The notes under the pieces: generated by a model | The model's input: the letters and a program-made list of their open reading frames with translations, nothing else | What the model was told of the DNA's origin: nothing | The model's database searches: none | Position numbers and translations under genes: made by a program | In this document: in pieces, positions 1 to 64,000 of the stretch | Layout of the letters: every line of letters starts with the position of its first letter | How positions within the stretch are numbered: the first letter of the stretch is position 1 | Assembly (NCBI GenBank): GCA_051251595.1 | Contig: JBPOFA010000016.1 | Span: 10,626-74,625 of the forward strand | Length of the DNA stretch: 64,000 nt | Reading direction: 5' to 3' | From: Marinosulfonomonas sp. | Lineage (GTDB): Bacteria > Pseudomonadota > Alphaproteobacteria > Rhodobacterales > Rhodobacteraceae

Positions 1-657
1 TCCGAACCGCTTGGCGCTTCGGGTGGCGCAACCTTCTCTAATCGTAAGTCTTTTTGTGCGTGAAATCGAAGAGCGCGCATGTCTTCACCTTCCAATTTGT
101 GTTTCTGGCAACCTGCTGACACCTAGCCCGTGGATGGTAAAAGCAAAGCCGGGTCGCAAGGCCACGACTGCCCCACAGTTTTCACTTAAAGCACAGACTT
201 CGATGGAGTCTGGCTTTGGCGCGTATCTCATATTTTTTCCAGCTTCGTGGGCCGATTTTAAGATGGGACCAGATTTAGCCCCCCAGTACGCGGGATTGAT
301 CAGAGGGGCCCCAAAGCCCCTGTTTCGCAACTGTCGGAAATAATTGGCGAAAACTTCGATTTGCAGCATCATTTCCTTTCCCGACAGCAAAGACGGCCAT
401 TCAAACTTTAGGCAATTCTAAGTACAAAATGCGCCATTGCAAGTTTTGTTGCGAAAGACTGATTCCTGCAAAACTCATTCGTTCTTATATGCGGGAAAGT
501 TTATGGAGCCCGGGAAAGGACTGTGGGGGCTGCTACGCCAGAGAAATGTGTGCGCCACAGCTTCTGCTGTCTTGCATTCAAAGCTGGCACCCGATGCTGG
601 ATGAACCAGATTTTCTGGGGATTCCGTCTTTGATTTTGCATCATGTGATATGGCTGG

Positions 658-1701
658 TCAATTAAGACGATGCCCATCCTCGGCAAACCAATGCAGGTGA
701 TCTTCGTCGATCCGCACCCGGATTTTTCCTCTGGTATGTGGGTCGATGCGATGGCGGAAGACCGCAATAAAGACTTCTCCGCCAATTCGAAGATGGGCGA
801 GCGTTTCGGATCCCAAGGGCTCTATGACGACGACCTCGGCCTCAACGCCCGATTCAGAATCAAGAAGAATATGTTCGGGCCGAACACCGAGGGTCGCGGC
901 GCCGTCGGGCACGTGCGACAGCGGAAACACGGTGCCGTCGCCAATCTGAAAGCCTGAATCGACGGTTTGGCCGTCGGAAAGGTTCATAGATGGGGACCCA
1001 ATGAAGCTGGCCACGAATTTATTGGCGGGGGTGTCGAAAAGCTCCAGCGGGGTGCCGATTTGTTCAATCGTACCGCCTCTCATGACAACAATGCGGTCTG
1101 CCATGGTCATGGCCTCGACCTGGTCATGTGTCACGTAGATGATCGTTGTCTTCAAGCGTTGGTGCAGCTCTTTGATTTCAGCCCGCATCTGAACGCGAAG
1201 TTGGGCGTCAAGGTTCGACAACGGCTCGTCAAAAAGGAATACCTGAGGGTCACGCACAATGGCCCGCCCCATGGCGACCCGTTGGCGTTGTCCGCCCGAA
1301 AGCTGTCGTGGATACCGATCAAGCAACGCCTCCAACCCAAGCACATTGGCGGCCTCTTTGACCGCCTCCGAGATCACATGTTTCGGTGCCTTCTGCAGGC
1401 GCAACGAGAATCCCAAATTCTGGGCAACCGTCATGTGCGGGTAGAGTGCGTAGTTCTGAAAGACCATTGCGACATCGCGATCCTTGGCGGCTACGTTGTT
1501 CACAACCCGGCCGCCTATGGATAGCTTTCCGTCAGAAATATCCTCGAGCCCGGCGATCATACGCAGCAGCGTGGATTTCCCGCAGCCAGACGGTCCAACA
1601 AAGATAACGAATTCACCATCTGCGATGTCAAATGTGATGTCTTTGAGCACGCGGACATCGCCGTAGCTCTTTCCAAGATTGGATATCGTTAGATCGGCCA
1701 T
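658..1701 (-). CDS. Sugar-type ABC transporter ATP-binding protein (MalK/UgpC family)
   Basis: ORF 658..1740. Walker A GPSGCGKST, signature LSGGQRQR, Walker B FLFDEPLS, and a C-terminal MalK-like domain. Start moved to ATG 1701 (MADLTISNL), which is preceded by AGGAGA. Confidence 0.9.
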   Translation of the reverse strand: MADLTISNLGKSYGDVRVLKDITFDIADGEFVIFVGPSGCGKSTLLRMIAGLEDISDGKLSIGGRVVNNVAAKDRDVAMVFQNYALYPHMTVAQNLGFSLRLQKAPKHVISEAVKEAANVLGLEALLDRYPRQLSGGQRQRVAMGRAIVRDPQVFLFDEPLSNLDAQLRVQMRAEIKELHQRLKTTIIYVTHDQVEAMTMADRIVVMRGGTIEQIGTPLELFDTPANKFVASFIGSPSMNLSDGQTVDSGFQIGDGTVFPLSHVPDGAATLGVRPEHILLDSESGVEAEVVVIEPLGSETLAHLRIGGEVFIAVFRHRIDPHTRGKIRVRIDEDHLHWFAEDGHRLN

Positions 1702-1904
1702 CAAATTCTCCTGGTGAATTTTCTTAAGCTCACTGTGCATATTCTCATCGGCGCGGCAACAAAAAACATCTTATTCAATCAAAACCCATCAGTAATCTTC
1801 GTTGTGGTCCGAATGCCCAAAGGTGATCATTGATAATTGAGGCCGGCGATGAACCAGAGTCGTGCCTGCCCCGATATGGGGAAGTGACATGGGAGGAAAG
1901 TGAC

Positions 1905-3206
1905 ATGAATTCGATAGGAATCTCTCGGCGCCGGCTGCTTAAACTGTCCGGAGCTGCGACCGCGGCCGGAGCTTTGGGGCTCGGCTCGCAAGCGTCCTAC
2001 GCGCAATCGGCAAGCGTAAAGGTTTGGGACCAGTATTCGTCAGAACCGATGCGTTCGGCGTTCCAAAAGGTCTTGGACCGGTTTGGCAGTGACGCGGGAT
2101 ACAACCTGATCCGCGAAGTGCAGCTTGGTGCAAGCATCAAGGATATCGCAGCGACAGCCTTGTCTTCGGGAACTGGCCCGGATTTGTTGCAGTACTCAGT
2201 TGGTCAAGGCAACGCCGGCTTGCTTGCGGACGCCAACCTGATCATCCCACTGGACGATTATGCAGCGGAATATGGCTGGCAAGATCGGCTAAGCAGTATC
2301 GCATTGCTAGAGGCCAGTTTGGGGGGCCGGATCTGGGGCGGTCCGCAAGAAAGCGAAGTTAGCATGTTATTTGTGAACAAGACCTTGTTCGCGCAGCTTG
2401 GCCTGGACGTCCCAAGCACGCATGAAGAAATGATTGCGGTTGCAAAAGAGGCCAAGAAGGCGGGCGTTATTGCGCTGGCCTATGGGCAGCAGGACTGGTT
2501 CCCAAGCTGGTGGGCCGCCTCGAATATTTTCGGAAATGCTATGGGCGCGAAGGCCACTGCGGACCTTACGTTCAACAACGTCGGTAGTCTGAACACACCT
2601 GAAGTGGTCGACGGGCTTGAAAAGTTCTGTGTCGAGTTGCCCGAGGCTGGTGCATTTGTGGATCAGGTGAATTCTTTGCCGTTTGGCGATGCGCAGGCTT
2701 TGTTCCAGGCGGGTGGCGCGTTGATGTTGCTGACAGGCACGTGGAGCGTCGGGGCCATCGAAGAAACTATGACTGGCGTTGATGTGGATATCATGCCGAT
2801 GTGGTCCTTTGACGGCAAGCCGCGCGCATATCCAACCGGCTCTGGCTCGGCGATGTATATCTCTGCTGCAAGTGAAGCGAAGGATGAGACCGCCGCCTTG
2901 ATCAACTTCCTTTATGAGGTTGATATGGTGAAACTCATGATCGAAGAGGCAAGCATCATCGGGCCGGTCGAGGTCGATGCATCCACGCTTAACCTCAGTC
3001 ATCTGCAGATGCGATCCGCTCAGTCGGTTTCGACCGGTGATGGTGATCCGGCTGTCACCCAGAGCGCCTTTGTCCATCACGGCTTGGGCGGGTCTAACCT
3101 GCACAAGTTGTTGACAGGGGGCTTCCAAGCGATCTTCTCTGGGGATACGACGGCCAAGGAACTTGCTGCGGATCTGCAAGCGGCCTGGGAAAAAGACAAT
3201 TCCTGA
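1905..3206 (+). CDS. ABC transporter substrate-binding protein, family 1 (carbohydrate/CUT1 type)
   Basis: ORF 1830..3206. Start moved to ATG 1905, preceded by GGGAGGAAAG. Twin-arginine-like signal MNSIGISRRRLLKLSGAATAAGALGL. Length and composition are typical of sugar SBPs. Confidence 0.85.
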   Translation: MNSIGISRRRLLKLSGAATAAGALGLGSQASYAQSASVKVWDQYSSEPMRSAFQKVLDRFGSDAGYNLIREVQLGASIKDIAATALSSGTGPDLLQYSVGQGNAGLLADANLIIPLDDYAAEYGWQDRLSSIALLEASLGGRIWGGPQESEVSMLFVNKTLFAQLGLDVPSTHEEMIAVAKEAKKAGVIALAYGQQDWFPSWWAASNIFGNAMGAKATADLTFNNVGSLNTPEVVDGLEKFCVELPEAGAFVDQVNSLPFGDAQALFQAGGALMLLTGTWSVGAIEETMTGVDVDIMPMWSFDGKPRAYPTGSGSAMYISAASEAKDETAALINFLYEVDMVKLMIEEASIIGPVEVDASTLNLSHLQMRSAQSVSTGDGDPAVTQSAFVHHGLGGSNLHKLLTGGFQAIFSGDTTAKELAADLQAAWEKDNS

Positions 3207-3240
3207 TACTGACACGGCGAAATGGGAGGCGGAGCGTAAA

Positions 3241-4206
3241 ATGACGGACAATGCGTCCAAAGCGGTGTTTTCGCAAAACTCCGATCCCGATACGCCTGAC
3301 GAGACTGGCTGGCGGTTATCCGCCAGTCAGAGACAAGCTGTTTTCGGCTACGCCCTGCTCTTGGGGCCTTTTTTGATTTACGGCTATTTCATGCTGATCC
3401 CGTTGATTCGCACAGCCTATTTCAGCCTGACCAGCTGGAACGGTGTCACAGCCGAAAAAACCTTTGTCGGATTGGACAATTTCGTCCGAATGGCGTTTGA
3501 TCCGCTGTTCTGGGGGGCACTTACGAACACGGCAATTTGGGTCATTGGCGGCACAATTTTTGAGCTGGCCATAGCGTTGCTATTGGCGATGTTGGTTTGG
3601 AACCGACCACGTGGCTTTATGATCTATCGGACCATCTTTTTTATGCCGATGGTCCTGCCTGCTGTCGTTGTGGGGGTCGTGTGGATTTGGATTTACAGTC
3701 CGCTGTTCGGCATTCTGAACAGGGGCCTTAAGACGGTAGGCCTGGAAAGCTGGGCCCTTGGTTGGTTGGGGGATCCAGGCATTGCCCTTTATTCTGTGCT
3801 TGCCGCTTCGATCTGGGCGCATGTCGGGTTGTCCTTTGTGATATTTGTGGCGGCGCTTCAAAACGTGGATGAAGAGCTTTTGGACGCGGCAAAGATCGAC
3901 GGCGCGACCGCTTGGGAAAGATTTTACTTTGTTGTGGTCCCCCAGCTTTCCAACGCGATCACCCTGGTGGCGGTTTTGTTGCTTGTACATGGGTTGAACG
4001 GGTTTGATCTGATCTGGGTCATGACGCATGGCGGCCCCAATGACTCTACTCAAATTCTGGCCACCTATGCCTATGAAACGGCGTTCGTTCAAAACGAGGC
4101 TGGCTATGGTTCAGCCATTGCTTTGGTCCTCGCGGCGATTGCGCTTTTCGTGTCCGTCGCTACGGTCAATATGCGTGAGCGAACAGCAGCGGGGCAATCC
4201 TCATGA
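3241..4206 (+). CDS. ABC transporter permease (MalF/UgpA-like)
   Basis: ORF 3163..4206. Start moved to ATG 3241 with GGGAGG upstream. Multiple hydrophobic helices and the permease EAA loop DAAKIDGATAWERFYFVVVPQL. Confidence 0.85.
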   Translation: MTDNASKAVFSQNSDPDTPDETGWRLSASQRQAVFGYALLLGPFLIYGYFMLIPLIRTAYFSLTSWNGVTAEKTFVGLDNFVRMAFDPLFWGALTNTAIWVIGGTIFELAIALLLAMLVWNRPRGFMIYRTIFFMPMVLPAVVVGVVWIWIYSPLFGILNRGLKTVGLESWALGWLGDPGIALYSVLAASIWAHVGLSFVIFVAALQNVDEELLDAAKIDGATAWERFYFVVVPQLSNAITLVAVLLLVHGLNGFDLIWVMTHGGPNDSTQILATYAYETAFVQNEAGYGSAIALVLAAIALFVSVATVNMRERTAAGQSS

Positions 4207-5045
4207 GCGATTCAGGAAATCCATCGGTCTATACTGCTGCGCGTGTCATTCAATATGTGGTCCTGACGCTCTTTGCGGTTTTGTTTATCCTTCCCTTCAT
4301 TTGGCTTTGGTCGTCGGCGCTCAAGACCCCGGCCGAGATCATGCTTGATCCCTTTGCTTTGCCGAGCGATCCGCAGTGGGGCAATCTAAGCAAGGCTTGG
4401 ACCACGGGCCAGTTCAGCAGCTATATTGGAAATTCGTTTCTGTACTGCGCGATCATTGTGCCGATCGTTTTGGTGTTTTGCAGTGCTGCGGGCTATGCGC
4501 TTGGCAGTCTGCGGGTGCCGGGTGAAAAGATCATCTTTCCAATCTTCTTGCTTGGGATCATGATTCCGATCCAGGCGATCATGATCCCGCAATTCCATCA
4601 AGTCCGGGGACTGGGCTTGCTTGGAAGTGTTGGGGGCATCGTTATACCAGGCGTCGCTGTCGGACTGGCATTCGGTGTCTTTTTGATGCGTGCCTTTTTC
4701 CGTGGGCTGCCCAAAGAAATCGCTCAGGCGGCCAGATTGGATGGGGCGACGGAATGGCAAGTCTTCTGGATGGTCATGTTACCGATGGCGCGATCAGGTC
4801 TGGTCACGCTGGCGGTGTTTCAGTTCATGATTTCCTGGAACATGTTTCTGATCCCGCTACTGTATGGCCAAAGCGAAGGGCTGCGCCCCATTGCCACCGG
4901 CATCCTGTTCTTTATCGGCCGGTTCACGATGGATAGGGGCATGATTGCCGCGGGGGCTACGCTTTCGACCATCCCGATCATCGTCGTGTATTTGCTGTTG
5001 CAACGCTATGTCATTTCCGGCCTGACCGCCGGGGCGGTCAAGTAA
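4203..5045 (+). CDS. ABC transporter permease (MalG/UgpE-like)
   Basis: EAA loop QAARLDGATEWQVFWMVMLPMA and six hydrophobic segments. Start overlaps the upstream stop (ATGA at 4203-4206). Confidence 0.85.
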   Translation: MSDSGNPSVYTAARVIQYVVLTLFAVLFILPFIWLWSSALKTPAEIMLDPFALPSDPQWGNLSKAWTTGQFSSYIGNSFLYCAIIVPIVLVFCSAAGYALGSLRVPGEKIIFPIFLLGIMIPIQAIMIPQFHQVRGLGLLGSVGGIVIPGVAVGLAFGVFLMRAFFRGLPKEIAQAARLDGATEWQVFWMVMLPMARSGLVTLAVFQFMISWNMFLIPLLYGQSEGLRPIATGILFFIGRFTMDRGMIAAGATLSTIPIIVVYLLLQRYVISGLTAGAVK

Positions 5046-5071
5046 GACGATTTTCAGTCAGTGGGGAAAGG

Positions 5072-5099
5072 CCCGGCCGATGCAGTTTGCAGGGCCGGG
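5072..5099. terminator. GC-rich hairpin between convergent genes (candidate bidirectional terminator)
   Basis: CCCGGCC-N14-GGCCGGG lies between the permease stop (5045) and the GH127 stop (5146). There is no clear U-tract. Confidence 0.35.
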
Positions 5100-5145
5100 A
5101 AGGGGGCGGTATTGACGCATGTTGTGCGTCGGCAAAGGCAAGGCT

Positions 5146-7089
5146 TTAGTCCCTTGGTAAGATCGGTAGCCAGACCGCCATTTCTGCATCCCCCCGATTG
5201 TCCCAGGCGAAATAGGGAACGAGCGTTGCTTCGATGCTCTGGAATTGCGGCTGTTCACGGCGCCGATACAGCGTATCGTCCGACCAGTTTTGCGCTTTGC
5301 GCGCCCAGAATTTACCCTTCAGAACCCCAAGCTCTACCCCCGCGACGTCCTGCTTTTCGAAAACGAAATTTGCATCGGGGCCAAGATGCACATCTTCGAC
5401 AGAGACACCCTTTGGCAAGTCGACCGATTCCAGGCAATACACGACCGGCCCTCTTTGGACTGCGACATGATTGTGGTTTTCCTCGACAAGCGGGTGGCTT
5501 TCAATAAGTGCTGGTTCGATCGGCAACGACAAGCCAATTCGATCGCCCGCAGCCCATTCACGTTCTATCGAGACATAGCCATCCGTCAATTCGAGGTTTT
5601 CGATCTTGGTGCCGTTGACTGAAACGGCAAAACTTTCGGCCCAGCCCGGAATGCGAAGCGCAATGGGGAACGTTGTTCCAACGTCTGTTGCCTCGACTAA
5701 AACCTCTATTTCGCCGTCCCAGGGGTAGTCCGACGACATGGTGCATGTGATTGATGTGCCATCTGGCCGTTCAAACGTAACCGTTCCACTGCCATAGAGC
5801 AGGTATGCCGGGCCGCCATTGCGAAGAAACCCCTGCTTGTCCGGGGAACTTGCGACAGTGCGGACGACATTCGGCGGGCAACAAAAGCTTTCGATAAAGT
5901 CTTCACGGTGTGCGCCCCACTTTAGCGAATGCGGGTGGTCGTGCACGCAGCGCAGCGGGTTGGTGTAGAAATAGGCGTCGCCATCCAGGTCAATCCCGGA
6001 CAGGATCGTGTTCAAGAGCGCGCGCTCCATCTCGTCGCCGTATTTGCCTGACCCAAAGGCTTGCGCCATGCGGAAGTTCCACAAATAGCTGCCCACTGTT
6101 GCGCAGGTTTCGTTGTAGCCTGCGACATTTGGCAATTCATAGGCGCGGCCAAAGCTTTGGTGTGTGGTCTGGGTCAGGGCCCGATTGGCAACCCCGTAAG
6201 GCGATACGCCGTCATAAAGCGGTGCACAGCCCCCGGTGATGTACATCTTGCGGGCCACCATGTCGTTCCAGACCGCTTCTAGAACGGTGCGATAGTCTTC
6301 ATCGCCTTTGCCCATGTAAAGATCGGCCAGTCCGGCATAAAGATAGGTTGCGCGAACGCCGTGGCCTACGATCTCACGCTGTTCTTTCGTCGGAGTCCGG
6401 TCCTGATTGTCGTCATTGCCCTCGGGCACCATATCGCGCATCAGGATCAATTTCTCGAGCAGGTCGAGATAGCTTTGGTCTTGCGTGATCCTGTAAAGCT
6501 CGGCCAGCCCCATATAGTGTGACGGGCAGATGGCCGTGCGGGGGGTGGCCTCTCCTAGATTTGAGAATTGCTTTGCAATGTAGCCGGCTGCGCGCTTGCC
6601 CAGTTCCAGAAGGTTTGTTTTGCCCGTGGTCTGATAATGCGTGGCGCCGGCGCTCATTAGATGGCCCATGTTGTACACCTCAAAATTGAGGTCGTCGCCC
6701 AGTTCCTCATAGGCGCCGTTGTTGCGGCGTTGAATGGCGTCGTAGGTAAAGATGTAACCGTCGTCGCGTTGCACTTTGGCGATGGTTTCAATGATCTTGT
6801 CCAGCTCTTGGTGCCAGCCCGCGTCGTCAGACGCACCGTAGACCCTGATCGCCCCTTCAAGCCACTTGTAGACGTCGCCATCCCAAAAGGGGGGACCATC
6901 ATGTTCGCCCTCAGCTTCACCTACGGCAATTCGGAAATTCCGCCATGCGGGGGCGATTTCTTCATTCTGGTAGAGCGACCACATATGCGGAACCATTTGA
7001 TTGCGGCACGTGTCCCACCGGTCTTTCCAGAAGCCACCCGTCCATTTTCCGGTGACGTTGCCTTGCGACAATAAAGCATTCATATCCAT
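5146..7089 (-). CDS. Glycoside hydrolase family 127 protein (DUF1680; HypBA1-type beta-L-arabinofuranosidase-like), cytoplasmic
   Basis: ORF 5146..7140. Start moved to ATG 7089 (MDMNALL), preceded by AGGGAGAG. Contains NETCATVG and SFCCPPNVV, matching the Glu/Cys3 zinc site and Cys nucleophile motif of GH127 enzymes. No signal peptide. Confidence 0.85.
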   Translation of the reverse strand: MDMNALLSQGNVTGKWTGGFWKDRWDTCRNQMVPHMWSLYQNEEIAPAWRNFRIAVGEAEGEHDGPPFWDGDVYKWLEGAIRVYGASDDAGWHQELDKIIETIAKVQRDDGYIFTYDAIQRRNNGAYEELGDDLNFEVYNMGHLMSAGATHYQTTGKTNLLELGKRAAGYIAKQFSNLGEATPRTAICPSHYMGLAELYRITQDQSYLDLLEKLILMRDMVPEGNDDNQDRTPTKEQREIVGHGVRATYLYAGLADLYMGKGDEDYRTVLEAVWNDMVARKMYITGGCAPLYDGVSPYGVANRALTQTTHQSFGRAYELPNVAGYNETCATVGSYLWNFRMAQAFGSGKYGDEMERALLNTILSGIDLDGDAYFYTNPLRCVHDHPHSLKWGAHREDFIESFCCPPNVVRTVASSPDKQGFLRNGGPAYLLYGSGTVTFERPDGTSITCTMSSDYPWDGEIEVLVEATDVGTTFPIALRIPGWAESFAVSVNGTKIENLELTDGYVSIEREWAAGDRIGLSLPIEPALIESHPLVEENHNHVAVQRGPVVYCLESVDLPKGVSVEDVHLGPDANFVFEKQDVAGVELGVLKGKFWARKAQNWSDDTLYRRREQPQFQSIEATLVPYFAWDNRGDAEMAVWLPILPRD

Positions 7090-7252
7090 TTCTCTCCCTA
7101 CACGGTTAAATCTTTCATCCGAACGTTCTTTGTTGGACAAGGTCGAAATCAGTCGGACAGGCCATCAACTTTATCGAGCAATGGCCGATGCCCAATTCCT
7201 GGCGCATCCGACGGCATGAGGTCTCTAGTCTTGGTCGCATCGAAAAAGGGGG

Positions 7253-8536
7253 TCATCCTTTCGTTTTCTCCTCGTCCAAAGCGGCGAAATCGTCAAACAG
7301 ACGCTCTGCGCCCAACTGCCCGCCTTTTAGAAGTATCTGAATCCCGTCGCGATCGGGGCGGTCGCTGCGTGTGGTGCAGATACATGTTCCGCACCCGAAC
7401 CTGGTTCGATAGGCCAGCCCCCAAATGTCGATGTTCTGCGCCACGGCGCTAGACGTGTCTCCTCCGGCAATGGCAAGCCGCTTGACGGGTGCGCGGTCTA
7501 GGACCGCATCGACAAGTCTGCCGCATTCATCTGAAAACCCCCGTTTTGCCCGTGTGGGGCGAGGGCGGTCTGGCGCCGAGGAGGCAATTAAGACATTGCG
7601 CCCCGCATTCAAATCAGAGGCTGCCGCATCAATAAGCCCAGTTCGGAACGGTTCCGACGTGATGGTTTCGGGTTCAACCTGGTATTTTCTGTAACTTTGC
7701 GCGGCAGCGATCTGGGCGCTTGTGGCTTGTGACAGGCTTCCTGCGAATGCAAGCACAGGCCCTTTGAAAGCGGGGGCCTGGAAAAGCGGAGCAACGTTTC
7801 GTTTTGCGAACCAGGCCTCGGCAACACCGCTTGCGCCCAGAACAGCAAACGACCCCTCGCAAGCATGGAGCATGGCCCCAAATTGATCGACGTGGTGTTG
7901 CGTCAGGGCGTCGAACAAAACAAACTCGGCATCCGTGGCGGTTAGCCGTTTCGCAAGGTCTTTTGCTGGGATGGTTTCAAGATCCACAAAGGAAATCGCG
8001 TCGGTCTTGGTGGCCCCAAGATCGTTCAGGTGGCGCGTTAGGTCGGCCTCTACCATTGGCGTTGAAGGGTGTTGGCTCATTGTTGGATGTCGGTCCAGCC
8101 GGTAGGTGCTGTCCCCAAACTTTGCGAAAAGGTTTGAGAATACACAGTACCGCTCCAGCGACGGCTGACCGCCCAGAACCGCAACTGTGGCGCTTGTGGT
8201 GTGGCTTGCCAGGACTTTGGCGGCGCTTGCAAGGTTTCCGACGGATTTCGCGCTGTCAAAGGTTGAACAGCATTTGTAATTCAAAACCTTGCATTCTGAA
8301 TCGCGAAAGAAACGGCCTGCGCGATCCAGCTTGGATGCTATGTCCGCATTGCCCATGGTTCTGGTTGCCCCGGCAATCCCTATGGCGTCGAGCGCGCCAA
8401 TATCGGCCAGCTTTGCGTCATCCGGCACCTCTAGAAACAAGAAAGCGCGGTGGCCGCGTTCGGCGATGGTCGCAAGCATATCTGTTGCGCCGGTGAAATC
8501 GTCGCCGTACCACCCGTATGTAGGGCGGTTTTTCAT
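7253..8536 (-). CDS. Four-carbon/branched acid-sugar kinase family protein (DUF1537)
   Basis: ORF 7253..8755. The real start is ATG 8536 (MKNRPTYGWYGDDFTGATD, the typical DUF1537 N-terminus). It overlaps the RLP stop as ATGA. The Arg-rich extension upstream of it is non-coding shadow. Confidence 0.85.
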   Translation of the reverse strand: MKNRPTYGWYGDDFTGATDMLATIAERGHRAFLFLEVPDDAKLADIGALDAIGIAGATRTMGNADIASKLDRAGRFFRDSECKVLNYKCCSTFDSAKSVGNLASAAKVLASHTTSATVAVLGGQPSLERYCVFSNLFAKFGDSTYRLDRHPTMSQHPSTPMVEADLTRHLNDLGATKTDAISFVDLETIPAKDLAKRLTATDAEFVLFDALTQHHVDQFGAMLHACEGSFAVLGASGVAEAWFAKRNVAPLFQAPAFKGPVLAFAGSLSQATSAQIAAAQSYRKYQVEPETITSEPFRTGLIDAAASDLNAGRNVLIASSAPDRPRPTRAKRGFSDECGRLVDAVLDRAPVKRLAIAGGDTSSAVAQNIDIWGLAYRTRFGCGTCICTTRSDRPDRDGIQILLKGGQLGAERLFDDFAALDEEKTKG

Positions 8537-9798
8537 GTCCGTGGGCCGAAGAAGTCGTATGCGCGATCGAGGGCCGCGCTGTTTTTTCGTGCTGTGTTCA
8601 CGTCGACACCTTCCAACACGGCCTGCCATGCATCGCGCAAACTTTGCACCCCGGCCGCTCCTCCATCTGGATGCGCAAGAATGCCGCCGCCCGCCATGAA
8701 AAGAAGATCTGCCGTGCCCGTGGCCTGATAGGTCAGCGGCACGGTGCCTGCCCATTGGCCGTTGGAAAATGCAGGCAAGACACGGTCATCCGTGTTTGCC
8801 ATCGGTGTCAGGCAGGCCTGAGCCCCGACAACGACCTCTTCGTCTTTTTGCGCGAACTTGCCCTGCAATCCGTGCACATGAAAGTGATCCACCCCCGACA
8901 GCCGCCAAAGCGCTTGGTAGGCCTCGATGCCAATGCCAAGTGCCGGATGTCGTGACACGGCGCCATAACCGTTTCGGTGCGCATGCAGGGCCATATCAGT
9001 GCTCTTGCGCAGGGTTTGGGCGGCAGAAAAGCCGCACCAGTTCATGCTGAACATAGCGCAACTGCCCCCTTCGGCCTGGATGAGATCAAGGTGCCGTTGC
9101 ATGGCGCTGGTTTCGTCGCTGATGTTGAAACCGACCATTACGTTCTTGCCGGTGCGTTCACGGTGGTCGCGGATAACTTTCATGACCGCCGGCACGCGTT
9201 GTGCAAGGGGCGCATGGACCGGGTCGGCGCAAATTTCGTCGTCCTTAATAAAGTCCACACCTGCCTCGCACAGCGTGCGAACGATGTCTGCGGTGTCCTG
9301 TGCGGTCATGCCCACATTCGGTTTGATGATTGTCCCAATCATCGCGCCCGTTTCGACGCCTGCGGCCGAACGGGTTCCCGCGACACCAACCTGTGGCAAG
9401 GGAAACTGCGCCCGGTATTCGGGGGAGAGCGTAATCCGCTCTAGCCGAAGTCCGGTGGTCTCGCCCAGATCGAACAAGTTGCCTGCAACGGTCGCCACAA
9501 GCGTGGGCAAGTTGGCGCCCACATTGGCTACAGGAAAACGTAACCGGATTTTCGCCCTTTCAACGGGGCCGTTCAACCCTTTGCGGGAAAGCCATGCGCT
9601 TGGAAGGGAAGGCGAAACCTGACCCAGGCTTTCGACGCTGACCACCTCTGCACGGGCGCGCAGGCGCAATGCGTCGGTCTCACCAGAAACGCGTGTGAAG
9701 GTGCCGCAGGATTGTTCGCCGGCCATCGTCGCCGCAACGGCCCCTGGGGCAAGGGGCGTTTCGATAAGATAGTCGGCTTCGAAATGATCTGGGGACAT
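8533..9798 (-). CDS. RuBisCO-like protein (form IV RLP, large-subunit homologue)
   Basis: 421 aa with the RuBisCO large-subunit motif series GEQSCGTFT, AGNLFD, IIKPNVGM, GVDFIKDDE, HAHRNG, DHFHVHGLQGK and MAGGG. No small subunit or phosphoribulokinase gene is nearby. Confidence 0.9.
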   Translation of the reverse strand: MSPDHFEADYLIETPLAPGAVAATMAGEQSCGTFTRVSGETDALRLRARAEVVSVESLGQVSPSLPSAWLSRKGLNGPVERAKIRLRFPVANVGANLPTLVATVAGNLFDLGETTGLRLERITLSPEYRAQFPLPQVGVAGTRSAAGVETGAMIGTIIKPNVGMTAQDTADIVRTLCEAGVDFIKDDEICADPVHAPLAQRVPAVMKVIRDHRERTGKNVMVGFNISDETSAMQRHLDLIQAEGGSCAMFSMNWCGFSAAQTLRKSTDMALHAHRNGYGAVSRHPALGIGIEAYQALWRLSGVDHFHVHGLQGKFAQKDEEVVVGAQACLTPMANTDDRVLPAFSNGQWAGTVPLTYQATGTADLLFMAGGGILAHPDGGAAGVQSLRDAWQAVLEGVDVNTARKNSAALDRAYDFFGPRT

Positions 9799-9810
9799 CC
9801 ACTGTTCCTG

Positions 9811-10350
9811 TTAGACGCGGGATAGATCCGGGAATGGCCGCACGGGGTCCGAACCGTCCCAGTCTTTTGCGGCAAGGCGAATGGCGTCAAAAAGTCTGCC
9901 CTTTGGGCCGGCCACTTCGGACAATTCGACCACGGCACCGGGATGGAATTCAGTGTCAAAATAGACGAAACGTCCATCGCTGCCGACTTGGCCGCCCATG
10001 ACCACTTCGAACCCTTTTTCTTGGGCGCGCGCCAGATCAGCGTCGAAAGAGGACGTCCAGAACGCGACGTGCTGCAGACCGAAATTACCCGCACGCATAA
10101 AGTCACGATACATTGATGGCACATCGTTTCGGGTTTGGATCAGCTCAACCTGAACCGAGCCGGAATTTGCCAAGGCAACCGAGTTGCGTGGGGCGTAGCT
10201 TTCGCCCCGATATGTGTAGTTTTCAATCGGTACCTCTGGCGCATAGAAAAACGGCCCGACACCAAGCACGTTGGCCCAGTAATCCATTGCCGCTTCGATA
10301 TCCTCAACGACATAACCCAATTGGCGGATTTCCCCAAAAATGTGACTCAT
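9811..10350 (-). CDS. VOC (glyoxalase/bleomycin resistance/dioxygenase) family protein
   Basis: 179 aa. N-terminal IRQLGYVVEDIEAAMDYW and a second beta-alpha-beta-beta-beta module (GLQHVAFW) are typical of VOC-fold proteins. It is the first gene of the minus-strand operon. Confidence 0.75.
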   Translation of the reverse strand: MSHIFGEIRQLGYVVEDIEAAMDYWANVLGVGPFFYAPEVPIENYTYRGESYAPRNSVALANSGSVQVELIQTRNDVPSMYRDFMRAGNFGLQHVAFWTSSFDADLARAQEKGFEVVMGGQVGSDGRFVYFDTEFHPGAVVELSEVAGPKGRLFDAIRLAAKDWDGSDPVRPFPDLSRV

Positions 10351-10440
10351 CTGCGGTCTTTCGAAATTTCCTCTGGTTCGACATTGTATTCCATCATAAG
10401 ACTGATGGGGTCAAACCGGGTTTATGATTGGATTTGATTG

Positions 10441-11493
10441 ATGGCTAGTGATCGAAAATATCGCGTGACAGTGGAAAGTGTTGCGGAACGTGCCGGCGTT
10501 TCGACAGCAACGGTGGACCGTGTTCTGAACCAGCGAAGCGGTGTTCGCAGAATGACAGCAAAACGCGTGCTGCAAGCTGCTTCAGAGTTGGGGTATATCG
10601 ACGAATATGACGGCGCGACTTTGGAATTGGGCCCAAAGGCGCGTATCGCCTTTCTTCTTCCCAAGGGCACAAATCGTTACATCAACATGCTTGGACGTAC
10701 GATCGTCGGAATGACGGACGAATTCGCCAAGGCTGGCATGCGGCCTACCATTGAATATATCAGTTCCTTCAATGCTGACGCTCTTGCAAAGGCGATGCGG
10801 CGACAAGCCAAGACGGCTGACGGTTTGGCGATCATGGCGATCGATCACCCTTCTGTGCGCGAGATGGTCAACCGACTTGCCCAGGAAGGAAAGCCGATTG
10901 CCACGGTGATCAGCGACACCACGGCAACAAGCCGGGTTGCCTATTTCGGGCTGGACAATCGGGCGGCGGGGCGCATGGCTGGCTATCTGATCGGTCGATT
11001 TCTGCCCGGTGGCGAAGGCAAGGTTGCAATGGTTGCGGGCAGCCGCACCTATCGGGCGCATGGGGATCGCGAAATGGGGTTCATGGACATCAACCATGAA
11101 ATGTTCCCCGGCGTCGAGGTTGTAGACGTGCGCGAAGGGCAGGACGATGATCAATCGAATTATCATCACGTCAGATCCTTGCTAACCCAGCATCCGGATA
11201 TCCGTGCGATTTATAACATCGGTGGCGCGGCAACCGGTGTCGGCAAGGCGCTTCGATATATGAAACGGAACAAGGACGTCGTCTTTGTGGGCCATGGCCT
11301 GACCGACGACACGCGCGAGATGCTGCTGGACGGCACCATGTCTGCGGTGATCACTCAGGATGCTGTCGACACGGTGACACGGTGCATCCGATTGTTTTCG
11401 GATATCCGGTCTGAGGGTGCGCCGCCCAGGCTGCCTGAACCGATGCGGATTGAGGTGGTCTTTCGCGAAAACCTGGCGACGCCACGGTTTTAG
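10441..11493 (+). CDS. LacI family transcriptional regulator
   Basis: N-terminal HTH VTVESVAERAGVSTATVDRVLNQ followed by a periplasmic-binding-protein-like sugar-binding fold. Divergent from the VOC-RLP operon. ATG at 10441; the track starts at TTG 10438. Confidence 0.9.
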   Translation: MASDRKYRVTVESVAERAGVSTATVDRVLNQRSGVRRMTAKRVLQAASELGYIDEYDGATLELGPKARIAFLLPKGTNRYINMLGRTIVGMTDEFAKAGMRPTIEYISSFNADALAKAMRRQAKTADGLAIMAIDHPSVREMVNRLAQEGKPIATVISDTTATSRVAYFGLDNRAAGRMAGYLIGRFLPGGEGKVAMVAGSRTYRAHGDREMGFMDINHEMFPGVEVVDVREGQDDDQSNYHHVRSLLTQHPDIRAIYNIGGAATGVGKALRYMKRNKDVVFVGHGLTDDTREMLLDGTMSAVITQDAVDTVTRCIRLFSDIRSEGAPPRLPEPMRIEVVFRENLATPRF

Positions 11494-11609
11494 GGCTGCC
11501 GTTTTGGCTGCCAAATATCACAGTTGCAGGCAGGGCGATCATGTCGCTTATGCGGGCTTTGCGCGGTCTGGTCAGCGCAAAGACCAACGCGGCTGCGACG
11601 CCTTAACTG

Positions 11610-11621
11610 TTTGTCGACAAA
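11610..11621. promoter_or_regulatory. Perfect 12-bp palindrome TTTGTCGACAAA (GntR/FadR-type operator-like)
   Basis: Read directly from the sequence. It lies between the convergent 3' ends of the LacI and GntR genes and shares the TGTCGACA core with the site at 12440. Confidence 0.3.
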
Positions 11622-11640
11622 GTCTTGGGGGCAAATCTGA

Positions 11641-12357
11641 CTAAAGCGTGAGCAGGGCGTTCTGGCGGTTGTCTGCAGAAATAAACGATTGAATTTGCGT
11701 CACAATTTGATCGGCATGTGCGCGGGCCAGGGTGTCGGCCAGCATCACGTCCCGATCTATGATGGCCGCGATGATGTCTTCATGCTCTGATACATATTGC
11801 TGGGGAAGCTTGTCGTTGAATGTCGCATAATAAAGCCGCAAGATACGGCGACCTTCGTCAAGCAGACGTGTGAAAAGGTCTGTGTAATATTGATTGCCGC
11901 CGGCTTTGGCTATGGCCACATGAAAATCGCGGTTGATTGCGATCATCCCCAGCACATTTTGTTCTTTCACGTTGCGGGTGAAATCATCTTGAAATGCCCG
12001 GATCGTCGCAATGTCTTCGGCTTTGTGATTTGCAGCCGCCAACCGCGTTGTGGTTCGGTACATCAATGTTAAGGCGTCAAAGAAATTCGGAAGGTTGAGG
12101 AAATCAATATTCGACACAATGGTCGCGCGATTGGTCAGCGTTGTGATCAAACCTTCGGCAGACAGGCGCACCAATGCCTCACGGACGGGAGTGCGCGACA
12201 GGGAAAACCGCTCTGCAAGCAGCCCTTCGTCAATCGGGCTGCCTGGGGCGATCTTTAGTTCAATAATTTCATTTTTGAGGATTTCGTAAACATAAGACAC
12301 GCCTGCGCCGCGTTTTAACTGTGTCGGTGGTGAAGGCTTGCCTTTGGTTTGCGTCAT
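11641..12357 (-). CDS. GntR family transcriptional regulator (FadR/FCD subfamily)
   Basis: Winged-HTH segment LSRTPVREALVRLSAEGLI followed by an all-helical FCD-like C-terminal domain. Divergent from the peptide ABC operon. Confidence 0.9.
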   Translation of the reverse strand: MTQTKGKPSPPTQLKRGAGVSYVYEILKNEIIELKIAPGSPIDEGLLAERFSLSRTPVREALVRLSAEGLITTLTNRATIVSNIDFLNLPNFFDALTLMYRTTTRLAAANHKAEDIATIRAFQDDFTRNVKEQNVLGMIAINRDFHVAIAKAGGNQYYTDLFTRLLDEGRRILRLYYATFNDKLPQQYVSEHEDIIAAIIDRDVMLADTLARAHADQIVTQIQSFISADNRQNALLTL

Positions 12358-12439
12358 TCAAAATGGGTCCTGTTTCTGTCTTGGCGTTCAATTTTGCATT
12401 TTTTTAAGGATACGGCCATATTCTAGGTTAAATTACTTT

Positions 12440-12447
12440 TGTCGACA
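12440..12447. promoter_or_regulatory. TGTCGACA palindrome in the GntR/peptide-SBP divergent intergenic region (candidate GntR operator)
   Basis: Context is tTTTGTCGACAtAAa. It fits the generic FadR-subfamily t.GT.N.AC.a pattern and sits 83 bp upstream of the GntR start in an AT-rich stretch. Confidence 0.4.
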
Positions 12448-12848
12448 TAAAAAATACTAACAACCTGAATCGGTGACAACGGGCGAGGTCGATTAACGCC
12501 GGAATTTATGTTGTTGCCGGCGGGGGCCGTTCTCGCACTCGGCCGGCGCATCGCAGCTGATCAGCAAAGGCACTTCTTTTCAGGACGTAGCCGCAATCTA
12601 CCCGGTCTTTGATCTGGGGGCATTGTCCGGTGTTGTGCCTAGGCCGTCGAACGTCCCCGAATCATGATCACCGGATCTGCTGCAAAAAATGCGCATGCGA
12701 CGCAGCCATGACTTGGCTTGAGGTGACTAAAATTTAGGCATTACCAACTGAAACTACATTGAAAATACAAATAGTATTTTTAACGTGGACGAGAAAAAAA
12801 CACACTGTTAACGTTCGGTGACAATTAAACGACAATCAGGGAAATGTA

Positions 12849-14600
12849 ATGAAAGTACTTAAACTCTCGAAGTCGGCTCTCCAAACTACGGCTATTTGCA
12901 CGGCGATGGTGCTTTTGCAGGCGGGTGGCGCAATGGCCGCCGACGTGCAAAAGGGCGGGACCCTCAAAATCGTTGGTACGGCTGATCTGGATCACTTTGA
13001 CCCGACAAGTGCGGCACTTGTGACCACGAACAACTTTCTGCGTGCGACGCAGCGGACCTTGATCGGGTACAATTCCTCTACGGATGAAGATGAGCGTATT
13101 CGCCCTGTTGGCGATCTCGCAGTCGAAGTGCCTCAGCCGACCAATGGCGGTCTGACCTATACATTTAAGTTGCGTGATGGCGCGATGTGGAATGCGCCAA
13201 CCGGTGCGCGGCAAATCACATCGGTTGACTTTGAACGCGGCATGAAACGCATGTGCAACCCTGCGCTTGGCTCGGCTGCTCTTACATATTTTGTAACGCT
13301 GATCGACGGCATGGAAAGCTTCTGTGACGGGTTTGCAGAGGTAGAGCCAACCGTTGAGGCCATGAAGGCCTATATTCAGGACAACGATATTTCTGGCATT
13401 ACCCAGCCTGACGACTTGACCGTTGAAATCACCCTGACTGAAACGGCGGGCGACTTTGTTTACATGGTGTCTTTGCCGACATCCTCACCTGCACCGATCG
13501 AAGTTCTGGATTTCATGCCAGACGGACCGGAGTATCGTGAAAATTACATTGCGTCGGGCCCTTACACACCTGTTGATTATGTGCCCGATGGATCGCTGAA
13601 ACTGGATCGTAACCCAGCTTGGTCTGCCGATGCGGATCCACTGCGCGGTGCCAATGTTGACGCTATTGAAATCACCTTTGGCGTGCAGCCCGACGCGGCG
13701 ATCCAACAGCTTCAGGCTGGCAATGCTGACATGGTGTATGACATCACGATCCCTCCCGCTATTCTGTCACTTTTGACCGCGACTGCGGATCCCAAAGTGA
13801 TGACAATGTCTGCTGGGCGGACCGCGTTCTTGTTCATTAATACAGTTTCCGAAAACAACAATGGCGCGTTGAAAGACCTGCGGGTGCGTCAGGCGTTGAA
13901 CTACGCCATCGACAAAGCGGCGCTGGTTCAGCAAATGGGTGGCCCAACAGTTGCGCAACCGCAAAACGGCATCTTTGGGCCGGGCGTTCTGGGCTTCCAT
14001 GAGTTCGATCTGTACCCATCAGAAGGGCACGCAGGCGACCCGGAAAAAGCCCGCGCGCTTTTGGCTGAAGCTGGGTATCCTGATGGCATCACGCTGAAAA
14101 TGCCGTACCGGAACCAGAACAACATGCCGGAAATCGCCCAGACCATTCAGGCGGCCATGGCAGAGGCAGGGATCACGCTTGAGCTGACACCTGTAACGGC
14201 CTCGGACTACTATTCCAAGTTCATGACCAATCCGCTTAACACGCAAGAAGGTGCTTGGGACATTGCGCCTGTAGGTTGGGCCCCTGACTGGGTCGGCGGG
14301 GCTGCACGTTCTGTTTTCCAGCCGCAATTCTCGTATGACGGTCGTCACCAGACCTATAACTACACGGACTACAACAACGACAAAGCCAACGAGATTGCCA
14401 AACAGGCGATCAACGCGACCACGCCTGAAGATGCTGCAAAGCTTTGGGGCGAAGTCGATGTCTTGGTCATGACAGATGCGCCGGTCGTTCCGTATTACAC
14501 GGAACAGGTCGTTCTTTATCGCGGTCCTGCCGTAGAGAACTTCCAGCCATACGCTCTTGGTGGGCAAGGGGACTGGACGAACGTTTGGCTTAACCGCTGA
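12849..14600 (+). CDS. ABC transporter substrate-binding protein, family 5 (oligopeptide/dipeptide type)
   Basis: 583 aa with signal peptide MKVLKLSKSALQTTAICTAMVLLQAGGAMA. Size and composition are typical of DppA/OppA-like SBPs. Confidence 0.9.
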   Translation: MKVLKLSKSALQTTAICTAMVLLQAGGAMAADVQKGGTLKIVGTADLDHFDPTSAALVTTNNFLRATQRTLIGYNSSTDEDERIRPVGDLAVEVPQPTNGGLTYTFKLRDGAMWNAPTGARQITSVDFERGMKRMCNPALGSAALTYFVTLIDGMESFCDGFAEVEPTVEAMKAYIQDNDISGITQPDDLTVEITLTETAGDFVYMVSLPTSSPAPIEVLDFMPDGPEYRENYIASGPYTPVDYVPDGSLKLDRNPAWSADADPLRGANVDAIEITFGVQPDAAIQQLQAGNADMVYDITIPPAILSLLTATADPKVMTMSAGRTAFLFINTVSENNNGALKDLRVRQALNYAIDKAALVQQMGGPTVAQPQNGIFGPGVLGFHEFDLYPSEGHAGDPEKARALLAEAGYPDGITLKMPYRNQNNMPEIAQTIQAAMAEAGITLELTPVTASDYYSKFMTNPLNTQEGAWDIAPVGWAPDWVGGAARSVFQPQFSYDGRHQTYNYTDYNNDKANEIAKQAINATTPEDAAKLWGEVDVLVMTDAPVVPYYTEQVVLYRGPAVENFQPYALGGQGDWTNVWLNR

Positions 14601-14624
14601 TCTGACGCGAAGACCTTTCTTGGG

Positions 14625-14660
14625 CCAAGCCGCAGCCACCTCCCTATGGCTGCGGCTTGG
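14625..14660 (+). terminator. Strong intra-operon stem-loop after the SBP gene (attenuator/partial terminator)
   Basis: CCAAGCCGCAGCC-N10-GGCTGCGGCTTGG is a 13-bp perfect stem, extendable by G-U and G-C pairs. It is followed by tccccaatttcc and lies 24 nt after the SBP stop. Confidence 0.5.
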
Positions 14661-14720
14661 TCCCCAATTTCCTTATATTGACGACACAGTTCCGCCCGCG
14701 GAACGACGAATGGAACGAAA

Positions 14721-16582
<1,862 letters not shown>

Positions 16583-16586
<4 letters not shown>

Positions 16587-17572
16587 CCCAGAACTCCACC
16601 GGACAGACTGCCCCTGCGTTCGACGACGCCGTTGAGGATGACGCACCTCAGGTCATTCAACGCGGCTCTGCCGCACTGACGATGCGCCGCCTGTTGCGAG
16701 ATCCGGCAACGCTGATTGCATTTACATTTATCGTGGCGCTGACGTTGTTCGCAATTTTCGCGCCGCTGACCGAAATGTGGACGGGGCACACAACCATAGA
16801 ACAATACCGCGACATTGGCATGTCACCCATGGGACTTCCGGTTGGGCCCAATAGCGACTTTTTGATGGGGACGGATCAGCTGGGACGTGATGTGTTTGTT
16901 CGTCTGGCCTATGGCGCGCGGATTTCGCTGGCGGTTGGGGTGCTGGCCTCTTTGGCGGCTGCGGCCCTTGGGGTCACGATCGGCATGTGTGCCGGCTTTT
17001 TTGGCGGTTGGGTCGATACTATTTTGGGCAGGCTGATGGATCTGGTGATGAGCGTTCCTTTCCTGCTGTGTGCTTTGGCGCTGGTGTCGGTGTTCGGCCC
17101 ATCCCTGACGCTGTCTGTTTCTGTGATCGTCTTTTTCAGCTGGACCACAATCGGCCGGGTTATTCGTGCCGAAAGCGGTTCCATCGCGAAACGAGAGTTT
17201 ATTCAGGCCAGCCGATCTATGGGGGCCTCTAACCTGTCGATTTTGGTGCGCGATGTGCTGCCCAACCTTGCAGTGCCAATCATCATTTACACCACAATGA
17301 TGATCCCGTCCTCTATCGTATTCGAAGCAACGCTGTCGTTTTTGGGGCTGGGGATCGTCCCGCCGACCCCCAGTTGGGGCGGCATGTTGGCCGATGCCGG
17401 GGCCAATTCCATCTACCTTGTAGCGTGGTGGTTGGTGGTGTTCCCTGGTTTTGCGCTTTTGTTCACGACACTGGCCTTCAACATTCTGGGGGATGGGCTT
17501 CGGGATGCGCTTGACCCGCAAGGGCGGAAAATCGTTCGTCGCCGCAAACGTAAACAAGAGGCCGCCAAATGA
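16583..17572 (+). CDS. Peptide ABC transporter permease (DppC-like)
   Basis: Polytopic membrane protein with a binding-protein-dependent permease core. ATGA overlap with the ATPase stop. Confidence 0.9.
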
Positions 17573-18522
17573 TCCGTTTCCTTGCCCGTCGCTTGCCCTT
17601 TGGGGCTTTGGTTCTGTTCACCCTCAGTGCCTTTGTTTTCTTGCTGTTCTTCGTGGCCCCTGGCGATCCTGCACGGATGATCGCAGGGGAAAAAGCCACG
17701 GCGTTGCAACTGGAACAGATCCGCGAAAACCTAGGGCTCGACCGGCCTATTCTGGTGCAATATGGGTCATTTCTGGGGAATGCGGTGCAAGGAGATTTAG
17801 GGTTTTCCTACCGCAATCAACAGCCTGTCGTGGATTTGATCATGCGCCGCATTCCTGTGACGGTTTCATTAGTCTTGGGCGGCATGGTTGTCTGGCTGGC
17901 GATTGGCATCCCGATTGGCATCATGTCTGCGCGCTATGCAGGCGGGCTGCGGGACAGGCTTGGCCAGGTTTTCATTCTTGTGGGCCTCAGCTTTCCGACT
18001 TTTGTGCTTGGCATGTTGGCGCTTTACACCTTGTATTTCCTGCCCCGCAAAGCCGGGTTTACCCTGTTTCCACCCGGGGGCTATGCGCCGCTGTTGGATG
18101 ACCCGTTCAAATGGGCGTGGCATTTGACCTTGCCCTGGATCACCCTGGCGCTGGTCACCGCTGCGATCTATGCCCGTCTGACACGCGGCCAGCTGTTGTC
18201 GGTTCTGGGAGAGGACTACATCCGCACCGCTCGCGCCAAAGGGCTGAGCGAACGCAAGGTTATTTACAAGCACGGGATGCGTGCAACCCTGACGGCGCTT
18301 GTCACGCAGCTTGGCGCTGATATCGCGGTGATGCTGGGTGGCGTGATTGTCATCGAGCAGGTTTATGGCTTGCAAGGTGTGGGATCTATGGCGGTTCAGG
18401 CGGTGCGCAACCAAGACCGTCCGATTATTATCGGGGTTGTTCTGTTGGGGGGGCTGTTCATTGTCATCTCCAACATTCTTGTCGATCTGTTGTACACAGC
18501 ACTCGACCCCCGAACACGCTGA
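17569..18522 (+). CDS. Peptide ABC transporter permease (DppB-like)
   Basis: N-terminus MIRFLARRLPFGALVLF and motif YIRTARAKGLSERKV are typical of DppB/OppB. ATGA overlap with the upstream permease. Confidence 0.9.
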   Translation: MIRFLARRLPFGALVLFTLSAFVFLLFFVAPGDPARMIAGEKATALQLEQIRENLGLDRPILVQYGSFLGNAVQGDLGFSYRNQQPVVDLIMRRIPVTVSLVLGGMVVWLAIGIPIGIMSARYAGGLRDRLGQVFILVGLSFPTFVLGMLALYTLYFLPRKAGFTLFPPGGYAPLLDDPFKWAWHLTLPWITLALVTAAIYARLTRGQLLSVLGEDYIRTARAKGLSERKVIYKHGMRATLTALVTQLGADIAVMLGGVIVIEQVYGLQGVGSMAVQAVRNQDRPIIIGVVLLGGLFIVISNILVDLLYTALDPRTR

Positions 18523-18529
18523 GGTTTTC

Positions 18530-19813
18530 ATGACATCTATATCCTACGATCTTCCCGGTCTCGCCATCACGGATCGCAGCTTTTCTGTCCCGCTGGACTG
18601 GTCCCGCCCAGATGCAGAGACGATATCCTTGTTCCTGCGCGAGGTCGTCGATCCGACCCGCAAGACAGAGGATTTGCCCTATCTGGTCTTTCTTCAGGGT
18701 GGCCCCGGTGGCAAAGCAAACAGGCCGCAGGACGGGTCCCCGCCGTGGTTGGATGTCGCGCTAAAGCGGTTTCGCGTGCTTTTGTTGGATCAGCGCGGCA
18801 CCGGAAGGTCTTCGCCCTTGGAAGGCCGCCATATGAGCGCGATCACTGACGCTGAGAAAGGCGCGGATTTACTGGCGTGCTTTCGGGCTGACAGCATCAT
18901 CAAAGATGTCGAGCATTTGCGTAAGACCTATTACGGGGGCTGTAGGTGGTCCACTTTGGGCCAAAGCTATGGTGGGTTTCTGACGCTGACATATCTGTCC
19001 TACGCTCCCGAAGCCTTGGAGGCCTGTTATGTGACAGGGGGGCTGGCCGGGCTTACGGCCCATGCCGATGATGTCTATGCCCGTACATATCCGCGGGTTC
19101 AGGCCAAGACTGAACAGTTCTACGCCCGCTATCCGCAGAATGTGGAACATGTGGCCAAGATTGCCGACCGACTGGCCGAGGGCGACACGCGCTTGCCGGA
19201 TGGCGATTTGTTGACGGTCGAACGTTTTCAAACCCTTGGTATGGATTTCGGCATGGCCCCGGGTTTTGAGAATGTTCATTACCTGATTGATGAGGCCTTC
19301 GCCAATGACGGTGCGTTCAGCGATACGTTCTTGCATGAGGTGATGGTGAACACCGGGTTTGCGACCAATCCATTGTTTGCCGCATTGCAGGAAACGATCT
19401 ACGCGCAACATGGCAATGTCTCGGACTGGGCTGCACAAAGGGCGCGCGACGCGCATCCAGCCTTTGCACCCGATCAACGGCCAATGATGTTCACAGGTGA
19501 AATGATGTATCCGTGGATGTTTGATGACATTCGCACCTTACGCCCCTTCAAATCCGCGACAGAGGCTTTGGCCAAACGCCAATTTGACGCGCCGTTTTAC
19601 GATTTGGATCGGTTGCGCGGCAACAGCGTTCCCGTCGCGGCCGTGGTCTATTTCAACGACATGTATGTGGACGCTGACCTGTCGCTGGCGACTGCGGCGC
19701 AGGTTGGCAATCTGCGCAGTTGGGTCACGGATGAATATGAACATGATGGCTTGCGCAAAGATCCTCGGGTGTTGCAGCGGCTGTTTGATATGGTGGAAAG
19801 AAACATCCAATGA
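18530..19813 (+). CDS. Alpha/beta hydrolase, prolyl aminopeptidase-like (peptidase S33)
   Basis: ORF 18347..19813. Start moved to ATG 18530 (MTSISYDLPGL), preceded by GAGG. Nucleophile elbow GQSYGG and an LFLQGGPGG oxyanion region as in proline iminopeptidases. Confidence 0.8.
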   Translation: MTSISYDLPGLAITDRSFSVPLDWSRPDAETISLFLREVVDPTRKTEDLPYLVFLQGGPGGKANRPQDGSPPWLDVALKRFRVLLLDQRGTGRSSPLEGRHMSAITDAEKGADLLACFRADSIIKDVEHLRKTYYGGCRWSTLGQSYGGFLTLTYLSYAPEALEACYVTGGLAGLTAHADDVYARTYPRVQAKTEQFYARYPQNVEHVAKIADRLAEGDTRLPDGDLLTVERFQTLGMDFGMAPGFENVHYLIDEAFANDGAFSDTFLHEVMVNTGFATNPLFAALQETIYAQHGNVSDWAAQRARDAHPAFAPDQRPMMFTGEMMYPWMFDDIRTLRPFKSATEALAKRQFDAPFYDLDRLRGNSVPVAAVVYFNDMYVDADLSLATAAQVGNLRSWVTDEYEHDGLRKDPRVLQRLFDMVERNIQ

Positions 19814-21615
19814 CATTTTCTGAACGATTGACTGCTCTGCGGGCCTGGATGAAAGAGCAGGGGCTGCAAGCGTATCTTGTGACCTCTGCGGATGCGCATC
19901 AAAGCGAGGATTGCCCTGACCACGACCGAAGCTTGGCGTGGTTGACGGGGTTCTCGGGGTCTTTGGGGCGGGCCCTTGTTTTGGCAGAAAGTGCGGTTCT
20001 GTTCGTTGATGGACGGTATCAGGTTCAGGCGGCAAAGCAGGTCGATCCCGCGCTTTGGACCATTTCGCATCTGAATGACAGCCCGCCGGAAACGATCCTT
20101 GCAAAGATTACGACGCCGCTTTTGGTCGGGTATGATGCGATGCTTTGGTCTGTGAACCAGATCAAGACGCTGTCGACGGCGATTGCGCCCGTTGGACATC
20201 GGGTAGAGCCGGTTGCAAAGGATCCGTTTGATCAGATCTGGCCCGATCGCCCCGCATCCCCTTGTGGTGCGTTGCGTCAAATGCCCGACGCGGTTGCAGG
20301 CGAAACCGGAGCGGCCAAACGCGCAGGTCTGCGCGCGCGTTTGCGTGACTTGGGGCTTGCGGCCTGGGTCATCACCAGACCAGACGACATTGCCTGGCTG
20401 ACCAATACCCGCGGCACCGATATTCCGATGCATCCGGTGCCGCTGTCCTTTGCGATCCTGCCCTGTGAGGGGCCGATGATTTGGGCCATCCACACGGACA
20501 AAATCGAGCAGGGCCCTGTTGTGCTGGACGCGGATGTGAAACAGGTCGCGCCGGATATGTTTCTTGACACTCTGACGCAGACTTCTGACGGCGCAAAGAT
20601 CGGTCTTGATCCTGTCTTTGCCGGCAAAGCGGTTGAGGTCGCTATCGAGGCTGGGGGCGGAACGGCCGTTCACATGGATGACCCTGTCACCGTGTTCAAG
20701 GCCGCCAAGAATGAGGTGGAACTGGCAGGTTACCGCGACGCGCATCTTAAAGATGGTGCAGCATGGACGACGTTTATGGCGTGGTTGTGTGATACGGTTC
20801 CGGCGCGGTTTGATGCAGGGCATCCGGTCACCGAATGTGAGGCCGCCGACAAAATCGTTGAATTGCGTGCAAAGCAAGACGGATTTTTAGAGGCGAGCTT
20901 TAATTCAATTTCGGCCGCTGGTGCGAATGCTGCCATGTGCCACTATGCGCCCAAACGCAAAGACAATATCCCGATTGTGCCAACAGATATGTACCTGTTG
21001 GACAGTGGGGGGCAATACGTCAATGGGACCACGGATGCGACGCGCACGCTTGCCTTCACTGAGGTGCCCGATGAGACACGCCGGATTTGTACGGCAGTGT
21101 TGAAAGGGTTCATTGGGCTGTCTAATGCACGTTTTCCTGCAGGAAGTTTTCCGCATCAATTGGATGCTCTGGCCCGCGCGCCTTTGTGGGCCATCGGGTT
21201 GGACTACGATCATGGAACGGGACATGGGGTTGGGCATAATCTTTTGGTGCATGAATTCCCGCAGAGGTTTGGCAAGCTTCCGAACAGTTATCCGTTGCAC
21301 CCGGGGCATATCATGACAATCGAACCTGGATTTTACCTGGAGGGTCAGTTTGGCCTGCGTATTGAAAACCAAGTCGAAGTGATCGAGGATCCAGAGGCCT
21401 CGGGCTATCTGCGGTTTGCGCCCTTGACCTATGCGCCGATCCCGCTTTCTTTGTTCGACCTGACAATGCTCAACGATGCAGAATGCGCTTGGCTGGATGC
21501 TTATCACTCTGATGTTCGGGCGCGGCTGTCAGACCGTTTGTCTGGAAAGGCGTTGGACTGGATGCTGGCGCAAACCGAACCTTGTGCGCACCAGATCGGG
21601 CAAACATCCGACTAA
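19810..21615 (+). CDS. Aminopeptidase P family protein (Xaa-Pro aminopeptidase, M24B)
   Basis: 601 aa. Creatinase-like N-terminal domains plus the pita-bread domain with YDHGTGHGVGHNL and MTIEPGFY. ATGA overlap with the upstream gene. Confidence 0.85.
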   Translation: MTFSERLTALRAWMKEQGLQAYLVTSADAHQSEDCPDHDRSLAWLTGFSGSLGRALVLAESAVLFVDGRYQVQAAKQVDPALWTISHLNDSPPETILAKITTPLLVGYDAMLWSVNQIKTLSTAIAPVGHRVEPVAKDPFDQIWPDRPASPCGALRQMPDAVAGETGAAKRAGLRARLRDLGLAAWVITRPDDIAWLTNTRGTDIPMHPVPLSFAILPCEGPMIWAIHTDKIEQGPVVLDADVKQVAPDMFLDTLTQTSDGAKIGLDPVFAGKAVEVAIEAGGGTAVHMDDPVTVFKAAKNEVELAGYRDAHLKDGAAWTTFMAWLCDTVPARFDAGHPVTECEAADKIVELRAKQDGFLEASFNSISAAGANAAMCHYAPKRKDNIPIVPTDMYLLDSGGQYVNGTTDATRTLAFTEVPDETRRICTAVLKGFIGLSNARFPAGSFPHQLDALARAPLWAIGLDYDHGTGHGVGHNLLVHEFPQRFGKLPNSYPLHPGHIMTIEPGFYLEGQFGLRIENQVEVIEDPEASGYLRFAPLTYAPIPLSLFDLTMLNDAECAWLDAYHSDVRARLSDRLSGKALDWMLAQTEPCAHQIGQTSD

Positions 21616-21622
21616 CAAGATG

Positions 21623-21648
21623 GCCCCGCCGCTGCCAAGCTGCGGGGC
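21623..21648. terminator. Hairpin between convergent pepP-like and dctM genes
   Basis: GCCCCGC-N12-GCGGGGC lies 8 nt after the 21615 stop. Confidence 0.4.
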
Positions 21649-21669
21649 TGCCATTGGATCGACTCTTCG

Positions 21670-22980
21670 TTAAAGCCCCACCAGCACCGAAGGGAGCCAG
21701 GTTACCAAAGCGGGGAACAGGATGATCGCGATCAGCACCAACATCTGTGCGCCAACAAAGGGCACCACGCCGCGATACATCTGGCCGTAGGTCATGCTCT
21801 TGGGGGCAATGGATCTGAGGTAAAAGATGGATGGCGCCATGGGGGGCGTCAGGTAGGATGTTTGGATAACAACCAGAACCATCATCGCGAACCAGATCGG
21901 ATCAATACCAGCGCTTTTGACGATTGGGGCAAAGATCGGAATGAAGATCAAAACGATCGACACCCAATCCAGCACAAACCCTGCGAAAAACACAACCGTC
22001 AGAAAGAACGCAATGATGCCAGCATTGCCATACCCGATCGTGGCAACGGTGTCGCGCACCAAGGTCCCGCCGCCAGTCACTGCGAAAATACTGGTGAACA
22101 TGGTGCCGCCTGCCACGATAAGCATGATCATCGATGTGATGCGCAACGTGACGCCTAAGGAGTCTATCAACAGCTTTAGCGACAGCTCTCGAAACAGCAG
22201 GGTCAGCAACAGGGTCCCGGCCGCACCAACGGCTGCCGCTTCGGTGGCAGAGGCGATGCCCGCCAAGAGTGATCCCAGCACCATAACGATCAGCGCCAGG
22301 GGCGGCAGCATCGCGGTCAGGGAAATTTTTAGCTTTTCCTGCGTTGAAACAGAACGGTCCGCGACGGGCAGGGGCGGGGCATCCTGTGGCCGCGACATGC
22401 TGCGCACCAAAATGTAGCCGACAAAGAACAGCACCATCAAAGCGCCCGGCAGCAACGAGGCCGCGAAAAGCTGCCCGATAGAAAGCTGAGCGATGGATGC
22501 GTAGACAACCACAATCACAGAGGGTGGAATGATCGTGCCCAGGGACCCCCCTGCGCAGATCGTGCCGGCAATCAGATCATTCTTGTACCCGGCTTTCATC
22601 ATCGGGGGGATGGCCATCAACCCAACAACGATTTCAACAGCCCCCACAACACCAGAGGCCGCGGCAAAGATGGCGCACATCGCGATCGTTGACAGGGCAA
22701 GCCCCCCCGGGAACCGGCCAAGCCAAAGCTGCAGCGCATAAAAAAGACGCTTTGCTATGCCCGAACGTTCAAGGACTGCGCCCATGAAAATGAACAGAGG
22801 AATGGCGGCCAGCACGAAATTCGAAGCCGTGTTCAGCAGCGGGCCGTAAAGCTGAAGTATGATCAGATCGCCAAAGACCGTGTAGCCAAAGATGACAGCG
22901 ATGATTATCAGGGAAAACGCGACGGGCACGCCGAGGAAAACCAGCACAAAAAGCGCCGCAAACATAAGCAAGGGTAGCAT
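21670..22980 (-). CDS. TRAP transporter large permease (DctM family)
   Basis: 436 aa, highly hydrophobic, with the typical DctM N-terminus MLPLLMFAALFVLVFLGVPVAFSL. Confidence 0.9.
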   Translation of the reverse strand: MLPLLMFAALFVLVFLGVPVAFSLIIIAVIFGYTVFGDLIILQLYGPLLNTASNFVLAAIPLFIFMGAVLERSGIAKRLFYALQLWLGRFPGGLALSTIAMCAIFAAASGVVGAVEIVVGLMAIPPMMKAGYKNDLIAGTICAGGSLGTIIPPSVIVVVYASIAQLSIGQLFAASLLPGALMVLFFVGYILVRSMSRPQDAPPLPVADRSVSTQEKLKISLTAMLPPLALIVMVLGSLLAGIASATEAAAVGAAGTLLLTLLFRELSLKLLIDSLGVTLRITSMIMLIVAGGTMFTSIFAVTGGGTLVRDTVATIGYGNAGIIAFFLTVVFFAGFVLDWVSIVLIFIPIFAPIVKSAGIDPIWFAMMVLVVIQTSYLTPPMAPSIFYLRSIAPKSMTYGQMYRGVVPFVGAQMLVLIAIILFPALVTWLPSVLVGL

Positions 22981-22983
22981 GTG

Positions 22984-23517
22984 TCAGGTCTCCAAGTCTT
23001 GTAGTTCAGACTCTGTTTCACCGGGAAGCTTTTCGCCGGACAGATATTTGAATGCTTCAATGACGAACTGCAGTGAGAACGCACAAAGCCCAAGGGCGAT
23101 GACCGTGTAAAACGGCCAGACATGCGGGGCCCAGGGGCTCACCCGTTCAAGCTCCCCGTTCATAAACGCCTTCAGTGCCTTTTTCCCGGCGACCCAGGTA
23201 AAGGCAAAGCAGATCGGGGCCATCACAAGCAAATACACCAGCCCGTTGACCAACTGTTGCACCCGCTGAGGGAATTTTTGCGATAAAAAATCGATGCGCA
23301 CATGTGCGTCTTTGTTGAGCGAATAGGCCGACCCAAGAAGAAAGATCGACCCGTTCAACATGTAAGAGACATCAAAGGCCCAGAGGGTTGGTGCCCCAAA
23401 CGCATAGCGAGCCACGACTTCGTACAGCATCGATGCGATCAGCGCGAAAATAGCCAACCGGCCGAAGACGCCCAATATTTCCGAAAACCGTTCACAGATA
23501 TTGCGTAAAACTATCAT
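22984..23517 (-). CDS. TRAP transporter small permease (DctQ family)
   Basis: About 177 aa with four hydrophobic helices, located directly upstream of dctM. Start taken at ATG 23517 (MIVLRNICERF); the track ORF extends to 23547. Confidence 0.8.
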   Translation of the reverse strand: MIVLRNICERFSEILGVFGRLAIFALIASMLYEVVARYAFGAPTLWAFDVSYMLNGSIFLLGSAYSLNKDAHVRIDFLSQKFPQRVQQLVNGLVYLLVMAPICFAFTWVAGKKALKAFMNGELERVSPWAPHVWPFYTVIALGLCAFSLQFVIEAFKYLSGEKLPGETESELQDLET

Positions 23518-23573
23518 CGCGAGCTCCAGACATGATGGCCGGCACAATCGCCGGCCATCAATATAGGTTTCAG

Positions 23574-24638
23574 TTATTCCGCAGAGTCGCGCACAAGGTA
23601 GCCTGAATTCTCAGCCCAGTTTTCCTGGTAGGCCAGGTAACTGTCCAAAACTTCTTGCATCCCTGGGCTGCCTGCTTCGGCCAAAGCGATGGCCTGTTTC
23701 TTGGCCCAGTTGCGGCCTGCTTCGCGGATTTTTTCGGATTCGGCATGGTCCATTTGCACCATTTCAACCTTGGTTTCACGGTACGCAGCCATTGCTTTCA
23801 CATCTGCATCGCCGAAATGGGTGAAGCCTTCATATGTTGTCAGTTTGGCCGCAGCTGTCACCAAAGCCTGAAGGTCAGCAGGAAGCGCATCCCATGTCTC
23901 TTGTTTCACGAAGACTTCCCAAAGGAAGGAGGGTTGGTGAACGCCCGGCATGATCAAGTAAGGTGCGACTTCGTGGAAGCCTTCGGTGATATTTGCGCCC
24001 GGTGTGGACCATTCGATTGCGTCAACGCCTTTGCGCTGCAAAAGGGTGTAGATTTCGCTGCCCGGAACCACGGTCGGCACGCCGCCAAACTCTTCTTGCA
24101 GGACGGCGGCAAATGCGCCGGAGGTGCGGTATTTCACGCCTTTCAGGTCTTCGATTGTCTCGATTTTGACATTCGAATGCGCCATGATTTCAGAGGTGCC
24201 GACGCCCACAACAAGGCTGTGCAATCCCATTTCTTCCTGGCGGAAGTCTTGCAGCATCTTTTCGCCGCCGCCTTCGTAGATCCAGTGCAGCGTTGCTTCG
24301 GGGGACATACCGCCTGGAAAGCTGGCGAAAATCGCGTTGGTTGGATCCTGGTTCACCAAATAAGAGGGCGTTGAATGGCCCGCTTCGATGACGCCATCTT
24401 GGACAACTTGATAGGCCTCAAACGCAGAGGCAAGAACGCCAGCGCCAAAGGATTGAATCTTCAAACGGTCAGATGTCAGTGTTGAAACGTTTTGGACAAA
24501 TCGTTCCATGAAGTTCTGATAAAGGAATGAACCTTCTCCGACGCCGGCTGTCATTTTCCATTCAAAATCAGCGGCCTGAACGGGGCTGACGGTCACAAGG
24601 GCAAGCATGCTTGCCGCAATTAGGTTAAGTTTTTTCAT
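23574..24638 (-). CDS. TRAP transporter substrate-binding protein (DctP family)
   Basis: 354 aa with signal peptide MKKLNLIAASMLALVTVSPVQA. Gene order is P-Q-M. Confidence 0.9.
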   Translation of the reverse strand: MKKLNLIAASMLALVTVSPVQAADFEWKMTAGVGEGSFLYQNFMERFVQNVSTLTSDRLKIQSFGAGVLASAFEAYQVVQDGVIEAGHSTPSYLVNQDPTNAIFASFPGGMSPEATLHWIYEGGGEKMLQDFRQEEMGLHSLVVGVGTSEIMAHSNVKIETIEDLKGVKYRTSGAFAAVLQEEFGGVPTVVPGSEIYTLLQRKGVDAIEWSTPGANITEGFHEVAPYLIMPGVHQPSFLWEVFVKQETWDALPADLQALVTAAAKLTTYEGFTHFGDADVKAMAAYRETKVEMVQMDHAESEKIREAGRNWAKKQAIALAEAGSPGMQEVLDSYLAYQENWAENSGYLVRDSAE

Positions 24639-24877
24639 AATGTCCTCTGGCTGTTGATATGTTGGTTTTGGGCGTTTTGCGGCCTGATGTGCTCAGGCTC
24701 TTTTGTTGTTTAGAAGTGGCCTTGGATCGGAAGGGATCGGTGTTTGGCAAAACGGACCCCTTCCTTCCATATGTTTGGGGATTGAAATCCCTGCGTGTTC
24801 TGACGACGGGCTCGCCCCAAGGACAGGGCGATCGTCTCGGAGCACACGGGGTGGCGCCCCGCTTGTTTGGCGGCCAA

Positions 24878-25840
24878 TTACATGCATTCTGCGATGATAC
24901 CGCCCTGCTTTGACCAATCCGCGAACCACGCGTTGAACAGCGCATATTGCTGCTCGCAATAATTACGTTGCGCGTCCGACAATTCATCTGTTTCGACAAA
25001 GTGCAGGCGGTATTCTTCCTCGCCGTTCAAAACGAGAAGGTATTTGTAAAACAGCACCAGGTCCGTGCCCTCATCAAAGCTGGACAAGACGCCAAAGGCC
25101 TCTTCCAGCTCCAGGGCGCGTTTGCGTGCTTCTGCGTGACCCGCAGCGGCTTTTTGCGACAGAGAGGCCAGCAACAAGGCTTCTTTTGGCAATGCTGTGC
25201 CGATCCCGGTGATGGATCCTGTTGCGCCGCAGTTCACAAAACCGTGGAATACCTCGGTATCCACACCGACCATCAAGGTCACTTGATCGTCCTGAGATGT
25301 GATATACTCGGCTGCGTAGCGCAGATCATCTTTGCCGCCGAACTCTTTGAACCCAATGAGGTTTTTATGTTCTGCGCGCAGGGCAAAGAACAAATCCGCG
25401 CGCGTCGCAAAGCCATAGACAGGGCTGTTGTAAATGACCGCAGGCACGTCCGGCGCGGCACTTAGGATCGATTTGAAGTGGTTCTTTTGCGCGATGGCTG
25501 AAGAGCCACGTGACAAAACACGCGGGATGACCATGAGACCAACTGCGCCGACCTTTTGTGCGTGCGCGGCAATCGCCGTTGCGGATTTTGAGTTGATGGC
25601 ACCTGTGCCAACGACAACCGGAACACCGGCATCTACAAGCTTTTCGACACCTTCCATGCGCTGTTCGTCGGTCAGCAAGGGCCAGTCGCCCATTGAGCCG
25701 CAGTAAACAACGGCCGACATGCCTGCCGCGATCATTTCTTTCCCTTTTTTGACAAGAGCGTCAAAATCGGGGGTGCGATCTGCTTTGCAGGGGGTCATCA
25801 GCGCCGGCATTGTACCGCTAAAAATATTAGACATAGTCAT
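24878..25840 (-). CDS. Dihydrodipicolinate synthase/N-acetylneuraminate lyase family protein (class I aldolase-type)
   Basis: ORF 24878..25963. Start moved to ATG 25840, preceded by AAGGAA. N-terminus MSNIFSGTMPALMTPC, Schiff-base lysine region IGFKEFGG, and a roughly 40-aa C-terminal extension. Confidence 0.85.
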   Translation of the reverse strand: MTMSNIFSGTMPALMTPCKADRTPDFDALVKKGKEMIAAGMSAVVYCGSMGDWPLLTDEQRMEGVEKLVDAGVPVVVGTGAINSKSATAIAAHAQKVGAVGLMVIPRVLSRGSSAIAQKNHFKSILSAAPDVPAVIYNSPVYGFATRADLFFALRAEHKNLIGFKEFGGKDDLRYAAEYITSQDDQVTLMVGVDTEVFHGFVNCGATGSITGIGTALPKEALLLASLSQKAAAGHAEARKRALELEEAFGVLSSFDEGTDLVLFYKYLLVLNGEEEYRLHFVETDELSDAQRNYCEQQYALFNAWFADWSKQGGIIAECM

Positions 25841-25945
25841 TTCCTTTGTCTCGGTCCTGGCCCGTGAGGGGCAAGGCCATTTGTAACGTTTGATCAAAAC
25901 GCCAGCGTTTGTTGTTATCGACGGAATCTCTGTGTCAGCTTTGTT

Positions 25946-25964
25946 ATTGGATATTGTATCCAAT
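25946..25964. promoter_or_regulatory. Perfect 8-3-8 inverted repeat ATTGGATA-ttg-TATCCAAT upstream of the DapA-family/TRAP operon
   Basis: Read directly. It lies about 105 bp upstream of the preferred start at 25840. The TTG start of the long track ORF sits inside this palindrome. Confidence 0.4.
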
Positions 25965-26368
25965 TACGAGCGAAAACTGCCAACGTGGCTTTCAAGGCTG
26001 GGTTTTTGCCTAAAATTTATGCGGATTGACTGATGTGTTGGCGGGTTTAGCCAAAAGGCGAAGGCGTCGGCAAACACCTTGAAACCGGCAGGGCTTCGCC
26101 CGGCAGGCCGAAAGGGGCTTGCGAGTTTCTTCCCTTGGAGGCGCCGGAATTGCCGCCCACACGCCTCTCTGGCATAGATGACAGTCGGTTGGGTTACGCC
26201 TACGTTACTATCTGTTTGATGACGCTGTTCCTATGCCAAGCGGCATCTGTTCCTAGGGCGTGATCGGCGTTTCTGTTTGTAACGGCGACGATCAATGCGT
26301 TGGCGAACAGCATTCCAACCGGGGATCCTAGTGGAGGGGCGTTGAAAATTGTCAGATGAAAGACGTAA

Positions 26369-27811
26369 TCATCTCATCGGAACCTGTTTGGTCTGTTTGA
26401 GGGCGGCAAACAGAAAAAAGCTGAATATTAGCAATAAGCTGGCCCACACCCCCAATGCAAAGATTGGGGGTACGCCCCCTCTGCTTAGCTTCCAAAACTT
26501 GTTTTCGCCGGAAAAGAAGTCATGAATCGCAACGTGGACAAGCGGAAATTTTGCCTCTGCCATTGGAGTCATGTTTGTCGCGGCGGCCAAGAATGCAATG
26601 CCGATGCTGACACCAAGGGCAATTGCGGTCACTCGTTTCAGTACAACACTGGAGCTGGTCCACACAAAGATAAGGGCAAACGCCATAAAGCCAATTGCTG
26701 GAGAAACATGTCTTGGCCCGAAGGAAAAGCCACCATCCCAATAGTAATATGACGCGTTATAGAGCATGAAATAGATTATGATCAGGCCTGCGAAAGCCAC
26801 TGGCAGCCGGTGATTGGGGCGAATTATTCCCAACCACAGTCCGATCAGCGAAAAAAACAAAACTGGAGAAACAATGAAAAGGCCTCTGTAGAGGCCGAAG
26901 GTCAGCTCGTATAAGATTTCCAGTCGGGGGCGTGTCAGACCCAGGAAGCCCTGTTCCATTCCTTCGAAGCCAACAACGCTGTTATAGCCGACCGAAAAGG
27001 GCCCGCCGAAACTTACGGTATGGTAAACCAACATGGGAATCGCCGCGATGATTGCGGCGATAGCAGCAACGGTGCCAAGAACTATGCGCTGCTGGGGGGT
27101 GAACCGCGTCAGTTTCCACAGCCCCATACAAGCAAGCAGTAAGACTGCCGGTGCAGTTGGATATTCAAAAGCGACAGCCCAAGCAGCAAAAATACCGGCA
27201 AACACTGTCAGCCCTGTGTTCCGCTTGGGCGGGCCATTGGCATCAAGTGCCTCGATTGCGCAGAAAGCCAGGATAAGACAAGCTGCAGCTGCGGCGTGAC
27301 CAAAGAAAAGTGTCGACCAGCCCCAGATAGGCGTTGCCACTGCATAGGTTAGCGCCGTCGCGACACCGATTGCCGGGCTTGCCGACAAGCGCAAGGCGCA
27401 AAAATACAGTGCCAACGCTGCGATCACCGTTAGAAAACCTGATGTTCCCAAAGCCAAAAGATGCGCTGTCAAACGGCCATTTACAGTTTCGTCGGGACGT
27501 CCGCTGTCATCCACGAGTCTGAAATCCACCCCGACCTTCTGTCCGATCTGTCTCAGCGCGAAGTAGATCGGTGTCGCGGCGAGCGCCATGCCTGGGGCTT
27601 TGTCAGAATAATAGTGCCCATCAATAAATGCCTTGTCGACCGTGAACTCTTGTGAATGATCAATTTGTGTTGTTCCGCGCTCGACGATGGCCGAAACCAG
27701 TGCGAGCCGAGAGAAACTGTTGGGGTTTTTGTTCGTCCCAATCATCGGAAGTTGGCAGATAACGACGATGAAAAAAAGCAAGATTGGAATCCTGCGCGTG
27801 TAAATATTCAT
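26369..27811 (-). CDS. Polytopic membrane glycosyltransferase-like protein (GT-C fold, GT39/ArnT-like)
   Basis: About 480 aa with 11 or more hydrophobic segments. The first extracytoplasmic loop carries VDKAFIDGHYYSDKAPGMAL, resembling the Asp-rich/KPPL-type loop of lipid-linked-sugar GT-C enzymes. AT-richer than its neighbours. ATG at 27811; the track starts at TTG 27832. Confidence 0.55.
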   Translation of the reverse strand: MNIYTRRIPILLFFIVVICQLPMIGTNKNPNSFSRLALVSAIVERGTTQIDHSQEFTVDKAFIDGHYYSDKAPGMALAATPIYFALRQIGQKVGVDFRLVDDSGRPDETVNGRLTAHLLALGTSGFLTVIAALALYFCALRLSASPAIGVATALTYAVATPIWGWSTLFFGHAAAAACLILAFCAIEALDANGPPKRNTGLTVFAGIFAAWAVAFEYPTAPAVLLLACMGLWKLTRFTPQQRIVLGTVAAIAAIIAAIPMLVYHTVSFGGPFSVGYNSVVGFEGMEQGFLGLTRPRLEILYELTFGLYRGLFIVSPVLFFSLIGLWLGIIRPNHRLPVAFAGLIIIYFMLYNASYYYWDGGFSFGPRHVSPAIGFMAFALIFVWTSSSVVLKRVTAIALGVSIGIAFLAAATNMTPMAEAKFPLVHVAIHDFFSGENKFWKLSRGGVPPIFALGVWASLLLIFSFFLFAALKQTKQVPMR

Positions 27812-28520
27812 TAACGAAGTGCCTAATTCCAAGTTGGACTTACGTTACCTTACGTAACCTGTCTAATGCCATCGCCAGTGTTCGTTTACAAGTGTTCTCC
27901 CGAGGACTGGTTCACCTAAATATCTTCGGGCAAAGGTTCCCTAATAAAACTTTGATTTTTGGCGCTGCCATGCATAGGGCCTGATGACTGTGGGGATTTC
28001 ACGGCAGCGATGATTGGCATTCTTTGGCACCGACCTGACCATATTTGCGCGTGTGCTTATTTGGTGTCGTCTTTCTTTCATGATCTGGGTCATGTGGCCC
28101 GTGTTGGTCCGACGAACTGATCGACGCAAACAGTGCTGGCGGCATTGGTTAACCGCTCGGGGGCATGTCAGGCGATTTCAAGCCTGGCACCAGGGCACGT
28201 CGAATACCCGCCCCGGCACTGCGTCTTCAAGGTCTCAAGCATTTCGATCCAATCAACTGCAATGCCGGCGGCGACGTGCTTAACCGATCAGATGTCTGGG
28301 CGACCTCGTCATTCCAAATGTCCTGATTGCGGGATGGCGAGAAAGTAACGATAGTATTCTGTCCCGGCTTTTGGTTGCCATAGTATAAGTTCGTCCATTT
28401 CTGCGGTGTTGATCTTTGCTGCCGCCAAGGGGTGTTTTTCTGTTGGATTTTCAAGGTGGCACGACAAAGGATAGCTTAACAATTGTCCTGACCCCCACAG
28501 ACACCGGTTTTGTATTCCCT

Positions 28521-30407
28521 TTACGACCTAGGAATTCCCTTGCCCCGCATCAGCCGCTTTTGCGCGGCGATCCTGAATGGTGCGTTTGGGGCGCCGAAAC
28601 CGTCAAAGCGGCCACCGCGCTCGACGATTTCAAAGAACATGCCTTCTGCAAATGGCCGAGAGTAGAGCTGGAAAAAGGCGCCGTTTTCATCTTCGTCATA
28701 TAAAATGTTGTGCCGTTGCATGCTGGCCAATTGATCCGGTGCGATGTCAAATCTTGCGGTCAGGTCGGCATAATAGTTTGCGGCCATCGGCAGTGATTGG
28801 AACCCGATATCTGCCAGTTTTTGAGCAGTCTCAAAGATCTCACTGCATTCAAAAGCGACGTGTTGGACGGGCGCGCCAAAGCTGTCAGCAAGGAAAGATC
28901 CGGCGAAGGTTCTATGCGTCTCTGCCCCGTTTAGGGTGATTTGGAACCCTTCGGATGCCGCCCGCAGCGCCTGGCTGCGCACCAAACCATCCGGGTCGGT
29001 CACGTCCACCATCGGCGCTTTTTGCATCGCAAATAGTGAGGTGTAGAACAGCGACCAGCTGAGCATTTCATCATAGGACATGGTCTGCGCGATATGGTCG
29101 ATGCGCTTAAGGCCGACGCCTTGGGTGTCGGTGTCGGTCGCGACAAACTCTGTTGCCCAGACATCCGACAGGGATTGAGAGCCGTCCAGAAAATGCAGGA
29201 CACTGCCGCTGAGCCCACGAATGGCCGGGATTTCGATTTGTCCCGGGCTGAGGGGCTGGGAAAATGGCGCAGCCCCAAGCGCTTTGGCGCGTTCGACGGT
29301 GTCCTGAGCGGATGAAACCTCTAGCCCAATGTCATAGATGCTGGTGCCGCGTGTTGCATACATCGTCGCCGCAAGATCGTCGTCTTCTTCATTGATAAGA
29401 ATGCGGATCGCGCCTTGTTGCCACAGCGTTAAAGCCTTTGAGACATGCTGTCCCACTTGGGCAAAGCCCAAGGTTGAAATCAATTGTTCAAGTGCGCGCG
29501 CATCTGCGCCCTGGGCGGCAAATTCGATGAATGAAACGCCTTGAACATCAACATTGGCGGGGAGGGGGGGCAGATCAATTGCCAGAGTCGGTTCAGCGCG
29601 ACGCACATCGTCCATCAGGTTGATCAAGGAACGGTAACCATCACGGGCCACAGCTTTTGGGCTGCCCCCCCGAAACTGGTCGTTGAAGATTTCCAGGCTG
29701 ATAGGGCCTGAATATCCTGTCGCCATCAAGGCGCGGGTGAAGGCGGTGACGTCAAGGTCGCCTTCACCGGGCATGTTTCGAAAGTGCCGGGACCAATAGA
29801 GCAGGTCCATTTCAATGCGTGGGGCATCTGCGAATTGCGCAAAGAAAATCCGATCTCCGGGAATGCGTCGGATTGTGTCGGGATCGATGTTGCGGCCAAG
29901 GGTGTGGAAACTGTCCAGGATCAGGCCGATATTGGGATGATCGGCGCGGCGCACAATTTCCCAAGCGTCGCGATGGTCGTTGACGTGCTTGCCCCAGGCC
30001 AGGGCCTCATACCCGACGCGAATGCCTTGGGTCGCTGCGATCTCTCCCAATTGGGCGAAATCATCTGCGGTGCGATCGACGCCGCCCAGGCTTTGCGGAT
30101 GGACGCTGGAACAGAACAGCACAAGATCGGTGCCCAAGTCTTGCATCAGATCGAATTTACGCTTGGCCCGGTCAAAGGCCTTTTCGCGCAACTTGCCAGG
30201 AAGCCCTTCGAAATCGCGGAACGGTTGGAAAAGTGTGATCTCTAACCCGTGGTCGCGGATCATCTGCCCCACATCACGCGGGCTGCCGTCATCTGCGATG
30301 AAATCCTGTTCAAAGATTTCGACCCCGTCAAAACCCGCGTTCGAAATCGCTTCCAGTTTTTGGCGAAGATTGCCGGAAACCGACACGGTCGCGATTGATG
30401 TTTTCAT
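28521..30407 (-). CDS. 3-dehydroshikimate dehydratase-like fusion (xylose-isomerase-like TIM barrel + HPPD/VOC-like domain; QuiC1 type)
   Basis: ORF 28521..30482. The real start is ATG 30407 (MKTSIATVSVSGNLRQKLEAISNAGFDGVEIF), which overlaps the upstream stop as ATGA. The 628-aa two-domain architecture matches Pseudomonas QuiC1-type enzymes. Confidence 0.75.
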   Translation of the reverse strand: MKTSIATVSVSGNLRQKLEAISNAGFDGVEIFEQDFIADDGSPRDVGQMIRDHGLEITLFQPFRDFEGLPGKLREKAFDRAKRKFDLMQDLGTDLVLFCSSVHPQSLGGVDRTADDFAQLGEIAATQGIRVGYEALAWGKHVNDHRDAWEIVRRADHPNIGLILDSFHTLGRNIDPDTIRRIPGDRIFFAQFADAPRIEMDLLYWSRHFRNMPGEGDLDVTAFTRALMATGYSGPISLEIFNDQFRGGSPKAVARDGYRSLINLMDDVRRAEPTLAIDLPPLPANVDVQGVSFIEFAAQGADARALEQLISTLGFAQVGQHVSKALTLWQQGAIRILINEEDDDLAATMYATRGTSIYDIGLEVSSAQDTVERAKALGAAPFSQPLSPGQIEIPAIRGLSGSVLHFLDGSQSLSDVWATEFVATDTDTQGVGLKRIDHIAQTMSYDEMLSWSLFYTSLFAMQKAPMVDVTDPDGLVRSQALRAASEGFQITLNGAETHRTFAGSFLADSFGAPVQHVAFECSEIFETAQKLADIGFQSLPMAANYYADLTARFDIAPDQLASMQRHNILYDEDENGAFFQLYSRPFAEGMFFEIVERGGRFDGFGAPNAPFRIAAQKRLMRGKGIPRS

Positions 30408-31255
30408 TGGATACCCCCGGTGCGCTGCAAATCCTGGCGCAGTTGGATCTCGTTGATCGGGCGCTTTGTGAAAAGAGCCCAAGCATGGACGCCCTGGTGG
30501 AAAAACAGTTCCCAGCCTGAAATGAACTGCAGCCCTTGCTGCACAGCATCAGACGAAAACTGTGTGTCGACAGGTGTGTAAACGGCATCAAAGGCCCAAG
30601 CCGCGCCTGACATTTGGCTTGCGGGCAGGGGGGTGCCTTCGGACCCCACCATGCCGACGGGTGTGCAATTGATCAGGCCAGCCGCCCCCGTGGCGCATGT
30701 GTCCAAAGTGTCTGCCGTTGTGATGTTGACGTCCGGCGCTGCGGTTTTCAGGGCGGTTGCAAGCTCTTTTGCCTTGCTGATGTCCCGATCCATCAGACAA
30801 AGGTCTTTGGTCCCCAGTGCTGCAAGCCCGAAGGCAACAGCCCGTCCAACGCCGCCTGTCCCGATCAGCAGGACAGGGCCTGTTTCTGCTTCGCCACGCG
30901 CGGCGCGATAGGCGGCGATGAAACCGGAATAATCGGTGTTGTACCCGACGGCACCATCCACCTCGAAGACGACGGTGTTTGTGGCCCCAATGGCGCGGAC
31001 CAGCGGATCATCTATCCGCAACATCTCTACCACGGCTTCTTTGTAAGGGTAGGTGACGTTGATGCCGCGATAGCCGGTATTGCGGCAATGCTGGAACACT
31101 TGCTTTAGCGACATCCCCAGCTCTGCCGGGACCAACCGATCATAGGTCACCGAAAGGCCATTTTGCGCGCCAGCCAGCCGGTGCAGTCGCGGCGAAAGCG
31201 ACTGTGCGATATTGTCGCCGATCAGGCCGAGCTGGAGAGTTGACGCAGAAAACAT
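30404..31255 (-). CDS. Shikimate/quinate dehydrogenase family protein (AroE/YdiB-like)
   Basis: 283 aa with N-terminal LGLIGDNIAQSLSPRLH and Rossmann motif LLIGTGGVGRAV. Confidence 0.85.
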   Translation of the reverse strand: MFSASTLQLGLIGDNIAQSLSPRLHRLAGAQNGLSVTYDRLVPAELGMSLKQVFQHCRNTGYRGINVTYPYKEAVVEMLRIDDPLVRAIGATNTVVFEVDGAVGYNTDYSGFIAAYRAARGEAETGPVLLIGTGGVGRAVAFGLAALGTKDLCLMDRDISKAKELATALKTAAPDVNITTADTLDTCATGAAGLINCTPVGMVGSEGTPLPASQMSGAAWAFDAVYTPVDTQFSSDAVQQGLQFISGWELFFHQGVHAWALFTKRPINEIQLRQDLQRTGGIQ

Positions 31256-31557
31256 GCAAATTTCCTTTGGGGCATTTTGACCGAGGTGTTTTGACTTAGA
31301 TGAACAGTATCATCGGGCGCCCCTAAAGATGCCCTTGCTGTAGTATAACGTCAAATGCCGTTTTGTATGTTTTATTAACTTTGGGTTATTTCAGTGCTGG
31401 GGGAGGCCGCGTGAACTGGCGCTGATGGCAACACTGGCTTTTTCAGTTAGAGGCGGGTGCGTGGTTGCTTTGCGGACAAAGCACCACTTCGCTGGATCTG
31501 CGCCAAGGGCTGCTTTCTCAATCGGGAACTGACAAACAATCTGGGGAAAGATACACG

Positions 31558-31570
31558 CAATGAACTTTGC
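31558..31570. repeat. Left copy of a 13-bp inverted repeat (CAATGAACTTTGC) bounding the AT-richer cassette
   Basis: Exact reverse complement of 35349..35361. It lies 50 bp beyond the 3' end of the CPT-like gene. Confidence 0.5.
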
Positions 31571-31620
31571 AAACTACCGAAATGGTGGCGCAGCAGCGAA
31601 TGGCGGCTAAGAGCCCAAAC

Positions 31621-32175
31621 CTACCCGCGCCCCTTATCTTTTACTGCGAACTCAGACTGTCTAACGCCAGAACGCCAGCATTCCAAAATTGACTCTGCAT
31701 TTTCTACTACGCTTGCTTCGCTGTTCACTTCGATATCGTAGACGCGACCAGAATGGACGGTATGAAAGTCTTGTTCGGCACTGCCTATAGGACGGTCACC
31801 TCGAGCTAGCTCGCGAATTTTCAGTTCGTCCAATTCGCAATGCAATCCCACAAAGAAAACATCGAACGGTGCTAGCAAATTCTTCAACTTAGGAACCCAT
31901 TCAGGCGTGTCCAGAATATGTTCGACAATCAGGTTGTTACCTGCTTTGGCATATGAAGCTAGCGAAGCGTGAAAGCCATCAAAGAAGGGCTTACGCAAGT
32001 CAGACCAAAGGAACTCTTCTCGATTTATTCGTTCAGTCGGCAGAACGCCGCTGTCGCGCAGGTGATCTATTGAGATATGCAAGAACGGGACCTCAATCAA
32101 TCCTTGGATCGCCTTTGCTGTTGTGGATTTTCCGCTACTTGAAGGGCCGTGCAGGATAATGATCTGACCATTCAT
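31621..32175 (-). CDS. Chloramphenicol phosphotransferase-like (CPT family) P-loop kinase
   Basis: N-terminus MNGQIIILHGPSSSGKST. The motifs RELARGDRPIGSAEQ and VYDIEVNS parallel the RETARGDRVAGMAAKQ and EYDVEVDT segments that I recall from Streptomyces CPT. GGGAGG lies 5 nt before ATG 32175. AT-richer than the core genes. Confidence 0.7.
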   Translation of the reverse strand: MNGQIIILHGPSSSGKSTTAKAIQGLIEVPFLHISIDHLRDSGVLPTERINREEFLWSDLRKPFFDGFHASLASYAKAGNNLIVEHILDTPEWVPKLKNLLAPFDVFFVGLHCELDELKIRELARGDRPIGSAEQDFHTVHSGRVYDIEVNSEASVVENAESILECWRSGVRQSEFAVKDKGRG

Positions 32176-32340
32176 CACGGCCTCCCAAGATGTCGATGTG
32201 GCTACAGTTTTACATTGTCATTGGCCAAAGGGGAACAACAGACAACACAAGAACAACAGGCATAACAGTTTGAGCGCGTATCGGAAGCATGAGTCAGAAA
32301 ATTACTAGACACATGACACTATGTCATTTTATTTGACAGT

Positions 32341-33012
32341 ATGTCAGTTATTCAAGGCACACCAAGAATCCGTCGCGACTTGCAACCCAGCAAGTCCGCC
32401 CTGACGCGTTCACGGATACTGGATGCGGGCCATGAGTTCCTTGCGACGCGGCCATTTCGCGAAATGTCGGTTGGCGCTCTTATGAAGAATACGGAGGTTA
32501 GTCGCCCAACCTTCTATCAATACTTCAAGGACGTTCATGAATTGATGGAGGCGCTGCTTGAAGAGGTGAAGAGCGGTATCCTAGAGGGTGCGCAGGCGTG
32601 GTTTGCAAATGAAGGCGAACCGCTTGCAGAACTTCAAAAAAGCCTCTCAGCACTCGTTGAGGTGGGAGTCTCCCACGGAAGTATCTTGAAGGCAGTGGCG
32701 GATGCAGCCCCCGGCGATGCGCGGCTCGAAGCGGCGTGGAATACCTTTCTCGCGTCATTTGACGATGTTGTGGCCTCGCAGATCACGCACCACCAGTCAT
32801 TGGGCATTACCCCCAAGTTTGATCCGCTGCCGGTGGCGTACGCGCTGAACCGTATGGATGCGGGCGTCCTGATCCATGCATTCGGCACCCAGCACAAGGC
32901 CGACAAGGCAGAGGTGCTAAGCGCCATCACGCAGATTTGGATTTCGACACTCTACCCGGACTATCCGGAAAGCCGGACCCATCGCGAAGATCGAGTCAGC
33001 AACAAAACTTAG
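32341..33012 (+). CDS. TetR/AcrR family transcriptional regulator
   Basis: N-terminal HTH region ILDAGHEFLATRPFREMSVGALMKNTEVSRPTFYQYF followed by a helical ligand-binding domain. Confidence 0.85.
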   Translation: MSVIQGTPRIRRDLQPSKSALTRSRILDAGHEFLATRPFREMSVGALMKNTEVSRPTFYQYFKDVHELMEALLEEVKSGILEGAQAWFANEGEPLAELQKSLSALVEVGVSHGSILKAVADAAPGDARLEAAWNTFLASFDDVVASQITHHQSLGITPKFDPLPVAYALNRMDAGVLIHAFGTQHKADKAEVLSAITQIWISTLYPDYPESRTHREDRVSNKT

Positions 33013-33046
33013 GACAACTCCCTAAATTCATTGAAAGGAAAAATGA

Positions 33047-34066
33047 ATGAAACCGACTATAAGAACAATCGCGCTAACGGCCTCTGGCAGTCTCCTTGCT
33101 TTCGTTTCAGCGGCGCAAGCGGACCAAGTGACAGTCAACATGGACAACTATCCAGTTGTCGAAACGAACCGTCAAATGGGTGTTACATTAAAAGCCGCCG
33201 GTGACATAAACATGTTCACACATAACCGAAATGTGCCCCCTGTCGACGATCAACCCGTAATCCGTATGAACCGGGACACTCTTTATTCTAGGGCCGTCGT
33301 CAACGCCTCTATGGGCGCACATGTGACTATACCCGACGCCGGAGATCGCTATATTTCCCTAATGTATCTCGATGACAACCATCGGGTCTACGACATGGTT
33401 TATGGGCCGGGGAAACACGGCATTCCGGCCTACAGTGACTTCATGTGGGTTCTTGTCCGAATTGGTGTCGAGTCCGGTGACGCGGCGGACCTTGCCGAAA
33501 TCAACGCGCTTCAGGACATGCTTGAAATAAATGCAGCCAGTGACGCCCCCTTTGCCCCTATTGACTACGACCAACAGTCTCTTGAACAAACCCACGCTGC
33601 AATTCTCGAGAAGTTTGCGGCTTCAGGGATTTTGGACACCGAACAGATGTTCGGAACCGAGGACTACACCGATCCAGACCGGTATCTGATGGGGTCGGCC
33701 ATTGGCTGGGGCGGTGCGACATGGAAGGACAATATCTATCAGTTCTCCAAGTTTTTCGAGGGTGAGGAATGCCAGTCCACAACTTTTGAAGACCCAAATA
33801 ACGTCGGCGGTTTCTGGTCGGTGACCGTCTACGACAAAGATGGCTTCATGTTTGATGAAGTTGCAAATGTAAATTCCAACGTTGCGACGCCAAATGACGA
33901 CGGCACGTTTACAGTTCACTTCGGCTGTGGCGACGATGCGGTGAACAACATTCCGGTAAAGAACGATACCGGCGCTTGGAACGCGGCCATGCGTCACTAC
34001 ACCCCGTCAGATGCGGTTGCGAGCGGTCAGATCAAGCCTTTGCCCGACATCGCGCCGGTAAAGTAG
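33047..34066 (+). CDS. Secreted DUF1254/DUF1214-like protein
   Basis: Signal peptide MKPTIRTIALTASGSLLAFVSAAQA. RMNRDTLYSRAVV...GDRYISLMYLDD resembles DUF1254, and FWSVTVYDKDGFMF...DDGTFTVHFG resembles DUF1214. Function unknown. Confidence 0.55.
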   Translation: MKPTIRTIALTASGSLLAFVSAAQADQVTVNMDNYPVVETNRQMGVTLKAAGDINMFTHNRNVPPVDDQPVIRMNRDTLYSRAVVNASMGAHVTIPDAGDRYISLMYLDDNHRVYDMVYGPGKHGIPAYSDFMWVLVRIGVESGDAADLAEINALQDMLEINAASDAPFAPIDYDQQSLEQTHAAILEKFAASGILDTEQMFGTEDYTDPDRYLMGSAIGWGGATWKDNIYQFSKFFEGEECQSTTFEDPNNVGGFWSVTVYDKDGFMFDEVANVNSNVATPNDDGTFTVHFGCGDDAVNNIPVKNDTGAWNAAMRHYTPSDAVASGQIKPLPDIAPVK

Positions 34067-34354
34067 GGCACGATTCGGACGAGAAGACAGGCGGAGGCAG
34101 TTATGCCTCAGCCTTTTATGGCAACAGCAAGCGGGGATAGAGAAACTGGGAGGTGTACGGTCGGCAAGATCATAAACTCTGTAGCGAGTGCTGACGAGTT
34201 AGCACTATGGGCTTGAAGCGATCGACCAAGTCAGCAGTCTTCACACAACCTACGCTTGTGAGACACAAACCATTTGCAACAGCTTTTTTTGATTTTGGCA
34301 CGTATTTGGCCGCCGTCGCCAAACCAGACATTCGCTAACCCGCAGCATTCCTTC

Positions 34355-35320
34355 AATTTGGGCTTATTTTGTTGAAAAACTCTTCCTTGATCGAGGCATG
34401 ATGTGCTGAATCAATTCCCTTATCGAACGGAAGGATTGGCCGATGTTAGGGCCTAGGCAAGAGGCACAGGCGGCTTTGTTCTACGAGTTTTCACTGGAAG
34501 ATCACGTCCCTCAAGATCACCTGCTGCGTTCGATTGATCGGTTTGTTGACCTGAGCGACATCAGACAGTTTTTGGCTGAGTTTTACAGCCACACAGGTCG
34601 CCCATCGATTGATCCTGAGCTGCTGATCCGGATGCTGCTGGTGGGGTACTGCTTTGGAATCCGGTCTGAACGTCGGCTGTGTGAAGAGGTGCATTTGAAC
34701 TTGGCGTATCGTTGGTTTTGTCGCCTCGACCTGTCTGATCCGATACCAAACCATTCGACCTTCTCAAAGAACAGACATGGGCGTTTCCGGGAAAGCAAAC
34801 TGCTGCGACATCTGTTTGAGAAGACCGTCGCTCGCTGCATCGAAGAAGGGCTCGCCAGCGGGCAGCGTATGGCAGTCGATGCCAGTCTGATTGAAGCGGA
34901 CGCCAACAAACAGAACTCCACTCCAAAGAAAGAATGGGATGCGTCGACCATTGATATCGCTGATGCGCGCAAGATCACCCGCGAGGAGCACGAAGATGCG
35001 CGTCAAGTCGCCAGGGATCTGGCCAAAACCGAAGAGTACCAGATTGCGATGAAGCTCAGAAAGAAAGTTGAGATGCTCTTTGCCCACCTCAAACGCATTC
35101 TCGGGCTGGGACGATTGCGATTACGCGGCCCATGCGGTGCAAAGGACGAATTTCTCCTCGCCACCACCGCCCAGAACCTCCGCAAACTCGCCAAGATCCT
35201 TCCTGCACCGCAGCAACCGCGCAAAGCCTGACAAGGAGGGCGCTCGCCCATCGTTCAGAGCGCTAATTTCTGCGCCCGCAACACATTGTTTTTCAACAGA
35301 ATCGGCTCTTAGCCGAAATT
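34355..35320 (+). mobile_element. Internally deleted IS5/IS1182-family insertion sequence remnant
   Basis: Imperfect terminal inverted repeats: AATTTGGGCTTA...TGTTGAAAAAC (34355-34380) versus GTTTTTCAACA...TTAGCCGAAATT (35288-35320). They enclose a 262-aa transposase relic. At about 0.97 kb it is too short for an intact element of this family. Confidence 0.6.
34443..35231 (+). pseudogene. IS5/IS1182-family transposase lacking the central DDE region
   Basis: The N-terminal InsH-type domain (GRPSIDPELLIRMLLVGYCFGIRSERRLCEEVHLNLAYRWFCRL) is joined almost directly to the conserved C-terminal tail (KVEMLFAHLKRILGLGRLRLRG). Intact family members are much longer. Confidence 0.65.
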
Positions 35321-35348
35321 CGCTACTGCGGCAGAGTCTAGATGGCTC

Positions 35349-35361
35349 GCAAAGTTCATTG
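35349..35361. repeat. Right copy of the 13-bp inverted repeat (GCAAAGTTCATTG)
   Basis: Exact reverse complement of 31558..31570. It overlaps a local palindrome TTCATTgAATGAA and lies 29 bp outside the IS remnant. Confidence 0.5.
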
Positions 35362-35499
35362 AATGAATTTCTCCCGAGATTGGCGGAGTTTTGACGATGT
35401 CTGCAAGCTGGGCGTCAGCGGGCGCGCGCGTGCATTTTGCGTGAATGCAGCCCCAACCTCTTGGCCAACACCAAACATATTCTGATGAATGGTCCTGCC

Positions 35500-36417
35500 C
35501 TAGGCGCGGGTCTGCCAATGGGTTGACGCCTCTGACAATTCTTTGCGGAATTGCCGGATCGCGTAGTCGGAAAAATTCGACATGACGCGGCCCTTTTTGG
35601 ACACAGAATATATCGTGATCGGGGCGCTCTTGACCAACGGACGGCGGACCAATCCGGGCATGTAGACTTCTGCCACAGAGAATTCGTCGATCAACGCCAC
35701 GCCCAGACCATGGCGCACCAGGCTGACCACGGTTTGGGCGAAACGTCCGCGCATTGAATAAGTCGGGTCGATCCCTGCATCGTGAAACGGTTTGGCTACG
35801 ATCGCCCCGTAAGGGTCGTCCTCATCGACGCCGATCAGGGATTCTTTGGCCACGTCCTCTACCCTCAGTTCATCTTGCTGGGCCAGCTTATGTCCCTCTG
35901 GCAAAATGGCCACGATTTTACCGGTGGCGATTTCAGTGTTTTCAATCGCCGGGTTTTCAAGCGCAGAGCTCATGATCACGAACTCGCCGCGCTCTAGCAA
36001 CAGATAGTCCAGCGTTTCCTCGATCTTCAGGATGTTCAGGTCAATAAACAGATCGGGATAGCGCCGCCGGATGGTGCGCGTGGCGCGCGCGGCGATGAAT
36101 TGCGCGACCGAAGGGGCAGAGGCAAAGGACAGCCGGACGTCTTTCCCTTTCTTTAGAGAGCCGAGTGCGTTTTGCAGGTTTCCGACACCCTTGTAGACTT
36201 CGCGGATCTGGTCAAAGACCGGCCCCGCTTCAACGGCGGGAACGAACAGCCCTGCACGCCGTTCGAAAAGCCGGATGCCAAGGGATTCTTCGGTATGTTT
36301 GATCAGGCGGCTTACCCCGGGTGCGGAGACGCCCAGATGTTCTGCGGCCCCGTTGATTGTGCCGCGCAGCATCAGGGCCTGGATCATTTCAACCTGACGA
36401 AGTGTAATATCGTGCAT
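35500..36417 (-). CDS. LysR family transcriptional regulator
   Basis: N-terminal HTH LRQVEMIQALMLRGTINGAAEHLGVSAPGVSRLIKHTEESLG plus a LysR substrate-binding domain. Divergent from tctC. Confidence 0.9.
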   Translation of the reverse strand: MHDITLRQVEMIQALMLRGTINGAAEHLGVSAPGVSRLIKHTEESLGIRLFERRAGLFVPAVEAGPVFDQIREVYKGVGNLQNALGSLKKGKDVRLSFASAPSVAQFIAARATRTIRRRYPDLFIDLNILKIEETLDYLLLERGEFVIMSSALENPAIENTEIATGKIVAILPEGHKLAQQDELRVEDVAKESLIGVDEDDPYGAIVAKPFHDAGIDPTYSMRGRFAQTVVSLVRHGLGVALIDEFSVAEVYMPGLVRRPLVKSAPITIYSVSKKGRVMSNFSDYAIRQFRKELSEASTHWQTRA

Positions 36418-36575
36418 GATGCAAATGCTCTATTGGGTTAACGTAATGTTATGAATGCAGCAAAAACAGCAATTGAAGTTCAGAGCTACTTAACGCTAAT
36501 CTTACCTGTGGGCAACTTTATCCATTTGCCACAGAGATTTATGAGGAAAGCGGCGCCGCCGCATTGGGAGGAACT

Positions 36576-37571
36576 ATGAAAATGACTTGGATGGGTGCCG
36601 TTGCGGCGCTCTTGATGACGGGGTCAGCTGTATCCGCACAACAGTTCCCTGAGCGTGAGCTGCTTGGTGTTGTGATGTGGGGCGCAGGTGGCGCGACTGA
36701 CACGGTTGCGCGCGCGATCAACCCTGCGGCCGAAGAGGCTTTGGGCAAATCAATCGTCGTCTTGAACAAATCCGGCGGGGCCGGCGCGATTTCAACGGCT
36801 TACGTGAATGCAGCCCCGGCGGACGGGTACACATTCCTTTACGGGGCAGAGAACCCGCAGCTGCATCCCATCATGGGCGTGGCTGATCTGGATTATTCCA
36901 AGTTCACCCCGATCAATATCCTGGGCCGTGGTGTTGCTGTGATCGTGGTCCCGGCAGAGTCTAAATACCAAACGATGGCTGATCTGATGGCCGATATCGA
37001 GGCCAATCCGGGTGCTGTGATCATGGGCTCTACCGGGCCTGGCGGCTTGCCAAGCACGATTGGCGCATTGATCGCCAATTCCGCCCCGTTTGAGGTTACT
37101 GCGATTCCATTCGACGGCGAGGGCCCCGGTCTTACGGCCATGTTGGGCGGCGAAGTTGACTTTATGCCTGCAGGTATCTCTGCGGCGGCAGAGCAGGTTA
37201 AAGCGGGCAAAATGCGTGCCCTTGCTGTGGTCAACACAGAGCCGGTGGACAGTTTGCCAGAAGCACCCGCGATCACGGATGCAATCCCTGACATGGCGAA
37301 CCTTTTGCCATGGGGCCCGTTTTACGGTGTCTTCGTGCGTCAGGACACGCCAGATGATGTTGTGGCCACATTGACAGAGGCCTTCACAACCGCGGCTGAA
37401 AGCGAAACATTTACAACGCTGATGGCCAACCGCGGGAACATCGTGATGAACATGTCCGGCCAAGAAGCTGTCGATTTCCTTGTTAAGTGGCAGCAAGCCA
37501 CGGCTTGGGCATTGCAAGACACTGGGGCGGCCAAAGTCAGCCCCGAAACCTTGGGCATCCCACGTCCATAA
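36576..37571 (+). CDS. tctC: Tripartite tricarboxylate transporter substrate-binding protein (TctC/Bug family)
   Basis: Signal peptide MKMTWMGAVAALLMTGSAVSAQQ and a Bug-family sized mature protein, followed by tctB and tctA. GGGAGGA upstream; ATG 36576 or 36582. Confidence 0.85.
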   Translation: MKMTWMGAVAALLMTGSAVSAQQFPERELLGVVMWGAGGATDTVARAINPAAEEALGKSIVVLNKSGGAGAISTAYVNAAPADGYTFLYGAENPQLHPIMGVADLDYSKFTPINILGRGVAVIVVPAESKYQTMADLMADIEANPGAVIMGSTGPGGLPSTIGALIANSAPFEVTAIPFDGEGPGLTAMLGGEVDFMPAGISAAAEQVKAGKMRALAVVNTEPVDSLPEAPAITDAIPDMANLLPWGPFYGVFVRQDTPDDVVATLTEAFTTAAESETFTTLMANRGNIVMNMSGQEAVDFLVKWQQATAWALQDTGAAKVSPETLGIPRP

Positions 37572-37631
37572 CGCTTATCGCACCGGCCCGTCCTGATTTG
37601 GGCCGGTGCATCTGTTTTTCCCGGGAATATC

Positions 37632-38117
37632 ATGATGTCCAAAGAGGCCACCCGCAGGCCCGGAGAGCTTTTGTTTTCCGTGATCCTTGTCGTTTTTTCC
37701 GTCGCAGCTTTTTGGCAGGCTTATTCGATTTCTGGTTTCACCGGAAAGACCACGCCCGGGGTGTTTCCGATGCTTGCCTCTGGGGTGATGACCGTATCGG
37801 GGCTTTTGATCCTGATCTCGACGGCGCGTACGCCGCCTGATATGAGCGACGCAGCTGGCTTTTTCACCAAGGTTCTGTCGCGCAACCATATCGTGCTGAT
37901 CGGATTGGTTCTGGGCTATGTCGTCTTGATGCCGTTGCTTGGGTTCATCGTCAGCTCTGCGTTGTTTTTATTCTGCGCGTTTCAGTTTTTGTGGCGTAAG
38001 AGCCCATTGGTCACGCTGGCGCTGACGGCCCTTACATTGGCTGTGATCTACATCATATTCCGCGAAGTGTTTCAGGTCGTCCTGCCGCAAGGCAGTTTGC
38101 TGCGGGGACTGTTCTAA
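37632..38117 (+). CDS. tctB: Tripartite tricarboxylate transporter small membrane protein (TctB family)
   Basis: 161 aa with four hydrophobic helices, positioned between tctC and tctA. Confidence 0.75.
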   Translation: MMSKEATRRPGELLFSVILVVFSVAAFWQAYSISGFTGKTTPGVFPMLASGVMTVSGLLILISTARTPPDMSDAAGFFTKVLSRNHIVLIGLVLGYVVLMPLLGFIVSSALFLFCAFQFLWRKSPLVTLALTALTLAVIYIIFREVFQVVLPQGSLLRGLF

Positions 38118-39626
38118 ATGATCGAAGCACTTGGCTTTTTCGCAATCGCCTGGACGGACCCATGGCTTATTTTCCTGACCGCTGCGGGGACATTGGCCGG
38201 GATTTACGTCGGTGCCATTCCCGGGCTTTCGGTGACAATGGCGACATCCATTCTGATATCCTTCACCTTCAATTGGGATGTGAACGAAGCCCTGGCGCTG
38301 ATCGCCGGTGTCTTTTTTGGCGGGGTCTATGGCGGTTCGCGTACGGCCATTCTTCTTAATATCCCCGGCGCACCGTCTGCGATTGCAACGGCGATTGAGG
38401 GCTATCCGCTGGCCAAGCGCGGCGAGGCGGGTGAGGCCATCGGGCTGACCACGGTTATGTCGGTCTTTGGCGGTTTTGTGGGCATCATCGCCCTTGCGCT
38501 GTTCGCGCCGGTTATCTCTAGCTTTGCGCTGATGTTCCAATCGCGCGACTATTTGCTGCTTGGCATCATCGGGATCTTGCTGGTTGGCACCTTGTCGGGC
38601 GAAAGCTTTGCCAAGGGGGCCTTTGCCGGGGCGCTTGGCGTGTTGATCGGCATGGTTGGCCTTGACCCTATGACGGCCGAGGGGCGGTTTACATTTGGGT
38701 CGATTCACCTATTGGGCGGTATCCCCTACGTTGCGGCGATGATCGGCTTTTTTGGCGTGGCCGAGGCGCTTGTTCAGCTGCACACGCTGAACACCCCGGC
38801 GATCAAACAAAAGATTGACCGGATCATTCCGAAATTCTCGGATGTGAAAAAATACTTTTGGCTTGCAATGCGCGCCTCTGGGATCGGGACGATCATCGGT
38901 GCTTTGCCCGGTACGGGCGGCGACATCGCGGCCTTGCTTGCCTATGACGATGCGAAGCGGTCCACAAAGAACCCCGAACGCCCGTTTGGCACAGGCAATC
39001 GCGAAGGTCTTGTTGCGCCAGAGGCGGCGAATAATGCGGCCGTGGGCGGCGCGCATATCCCAATGCTGACCCTTGGTATTCCCGGCGATGCGGTGACGGC
39101 CGTCATCATCGGTGCGTTGTTTATTCACGGGCTAAAGCCCGGGCCGTTGTTGCTGGTGGAAACACCGCATCTGTTCTGGTTCATCGTGGGCAGCCTGACA
39201 CTTGCCAATGTCTTTTTGCTGATCTTTGGTCTGACGGGCATCCGCATGTTCACCAAGATTGTGGAATGCCCCAAAGCCGTGCTGATCCCGCTGATCATTG
39301 TGCTCAGCGCGGTTGGTACCTATGCGATCCAGAACAATCCCGTCGATGTGTACTGGATGCTGTTTTTCGGCGTCGTCGGCTATTTCATGAAGACCTATGG
39401 CTTTCAGGTGGGGCCGGTGATTTTGGGGGTCATTCTTGGCCCGATGATGGACAGCAACTATCGCCGAACGATGTTGCGCGCCCGGCAAGACATGGGCGAT
39501 TTCCTGTGGGGGTTTGTGTCCAACCCGATTTCCCTGATCCTGACAACGGGTCTGGTGATCATGTTCCTCAGCCAGACTCCGCTTTGGCCGTTCCTGCGAC
39601 GCAAACTCGGTTTGAAGTCAGAGTGA
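38118..39626 (+). CDS. tctA: Tripartite tricarboxylate transporter large permease (TctA family)
   Basis: 502 aa polytopic protein with typical TctA segments (GIPGLSVTMA, GALPGTGGDIAA). The start abuts the tctB stop. Confidence 0.9.
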   Translation: MIEALGFFAIAWTDPWLIFLTAAGTLAGIYVGAIPGLSVTMATSILISFTFNWDVNEALALIAGVFFGGVYGGSRTAILLNIPGAPSAIATAIEGYPLAKRGEAGEAIGLTTVMSVFGGFVGIIALALFAPVISSFALMFQSRDYLLLGIIGILLVGTLSGESFAKGAFAGALGVLIGMVGLDPMTAEGRFTFGSIHLLGGIPYVAAMIGFFGVAEALVQLHTLNTPAIKQKIDRIIPKFSDVKKYFWLAMRASGIGTIIGALPGTGGDIAALLAYDDAKRSTKNPERPFGTGNREGLVAPEAANNAAVGGAHIPMLTLGIPGDAVTAVIIGALFIHGLKPGPLLLVETPHLFWFIVGSLTLANVFLLIFGLTGIRMFTKIVECPKAVLIPLIIVLSAVGTYAIQNNPVDVYWMLFFGVVGYFMKTYGFQVGPVILGVILGPMMDSNYRRTMLRARQDMGDFLWGFVSNPISLILTTGLVIMFLSQTPLWPFLRRKLGLKSE

Positions 39627-39728
39627 GGCGACTTCAAATGTCTGCGGCTCAATGTGTTGAGTTTGGTTCATAGCTTCCATAAAACGCGGCGCTGCATGGA
39701 CCACCATGCAAATCCGAAGAGAATTGTC

Positions 39729-40976
39729 TCAAGATCTTTGGGTCAGTTTCCGGATGACCGGGGCGCCCCAGGTGAGCGCCATGACAAGAAGCCCAATAGC
39801 GGCAGCGAGTGCAGAGATATAGTAGGGTGAGCGTATCGAAAGGCTCATCAATCCGCCGCCAGCCAACGACATGACTCCGCCTGCCAGACAGAAGATCGCG
39901 GTGGTGACGCCCATGATCCAACCTTGATCGGCCTCGCTTACGCTTCCGGAAAACAGGCCCAAAAGGGTCGGGTATGAAACCCCAAAGAAAAAGTAGAACA
40001 AGAAGACCGGAATATAGGAAATCGGTCCGATAGTGATGAACACAAAGGCAAGCGCACAGATTACCATGATGACAAGGCTCGTTCCGACAATGGTGCCTTT
40101 GCCCACGCGTTTCTGGACTGGATTGACAAGGAAAGTGCTGCTGGTCGCCAGGGCGATCCCAATCACAAGCATGGCGACGCTGCCCCCGACAACGCCATAG
40201 CCAAATGCGCTCGTCAGATAGTTGTCGACAAATATGTAAAACGTGACATTTGCGATCATGAACAAGCTATAGACAGGCAGCAGTTTCATAACGACAGGGA
40301 ATTCCCTGACCCGGTTTAGGCTTTCAAAAATCTCGGCCGGGCGAAAGGCGTACGGAACGCGTTCGGTCCGAATGTCATTGAAACATAACGACACAAGTAT
40401 CATCGCGATCAACACCAATGCAAAGGCCGCATAAAAGGGCAATGTGTAGCTTGCCAGGGTACCGATAATGTCTGGATCTGCCAAAACGCCGCCAATGATC
40501 GGGCCACCGACCAGGCCGAAACTGACGCCCGTGACGATGTATCCCATGTTCCGATCCCGATCCGCGTCGTCGGTACTGCCGTCAATCATCGCTGCTTGGG
40601 CGATCGGTTGGTTTCCTGCGGTAAAGCCAGTAATCGCGCGTCCAAGCACCAACAGCCACAGACTGTTGAGCATGATCGACGCGATGGTGATGGCATACCC
40701 CACCAAGGCGCCTGCAAGACAGATCAACAGGGCATTCTTGCGTCCGATCGAGTCAGACAGCCTTGCGATATAGATCACCCCGAAAAACCAGGAAAGAAAG
40801 AAGATGCCTACAACCAAACCAAAATCGAAATGCCGCATCCCGATTGACGTATCCGTGGGCAAGAAGCTGGATTTCGGGTTCATGATCATCGCGTTTATGA
40901 TCGGAAATACAAGCCCTTGGCCGATCAGGTCGACAAAAACGACGAACATAAGGGTAATCTTTACCAACGGTGTCAT
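39729..40976 (-). CDS. MFS transporter (DHA1/TetA-like efflux type)
   Basis: 415 aa with about 12 TM segments and MFS motif A, ARLSDSIGRKN, after TM2. Confidence 0.85.
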   Translation of the reverse strand: MTPLVKITLMFVVFVDLIGQGLVFPIINAMIMNPKSSFLPTDTSIGMRHFDFGLVVGIFFLSWFFGVIYIARLSDSIGRKNALLICLAGALVGYAITIASIMLNSLWLLVLGRAITGFTAGNQPIAQAAMIDGSTDDADRDRNMGYIVTGVSFGLVGGPIIGGVLADPDIIGTLASYTLPFYAAFALVLIAMILVSLCFNDIRTERVPYAFRPAEIFESLNRVREFPVVMKLLPVYSLFMIANVTFYIFVDNYLTSAFGYGVVGGSVAMLVIGIALATSSTFLVNPVQKRVGKGTIVGTSLVIMVICALAFVFITIGPISYIPVFLFYFFFGVSYPTLLGLFSGSVSEADQGWIMGVTTAIFCLAGGVMSLAGGGLMSLSIRSPYYISALAAAIGLLVMALTWGAPVIRKLTQRS

Positions 40977-41144
40977 CTTGTGCCTCCCATGAGGTCGTTT
41001 CCTCGTAATTTCGTTTCTTCATGCTCGCGACGGTATTTGCGAAACCCTTCGATTTGGTCCCCAATTTCCCTTATCTCCGTGCGGCGCCCTGTGTTGGCGG
41101 AATTACCAAAGGACTCGTTGCACTGAACAAGGGAACGGCGGCAC

Positions 41145-41163
41145 GGCCAATCTGTGATTGGCC
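41145..41163. promoter_or_regulatory. Perfect 7-5-7 inverted repeat GGCCAAT-ctgtg-ATTGGCC in the MFS/acyltransferase divergent region
   Basis: Read directly from the sequence. No cognate regulator gene is evident nearby. Confidence 0.25.
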
Positions 41164-41277
41164 TACAATTCCACAAAAGAGCCTTCTTTGAAACAGGCAA
41201 GAATACTCAAGCGATTTGATGCATTAGCGATCAATTTAACACTCAACCGCCTCACACGCCCAAGTCTTTTTACCAGA

Positions 41278-41295
41278 GTGTCATCTATGTGTTGC
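41278..41295 (+). promoter_or_regulatory. Pho-box-like direct repeat GTGTCAT-ctat-GTGTTGC upstream of the acyltransferase gene
   Basis: 7-4-7 arrangement on the coding strand. It resembles the CTGTCAT-N4-CTGTCAT PhoB consensus and the better box at 44944..44961. It ends only 23 nt before ATG 41319. Confidence 0.35.
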
Positions 41296-41318
41296 GTGGC
41301 CATGCATAGTCATGGGGC

Positions 41319-42197
41319 ATGAGGGAAAGCATTGAACCTTTGATCGTGGAACGCGCGCCATGGTTGGCCAGGCAAGGCCTGTGGCCAAGGGCGGCGCGTG
41401 GTGTTCTGGACCAGATCCTGGGCTATGACGAGGTCGTGTCTTTGGCCGAAACGCTGAAGGACAAATCCGCCCCCGGCATCATGAACACCGTCGCGGACCG
41501 TTTGGCCAAGGATGTGCATGTGACCGGTTTGGAAAATATGCCCAAGACCGGCGCTGCGTTGGTTGTGGCAAACCATCCGACCGGCATCGGGGATGGTATC
41601 ATGCTGTGGCACGCTTTGCGTCAGCTGCGCCCTGACATGTTTTTCTACGCGAATTCAGATATTTTGCGCATCTTGCCCCAGATGGGGGATTTGATCGCCC
41701 CGGTAGAGTGGCGTCATGAAAAACGCAGCCACACCAAAGCCCGGGAAACGATGACCTATACGCGCGCCGCTTTTGATGCGGGGCGTCTTGGGGTGATTTT
41801 CCCGTCGGGTCGGCTGGCCAAGCGCCGGGGGCTGACCTTGCATGAACGGCCCTGGATGGGCTCTGCGGCGACCTTGGCGCGCAAGTTTGATTTGCCCGTG
41901 ATCCCGATCAACATTCAAGCCCGCAATTCGGCGCTGTTTTATATGTTTGACTATCTCCACCCGACCTTGCGCGACATTACTTTGTTTCACGAAACGCTCA
42001 ACAAGGACCGGCAGTTTTTTAGGATTACGGTTGGTCGCCCTGTTTCAGCGTCAGAGCTGTCGTCTGACGCCGAAGATGCCACCGCCTATATCAAGCGGGT
42101 GACGCTTCAGGCGGGTGATCCGCAGCTGCATCGCTCTGGCGCTTTGCGGCCTTCTTATTGGCGACGGATCAGCCCAAAGCCGCGGCGTTTGACCTAA
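41319..42197 (+). CDS. Lysophospholipid/lyso-lipid acyltransferase family protein (PlsC-like, COG3176 type)
   Basis: 292 aa with the acyltransferase block LVVANHPTGIGDGIML (His...Asp motif) and FPSGRLAKRR. Divergent from btaB. Confidence 0.65.
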   Translation: MRESIEPLIVERAPWLARQGLWPRAARGVLDQILGYDEVVSLAETLKDKSAPGIMNTVADRLAKDVHVTGLENMPKTGAALVVANHPTGIGDGIMLWHALRQLRPDMFFYANSDILRILPQMGDLIAPVEWRHEKRSHTKARETMTYTRAAFDAGRLGVIFPSGRLAKRRGLTLHERPWMGSAATLARKFDLPVIPINIQARNSALFYMFDYLHPTLRDITLFHETLNKDRQFFRITVGRPVSASELSSDAEDATAYIKRVTLQAGDPQLHRSGALRPSYWRRISPKPRRLT

Positions 42198-42226
42198 GTG
42201 GGCACAGCCTTTGGCGGCGGCCCGTT

Positions 42227-42853
42227 TCAGTTCAGCCGGGTGACGCAGGCATATTGGGCATAGCTGCGCAGCAATGGGGCATGTTCAATTTGCGTGTTGG
42301 CGTGCTGCTGCAAGACCGAACGCAGGCTGTCGCGCGGCTCGACGTGAAACCGCCCAAGCCAGTTGCGCAGCCCCTTGTCGAACCATTCCGGCATGCGGGA
42401 TTGATCGCCAAAATCAACGATATGCAATTCGCCCTTGGGGGCCAGATGGCGCAGCGCCTGATCAATGGCCTGTTCCCATACCGGGATCATCGACACGCAA
42501 TAGGACATGACGATCCGGTCAAACTTTTCCTGGCCGAAGATTTGCAGGGGATCAAAATCGCAGGCATCCGCCAGTCCAAGCTTGGCCCGGCCCCCCAGCT
42601 TTGCGCGGGCAGAGACCAGCATTTCAGACGAAATATCCAACCCATATAGGTTGCAGCCCGGGTAGCGCATGTCGATCTGGTCCAGATTTCGTCCGGTGCC
42701 ACAGGCGATTTCCAGGATATGCATTCCCTGTTCCGGGCGCAGTTGCTTGAGCGCATGATCCCGCCCCAGAAGGTAATATTTGCGCGTCGCATCATAGATC
42801 AGCCGCTGCCGACGGTAGACCTGATCCATCAAAGCTGCATGAGAGTTTGCCAT
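42227..42853 (-). CDS. btaB: Class I SAM-dependent methyltransferase, BtaB-like (DGTS N-methylation)
   Basis: ORF 42227..42994. Start moved to ATG 42853 (MANSHAALMDQVYRRQR), 4 nt after the btaA stop, with AGGGG upstream. SAM motif ILEIACGTGRNL. Size and position match Rhodobacter btaB. Confidence 0.7.
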   Translation of the reverse strand: MANSHAALMDQVYRRQRLIYDATRKYYLLGRDHALKQLRPEQGMHILEIACGTGRNLDQIDMRYPGCNLYGLDISSEMLVSARAKLGGRAKLGLADACDFDPLQIFGQEKFDRIVMSYCVSMIPVWEQAIDQALRHLAPKGELHIVDFGDQSRMPEWFDKGLRNWLGRFHVEPRDSLRSVLQQHANTQIEHAPLLRSYAQYACVTRLN

Positions 42854-42857
42854 AGGA

Positions 42858-44084
42858 TCACCCCTGGAATTCATATAGGTGAAACCCGCCGTAAATGGCG
42901 GATCGATCGTTTTGGAACCCTTTGGCAGAGGCCTCTGTCTGATAGGTCCAGCGGCGCAAGGTTTGATCGGCAACCCGGCCCGGCAAAATGTCATCCGCGC
43001 CGCCTGTGCGAAAGATCACACGCGCGCCCGGGCTGGCTGTGCGGGTGATTTGGTCCCACAGCGCATTCAGTTGCGCATCATTCATCCAATCCTGGGCATC
43101 CAGCAAAACATAGGCCTGTTTTGACCCGCTTGGTTGCCCGGCCAGAACGTCGGTCAATGATCTGTTTAATACGGTCATGCGATCGGCATTGGCACGCAAG
43201 GTTTCGAAGTTCCGGGCCTCTAGATAAGGGGGGACGGCGGCATCTTTTGTGGGTTCATAGCCGCGGGTCACAGCCTGCCAGGCAAAGTAGTTGTCCTGGA
43301 TCGGGAAATCGCAAAACAGTTTGCGGGTTCGTTCTTTTAGCACCGCGACGATATCGCCATCGGCATCAGCGGCCAGCTTGTCATATTGGGCGGGGGGGAT
43401 GCCCAAGCCGAACAGGCTCGCCCTTTGTCGGGCGAGGAATTTCACGAACCCGCTGTCGAAAAGCGGGGCGATCTGCGTGTCGAAAAAGGCGGTTTGCTCT
43501 GCCATGGATTTGGCGTTGAGCAGGCCGGAAAAGTCGACCCGAGCGACTGTGGTGATCAAGTTCACAGCGCCTAGGAACCGCCCCAAAAGCCCTTGGCGAA
43601 ACAGCCCGCGTGCCAGCATGTTCTTACGTGGCCTGGTCAGCGACCAGCCGTCCCAATAAGCGCGGACCTTAGGGTCCAGATGCGGCGCGACGTAGCGGTT
43701 GAAATGCGTGACGTTCGTTTTCAAATCGGCACGCGCCAGCATTTCATACAGCGTTGCATGGTCCGGAACGGTCTGGACGGTGGCCAGTTTCAACTTGTTG
43801 AGCATCACATGCGAGGGGGACAGATCCACCGCAGTGATAGAGGCCGGGCTGGCCGTGAGGTAGGACAAGGCGTTGCAGCCGCCGGACGCGATACAGACAA
43901 GATTGTCGCCAGCGCTTAACTGCAGGGCCTCCATGTCAACCACCGGGTCTTCCCAGATTTGGGCATAGACCAACCCGTGAAACAGCCTGGCAAAAACACG
44001 TTCCAACACGCCTTCGCGGCTGAGCACTGTGTTTTGGTTGACGGCCGCGCCAAGTTGTTCGGTGATCGTTGGTGTCGAGGTCAT
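42858..44084 (-). CDS. btaA: DUF3419 protein, BtaA-like S-adenosylmethionine:diacylglycerol 3-amino-3-carboxypropyl transferase
   Basis: 408 aa. The N-terminal block RLFHGLVYAQIWEDPVVDMEAL...CIASGGCNALSYL...AVDLSPSH is characteristic of DUF3419/BtaA. Followed by a btaB-like gene. Confidence 0.7.
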   Translation of the reverse strand: MTSTPTITEQLGAAVNQNTVLSREGVLERVFARLFHGLVYAQIWEDPVVDMEALQLSAGDNLVCIASGGCNALSYLTASPASITAVDLSPSHVMLNKLKLATVQTVPDHATLYEMLARADLKTNVTHFNRYVAPHLDPKVRAYWDGWSLTRPRKNMLARGLFRQGLLGRFLGAVNLITTVARVDFSGLLNAKSMAEQTAFFDTQIAPLFDSGFVKFLARQRASLFGLGIPPAQYDKLAADADGDIVAVLKERTRKLFCDFPIQDNYFAWQAVTRGYEPTKDAAVPPYLEARNFETLRANADRMTVLNRSLTDVLAGQPSGSKQAYVLLDAQDWMNDAQLNALWDQITRTASPGARVIFRTGGADDILPGRVADQTLRRWTYQTEASAKGFQNDRSAIYGGFHLYEFQG

Positions 44085-44097
44085 GTAGCTGTCCTTG

Positions 44098-44898
44098 CTA
44101 GCTGTCTTGGTTTTCCAGAACTTTTGATTTCTTGTGTTTTTTGGGGGCGGGGGTGTGTGCGGCTGCGCGTTTTTCCCAGTCGATCAGGATGATTTCGCCG
44201 GTTGTCTGTTCGGCAATCGCGGTGCAGCTTTCGACCCAATCCCCGGTGTTGATATAGGTGATGCCTTGGATCTCGCGCATATTCGCGTGATGGATATGGC
44301 CACAGATGACACCATCAAAACCGCCGCGCTTGGCCTCATCTGCCAGCACGTCTTCGTATTGACCGATAAAGCTGACGGCCGCTTTGACCTGGCGTTTCGC
44401 CCATTTCGAAAGCGACCAATATCGCCCGCCCCACAAAGACCGGATGCGGTTGATTTTGGGGTTCACCCAGATCAAAAAGTCATAGGCCGCGTCGCCCAGA
44501 TGGGCCAGCCATTTGGCGTTCATCACAACGGTGTCGAACTGATCCCCGTGGGTGACAAGAAAGCGTTTGCCCTCTAGGCCAATGAATTCAGAGGTTTGCA
44601 CAACTTCGATGCCACCGAAATGCGTGCCAAGATAGTTGCGCATCACCTCGTCATGGTTGCCTGGCACAAACACGACACGGGTTCCTTTGCGGGCTTTGTC
44701 CAGCAGCACCTGCACCACATTGTTGTGGGTTTGCGGCCAGTGCCAGCCCCGCCGGCTCAGCGCCCAGCCGTCAAAGATGTCACCGACGAGGTAAATCGTC
44801 TCTGCGCTGTTTTGCAGAAGGAAATCCGTCAAAAGTTCGGCTTGGCACCCGCGCGTGCCCAGATGCACATCGGAAAGAAAGAGTGTCCTGTACTGCAT
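44098..44898 (-). CDS. plcP: LpxH-family metallophosphoesterase, PlcP-like phospholipase C candidate
   Basis: ORF 44098..44943. Start moved to ATG 44898 (MQYRTLFLSDVHLG), preceded by AAGGGG. Calcineurin-like motifs DVHLG, GDIFDGW, PGNHDE, THGDQFD and CGHIHH. Context with btaAB and a Pho box matches the Sinorhizobium/roseobacter plcP paradigm. Confidence 0.7.
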   Translation of the reverse strand: MQYRTLFLSDVHLGTRGCQAELLTDFLLQNSAETIYLVGDIFDGWALSRRGWHWPQTHNNVVQVLLDKARKGTRVVFVPGNHDEVMRNYLGTHFGGIEVVQTSEFIGLEGKRFLVTHGDQFDTVVMNAKWLAHLGDAAYDFLIWVNPKINRIRSLWGGRYWSLSKWAKRQVKAAVSFIGQYEDVLADEAKRGGFDGVICGHIHHANMREIQGITYINTGDWVESCTAIAEQTTGEIILIDWEKRAAAHTPAPKKHKKSKVLENQDS

Positions 44899-44943
44899 CA
44901 CAGCCCCTTGGATACATTGCTGCGCTCTGTATATCGGGGTCAC

Positions 44944-44961
44944 ATGACACTTAGATGAAAC
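44944..44961 (-). promoter_or_regulatory. Pho box (PhoB-binding direct repeat) of the plcP-btaA-btaB operon
   Basis: The minus strand reads GTTTCAT-ctaa-GTGTCAT (7-4-7). It is followed after 8-10 nt by GATATACA (-10-like), about 22 nt of leader, and AAGGGG-ATG(44898). Confidence 0.55.
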
Positions 44962-45006
44962 AAACGTGATTTGGCGCGGATCAAAGCCGCTGGCCAGATT
45001 GGACGT

Positions 45007-45906
45007 TCAGTCTTTGCGTGCGATTTGCAAATCTTGGATTTGTTTCACAAGCTCTTGGCTGTCATCGGGAAACTTTCGCGCAAACAGAACCTTGCGTTTG
45101 ATGGGGGTGCCCTGGCGCGTGCGAAATGCACCGTCTGATTTTAAGACATCGACGTGGTCCTGCGATATCATCGCAGGGTTGCTGCCTCCTGCGGTCCAGT
45201 CTGTGTAGGTCAGTGCGGGTTTGATGGAGCCGACATCTGCCCAGTTGCATAGGATGGTCTGAAAAAACATTTCATCTGGGCAAATTGTGTTCTTGAAAAA
45301 GTTAACCATCTCTTGGTGCTGTTCAATCATCTCAATGACATGATCAACCGCGCGCACGGGCAGGGCCCACCACGTGCCTCCACCAAAAGGAGTGAAAGGA
45401 GCAAGCGATCTTTTGTAGGGGCGGCGAACCAAAAACTGAAATAGCGGGCGCGACAGTTCATACAGCTTTCGGCGCAGGGCCATGTCTCTGGATGGAATGA
45501 AACGTCTTAGCCGTTTCAGGGGCTTGGTTGGTGAAGGCATTTTTTCGGTGTCGATAAAGATACCGGTGTCGGCCTGTTCAAAAAATGCCTTGATCTGCTG
45601 CAAACTGAAAATCGGGTAATCCGCACCACTGAGCAGGACGAAGTAATCGAATGGGATTTCTTTGTAGGCTTTGGCCTCTTCCATTAGCAAAAGGATCGCT
45701 TCGACTTGCGAATACTCTCCCCAATAGACCGGAATTCGGCGTTTTGTGAATTGGGCGTTGGCACCCGTCGGCAGTTCGAATTGTCCAATATCGGATTTCG
45801 CATCGATATGGACGAAGGCCCGGCAATCCTTGTCGCAAATGGCGCCTACCAGCCGCCCCAGATGAGCCGGTCGGTCGTGGGCAAGAACGAGAAATGCTAT
45901 TTTCAT
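45007..45906 (-). CDS. Glycosyltransferase family 14-like protein (core-2/I-branching 'Branch' domain)
   Basis: 299 aa. N-terminus MKIAFLVLAHDRPAHLGRLV...FVHIDAKSD and overall length are typical of bacterial GT14/Branch-domain proteins. No TM segment or signal peptide is obvious. Confidence 0.65.
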   Translation of the reverse strand: MKIAFLVLAHDRPAHLGRLVGAICDKDCRAFVHIDAKSDIGQFELPTGANAQFTKRRIPVYWGEYSQVEAILLLMEEAKAYKEIPFDYFVLLSGADYPIFSLQQIKAFFEQADTGIFIDTEKMPSPTKPLKRLRRFIPSRDMALRRKLYELSRPLFQFLVRRPYKRSLAPFTPFGGGTWWALPVRAVDHVIEMIEQHQEMVNFFKNTICPDEMFFQTILCNWADVGSIKPALTYTDWTAGGSNPAMISQDHVDVLKSDGAFRTRQGTPIKRKVLFARKFPDDSQELVKQIQDLQIARKD

Positions 45907-45923
45907 TATTGCCTCTTGGAAAG

Positions 45924-45963
45924 CTGTAACATGCGTTTCATTTAAGGTCTGTGGGCCTGTCCA
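45924..45963 (+). promoter_or_regulatory. Four 11-bp-phased Pho-box-like heptamers (CTGTAAC / GTTTCAT / GGTCTGT / CTGTCCA)
   Basis: The plus strand reads CTGTAACatgcGTTTCATttaaGGTCTGTgggcCTGTCCA. It starts 18 nt from the GT14 start codon but in inverse orientation to that gene, and lies about 180 nt upstream of gadB in forward orientation. Confidence 0.3.
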
Positions 45964-46142
45964 CCTTTAAGATCACGAATGATTATTTGCCACAACTGGA
46001 AACGAATTACGGTGCTGCGCGGTATGGGGCAAATGTTGCGGCTGTTGTCCTTGCAGTCTGTTTTGAACTGGGCCACCATCGATGAAAACGCAACGTGGCC
46101 AAAGTTTAGGCAAGATTTTCGATCTATTTAAAGGGTGCATCC

Positions 46143-47528
46143 ATGACAACGTCGCCGATCCAAAACCCCGATGAAGAAACCTATGGCGCAGAGGACATGT
46201 TGCAGCCTTTGCCCAAAACGGCGTTCCCGCAGGCCGGGCGGAACCCGCGCCACGCTTTTGCTGGAATACGCGATGAGCTGTTGCTGGATGGAAATGCCCG
46301 CCAGAATCTGGCGACGTTTTGCCAGACATGGGAAGAGCCAGAGCTGCACCAGTTGATGGATCTGTGCATCGACAAGAATATGGTCGACAAGGATGAATAT
46401 CCCCAGACCGCAGAAATCGAGGCGCGCTGTGTGCGGATGCTGGCGGATCTTTGGCATGCGCCGGACGCGGCGGATGGGGTTGGCACCTCTACGACCGGAT
46501 CCTCAGAGGCGGCGATGCTGGGGGGGCTGGCGATGAAACGTCGGTGGGAAGCCCGGCAACGCGCGGCAGGAAAATCGACGGACAAGCCCAATCTGATCAC
46601 GGGGCCGGTGCAGATTTGCTGGCATAAATTCACCCGCTATTGGGATATCGAACATCGGGAAATTCCGATGGAAAACGGGCGGATGTTGATGACGCCGGAA
46701 GAGGTGCTGGCGCTGTGCGACGAATACACGATCGGCGTTGTGCCGACGCTTGGTGTGACGTTCACCGGCCAATACGAACCGGTTCAGGCGGTGTCTGACG
46801 CGTTGGACACGTTCCAAGCAGAGACCGGGCTTGATATTCCGATCCATGTTGACGGGGCCAGCGGGGCGTTTTTGGCGCCGTTCTGTGCACCGGATTTGGC
46901 CTGGGATTTCAGGCTGCCCCGGGTGCGGTCGATCAATGCTTCGGGCCATAAATTCGGCCTTGCCCCGCTTGGGGTTGGCTGGGTTTTGTGGCGCAGCCCC
47001 GCAGATTTGCCAGAAGAAATGGTGTTTTACGTCAATTACTTAGGCGGCAATATGCGCGACATCGCGTTGAACTTTTCCCGCCCCGGCGGGCAGATCGTTT
47101 GCCAATATTACAATTTCCTGCGTCTGGGTCATAGCGGGTATCAGGCGGTGCATGGGGCTTGTTACGAAACGGCCCAGTTTTTGGCAGATGAAATCGCTAA
47201 AATGGGTCCGTTTGAAATGATTTACAGCGGGGACCCGGGCGAAGGCATCCCTTGTCTGTGCTGGACGCTCAAAGACGGGGCCGATCTGGGCTATTCGCTG
47301 TTTGACCTTGCCGATCGCCTGCGGGCAACGGGGTGGCAGGTGCCGGCCTATACGTTGCCCTCCAACTGTCAGGATCGCGCCGTTCAGCGCATTTTGGTGC
47401 GCAATGGGGTCAGCCGTGATTTGGCATCCTTGCTGTTGCAGGACATGAAATCAGCGCTGGAGCATCTGGGCAAACATCCGCGTCAGGCGCCATTGGGCGA
47501 TGAGGATGCGTCCGGCTTTCATCACTGA
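46143..47528 (+). CDS. gadB: Glutamate decarboxylase (PLP-dependent, GadA/GadB type)
   Basis: 461 aa. Motifs [33 protein letters not shown] and the PLP-lysine segment [18 protein letters not shown] are diagnostic of bacterial GAD. Confidence 0.9.
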
Positions 47529-47545
47529 TGCGCCGGGGCTGATTG

Positions 47546-48406
47546 ATGGGCACACCAACAAACGAGTCCCCTGTCCTAGAAATCGGGGCAGGGCCCTTTG
47601 TTACGCTGCGCCAATATGGGGTGGCGGAAGGCCTGTCGATTTGGCGGGCACGGCACCACCGCAAGGGGATCGGCGCGCAAGCCGTCGCGGCCGGTTTTTG
47701 GCAGTCGCGCCGCGTCAACGCGTTGATGGGGACGTTGTTCGCGATTGGATCGCTGTTCTTTGTGATCGGCGCGGCCCTATCATTGTGGCCGGGTGTTGCG
47801 CAGTCCGCGGGTTTATCGGTCTCTCAGGTTAATATTCTGTTTTTTGTGGGGTCGGCGTTCTTCACGACGGCCGCCTATCTTCAGCTTGTACAGGCCGCGA
47901 ACGCCCCGCCGCATCCGGGGCAGCCGCCCGCAACGCGCGGTTTCAAATGGTTTGGCTGGCGGCCTTATGATCCGGGCTGGATCGCGAGTGTGGCGCAGTT
48001 CGCAGGGACGTTGCTGTTCAATGTGAACACCTATGACGGGCTAAATGGCGGGGGAAGCTGGCTGAGCCAGGATTTCAGGATTTGGGTGCCAGATTTTGTC
48101 GGGTCGATTTTGTTTCTGATCTCTGGCTATCTGGTCTGGATCGAGACCTGCCACAAATGGTTTGCCTGGCTTCCACAGGAATTGGATTGGTGGATCGTGG
48201 CGGTCAATTTTCTGGGCTGCGTGTTCTTTATGATCTCTGCCTGTTTGGCCTTTGTGCCACCCGGCGGGATCGGGGCGGGGGCGTTGGCCTTGTCCACGGA
48301 ATTGCTTTTGGCCGGGGCGGTCTGCTTTTTCATCGGGGCGCTTTTGTTGGTGGTCGAGGCGGCAACGAAGGCCCCCAGCCAAGCGGTTGCCGGGCTGGGG
48401 CGCTGA
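47546..48406 (+). CDS. Integral membrane protein with six internally repeated helices (YrhK-like repeats), function unknown
   Basis: Starts 17 nt after the gadB stop. Six hydrophobic helices each carry a small-x-x-aromatic signature: AIGSLFF, FVGSAFF, FAGTLLF, FVGSILF, FLGCVFF and LAGAVCFF. Confidence 0.6.
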   Translation: MGTPTNESPVLEIGAGPFVTLRQYGVAEGLSIWRARHHRKGIGAQAVAAGFWQSRRVNALMGTLFAIGSLFFVIGAALSLWPGVAQSAGLSVSQVNILFFVGSAFFTTAAYLQLVQAANAPPHPGQPPATRGFKWFGWRPYDPGWIASVAQFAGTLLFNVNTYDGLNGGGSWLSQDFRIWVPDFVGSILFLISGYLVWIETCHKWFAWLPQELDWWIVAVNFLGCVFFMISACLAFVPPGGIGAGALALSTELLLAGAVCFFIGALLLVVEAATKAPSQAVAGLGR

Positions 48407-48432
48407 ATTTCCGCAAGGTAGCGGCGGGGCGC

Positions 48433-49224
48433 TTAATTGTCGTAAATGTCCAAGAGTTCCTGGTAGATTTCGGGTTTGCCGGCAATCAAACGGTTGCCTT
48501 TGTTCAATCCGTCATCTGCCAGAAAGTCGTTTGTTTGCAGGCCAGAGGCACTGATGACGGCAATCGCGCCTAAGCAATCCCATGAATTGATATGTTGTTC
48601 GATATAGCCAAGGTAGCGCCCGCATGCGACGTAGCAAAGGGACAGCGCGCCAGAGCCTTCGCGGCAGAACATGCCGCCGTTTTTCAGGAAGCGTTCGAAG
48701 ATGGACAGGAATTCGTCCTGGTCGACGCGCGTGGAATAGCCCACGGCGACGATGCCGTCTTTGATGGTTTTGCCGGGATGCGCGGACATGGGTTGGCCGT
48801 TTAGCGTGGCCGGGAAATCGACCCCGCCTGCAAACAACTCGTCCCGCGCGGGGGCATAGACCATGCCGAATTGCACGGTGTTGTTTTCGACATAAGCGAT
48901 AGAGACGCACCAGCTGGACATGCCAGAGATGAAGGGCTGCGTGCCGTCAATCGGGTCCACGACCCAGATGCCTTGTTCAGGCGAAAACTCTGAGATCCCG
49001 GTTTCTTCGCCCAGGAAAGCATCCTGGGGATAGGCCTTTGACAGCTTTTCCTTGATCAGCAGTTCCGTGTTCACGTCCGCCTCGCTGGCCATGTCCTGCA
49101 GGCCTTTGCTTTTGATTGTCAGCGTGTCGAGCTTTTGGAAATAGCCATCAGCGAGGGCACCTGCCTCTCGGATCAGGGAGATTGCGAAGTCGTAGCGTTC
49201 GCTGAGGGCGGAGGTATCTGTCAT
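48433..49224 (-). CDS. Inositol monophosphatase family protein (SuhB-like)
   Basis: ORF 48433..49431. Start moved to ATG 49224 (MTDTSALSERYDF). Motifs FLGEETG and WVVDPIDGT. Confidence 0.85.
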   Translation of the reverse strand: MTDTSALSERYDFAISLIREAGALADGYFQKLDTLTIKSKGLQDMASEADVNTELLIKEKLSKAYPQDAFLGEETGISEFSPEQGIWVVDPIDGTQPFISGMSSWCVSIAYVENNTVQFGMVYAPARDELFAGGVDFPATLNGQPMSAHPGKTIKDGIVAVGYSTRVDQDEFLSIFERFLKNGGMFCREGSGALSLCYVACGRYLGYIEQHINSWDCLGAIAVISASGLQTNDFLADDGLNKGNRLIAGKPEIYQELLDIYDN

Positions 49225-49270
49225 GTTTGATCTTTCTGAATTGCTTGCGTTTCGGTCATGCGCCAAGAGA

Positions 49271-50170
49271 TTATTTCCAGAGCCATGCAGCCCCGCGCAC
49301 GCCGCTGGAATCGCCGTGGACGGCCCGTTCAATCGGGGTGTGGAACACTGTTGAAAACGTGCGTTTGGCCAGTTCGCGGGGCAGGTCTGTGTAAAGCTCA
49401 TCCACATTTGACATGCCGCCGCCCATGACAAAAATATCCGGGTCCAGAGAATTCACCACGGTGGCCAACCCCCGGGCGACACGGTCAATATACTGATCCC
49501 ACAGCAGCCGCGACAGGTGGTCACCTGCGCGCATTTGTTCGATAATATCGCGCGATTTCATGGGGTTGCCGGTATGTGTTTCATAGCTGGCCTCAAAGGC
49601 GCGGCCGGACACCCAGGTTTCCATGCAGCCGTGACGGCCGCAGTAGCACGGCTTGCCCGGAAGCTCTGACACGGTTGGGAAGGGCAGCGGGTTATGGCCC
49701 CATTCGCCGCCGCTGTTGTTGGGCCCGTGATGCGCCTTGCCGCCCACGGCGATACCCGCGCCCGCGCCGGATCCAAGGATCACGGCAAAGACGACGTTAT
49801 GCCCGGCCCCGGCGCCGTCCACGGCCTCTGATGCGGCGAAACAGTCGGCGTCGTTTTCGACCCGCAGCTCTCTCTGGAGCACGTCATGCAGGTCTTTTTC
49901 CACGGGGCGGCCCAGCAACCAGGTTGAACTTGCGCCTTTGCCCAGACGGCTTTTGGGCTCTAGCGAACCGGGGATGCCGATGCCGACAGAACCGGTCTGG
50001 CCGGTCTTGCTTTCCAGCGCGTCGATCATGGTTTTGATGACTTTGATGCAGCCAAAATAATCGTGGCGCGGCGTGTCTTCGCGCAGGCGAAGCAGCTCTT
50101 GCCCGGTTTGATCCATCGCGACACCTTCGATTTTGGTGCCGCCCCAATCAATGCCAATCAACATGTTCAA
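49271..50170 (-). CDS. ROK family sugar kinase (NagK/Mak-like)
   Basis: N-terminal ATP motif IGIDWGGTK, catalytic ENDADCFA, and the ROK zinc motif GEWGH...CYCGRHGCMETWVSG. Confidence 0.85.
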   Translation of the reverse strand: MNMLIGIDWGGTKIEGVAMDQTGQELLRLREDTPRHDYFGCIKVIKTMIDALESKTGQTGSVGIGIPGSLEPKSRLGKGASSTWLLGRPVEKDLHDVLQRELRVENDADCFAASEAVDGAGAGHNVVFAVILGSGAGAGIAVGGKAHHGPNNSGGEWGHNPLPFPTVSELPGKPCYCGRHGCMETWVSGRAFEASYETHTGNPMKSRDIIEQMRAGDHLSRLLWDQYIDRVARGLATVVNSLDPDIFVMGGGMSNVDELYTDLPRELAKRTFSTVFHTPIERAVHGDSSGVRGAAWLWK

Positions 50171-50377
50171 TGTTCTTTCTGGGTTTGACGTCAGAGACTG
50201 AAACTTTTGTCCGTGTTTTCGGGCATAAGTGCTACCCGGCCCCTTGTCGGATGTCCATTTCTAATCGCGGGTGGTGTGCGTGTCACGCCGCAGGGCGGGG
50301 CATTTTATTTGCGGGGACAGGATGACGTGGGGCTTGCGGGGTCTTAGGTAGGTGGGATCAAAGTGGAAGGTGTGGTC

Positions 50378-51370
50378 ATGAAATACGGGTTGCTTGATTT
50401 GTCGCCGGTGCGCGCGGGTGGAACTGTGGCAGAGGCGCTGCAGACGACTGTTGCGCTGGCCCAAGAGGCCGAGGCGAATGGCTATCACCGGTTTTGGCTG
50501 GCCGAGCATCACAACATGCCGGGCATCGCCAGCGCGGCGACTGCTGTTGTGATCGGTCAGGTGGCGGCGGCGACCCGGACGATCCGTGTTGGCGCAGGGG
50601 GGGTCATGCTGCCCAACCATGCGCCTTTGATCGTTGCGGAACAGTTTGGCACGCTGGCCACGCTTTACCCGGATCGGATCGATCTGGGGTTTGGCCGTGC
50701 ACCGGGGACGGATGGAGCGACGGCCCATGCCTTGCGGCGCAATCGCGAGGCGAATGAAAGTTTCCCGCAGGATGTGGCAGAGGTGCTGGGATATTTCGGC
50801 GATAGCGTGGCGGCATCTGGTATTCGGGCCATTCCCGGGCAGGGGACCCATGTGCCGGTCTGGATCCTTGGGTCCAGTCTTTACGGGGCGCAGCTGGCGG
50901 CCTATCTGGGGTTGCCTTATGCGTTTGCGTCGCATTTCGCCCCTGCGATGCTAGAGGATGCAGCCCTGACCTATCGGCGGACCTTTCGTCCGTCAGAATG
51001 GCTGGCAGAGCCTTATTTCATGATGGCCGCCGGGGTCTGCGCGGCGGATACGGATGAAGAAGCGTTGTTCTTGCGCACGTCGCAAATCCAGGCCTTTGCA
51101 GCTTTGCGCACAGGCAAGCCGGGCGCTTTGCCGGCCCCGGTAGAAGATATCACGACAGTGGTGCCCGCCGGGGTTCTGGCGCAGGTGGGGCAGGCGTTTT
51201 CCTGCTCGGCCGTGGGCAGCGCGGCGTCGGTGCGCAAAGACCTAGAGGCATTGATCGCGCGGTATCAGCCGGATGAGCTGATCGTGACGGGTATGATCCA
51301 TGACGTTTCGGCGCATTTGAAATCCTATCGGATTGCGGCAGAGCAATTGCGCCACATCACCGGATCCTGA
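50378..51370 (+). CDS. LLM-class (luciferase-like) flavin-dependent oxidoreductase
   Basis: [11 protein letters not shown]...[20 protein letters not shown] is the typical N-terminus of the YhbW-like LLM subgroup. ATG at 50378; the track starts at 50363. Confidence 0.85.
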
Positions 51371-51404
51371 GCGACGGGCGTTAATTTCCGCCTAACGCGT
51401 CGTT

Positions 51405-52682
51405 TCAGCCCACAAATGACAGGGCCCAAGCCGCGGCGGCAGACAGGGCCAGCACCTGCGCGATGCCCAGCTTTGCCCGCAGCATCAGCACCGCCGACAA
51501 GACGGCAAGGGCCAAGGCCCGCCAGTCGAGTGAGGCCAAATCTGGTGTCCAGACCGTGAACGGGCCAAGGGTGTTTTGGCTCACCTCTGTGAACAAGACA
51601 TGCAGCCCGAACCAGATCGACAGGTTCAGGATGACGCCGACCACGGCGGCTGTGATGGCTTGCAACGCGCCGCTTAACCGGGGCTGGGCAGACATCCATT
51701 CGATGTAGGGCGCGCCGGTGAAGATCCACAGAAAACAGGGGATGAACGTGGCCCAGAGCGTGACGAGGCCGCCCAGTATGGCCAGCCCATAGCTGCCTTC
51801 GCGAAAGGCGGCGATGAAGCCGACGAATTGGGTGACAAGGATCAGCGGGCCGGGCGTGGTTTCGGCCAGCCCCAGCCCGTCCATCATTTCCGCCGGGGTG
51901 AGCCAGTTGAAATCGGTGACGACGACCTGCGCCATATAGGCCAGAACCGCGTAGGCCCCGCCAAATGTGACCACTGCCAGCTTGGAAAAGAAGACGCCCA
52001 GAGTGCCCAAGATTGCGCCGCCTGTGGCGATGTTCAGTGCCAGTATAGGCAGCAGCCAGATGGCCAGCCCAAGGGCCACGGTCACGCAGGTGCGTTTGAT
52101 GGATGTGGCCACGATTGGGGCGGTTTCCGGCATGTTCTGATCGTTGGCAAACACTGCGCCATAAAGGGCGGCGGCCAGAACGATCAGCGGGTAGGGCAGT
52201 GCAAGAAAGAAGATCCCGATAAAGGCCAATGCGGCGATGATCCAGTGGGCTTTGCGCTTTAGCGCGCGGCCTGAGACGCGCAAAAGCGCCTCTAGCACGA
52301 TGATCAGAACGGCGGCTTTGACGCCGAGAAACAGCGTCGCCACCAATGGCAGATCGCCATAGGTGACGTAAAGGGCTGCGAGGATGAAGATGACCACGGC
52401 GCCGGGTAGGACGAACAAAAGCCCGGCCAGAATGCCGCCGGCAATCCCGTGCAGACGCCAGCCGGAATAGGTGGCCAGCTGCATCGCTTCGGGGCCGGGC
52501 AGCAGCATGCAAAAGTTGAGAGCGTTCAGGAACTGGCGTTCTTGCAGCCATCCTTTTTCATCGACCAGCATGCGGTGCATCAGGGCGATCTGGGCGGCGG
52601 GGCCACCAAAGGAGAGAAGGCCGATTTTGAGGAAGACCGTAAAGAGTTCGGCCATCGTGACCGTGCTGTTGGGGCGGTTCAT
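51405..52682 (-). CDS. chrA: Chromate transporter (CHR family, ChrA)
   Basis: 425 aa duplicated CHR domain, with FLKIGLLSFGGPAAQIALM in the first half and KLAVVTFGGAYAVLAYM in the second. Confidence 0.9.
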   Translation of the reverse strand: MNRPNSTVTMAELFTVFLKIGLLSFGGPAAQIALMHRMLVDEKGWLQERQFLNALNFCMLLPGPEAMQLATYSGWRLHGIAGGILAGLLFVLPGAVVIFILAALYVTYGDLPLVATLFLGVKAAVLIIVLEALLRVSGRALKRKAHWIIAALAFIGIFFLALPYPLIVLAAALYGAVFANDQNMPETAPIVATSIKRTCVTVALGLAIWLLPILALNIATGGAILGTLGVFFSKLAVVTFGGAYAVLAYMAQVVVTDFNWLTPAEMMDGLGLAETTPGPLILVTQFVGFIAAFREGSYGLAILGGLVTLWATFIPCFLWIFTGAPYIEWMSAQPRLSGALQAITAAVVGVILNLSIWFGLHVLFTEVSQNTLGPFTVWTPDLASLDWRALALAVLSAVLMLRAKLGIAQVLALSAAAAWALSFVG

Positions 52683-52860
52683 TTTTGGGTGGGCCCGGCG
52701 TGCTGGCGGTGTATCGGCGGTGTCAAAACGAGTCTCTTCCCCAGATCAGAAACGAAGCGGCCCGATATGCGTCGGCGTGCCCTATGTGGCCCGGTTGCGG
52801 GTTGGGGAACTGTTCTCAACCCCGGTGGGTCTTGTCAACGCAATCTATGTAAAAACTGTG

Positions 52861-52904
52861 CTGCGTACGGTGGGCTGCGTGCGGTGGTTTTGTGTCTGCG
52901 TGCG
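52861..52904 (+). repeat. Cluster of three direct copies of CTGCGT(A/G)CGGTGG (third copy partial)
   Basis: Copies at 52861-52873 (CTGCGTACGGTGG), 52875-52887 (CTGCGTGCGGTGG) and 52896-52904 (CTGCGTGCG), in the chrA/ParB-like intergenic region. Confidence 0.6.
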
Positions 52905-53012
52905 AATCCCGAGGTTAACGTTTGAAAAGAAAGGGAAAACCACGGTCTGCCTTGCGTCGGCACCCTGTCGGCAAAGCGTATGGCACTTTGTCGGCTTTGA
53001 CCGGGGTTAAGC

Positions 53013-53025
53013 CTGCGTGCGGTGG
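53013..53025 (+). repeat. Fourth copy of CTGCGTGCGGTGG
   Basis: Exact 13-mer match to 52875-52887. It lies 62 nt upstream of the ParB-like start. Confidence 0.6.
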
Positions 53026-53086
53026 TGTTGGACATTTGTGGGGAATTGGGATGTGCTGCCAGTGTCGTCATCACGAAGGGCTTGGC

Positions 53087-53488
53087 ATGGAGCATCCAGA
53101 GGTTATCCGCGAATATTGGTATTCGATCGACTGGGATGTCGAGACGCTGTGGGCGTTGGACCTGCCGGTGGAGACGGTCGATCTGGCGCGTTTGATCTGG
53201 CATTTGGACGTGCCGATCTGGGCGGATGGGGGGCGGCCTTATTCTGTCACGCCGCGCCAGGTGATGGGGGACCCGGCCCGGTTTGCGGTGGAAGCGGCGC
53301 GGATCGCTGCGGCGGATTTGGCCTTTCCCCTAGAGGTTTTTGAAAACAAAGGCCGGTTGATGATTTTGGACGGTGTGCACCGGTTGGCAAGGGCCGTTGA
53401 GCTGGGCCATGACAGGATTAATGTGCGCTTTGTTCCGGCATCGGCGGTGACCCGTCTGGACGGCGATGCCGGGGCTTTGCCGGTTTAA
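53087..53488 (+). CDS. Small ParB/sulfiredoxin-like N-terminal-domain protein
   Basis: ORF 52922..53488. Start taken at ATG 53087 (MEHPEVIREYW), preceded by GAAGGG. The C-terminal half contains LMILDGVHRLARAVELG, resembling the ParB/Srx DGxHR box. The family call is tentative. Confidence 0.5.
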   Translation: MEHPEVIREYWYSIDWDVETLWALDLPVETVDLARLIWHLDVPIWADGGRPYSVTPRQVMGDPARFAVEAARIAAADLAFPLEVFENKGRLMILDGVHRLARAVELGHDRINVRFVPASAVTRLDGDAGALPV

Positions 53489-53517
53489 ATCGTAAAAAAT
53501 TTTGCAAAATGGTAAAC

Positions 53518-53534
53518 CTGACTAAAAAAGTCGG
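53518..53534. promoter_or_regulatory. IscR type-1 / Iron-Rhodo-box-like operator (cTGACT-aaaaa-AGTCgg)
   Basis: The GACT-N5-AGTC core (53520-53532) with an A/T spacer matches the core of the IscR type-1 consensus ATASYYGACTRWWWYAGTCRRSTAT. It sits in an AT-rich region 115 nt upstream of hemP. Confidence 0.45.
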
Positions 53535-53548
53535 ATTGACATATCCGA
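53531..53548. promoter_or_regulatory. Perfect 6-6-6 inverted repeat TCGGAT-tgacat-ATCCGA overlapping a TTGACA -35-like hexamer
   Basis: Read directly. It shares 4 nt with the preceding operator-like site. Confidence 0.35.
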
Positions 53549-53648
53549 TCAAATCACTCAGGTATGGAATCATTATTCTAGCCACCCAGTTCGCTGCGGA
53601 AGCCCGACATTGATGCAATGAAAGGAATCCGTTTATGGGGTATCGCAG

Positions 53649-53813
53649 ATGAGTGAGTTAAGAGACACAATCGTTACACCACCTGTGCTGGATATTCCCA
53701 CACATGACGCGCGGGAACTGACGCGGGGCGGGGATCAGGCGCAGATCGTCTATGACGACAAGGTCTATACGCTGCGCATCACGCGCGCAGGCAAGCTGAT
53801 TTTAACAAAATGA
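53649..53813 (+). CDS. hemP: Hemin uptake protein HemP family (54 aa; below the ORF-track cutoff)
   Basis: Hand translation gives MSELRDTIVTPPVLDIPTHDARELTRGGDQAQIVYDDKVYTLRITRAGKLILTK. The C-terminal Y-x-LRIT-x-x-GKLILTK is the HemP signature. The stop overlaps the next start (ATGA at 53810-53813). Confidence 0.7.
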   Translation: MSELRDTIVTPPVLDIPTHDARELTRGGDQAQIVYDDKVYTLRITRAGKLILTK

Positions 53814-54289
53814 CAGATCGGGTTCTTAATCGCGGCGGGGCGGCTGTCGGCTTTATGTCTGATTTGAATTCAGTCGAAGCAGCGACCGTGGACTGCCTGC
53901 GTCGGTGGAGCGATGGGCCAGAGGCCCAGGCCGATCTGTGGAATGACATGTCTTCGGCGATGGGGTCGCAAAACGCGCGACGCGCGGTGCAGTCTTTTGA
54001 TCAGCTTTACGGTTTATGTGCCCGGTTCGGGCGGCGCAAACTGATGCGTCATTCCGTGGCCTGCGAATGTCTGGGCGCTGACGAGGCGTGTTTTGCCAAT
54101 TTTATCGGGGCGGCGGCGGATGGCCAGCGCGAGGATGCAATGATGATTGCAACCCTGCTGGTGCGTGCGGATTACGCCCCAATCGTGACAACGCTGGCCA
54201 CGGATTTCGGCATGGCCTTGAGGCATCTGCCCTGTCCGGCAGGGCGTGCTGTTTTGATGGATACAAAAACAACCACAACTCTTCATTAG
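53810..54289 (+). CDS. Hypothetical protein with a His/Cys cluster (H81-x3-C-x-C-x5-C)
   Basis: 159 aa, translationally coupled to hemP and ending 10 nt before the imelysin gene. I recognise no family. Confidence 0.55.
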   Translation: MTDRVLNRGGAAVGFMSDLNSVEAATVDCLRRWSDGPEAQADLWNDMSSAMGSQNARRAVQSFDQLYGLCARFGRRKLMRHSVACECLGADEACFANFIGAAADGQREDAMMIATLLVRADYAPIVTTLATDFGMALRHLPCPAGRAVLMDTKTTTTLH

Positions 54290-54299
54290 AGGGACTAAT

Positions 54300-55562
54300 A
54301 TGAAGAAAATTTATTTATTGTCGTCGGTCTTTGGACTGGCGCTGGCGGCACCCGCATTTGCGGTCGAGAAATCAGCCGTTTTGGAAAATTACGCCAATAT
54401 GGCAGAGGCTGGATTTCAGGACAGTCTGATTGGTGCGGAGCGTTTGCAAGCCGCCGTGGCAGAGCTGGTCTCTGACCCGTCGGCAGAGCATTTGCAGGCG
54501 GCGCGGGATGCGTGGCTGGCTGCGCGCGTGTCCTACCAGCAGACAGAGGTGTTCCGTTTTGGCAATGCCGTCGTGGATGACTGGGAAGGCAAAGTGAATG
54601 CCTGGCCCTTGGACGAAGGTCTGATCGATTATGTGGACGGGTCTTATGGCGGTCCTTCGGATGAAAACGAATTTGCGGTTCTGAACGTGATTGCGAACCC
54701 GACATTCACCTTGTCTGGGAAAGAGATCGACGCCAGCAACATTACGCCGGCCCTGTTGTCGGACACTTTGCAAGAGGCCGACGGCATCGAAGCAAATGTT
54801 GCGACAGGGTATCACGCGATTGAGTTTTTGCTGTGGGGCCAGGATCTGAACGGCCACGCCCATGGGGCGGGCAACCGGCCTTGGACGGATTATGCAACGG
54901 GTGATGACTGCACGAACGGCAATTGCGACCGGCGCGGTGCTTATCTTGCTGCGGCGAGTGAATTGTTGGTGTCCGATCTGGACTATATGGTGGCGCAGTG
55001 GGGTGCGGATGGCATCGGGCGCACGACTTTGATGGACAACGAAGACAGCGGAATTTCCGCCATGCTGACCGGCATGGGATCCCTGTCTTATGGAGAGTTG
55101 GCCGGTGAGCGCATGCGTCTTGGCGTCATGCTGAACGATCCTGAAGAAGAGCAGGATTGTTTTTCTGACAACACCTATAACAGCCATTTCTACGACGTTC
55201 TGGGCGTTCAGAACGTCTATTTGGGGCGCTATGTGCGCAGCAATGGCGACGTCGTGACGGGGCCGTCCTTGTCGGATCTGGTTCTGGAAGTGAACCCAGA
55301 GCTGGACACTGAAATCCAGGTCAAGATCGGGGCGACGATCATGGCGATGACGCTGATGAAAACAGCGGCTGAGGCTGGCTTTTCTTACGACCAGATGCTG
55401 GAACGCGGCAATGTTGCGGGCGAGGCGTTGATCATGGGGGGCGTGGATGCGTTGGTCGATCACACGCGGTCGATTGAACGCGCGGTTTCGGCGCTTGGGC
55501 TGGACCAGATCGCCTTTGAGGGATCCGACAGTCTTGATGATCCAGACGCTGTGTTCCAGTAG
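54300..55562 (+). CDS. Imelysin family protein (peptidase M75-like / IrpA-type iron-regulated protein)
   Basis: Signal peptide MKKIYLLSSVFGLALAAPAFA and the imelysin GxHxxE motif in TGYHAIEFLLWGQD. Confidence 0.85.
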   Translation: MKKIYLLSSVFGLALAAPAFAVEKSAVLENYANMAEAGFQDSLIGAERLQAAVAELVSDPSAEHLQAARDAWLAARVSYQQTEVFRFGNAVVDDWEGKVNAWPLDEGLIDYVDGSYGGPSDENEFAVLNVIANPTFTLSGKEIDASNITPALLSDTLQEADGIEANVATGYHAIEFLLWGQDLNGHAHGAGNRPWTDYATGDDCTNGNCDRRGAYLAAASELLVSDLDYMVAQWGADGIGRTTLMDNEDSGISAMLTGMGSLSYGELAGERMRLGVMLNDPEEEQDCFSDNTYNSHFYDVLGVQNVYLGRYVRSNGDVVTGPSLSDLVLEVNPELDTEIQVKIGATIMAMTLMKTAAEAGFSYDQMLERGNVAGEALIMGGVDALVDHTRSIERAVSALGLDQIAFEGSDSLDDPDAVFQ

Positions 55563-55573
55563 GATTTTGAAAC

Positions 55574-57088
55574 GTGAAGTCAAATCTTCTGGCCTTTGCA
55601 GCCATTCTGATGGGGTCAGCCGTTTCGGCTGCCCCCACAGACGAGCCACATCTGAGCATAGTACCCCGGACTGAAAAAGAAGCAGCCCGGATTTCAGCCG
55701 TCACCAAACCCACCACGGATTTTTCCGCCGCTTCGAAATTCGAAGAGCGCCCGGGTGGGGCCGCGACGGTTCGGGTTCGTCCGAATGCGAATGCGTTTTC
55801 GCAATCTTCGGCGAACCTGAGTTTTGAAGATGAACTTAATTTTCGCGTCGGCAATGGGCTGTTTCGCAAGCTGTGGGTGTCTGCCCCATCTTCGACACTG
55901 GCCTCTGACGGGTTGGGGCCGATTTACAATGCCCGGTCCTGTCAGCGTTGCCATTTGAAGGACGGTCGCGGGCATCCGCCCGAAGGACCGGACGACAATG
56001 CAATTTCAATGTTTTTACGCATCTCAATTCCCGGTGGTCCGGATGATGGGATTGCCGAGATTGAAGATTACCTTGCCACTTTGCCAGACCCGCATTACGG
56101 CACCCAGATGCAGGATTTTTCTGTGGCGGGCGTGCCAGCCGAATACCGGTTGGACATCACATATGAAGACCTTCCGGTAACCTTGGCCGACGGCACGGTG
56201 GTTACCTTGCGCAAGCCTACCTATCGCGCCGAGGATCTGGGCTATGGGCCTTTGCATCCTGATGCGATGCTTAGCCCACGTGTCGCACCGCAGATGATCG
56301 GGCTGGGTTTGCTAGAGGCTATTCCAGCGGCTGATATTCTGGCCCATGCGGATCCGGATGATCTGGATGGGGATGGTATTTCGGGGCGTCCGAATATTGT
56401 GTGGTCCGATGAATATGACACGGCCATGCTGGGGCGTTTCGGGCTCAAGGCCGGTGCGCCAACGATCAAACAGCAATCCGCGGGGGCGTTCCGCGGGGAT
56501 ATTGGGATCGGGTCGCCTTTGTACCCGACACCGCAAGGGGAATGCACCGATTTGCAGACCGTGTGTCTGGATGCGCCAGACGGGGATACGGATGTTCCTG
56601 GCGTGGAAATCGATCAGGAAGGCTTGGACATGGTCACGTTCTATAGCCGCAACCTGGCGGTTCCGGCGCGCCGTGGTGTGAATGACCCAGAGGTGTTGCG
56701 TGGAAAAGAGATTTTCTACAACACCGGTTGCATATCCTGCCACACCCCATCTTTTGTGACGCATCGTCTGGAAGACCGGCCAGAGCAAAGCTTTCAGCTG
56801 ATCTGGCCTTACACAGACATGTTGCTGCATGACATGGGTGAAGGTCTGGCCGATCACCGCCCTGAAGCCCGCGCAACGGGCAGTGAATGGCGCACGGCAC
56901 CTTTGTGGGGTATCGGCTTGACGGAACAGGTCAGTGGGCACACATACTTTTTGCACGACGGACGCGCGCGCAACATCCTGGAAGCGGTGCTTTGGCACGG
57001 TGGAGAGGCGCAACCAATGCGTGACGCTGTCGTCGAACTTTCAAAATCTGACCGCGATGCTTTGATCGCTTACCTGGAAAGTCTGTAA
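55574..57088 (+). CDS. DUF1111 di-haem cytochrome c-type oxidoreductase (peroxidase-like)
   Basis: GTG start with signal peptide MKSNLLAFAAILMGSAVSA. Two CxxCH haem-binding motifs (CQRCH, CISCH). C-terminal WHGGEA is typical of DUF1111. Confidence 0.85.
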   Translation: MKSNLLAFAAILMGSAVSAAPTDEPHLSIVPRTEKEAARISAVTKPTTDFSAASKFEERPGGAATVRVRPNANAFSQSSANLSFEDELNFRVGNGLFRKLWVSAPSSTLASDGLGPIYNARSCQRCHLKDGRGHPPEGPDDNAISMFLRISIPGGPDDGIAEIEDYLATLPDPHYGTQMQDFSVAGVPAEYRLDITYEDLPVTLADGTVVTLRKPTYRAEDLGYGPLHPDAMLSPRVAPQMIGLGLLEAIPAADILAHADPDDLDGDGISGRPNIVWSDEYDTAMLGRFGLKAGAPTIKQQSAGAFRGDIGIGSPLYPTPQGECTDLQTVCLDAPDGDTDVPGVEIDQEGLDMVTFYSRNLAVPARRGVNDPEVLRGKEIFYNTGCISCHTPSFVTHRLEDRPEQSFQLIWPYTDMLLHDMGEGLADHRPEARATGSEWRTAPLWGIGLTEQVSGHTYFLHDGRARNILEAVLWHGGEAQPMRDAVVELSKSDRDALIAYLESL

Positions 57089-57089
57089 T

Positions 57090-58103
57090 ATGAAGACCCT
57101 GGCACTTGTTTTGGCATTGTCATTGCCCTCTGCGGCAATGGCGGATCACAGTGAAGACGTTGTTGAAAACGTTATTCAGCACCATATTTTGCCAGGGTTT
57201 GAACGGTTGAGTGAACAAGCAGATCGGCTGGCCGAGGTGGCTGGCCGATCTTGCAAAGCTGATAGCGCAGAGTTGCGCGCACAGTATCAGGATACGTTTG
57301 ACGCCTGGATCGCGGTCAGCCATTTGCGGTTCGGCCCGACAGAGGTTGACGACCGCGCTTTTGCGCTGGCGTTTTGGCCAGACAGCCGCGGGGCGACGCC
57401 CAAAGCGTTGAATGCGTTGATTGCGAACGAGGATCCGATTGCGGGTTCCGTTGAGGACTATGCCAGCGTGTCGATCGCCGCGCGTGGTTTTTATGCGTTG
57501 GAATTCTTGCTGTATGATCCGGTGATTTCGACGGAAGGGCAGGATGGCTATCGCTGTCAGCTGATCCAGACGGTGACCGCCGATATTGCCCAAAACGCGG
57601 ATGAAATTCTGGACGATTGGGAAAATGGCTATGCGGCGTTGCTGATGGATGTGGATGGCAGCGGGCTTTATCGAAGTGAAGAGGAAGCCGCGCAGGAATT
57701 GTTCAAGGCGCTGTCGGCGGGTTTGGAATTCACCTCTGAGACGCGGCTGGGACGCCCGATGGGAACCTATGACAGACCGCGCCCGAAACGGGCGGAAAAC
57801 TGGCGGTCGGGACGGTCTTTGCGGAATGTTTATGTTTCCATTGAAAGCCTGAAGGGGCTGGCCGTGGCCTTGTCCGACGATGATCCCGAACTTACCGGGG
57901 AACTGGTCGAGGCTTTTGACGAAAGCCTTGAGCAGGCTCAAAAACTGGACGACCCGATCTTTGCGGGTGTGGCAACACCAAAAGGACGGTTTCGGGTTGA
58001 ATTGCTGAAGAACTCTATCGAGCAGGTACGCCATGTGGTCCGGGATGAACTGGGCCCAAGTCTGGGCGTGGCGTCTGGGTTCAACGCGATGGATGGAGAC
58101 TGA
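57090..58103 (+). CDS. Imelysin family protein, second copy (motif His replaced)
   Basis: Signal peptide MKTLALVLALSLPSAAMA. The homologous motif reads RGFYALEFLLYDP: the Glu is kept and the His is replaced by Tyr. Confidence 0.8.
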   Translation: MKTLALVLALSLPSAAMADHSEDVVENVIQHHILPGFERLSEQADRLAEVAGRSCKADSAELRAQYQDTFDAWIAVSHLRFGPTEVDDRAFALAFWPDSRGATPKALNALIANEDPIAGSVEDYASVSIAARGFYALEFLLYDPVISTEGQDGYRCQLIQTVTADIAQNADEILDDWENGYAALLMDVDGSGLYRSEEEAAQELFKALSAGLEFTSETRLGRPMGTYDRPRPKRAENWRSGRSLRNVYVSIESLKGLAVALSDDDPELTGELVEAFDESLEQAQKLDDPIFAGVATPKGRFRVELLKNSIEQVRHVVRDELGPSLGVASGFNAMDGD

Positions 58104-58105
58104 TC

Positions 58106-59176
58106 ATGGCCAACAGACGGCAGTTTTTGGCGGGGCTTTTGGCCGCTGGAATGGTTCCCAAGCCCAGCTGGGCGGATGCCGGTGGGCCGGCCTATTTGTC
58201 GGCAGCGGGCTTGCCAAGCGGCGGCTATGCCCTGTGCGGGATCGGCGCGAACCGGGAGGTTCTGTTCCAGATCACCTTGCCCAGCCGGGGCCATGCCGCA
58301 GCGGCACATCCCACAAGGCCAGAGGCCGTCGCTTTTGCCCGGCGTCCGGGGACCTTTGCGATCGTTTTGGACTGTTCTGATGGTCGGGTGAAAACCAGGC
58401 TTGAATCCCCAGAGGGGCGGCATTTTTACGGGCATGGGGCGTTTTCCGGCGATGGGCAATGGCTGTTCACGACGGAGAATGACTATGAGGCGGCAGAAGG
58501 GCGCATTGGCGTTTGGGACGTGGCTGCAGGCTATGCCCGCGTGGATGAGTTTGCCAGCGGGGGCACCGGCCCCCATGATTTGAAACGCCTGCCGGGATCA
58601 GAGGTTCTGGTTGTGGCCAATGGTGGGATTGAAACCCATCCCGATGCGGGACGGGCCAAGTTGAACATCGCGACGATGCAACCCAATCTCAGCTATCTGG
58701 AAGACGGGCAGGTGGTGGAACAGGCGCGTCTGTCCCCCGATCTGCATCGCAACTCCATACGGCATCTGGCGGTGTCAGAGACCGGGCAGGTTGCGTTTGG
58801 GATGCAATGGCAGGGCGATGGCGCTGCGCCTGCGCTTGTTGGGCTGCACCGTCGCGGTGCAGAGGTTCAGCTGTTTGACAGCCCCGAGGAGGAGCTGCAT
58901 CGCATGGGCAATTACATCGGCAGCATTGCCTTTTCAGAGGATGAAAGCCGGGTTGCTGTGACCTCTCCGCGGGGGGGGCGGGTGCAGCAATTCGATGTTG
59001 AAACCGGGGTTTTCGCCGCCGGTCTGGATATTGAGGATGCCTGCGGTGTCGCAGCACAGCAGGGCGGTTTTGTTGTCACCACCGGGCAGGGCAATATTGA
59101 TGCGGTCACGGGCCAGCAGATTACGCCGTTTCAGGTGCGCGATCTGATGTGGGACAATCATTTGATCCCGGTTTGA
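58106..59176 (+). CDS. DUF1513 domain-containing protein (Tat-exported, beta-propeller-like)
   Basis: Twin-arginine signal MANRRQFLAGLLAAGMV. Its size and its position as the last gene of the imelysin/DUF1111 cluster are typical of DUF1513. Confidence 0.8.
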   Translation: MANRRQFLAGLLAAGMVPKPSWADAGGPAYLSAAGLPSGGYALCGIGANREVLFQITLPSRGHAAAAHPTRPEAVAFARRPGTFAIVLDCSDGRVKTRLESPEGRHFYGHGAFSGDGQWLFTTENDYEAAEGRIGVWDVAAGYARVDEFASGGTGPHDLKRLPGSEVLVVANGGIETHPDAGRAKLNIATMQPNLSYLEDGQVVEQARLSPDLHRNSIRHLAVSETGQVAFGMQWQGDGAAPALVGLHRRGAEVQLFDSPEEELHRMGNYIGSIAFSEDESRVAVTSPRGGRVQQFDVETGVFAAGLDIEDACGVAAQQGGFVVTTGQGNIDAVTGQQITPFQVRDLMWDNHLIPV

Positions 59177-59281
59177 TCCTGGTCGCTGTTTGCGGCTAGG
59201 CCCAAACGGGTTGAGTGTGCCTGAAGGCTGTTCTATTGGCAGGGAAAGGGGCGGTTTGCCCTGCCAAACAGGGGCCGTGTG

Positions 59282-59773
59282 ATGAAAGACGTTCGAATTG
59301 TCGTAACCGGTGGAACCATCGACAAAATCCATGACCCGGCGACAGAGTCCCTCGCTTTTGCCGCGGATGGCAGCACGCATTTGCCAGAGATCCTGTCGAT
59401 GAGCCGCTGTCACTTTCCCACGGTCGATCTGTTGATGCTGAAAGACAGCCTGTATTTCGATGACGCCGACCGCGAGGCGATCACCGACGCGGTTCGAAAC
59501 GCACCGGAACAGGCCATTGTTGTCACCCACGGCACCGGCACGATGGGGGAAACAGCCCGCTGGCTTGCGCCGCGCATCACCGGTAAAACCGTTGTGCTGA
59601 CCGGGGCAATGCGCCCGCATTCGCTAAGCTTTTCTGACGGGCCGTTTAATCTGGGCGGCGCCATTGTGGCGGCGCAGATCATGGATGCGGGGATTTACGG
59701 CGTGATGAATGGCCGTGTGTTCCACGCCGAAGAGCTGAACAAAAACACAGAGCTGGGCCGGTTTGACGCCTGA
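59282..59773 (+). CDS. Asparaginase N-terminal-domain-only protein
   Basis: 163 aa. MKDVRIVVTGGTIDK carries the asparaginase TGGTI nucleophile motif and HGTGTM follows. No C-terminal domain is present. Confidence 0.65.
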   Translation: MKDVRIVVTGGTIDKIHDPATESLAFAADGSTHLPEILSMSRCHFPTVDLLMLKDSLYFDDADREAITDAVRNAPEQAIVVTHGTGTMGETARWLAPRITGKTVVLTGAMRPHSLSFSDGPFNLGGAIVAAQIMDAGIYGVMNGRVFHAEELNKNTELGRFDA

Positions 59774-59895
59774 ACGGCTGATGTCAGCGCATCCCAAATT
59801 TTTACAGTCGTTTTGGGGTGTGGGTCTTGATCGTGTTACAACTAGAGGCTTTCACTGGCCCCATCACAAAGCCTTTCATTCTGGAGATTGAATTC

Positions 59896-61077
59896 ATGAA
59901 ACGAATTTCCGCAGGTGTCATCGCAAGTTTTTTGATTGCACCCCTTCCTGGACACGCACAGGAGCTTAGGACGGATGAAGGCACGCCGGCCGGGCTTGAG
60001 ACAGAGGCATGGTCCAGCTATGAGGATTTCCTGAACCGCACCAAATTCAAAAGCTTTTACGGGCAATTGAGCCTGGGGACGCTGATCTATGACGATGGCG
60101 TGCAGACCAAGGGCTATCCGGTTCTGGACAATGGCAATTCGGGCACTCGTTTTGGGTTCGTCGTCTCCTCGACAGAGCTGTTGGACGATTGGCGCGTGTC
60201 TGGCCATTTCGAAATGAGCGTTGCGACGGTTTCCACCTCTGGGGCGAATGTCATCAGTCTGAACCCGGATTACGGTCTGGACGTGTTCGGGTTGCGGATT
60301 GCTGAACTGACATTTCAAAGTGACAGCTACGGCAAGATCTGGGTCGGGCAAGGGGCCATGGCATCGGATGGGGCCTCTGGCGTTGACCTGTCTGGAACCA
60401 CGATCGTTGCCAGTTCCTCTGTTGCGGATAGTGCAGGGGGGCAGTTGCTGCGCACCACAGGCGGGGCGGTGTCGAACATTGCGATTGGGGATAGCTTTGC
60501 GATTGACAGCGGGCTAAGCCGGAAATTGCGCCTGCGCTATGGCACGCCTGATCTTGGCGGCTTTGATCTGCGCGGGTCGGTTGGCTACGACGCGCTGAAC
60601 AATGACACAACGGTGCTGTATGACCTTGCGGCGGTGTTCGGCGGGTCCGCAGGCGTGGGAGAGGCCTATTCCTACAGGGCGGCTGTGGCGGTGTCCAAGC
60701 CGGCAAGCTCTGACGCTTTGGTCAACGGATCGGTGTCGGTGCTGCATGAACCCACAGGGCTAAGCCTGACCGGCGCGATGGCGGCAGAGTATCACACGGA
60801 CAGAACCGGGCGCTATTCCTTCGTGAAGGCGGGGTATCAAAAGCAGTTCTTTGACGTGGGCGCCACGGCGTTTTCGGTGGATGCGTATTTCGGCAGCGAC
60901 ATCGACGCGCCGGGGGCGGACAGCCGGTCTTATGCCTTGTCCGTTGTGCAAAACTACGACCGCACCAAAGCAGAGATCTACGGCACGGTGCGCAGCTATG
61001 ACTATTCCAATTCCAGCGGCTCTGTCGGCTACCGCAACGGCCTTGCCGTGTTTACGGGGCTGCGCCTGAAGTTCTGA
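59896..61077 (+). CDS. Outer-membrane porin
   Basis: ORF 59818..61077. Start at ATG 59896, preceded by GGAG. Signal peptide MKRISAGVIASFLIAPLPGHAQE, alternating beta-strand pattern rich in G/S/Y/D, and C-terminal LRLKF. Confidence 0.75.
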   Translation: MKRISAGVIASFLIAPLPGHAQELRTDEGTPAGLETEAWSSYEDFLNRTKFKSFYGQLSLGTLIYDDGVQTKGYPVLDNGNSGTRFGFVVSSTELLDDWRVSGHFEMSVATVSTSGANVISLNPDYGLDVFGLRIAELTFQSDSYGKIWVGQGAMASDGASGVDLSGTTIVASSSVADSAGGQLLRTTGGAVSNIAIGDSFAIDSGLSRKLRLRYGTPDLGGFDLRGSVGYDALNNDTTVLYDLAAVFGGSAGVGEAYSYRAAVAVSKPASSDALVNGSVSVLHEPTGLSLTGAMAAEYHTDRTGRYSFVKAGYQKQFFDVGATAFSVDAYFGSDIDAPGADSRSYALSVVQNYDRTKAEIYGTVRSYDYSNSSGSVGYRNGLAVFTGLRLKF

Positions 61078-61104
61078 GCGGCCTTTGAGTTTGGAGGGAT
61101 AAGC

Positions 61105-61135
61105 CGGGCGCGCATCTGCGTGGCCCGTTTTTTTT
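61105..61135 (+). terminator. Intrinsic terminator of the porin gene
   Basis: CGGGC...GCCCG stem with an internal GCG/CGC mini-stem, followed by T8 (61128-61135). Confidence 0.6.
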
Positions 61136-61153
61136 GTTTTGGTCTGAGGCGGG

Positions 61154-61171
61154 AAAAGGACCGTCGAAGCG
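61154..61171 (+). repeat. Left copy of the 18-bp direct repeat AAAAGGACCG(T)CGAAGCG flanking the Abi mini-island
   Basis: 17/18 identity with 62083-62100. Here the copy is truncated so that the hairpin's right arm is missing. Confidence 0.7.
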
Positions 61172-61212
61172 TTGATATTTAATCTAGGTTTTTCATTTTA
61201 TCTACGTAGGAT

Positions 61213-61986
61213 ATGCGGATGCTTGGAACTTACACAGAAGAATTACCTGATACGCCTTTGGAACGAGCGTTATTGTTGAAAAGACAGATCGAAGCTGTAG
61301 GAACTGAGGGGGCGTTTGCTGAACCCATCTACAGGCAACTTCGCGGCGAATTCATTGGCGACCCGCTCTTGAAAAAACTTATCCCGGCATTTGTCGTACG
61401 CTGCCGTGATCAAAATTGCTTGTGGGCTGAATTGAAGGCCGTTCACGAAGGCAGCGGTGCATATGCTGCACGGAGGCTTTTTCTGAACGAACAATTTTCA
61501 CCGCTTCTTGATTTCCTTGAGACCGGCGGAAGTGCGGCTGACGCTGCCATTACTGATGGTCTTAAGGAATATGACGCGCCTGCTGTGCAGTCTGTTTGGA
61601 CCAAAGCTCTTGAGCGCAGGTCGTCAGACCCCCAAGGGGCTGTTACCGCCGCCTGTACACTTCTCGAAGAAGTCTGCAAGCACATCATTGAAGACAGTGG
61701 CGGGACGTGGGAAGACACATCGAACATTCCAAAGCTGTATGGTGAAGCAGCCAAGGTGCTCGACCTTGCGCCGAACCAGCATCAGGCTAAGATTTTTAAA
61801 ACTATCCTTGGCAATAGCCAAAGTATCGTCAATAGCATTGGGGCACTTCGGAATAAAGGAAGTGATGCTCATGCTGGCGGCAGGGACAGGGTGCCTTTCA
61901 AGCCCCGACATGCTGCTCTTGCAGTCAACTTGGCCGGATCTATGGCCCTTTTCCTTATTGAGACATGGCAAGAGCGCGATCTGTAG
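61213..61986 (+). CDS. Abortive-infection-like protein with C-terminal Abi_C/HEPN-type domain
   Basis: 257 aa, AT-richer. The C-terminal segment ILGNSQSIVNSIGALRNKGSDAHAGG carries an R-x6-H HEPN-like motif as in Abi_C (AbiJ-type) domains. I do not recognise the N-terminal ~130 aa. Confidence 0.65.
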   Translation: MRMLGTYTEELPDTPLERALLLKRQIEAVGTEGAFAEPIYRQLRGEFIGDPLLKKLIPAFVVRCRDQNCLWAELKAVHEGSGAYAARRLFLNEQFSPLLDFLETGGSAADAAITDGLKEYDAPAVQSVWTKALERRSSDPQGAVTAACTLLEEVCKHIIEDSGGTWEDTSNIPKLYGEAAKVLDLAPNQHQAKIFKTILGNSQSIVNSIGALRNKGSDAHAGGRDRVPFKPRHAALAVNLAGSMALFLIETWQERDL

Positions 61987-62082
61987 CGTCAGAGTTATTG
62001 GAACCTGTCGCCCTACAACTTGCCCGTTCAGATTCCGGAAGCAGTTCTTGACGGCTGCAGCCAATCTATACCCCCAAACAGC

Positions 62083-62100
62083 AAAAGGACCGCCGAAGCG
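62083..62100 (+). repeat. Right copy of the 18-bp direct repeat (AAAAGGACCGCCGAAGCG)
   Basis: Forms part of the complete tRNA-Gly terminator hairpin. Confidence 0.7.
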
Positions 62101-62105
62101 GTCCC
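62087..62105 (-). terminator. Intrinsic terminator downstream of tRNA-Gly
   Basis: The minus strand reads GGGACCGC-ttcg-GCGGTCC followed by TTTTGCTGTTT, about 30 nt after the tRNA 3' end. Confidence 0.7.
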
Positions 62106-62134
62106 GTTTGTCGCTGATACATTCAGCTGAAAAT

Positions 62135-62209
62135 TGGAGCGGGCGAAGAGATTCGAACTCTCGACCCTAACCTTGGCAAGGTTATGCTCTACCCCTGAGC
62201 TACGCCCGC
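62135..62209 (-). tRNA. tRNA-Gly (anticodon GCC), CCA encoded
   Basis: The minus strand reads GCGGGCGTAGCTCAGGGGTAGAGCATAACCTTGCCAAGGTTAGGGTCGAGAGTTCGAATCTCTTCGCCCGCTCCA. It has a 7-bp acceptor stem, a D-loop AGCTCAGGGGTAGAGC, anticodon loop CTTGCCAAG and T-arm GAGAGTTCGAATCTCTT. Confidence 0.95.
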
Positions 62210-62350
62210 GTCCATTGGGTGTGCAGCAGATATTCAGTCTGGGCGCGGGCTGCAAGTAAAAAAAGCATCTCGGGCGAAAAATTTGCGCTTTTTTTCGGGT
62301 GGGCGATTTTTGGTGCCTGTGGGGCTGGGGAAAGGCCCGGGGAGGGGTGT

Positions 62351-62737
62351 TTAGAATATGGCGTGGGTGACGTTGGCGATGGCGGTGATAAAAATCATGC
62401 CCACGGTCAGGTACATGCCCCAGACCCGCAGGAACGGGATTTGAGGGGTGCTGCCCAGCCCGATGGCATGCAGGACGCGCCCTAAAAGCAGTGCGATCCC
62501 AGAGACATGCACCAGCCAGCCGGGCATGCCCTGGATTTCGGCCATGGCCAGCAGGATGATCCCGAGGGGCGCATACTCGGCACAGTTTGCCTGCACGCGC
62601 ATGCGTTTTTCCATGTCTTTGTCATCGCCGTCCCCGATCGAGATGCGCAGGTTGCGGCGGCCCAGGACGACCCGGTAGCTGATGGCAAGAAAGAGCAGGG
62701 CGATCAGCCCCGCATAGATCGGTGTGATGGCAAGCAT
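62351..62737 (-). CDS. MAPEG family membrane protein
   Basis: 128 aa with four hydrophobic helices. N-terminus MLAITPIYAGLIALLFLAISYRVVLGRR and the AEYAPL segment are typical of bacterial MAPEG proteins. Confidence 0.7.
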   Translation of the reverse strand: MLAITPIYAGLIALLFLAISYRVVLGRRNLRISIGDGDDKDMEKRMRVQANCAEYAPLGIILLAMAEIQGMPGWLVHVSGIALLLGRVLHAIGLGSTPQIPFLRVWGMYLTVGMIFITAIANVTHAIF

Positions 62738-62782
62738 GTGTCTGACCCCTATGCTGTTTTGTTCAGCATAGGGGCAGATCGC

Positions 62783-64000
62783 TTAGCTTTCCAGTTCGAC
62801 GAGCAAATCCTTGGCGTCGATCTGGGTTCCGGGCTGGACCAGCACGGCTTTGACGGTTGCGTCGCGTTCGGCGTGGATGCCGGTTTCCATCTTCATTGCC
62901 TCGATGGTGAGCAGCAGGTCGCCCTGTTTCACCTTGGCCCCGGCCTGGGTTGCGACAACGGCGACGACGCCGGGCATCGGCGCGCCGATATGGTCGGCAT
63001 TGCCCAGTTCGGCTTTGGGGTTGGCGGCGGTTTTGGCCGTCGCTTTGCGGTCGGTCACGCGGACGACGCGGGGTTGGCCGTTCAGTTCGAAAAAGACCTT
63101 GGCTTCGCCTTCTTCATTGGTCTCGCCCACGGCCTGACAGCGGATTTCGAGCGTCACGCCGGGGTCGATTTCTGTTGAGATTTCCTCTCCGGCTGACATG
63201 CCGTAGAAATAGGTGTGCGTGGGCAGGGTTCTGACCGGGCCATAGGTTGCGTGGCGGTTCATGTAGTCGGTGAAGACCTTGGGGTACATGAGGTAGCCGT
63301 TCAGGTCTTCGTCATCGATAGCGATCCCGTCGAGCTTGGCAGAGACCTCTGCGCGGGCCTCTTCCAGATCGACCGGGGGCAGGTGTTTGCCGGGGCGTTC
63401 GACCGAGGGCTTTTCGGATTTAAGCACCTTTTTGACGATGCCTTTGGGCCAGCCGCCCGGAGGTTGCCCCAGATTGCCGCGCATCATGTCGATGACGCTG
63501 TCGGGGAAGGACAGGTCTGTGTTCGGGTCTTCGACCTGTTCGCGGGTCAGGTTCTGGCTGACCATCATCAGCGCCATGTCGCCCACCACTTTGGAGCTTG
63601 GCGTCACTTTGACGATATCACCGAACATTTTGTTCACGTCGGCATAGGTCTGCGCGACCTCGTGCCAGCGGTCTTCCAGCCCAAGCGAGCGGGCCTGCGC
63701 CTTGAGGTTGGTGAACTGGCCGCCGGGCATTTCGTGCAGGTAGACTTCGGAGGCGGGGGCTTCGATCCCGGATTCAAAGGCGGCGTATTGCTGGCGCACG
63801 GCCTCCCAGTAGTTGGAGATTTCGCGGATCGCGCCGACGTCAAGGCCCGGGTCGCGGTCTGTGTGTTTCAGCGCCTCGACGATAGAGCCCATGCAGGGCT
63901 GGGATGTGCCGCCGGAAAACGCATCCATGGCGGCATCGACGGCATCGACGCCGGCCTCTGTCGCGGCAAGCACAGTCGCGGCAGACAGGCCGGACGTGTC
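62783..64000 (-). CDS. pyc: Pyruvate carboxylase, C-terminal part (gene continues beyond the window)
   Basis: The frame is open to position 64000. Contains the carboxyltransferase/tetramerisation region (AGVDAVDAAMDAFSGGTSQPCMGSIVEAL) and the C-terminal biotinyl domain with EAMKME. Confidence 0.9.
   Translation of the reverse strand, partial: DTSGLSAATVLAATEAGVDAVDAAMDAFSGGTSQPCMGSIVEALKHTDRDPGLDVGAIREISNYWEAVRQQYAAFESGIEAPASEVYLHEMPGGQFTNLKAQARSLGLEDRWHEVAQTYADVNKMFGDIVKVTPSSKVVGDMALMMVSQNLTREQVEDPNTDLSFPDSVIDMMRGNLGQPPGGWPKGIVKKVLKSEKPSVERPGKHLPPVDLEEARAEVSAKLDGIAIDDEDLNGYLMYPKVFTDYMNRHATYGPVRTLPTHTYFYGMSAGEEISTEIDPGVTLEIRCQAVGETNEEGEAKVFFELNGQPRVVRVTDRKATAKTAANPKAELGNADHIGAPMPGVVAVVATQAGAKVKQGDLLLTIEAMKMETGIHAERDATVKAVLVQPGTQIDAKDLLVELES

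Follow-up and report, generated by a model that had tools for sequence, protein, structure and literature searches.

Genomic hot spots that lack mobile-element genes can be turned over by recombination at the core genes that flank them (PMC5635113; PMC10121019), and defence islets about the size of one gene are known from sites of this kind. Homology-facilitated illegitimate recombination combines one homologous anchor with one illegitimate join (PMC3240628). Genomic islands and prophages that integrate at tRNA genes have been described (Williams, 2002, as cited in PMC10121019), while CIMEs are decayed ICEs or IMEs that have kept attL and attR and have lost their genes for integration and transfer (PMC5704250). 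AbiJ and Abi_C proteins, among them Lactococcus AbiJ, are HEPN abortive-infection proteins (Anantharaman et al., 2013; PMC3710099); how AbiJ acts has yet to be resolved (PMC13064643).

The DNA analysed here is a 64-kb stretch from Marinosulfonomonas sp. (the window), in which a porin gene, its terminator, an islet, the terminator of tRNA-Gly and tRNA-Gly(GCC) follow one another (Table 1). We give about an even chance to the reading that 61134-62070 is an acquired, non-autonomous one-gene defence islet at a recombination hot spot bordered by a tRNA gene. Its presence as an indel in comparison with a sister lineage, a foreign composition, the lack of a recombinase, and a synteny break at the same tRNA in a 99%-identical strain were all observed.

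Table 1. Features of the islet and its borders (DR-L and DR-R, left and right copies of the direct repeat).
Feature	Position	Strand	Description
Porin intrinsic terminator	61105..61135	+	Hairpin and T8 run; stem 61109-61122 plus T-tail detected; 61090-61175 also folded
Left indel breakpoint	61133/61134		In the T-run of the porin terminator; empty-allele homology stops at 61133
Islet as delimited by comparison	61134..62070		937 bp; in the window, L001 and L002; 15 bp CCATGTCATGGCCAC instead in L006-L011
Left flank of DR-L	61137-61153		17 nt without counterpart in the empty allele
DR-L, AAAAGGACCGtCGAAGCG	61154..61171	+	Truncated U-run, 3' arm and loop of a tRNA-Gly-type terminator
Leader of the Abi gene	61172..61218	+	AT-rich; TTGATA at 61172-61177, Shine-Dalgarno AGGA at 61208-61211
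AbiJ-like protein gene	61219..61986	+	255 aa; N-terminal helical domain and C-terminal HEPN (Abi_C) with R211-x6-H218
3' untranslated part of islet	61987..62070	+	Homologue in none of the related loci
Spacer CCCCCAAACAGC	62071..62082		12 nt directly left of DR-R; 100% common to the empty allele
DR-R, AAAAGGACCGcCGAAGCG	62083..62100	+	Integral to the intact tRNA-Gly terminator
tRNA-Gly intrinsic terminator	62083..62107	-	GGGACCGC-TTCG-GCGGTCC-TTTT
tRNA-Gly(GCC)	62135..62209	-	Convergent with the Abi gene; conserved anchor and hot-spot synteny breakpoint

Comparison by blastn with a sister lineage (88-96% nucleotide identity) delimited the islet, since the porin, its terminator and tRNA-Gly are kept there and 15 bp stand against the window's 937 bp. 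This arrangement, a porin terminator followed by the tRNA-Gly terminator, is the empty site for which the initial annotation had proposed a search, and it was found in L006-L011. The porin homologue P0122 (87% amino acid identity) is followed in L006-L009 by 351 bp and then by MAPEG, with no Abi gene. Both tRNA-Gly and its terminator are identical to those of the window, with 100% identity over 62071-62140; the hairpin is continuous and the homology extends a further 12 nt (62071-62082) to the left of DR-R. As the spacer is common to the empty allele, the right breakpoint falls to the left of these 12 nt, short of DR-R. DR-L and its left flank thus fall inside the indel, and DR-R lies 12 nt outside it. 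The earlier proposal of a 911-bp insert in the right arm of the hairpin, bounded by an 18-bp duplication, is not supported: relative to the empty allele, 937 bp (61134-62070) replace 15 bp, the hairpin with 62071-62082 is continuous with that allele, and DR-L with 61137-61153 belongs to the indel. Judged from these alignments, the 18-bp repeat is not a clean insertion scar of the indel. The 15-bp filler of the empty allele had no match to the islet (blastn). A single lineage with the empty allele was found; it is about 12% diverged on the left, and before the insertion the window's lineage may have had a different spacer.

A third arrangement is carried by the close relative L005, which is 98.8% identical to the window to the right of the tRNA and has unrelated DNA from inside tRNA-Gly onward, an AT3-SGNH acyltransferase gene replacing the terminator, the Abi gene and the porin. 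Three haplotypes are therefore in hand at the site, namely Abi (window, L001 and L002), empty (L006-L011) and acyltransferase (L005). That a 99%-identical strain has wholly different DNA from within the same tRNA marks the site as a real hot spot, as the initial annotation had held. The tRNA-Gly sequence is the same in L006 and L013 and has four compensatory differences in L005. A search for the porin in species-representative genomes returned only a 28% match in Hyphomicrobium, an identical-protein look-up with the porin led back to the window's contig only, and relatives of MAPEG were discarded as a path to further haplotypes because tRNA-Gly no longer adjoins MAPEG at 84-88% identity. Divergence at four-fold sites is 0.17-0.43 in the left flank and 0.12-0.15 in the right flank, where GC3 is 0.79-0.81; the lower synonymous divergence on the right fits a recombination tract and equally a stronger codon bias there.

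The islet is also set apart by its composition, in agreement with the AT-richer foreign segment first noted. With a GC content of 0.503 (0.559 in the window as a whole), it ranks among the lowest 3% of 937-bp windows, and GC3 of the Abi gene is 0.484 against 0.59-0.81 in neighbouring genes. By these measures, the islet is predicted to be foreign, horizontally acquired DNA.

Inspection of open reading frames left the Abi_C protein as the sole credible product of 61134-62070, with no room for a second gene. The non-coding DNA around it amounts to 47 bp upstream and 84 bp downstream and nothing more, and contains no pseudogene debris. No integrase, transposase or other recombinase was found among the ORFs inspected at 58-64 kb of the window, and an Rfam search for small or antitoxin RNAs returned the tRNA as the only RNA family. 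The description of an Abi/HEPN gene as the only cargo, without integrase, transposase or antitoxin gene, is supported. The promoter assigned to the islet is not supported by a sigma-70 consensus scan, which found none there; the candidate TTGATA-18-TTTTAT seen by eye fails because the scan demands A as the second base of the -10 hexamer. The AGGA motif lies 7 nt before the ATG at 61219, which gene callers also take as the start.

Several classes of element were considered and rejected for the islet. A transposon, IS or MITE was set aside for want of terminal inverted repeats and a transposase ORF; inverted and other repeats within the islet were chance-level pairs only. An integron cassette does not fit on inspection, as the left border GCG|TTGATA is not TTRRRY, the right border has no GTT, and no imperfect palindrome of the attC kind lies downstream of the ORF. 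Tn7-like elements, IS200/IS605 and group II introns were dismissed because element ends, transposase, reverse transcriptase and matching RNA families were lacking. Of the marks of an integrase-mediated tRNA island, an integrase (in the islet and the ORFs inspected beside it) and a direct repeat of the 3' part of the tRNA are lacking, and an empty site in related genomes is present.

The 18-bp repeats were correctly described. The copies at 61154-61171 and 62083-62100 are in direct orientation and identical at 17 of 18 positions. With up to three mismatches allowed, the 64 kb contain no further match; 0.10 are expected, and two were obtained in none of 100 shuffles. The right copy belongs to the intact tRNA-Gly hairpin, which was detected on the minus strand at 62105-62086 with a T-run behind it and has a folding energy of -23.2 kcal/mol (z = -4.0). 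The left copy, as had been reported, goes no further than GCG, and it does not fold (z = +0.6). A direct repeat that is unique in the window, with one copy broken inside a hairpin, is what an att-type trace would be expected to look like. The repeat lies 35-52 nt past the 3' end of the tRNA and is not tRNA sequence, and no second copy or fragment of the 3' part of tRNA-Gly was found in 64 kb at up to three mismatches. Read on the plus strand, the tRNA-Gly terminator forms a hairpin of -16.6 kcal/mol with a weak T-run, and the convergent Abi transcript is probably stopped by it as well.

The supposed rarity of the 18-mer holds within the 64 kb only. No other terminator in the window uses its stem, whereas 62 viral contigs contain it without mismatch, every time as part of a complete terminator hairpin and in 10 or more contexts that are unrelated to one another. 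We discarded these viral copies as attP sites: they look like terminators of the usual kind, and a tRNA-Gly beside the 18-mer was absent from all 11 contigs that were scanned. The 18-mer is a generic UUCG-loop terminator word, and its recurrence in unrelated phage genomes weakens the similarity of the two copies as a sign of duplication.

The product of the Abi gene matches Pfam Abi_C (PF14355) with 71.9 bits against a cut-off of 24, over residues 171-248 and the full profile (1-83/83), and the PADLOC AbiJ model at 2.6e-20, with residues 122-250 only aligned. Residues R211, N212, D216, A217 and H218 are invariant in 35 sequences and include the HEPN R-x4-6-H motif. The predicted structure is all-alpha (pLDDT 82), and its only meaningful Foldseek neighbours in the PDB are HEPN domains, all with E-values above 1: 3o10 (probability 0.75, TMt 0.52), 2hsb (probability 0.57, TMt 0.65) and Csm6. 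A PDB sequence-profile search with the protein gave no match, and an identical-protein look-up with the 257-aa ORF gave no entry. The N-terminal 125 residues matched no Pfam family even at E = 10, and Pfam at that threshold, the PDB profile search and Foldseek together identified no family for the N-terminal domain. None of the AbiJ N-terminal domains NTD1-5 was matched, and similarity to AbiJ does not extend over the full length. From family membership, the protein is predicted to be a phage-defence suicide RNase. Its N-terminal helical domain may restrain the RNase activity of the C-terminal HEPN domain (R211-x6-H218); on a phage cue, RNA cleavage would abort the infection, and such an AbiJ-like gene would need no separate antitoxin. 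The protein represents a clade of more than 1,400 relatives that combine an AbiJ-type HEPN with an undescribed N-terminal domain.

Some homologues of the protein adjoin convergent tRNA genes, some stand alone, and others belong to islands with a recombinase or to plasmids (175 plasmids); the nearest homologues belong to other genera and unrelated contexts. Of 68 groups, 6 have a convergent tRNA no more than 600 bp downstream, against 0.42 expected (P ~5e-6, a ~14-fold excess), and all six tRNA-adjacent homologues are convergent with their tRNA. One homologue with 70% identity adjoins an identical tRNA-Gly(GCC), so that the search for the same cargo at other tRNA-Gly loci, another of the checks proposed at the outset, gave a positive result. 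The L070 homologue has tRNA-Leu and tRNA-Pro on either side, and the Thalassovita homologue is a solitary gene with era/DUF1491 on one side and recO on the other. Some homologues are part of islands of several genes that also contain a recombinase and IS elements; the Phaeobacter inhibens homologue, in a defence island, adjoins a 210-aa tyrosine recombinase, and the P. inhibens L158 island is directly downstream of an orthologue (61% identity) of the window's asparaginase-like gene. Near the gene, a tRNA 3'-end-like fragment was seen by eye ~200 bp downstream in L003, and an inverted 5' half of tRNA-Gly in L012/L013. The non-coding ends of the islet have no nucleotide homology in ~95 related loci; relatives match the islet in the coding sequence alone, which indicates that there are no conserved element ends. 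No flanking repeats were found at the other tRNA-adjacent homologue loci. Peptide patterns of the protein had no match in viral contigs, and a protein search of phage records gave partial, distant matches only.

Under the preferred reading, the islet would have been placed by host recombination and not by a dedicated, element-encoded machine. One crossover may have been homologous, in the conserved block of tRNA-Gly, terminator and 12-nt spacer, and the other join, in the porin terminator's T-run, illegitimate or guided by a very short stretch of homology, with 15 bp of target lost. Alternatively, a conspecific strain in which the islet was already in place could have donated the whole arrangement through homologous recombination. 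The left 18-mer would then be a relic on the incoming DNA, left by an older breakpoint in a generic UUCG-loop terminator, and not a fresh target duplication. Seeing it as a relic shifts the origin of the repeat to an unseen donor. No donor locus for the islet was found; GTTTTGGTCTGAGGCGGGAAAAGGACCGTCGAAGCG in another context would mark it. With a terminator on either side and the tRNA facing it, a toxic gene may be insulated from read-through of strongly expressed neighbours.

An alternative, which we regard as unlikely, is a CIME-like cassette, with the 18-bp repeats as attL and attR and a tyrosine recombinase supplied in trans by a resident element. A circular Abi cassette would have recombined with the tRNA-Gly terminator hairpin through an attP of the form ...CCCCCAAACAGC-AAAAGGACCGCCGAAGCG-TTGATA..., and the T/C difference would put the crossover in the last 7 nt (CGAAGCG). 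The direct orientation, 17/18 identity and uniqueness of the repeat in the window speak for this, as do the break of DR-L within a hairpin (an inverted repeat like the core sites of tyrosine recombinases), the recombinase beside the P. inhibens homologue, and the existence of integrase-less, att-flanked CIMEs (PMC5704250). The empty allele nevertheless lacks the outer left flank of DR-L and has the 12 nt assigned to the cassette, a mismatch that calls for at least one extra event. Further points against it are the lack of a recombinase among the ORFs inspected at 58-64 kb, of conserved cassette ends in ~70 related loci and of comparable repeats at other tRNA-adjacent homologues, and a target that is not a conserved tRNA but a lineage-specific terminator, missing even in the 99%-identical L005. 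If this model were true, the naive site would read ...GGTCTGAGGCGGG-AAAAGGACCG(T/C)CGAAGCG-GTCCC... (left flank of DR-L and right flank of DR-R), with the string GGTCTGAGGCGGGAAAAGGACCG[CT]CGAAGCGGTCCCGTTTG in window-type porin alleles, and an excising cassette would form the circular junction CCCCCAAACAGC-AAAAGGACCGCCGAAGCG-TTGATATT, that is, the string CCCCCAAACAGCAAAAGGACCGCCGAAGCGTTGATATTTAATC. It seems very unlikely that terminator hairpins downstream of tRNAs serve as att sites at which a recombinase in trans shuttles promoter-plus-one-gene defence cassettes with no integron platform; if true, this would explain both the broken-hairpin repeat and the excess of Abi genes beside convergent tRNAs.

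The islet could also be what deletions left of a larger, integrase-bearing island at or next to tRNA-Gly, namely the Abi gene and a partial att or terminator copy. We find this quite improbable: homologues in multi-gene recombinase/IS islands, the L158 island beside the asparaginase-like orthologue, and the tRNA fragments of L003 and L012/L013 would suit it, but the ORF is surrounded by no pseudogene debris and by very little DNA, the window has no tRNA fragment, and the repeat sits in the terminator and not in the tRNA. Nor is it at all likely that the Abi gene was ancestral at the site and deleted in the sister lineage, which would make the empty site secondary. The empty allele does retain the 12 nt that adjoin the islet and has 15 bp of unmatched filler, and it is known from one lineage; against this, every neighbouring gene has a much higher GC3 than the Abi gene, recombination between the repeats would not give the empty allele, its filler matches nothing in the islet, and the nearest homologues lie in unrelated contexts of other genera. 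Scarcely more than a slight chance is left for two independent generic terminators, whose likeness would be convergence and record no event. The many complete viral hairpins with the exact 18-mer are in favour of it; a stem used by no other terminator in 64 kb and an expectation of 0.1 matches at up to three mismatches are not, and DR-L is truncated and non-functional, so that a broken terminator at the edge of the islet still implies a breakpoint.

The islet is a fully delimited case of a minimal defence island (one gene, 0.94 kb, no mobility genes), and filled, empty and alternative alleles are known for this one site beside a tRNA gene in an uncultured lineage of the Rhodobacteraceae. It supports the view that host recombination at tRNA genes and other conserved anchors, and not self-mobile elements, may drive much of the turnover of defence genes in marine bacteria, and it hints at a preference of toxic one-gene systems for places insulated by terminators. 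As a footprint, the truncated copy of the terminator could be searched for elsewhere, which would tell whether terminator-internal joins recur in gene capture.

Compared with islands and prophages that integrate at tRNA genes, the islet is alike in lying at the 3' side of a tRNA with strain-specific presence, and L005 has a replaced 3' part of the tRNA as such elements produce; it is unlike them in having no integrase, a repeat that is not tRNA sequence, and a length of 0.94 kb. With CIMEs, it shares the lack of a recombinase and a direct repeat with one copy in the 3' region of a conserved gene locus. Its repeat, however, does not bound the indel relative to the empty allele and lies in a lineage-specific terminator, not a tRNA gene end, and no cognate integrase-bearing element was found in the search of the window for tRNA fragments or among the viral contigs with the 18-mer. 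The protein resembles AbiJ and Abi_C (PF14355) HEPN abortive-infection proteins in its C-terminal Abi_C/HEPN domain with R-x6-H, in its one-gene architecture with a non-catalytic N-terminal domain, and in having homologues on plasmids and in variable regions; it differs from AbiJ in that its N-terminal 120 residues match no described AbiJ-NTD or other Pfam family.

As in homology-facilitated illegitimate recombination, one side of the islet is perfectly conserved and the other is free of homology with 15 bp lost, although the process would be deduced here and was experimentally shown in bacteria outside this group. Hot spots free of mobile-element genes (2017, PMC5635113; E. coli defence, PMC10121019) differ from the locus in that the islet has one gene only (0.94 kb) and bears at its far edge part of the terminator next door, a kind of footprint that has not been described for them. 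The locus shares with these hot spots conserved flanks (the porin on one side; tRNA-Gly, MAPEG and pyc on the other), three contents in close relatives, no integrase or transposase, a defence cargo, and a tRNA at the border.

The islet (window 61134–62070), a 937-bp segment carrying one Abi gene (AbiJ-like, HEPN) between a porin gene and tRNA-Gly(GCC), was found at the same locus in two metagenomes through exact-protein look-ups (L001, 100% identical; L002, 99.7%). A porin homologue from a sister lineage (P0122, 87% identity) led to six further contigs, L006–L011. In the longer of these (L006, L008) the porin is followed by 351 bp and then a MAPEG gene; between the two lie a tRNA-Gly that matches that of the window at 75/75 positions and the same terminator, but no Abi gene. 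In blastn, L006 1–11238 aligned with window 49910–61133 at 88.2% and L006 11254–13183 with window 62071–64000 at 95.8%, leaving the 937 bp of the islet opposite 15 bp (CCATGTCATGGCCAC). The empty-site allele that the initial annotation had proposed seeking in relatives therefore exists.

A third allele, L005, was found via a MAPEG look-up and is 98.8% identical to the window right of the tRNA. Beyond the tRNA 3′-end everything differs: an AT3-SGNH acyltransferase is present, and terminator hairpin, Abi gene and porin are all missing. Its tRNA-Gly(GCC) has four differences that compensate one another in pairs within the anticodon stem and the T stem, and it looks as if the 3′ two-thirds of the tRNA were replaced along with the flank, by an integrating element or at an intra-tRNA recombination breakpoint. 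Even between such closely related strains, then, synteny does break at the tRNA. For this Rhodobacteraceae/Paracoccaceae lineage the nearest named MAPEG homologue, at only 72% identity, is from Marinosulfonomonas, and the porin has no close relative in species-representative genomes.

Features of the islet, its surroundings and compared loci (window coordinates unless a contig is named)
Feature	Coordinates	Strand	Details
Porin gene	59896–61077		
Porin's own terminator	~61105–61135		Terminator scan and fold
DR-L, left repeat copy	61154–61171		AAAAGGACCGtCGAAGCG
Abi ORF	61219–61986		Sole credible ORF between the repeats
DR-R, right repeat copy	62083–62100		AAAAGGACCGcCGAAGCG
tRNA-Gly terminator hairpin		minus	GGGACCGC-TTCG-GCGGTCC, then T-run; contains DR-R; terminator scan
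tRNA-Gly(GCC)	62135–62209	minus	ARAGORN and Rfam
GntR/FCD regulator gene	11641–12357	minus	In lowest-GC patch
Chloramphenicol-phosphotransferase-like gene (CPT, P-loop kinase)	31621–32178	minus	
TetR/EthR-type regulator gene	32341–33012	plus	Divergent to CPT-like gene
L005 tRNA	688–762		Corresponds to window 62135–62209
L005 AT3-SGNH O-acyltransferase region	815–2191		Directly after tRNA; corresponds in position to the window leftwards of 62135
L003 region	9773–10000 and 10915–10945		MAG; chimeric assembly possible

The islet encodes nothing capable of moving it. An AGGA lies 7 nt before the start codon of the Abi ORF, which gene callers chose as well. With 47 bp ahead of this ORF and 96 bp from its stop codon to DR-R, there is no room for a second gene. 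The AT-richer composition noted earlier was borne out (GC 0.503 vs. 0.559 for the window, in the lowest 3% of equal-sized windows), and GC3 of the Abi gene is 0.484 vs. 0.59–0.81 in its neighbours. The promoter of its own that the initial annotation had ascribed to the gene was not recovered in a sigma-70 scan of the islet. Elsewhere in the window, the lowest-GC patch (11641–12950, 0.476) spans a GntR/FCD regulator gene plus the spacer preceding an SBP_bac_5 solute-binding protein gene, while the second-lowest (31450–33012, 0.48) holds the CPT-like and TetR/EthR-type genes and may be another small acquired module.

By domain and motif, the predicted 255-aa protein belongs to the Abi_C/AbiJ HEPN family. 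Residues 171–248 match Pfam Abi_C (71.9 bits, cut-off 24), residues 122–250 match the PADLOC AbiJ model (2.6e-20), and 35 aligned homologues all share R211, N212, D216, A217 and H218, which form the HEPN R-x6-H motif. AlphaFold gives an all-helical model (pLDDT 82), and its sole meaningful PDB neighbours, every one with a weak score, are HEPN domains (sacsin 3o10, AF_0298 2hsb, and Csm6). The N-terminal 120 residues, confidently helical in the model, resemble neither the AbiJ N-terminal domains described so far (PMC3710099) nor any other family in Pfam, and constitute an undescribed domain. In the model proposed for the AbiJ family, the N-terminal domain senses a phage cue and restrains the C-terminal RNase (PMC3710099), with AbiJ's own mechanism still unknown (PMC13064643); by analogy, the N-terminal domain here would be a phage-cue sensor restraining a putative RNase. 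Window and L002 differ over 1,144 bp at only three positions (61231, 61417, 61724). Each of the three alters a residue of the Abi protein (Y5D, C67S, N169S) and none is in the flanks, which hints at diversifying or relaxed selection in numbers too small for a test.

The two 18-mers of the initial annotation (17/18 identical) are where it placed them and are the sole matches in the window at up to three mismatches (expected 0.10; two matches in 0/100 shuffles). DR-R is indeed part of the intact tRNA-Gly terminator, which folds at −23.2 kcal/mol (z = −4.0), while DR-L breaks off after GCG and is without folding potential (z = +0.6). The GGACCGC/GCGGTCC stem is found in no further predicted terminator of the window. 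The possibility raised at the outset that the 18-mer is a common repeated word does not apply within the window, though it does in nature: 62 IMG/VR contigs contain the exact C-variant, which has at least 10 unrelated sequence contexts among them and always continues with [GA]TCC as a complete UUCG-tetraloop terminator, and the 11 of these contigs scanned for tRNAs had no tRNA-Gly nearby. Because the 18-mer recurs in unrelated viral contexts, the likeness of DR-L and DR-R is weaker evidence of duplication than it first appears. Nonetheless, by lying right at the edge of the islet, the truncated copy records a terminator-internal breakpoint. L002, a Logan contig, terminates inside DR-R at window 62090 (…AGCAAAAGGAC), which could be population-level variation at the junction or just low coverage; L001 terminates inside the tRNA.

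A clean target duplication or att recombination predicts an empty site in which the repeat lies between the left flank of DR-L and the right flank of DR-R. In the empty site actually seen, it lies between the left and right flanks of DR-R. To the right, the match with the empty allele starts 12 nt left of DR-R (CCCCCAAACAGC, 62071–62082) and is 100% across the terminator into the first tRNA bases (query end 62140). On the left, identity stops at 61133, in the T-run of the porin terminator, and the next 17 nt (GTTTTGGTCTGAGGCGGG) as well as DR-L have no counterpart. The repeat pair does not bound the indel relative to the empty allele. Islet, cargo, hot spot and empty site from the initial annotation stand, but its 911-bp insertion within the hairpin with an 18-bp duplication is not what this allele shows. 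Either DR-L arrived together with the insert, or the pre-insertion spacer of the window lineage differed and the sister lineage is an unfaithful picture of it, a reading that stays viable because the two are ~12% diverged on the left side.

We identified 1,455 homologues of the protein (E ≤ 1e-3), mostly from Rhodobacteraceae at 55–65% identity; 175 plasmids carry relatives, at ≤48% identity. Nucleotide similarity of the islet to any relative is confined to coding sequence; no element with conserved ends moves the Abi gene. A tRNA gene lies within 600 bp downstream in 6/68 distinct locus groups (Gly, Gln, Glu, Lys, and Pro twice, the Pro pair in related loci), convergent in all six. Assuming a typical density of one tRNA per 80 kb, six tRNA genes in the 33.4 kb surveyed compare with ~0.42 expected (P about 5e-6, or 7.5e-5 if counted as five independent cases). 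Repeats resembling those of the window were found at none of the other tRNA-adjacent loci.

Individual loci differ in setting. The 80% homologue in L003 lacks its first ~14 codons and abuts, by eye, the N-terminal part of a CtrA-like response regulator; downstream are an IS21 helper (IstB) fragment and a ~30-nt tRNA 3′-end-like sequence (…GAGTTCGAGTCCCTTCACCCGCACCA). A 70% homologue (L012–L015), from a host lower in GC (contig GC 0.49), is convergent to a tRNA-Gly(GCC) 75/75 identical to that of the window and has no flanking repeats. Between gene and tRNA lies an inverted tRNA-Gly 5′ half (L012 1783–1825; L013 1588–1630) that extends through the anticodon loop with small deletions, and may be a relic of inversion or integration with its breakpoint in that loop. 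In L070 (3634–4852) a 43% homologue, a pseudogene in that contig owing to an in-frame stop (…AW*KAVQ…), sits exactly between convergent tRNA-Leu(GAG) and tRNA-Pro(GGG), 38 nt from the latter. Thalassovita gelatinovora (CP051181.1, 8001–8771) has a solitary 63% homologue between era/DUF1491 and recO in a conserved lepB-rnc-era-recO neighbourhood, with no mobility gene or tRNA within 8 kb, and is another integrase-less single-gene insertion of this family. In Phaeobacter inhibens (CP081262.1, 6456–10787) a 62% homologue lies in a defence island with GmrSD_N, an IS1595 transposase, HNH and a 210-aa tyrosine recombinase, directly downstream of a gene orthologous to the asparaginase-like gene of the window (163 aa, 59282–59773), equal to it in length and 61% identical. 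The region 3′ of this core gene may be a hot spot common to several genera.

The reading needing fewest events is insertion or allelic import via host recombination. One crossover would have been homologous, in the 100%-conserved block of 12-nt spacer, terminator and tRNA, and the other join illegitimate, located where the porin terminator has its T-run and removing 15 bp, a pattern known as homology-facilitated illegitimate recombination (PMC3240628). The outcome would be the same if a conspecific strain had donated the segment by ordinary homologous replacement, a route proposed for hot spots that have no mobile-element genes (PMC5635113; PMC10121019). With host recombination, DR-L would be the relic of an older break within another such terminator. 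Synonymous divergence from the sister lineage (0.12–0.15 right of the islet vs. 0.17–0.43 left) would fit a recombination tract whose end is at the hot spot, and equally a stronger codon bias in the right-hand genes.

The main rival, a CIME-like, att-flanked cassette mobilised in trans (PMC5704250), would account elegantly for the repeat, the T/C difference placing the crossover in its last 7 nt, but the one empty allele at hand has flanks that conflict with it, and other loci lend it no support. A decayed larger island, or ancestral presence followed by loss in the sister lineage, is less likely, since no debris is present and the Abi gene is foreign in composition. As to why the gene settled here, a HEPN toxin gene that has a terminator on each side and runs towards a strongly transcribed tRNA gene would be shielded from read-through, which fits the convergent orientation of all six tRNA-adjacent homologues.

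Hallmarks of transposons, integron cassettes, tRNA-integrating islands and group II introns were sought at the islet and not found, and the locus is not an integrase-mediated tRNA island, a transposon or an integron cassette; compared with this empty allele, the locus also lacks the arrangement of a CIME. It belongs instead to a known class, hot spots that carry defence genes and lack mobility genes, where it lies at the lower end of the size range; its truncated-terminator footprint is unusual.
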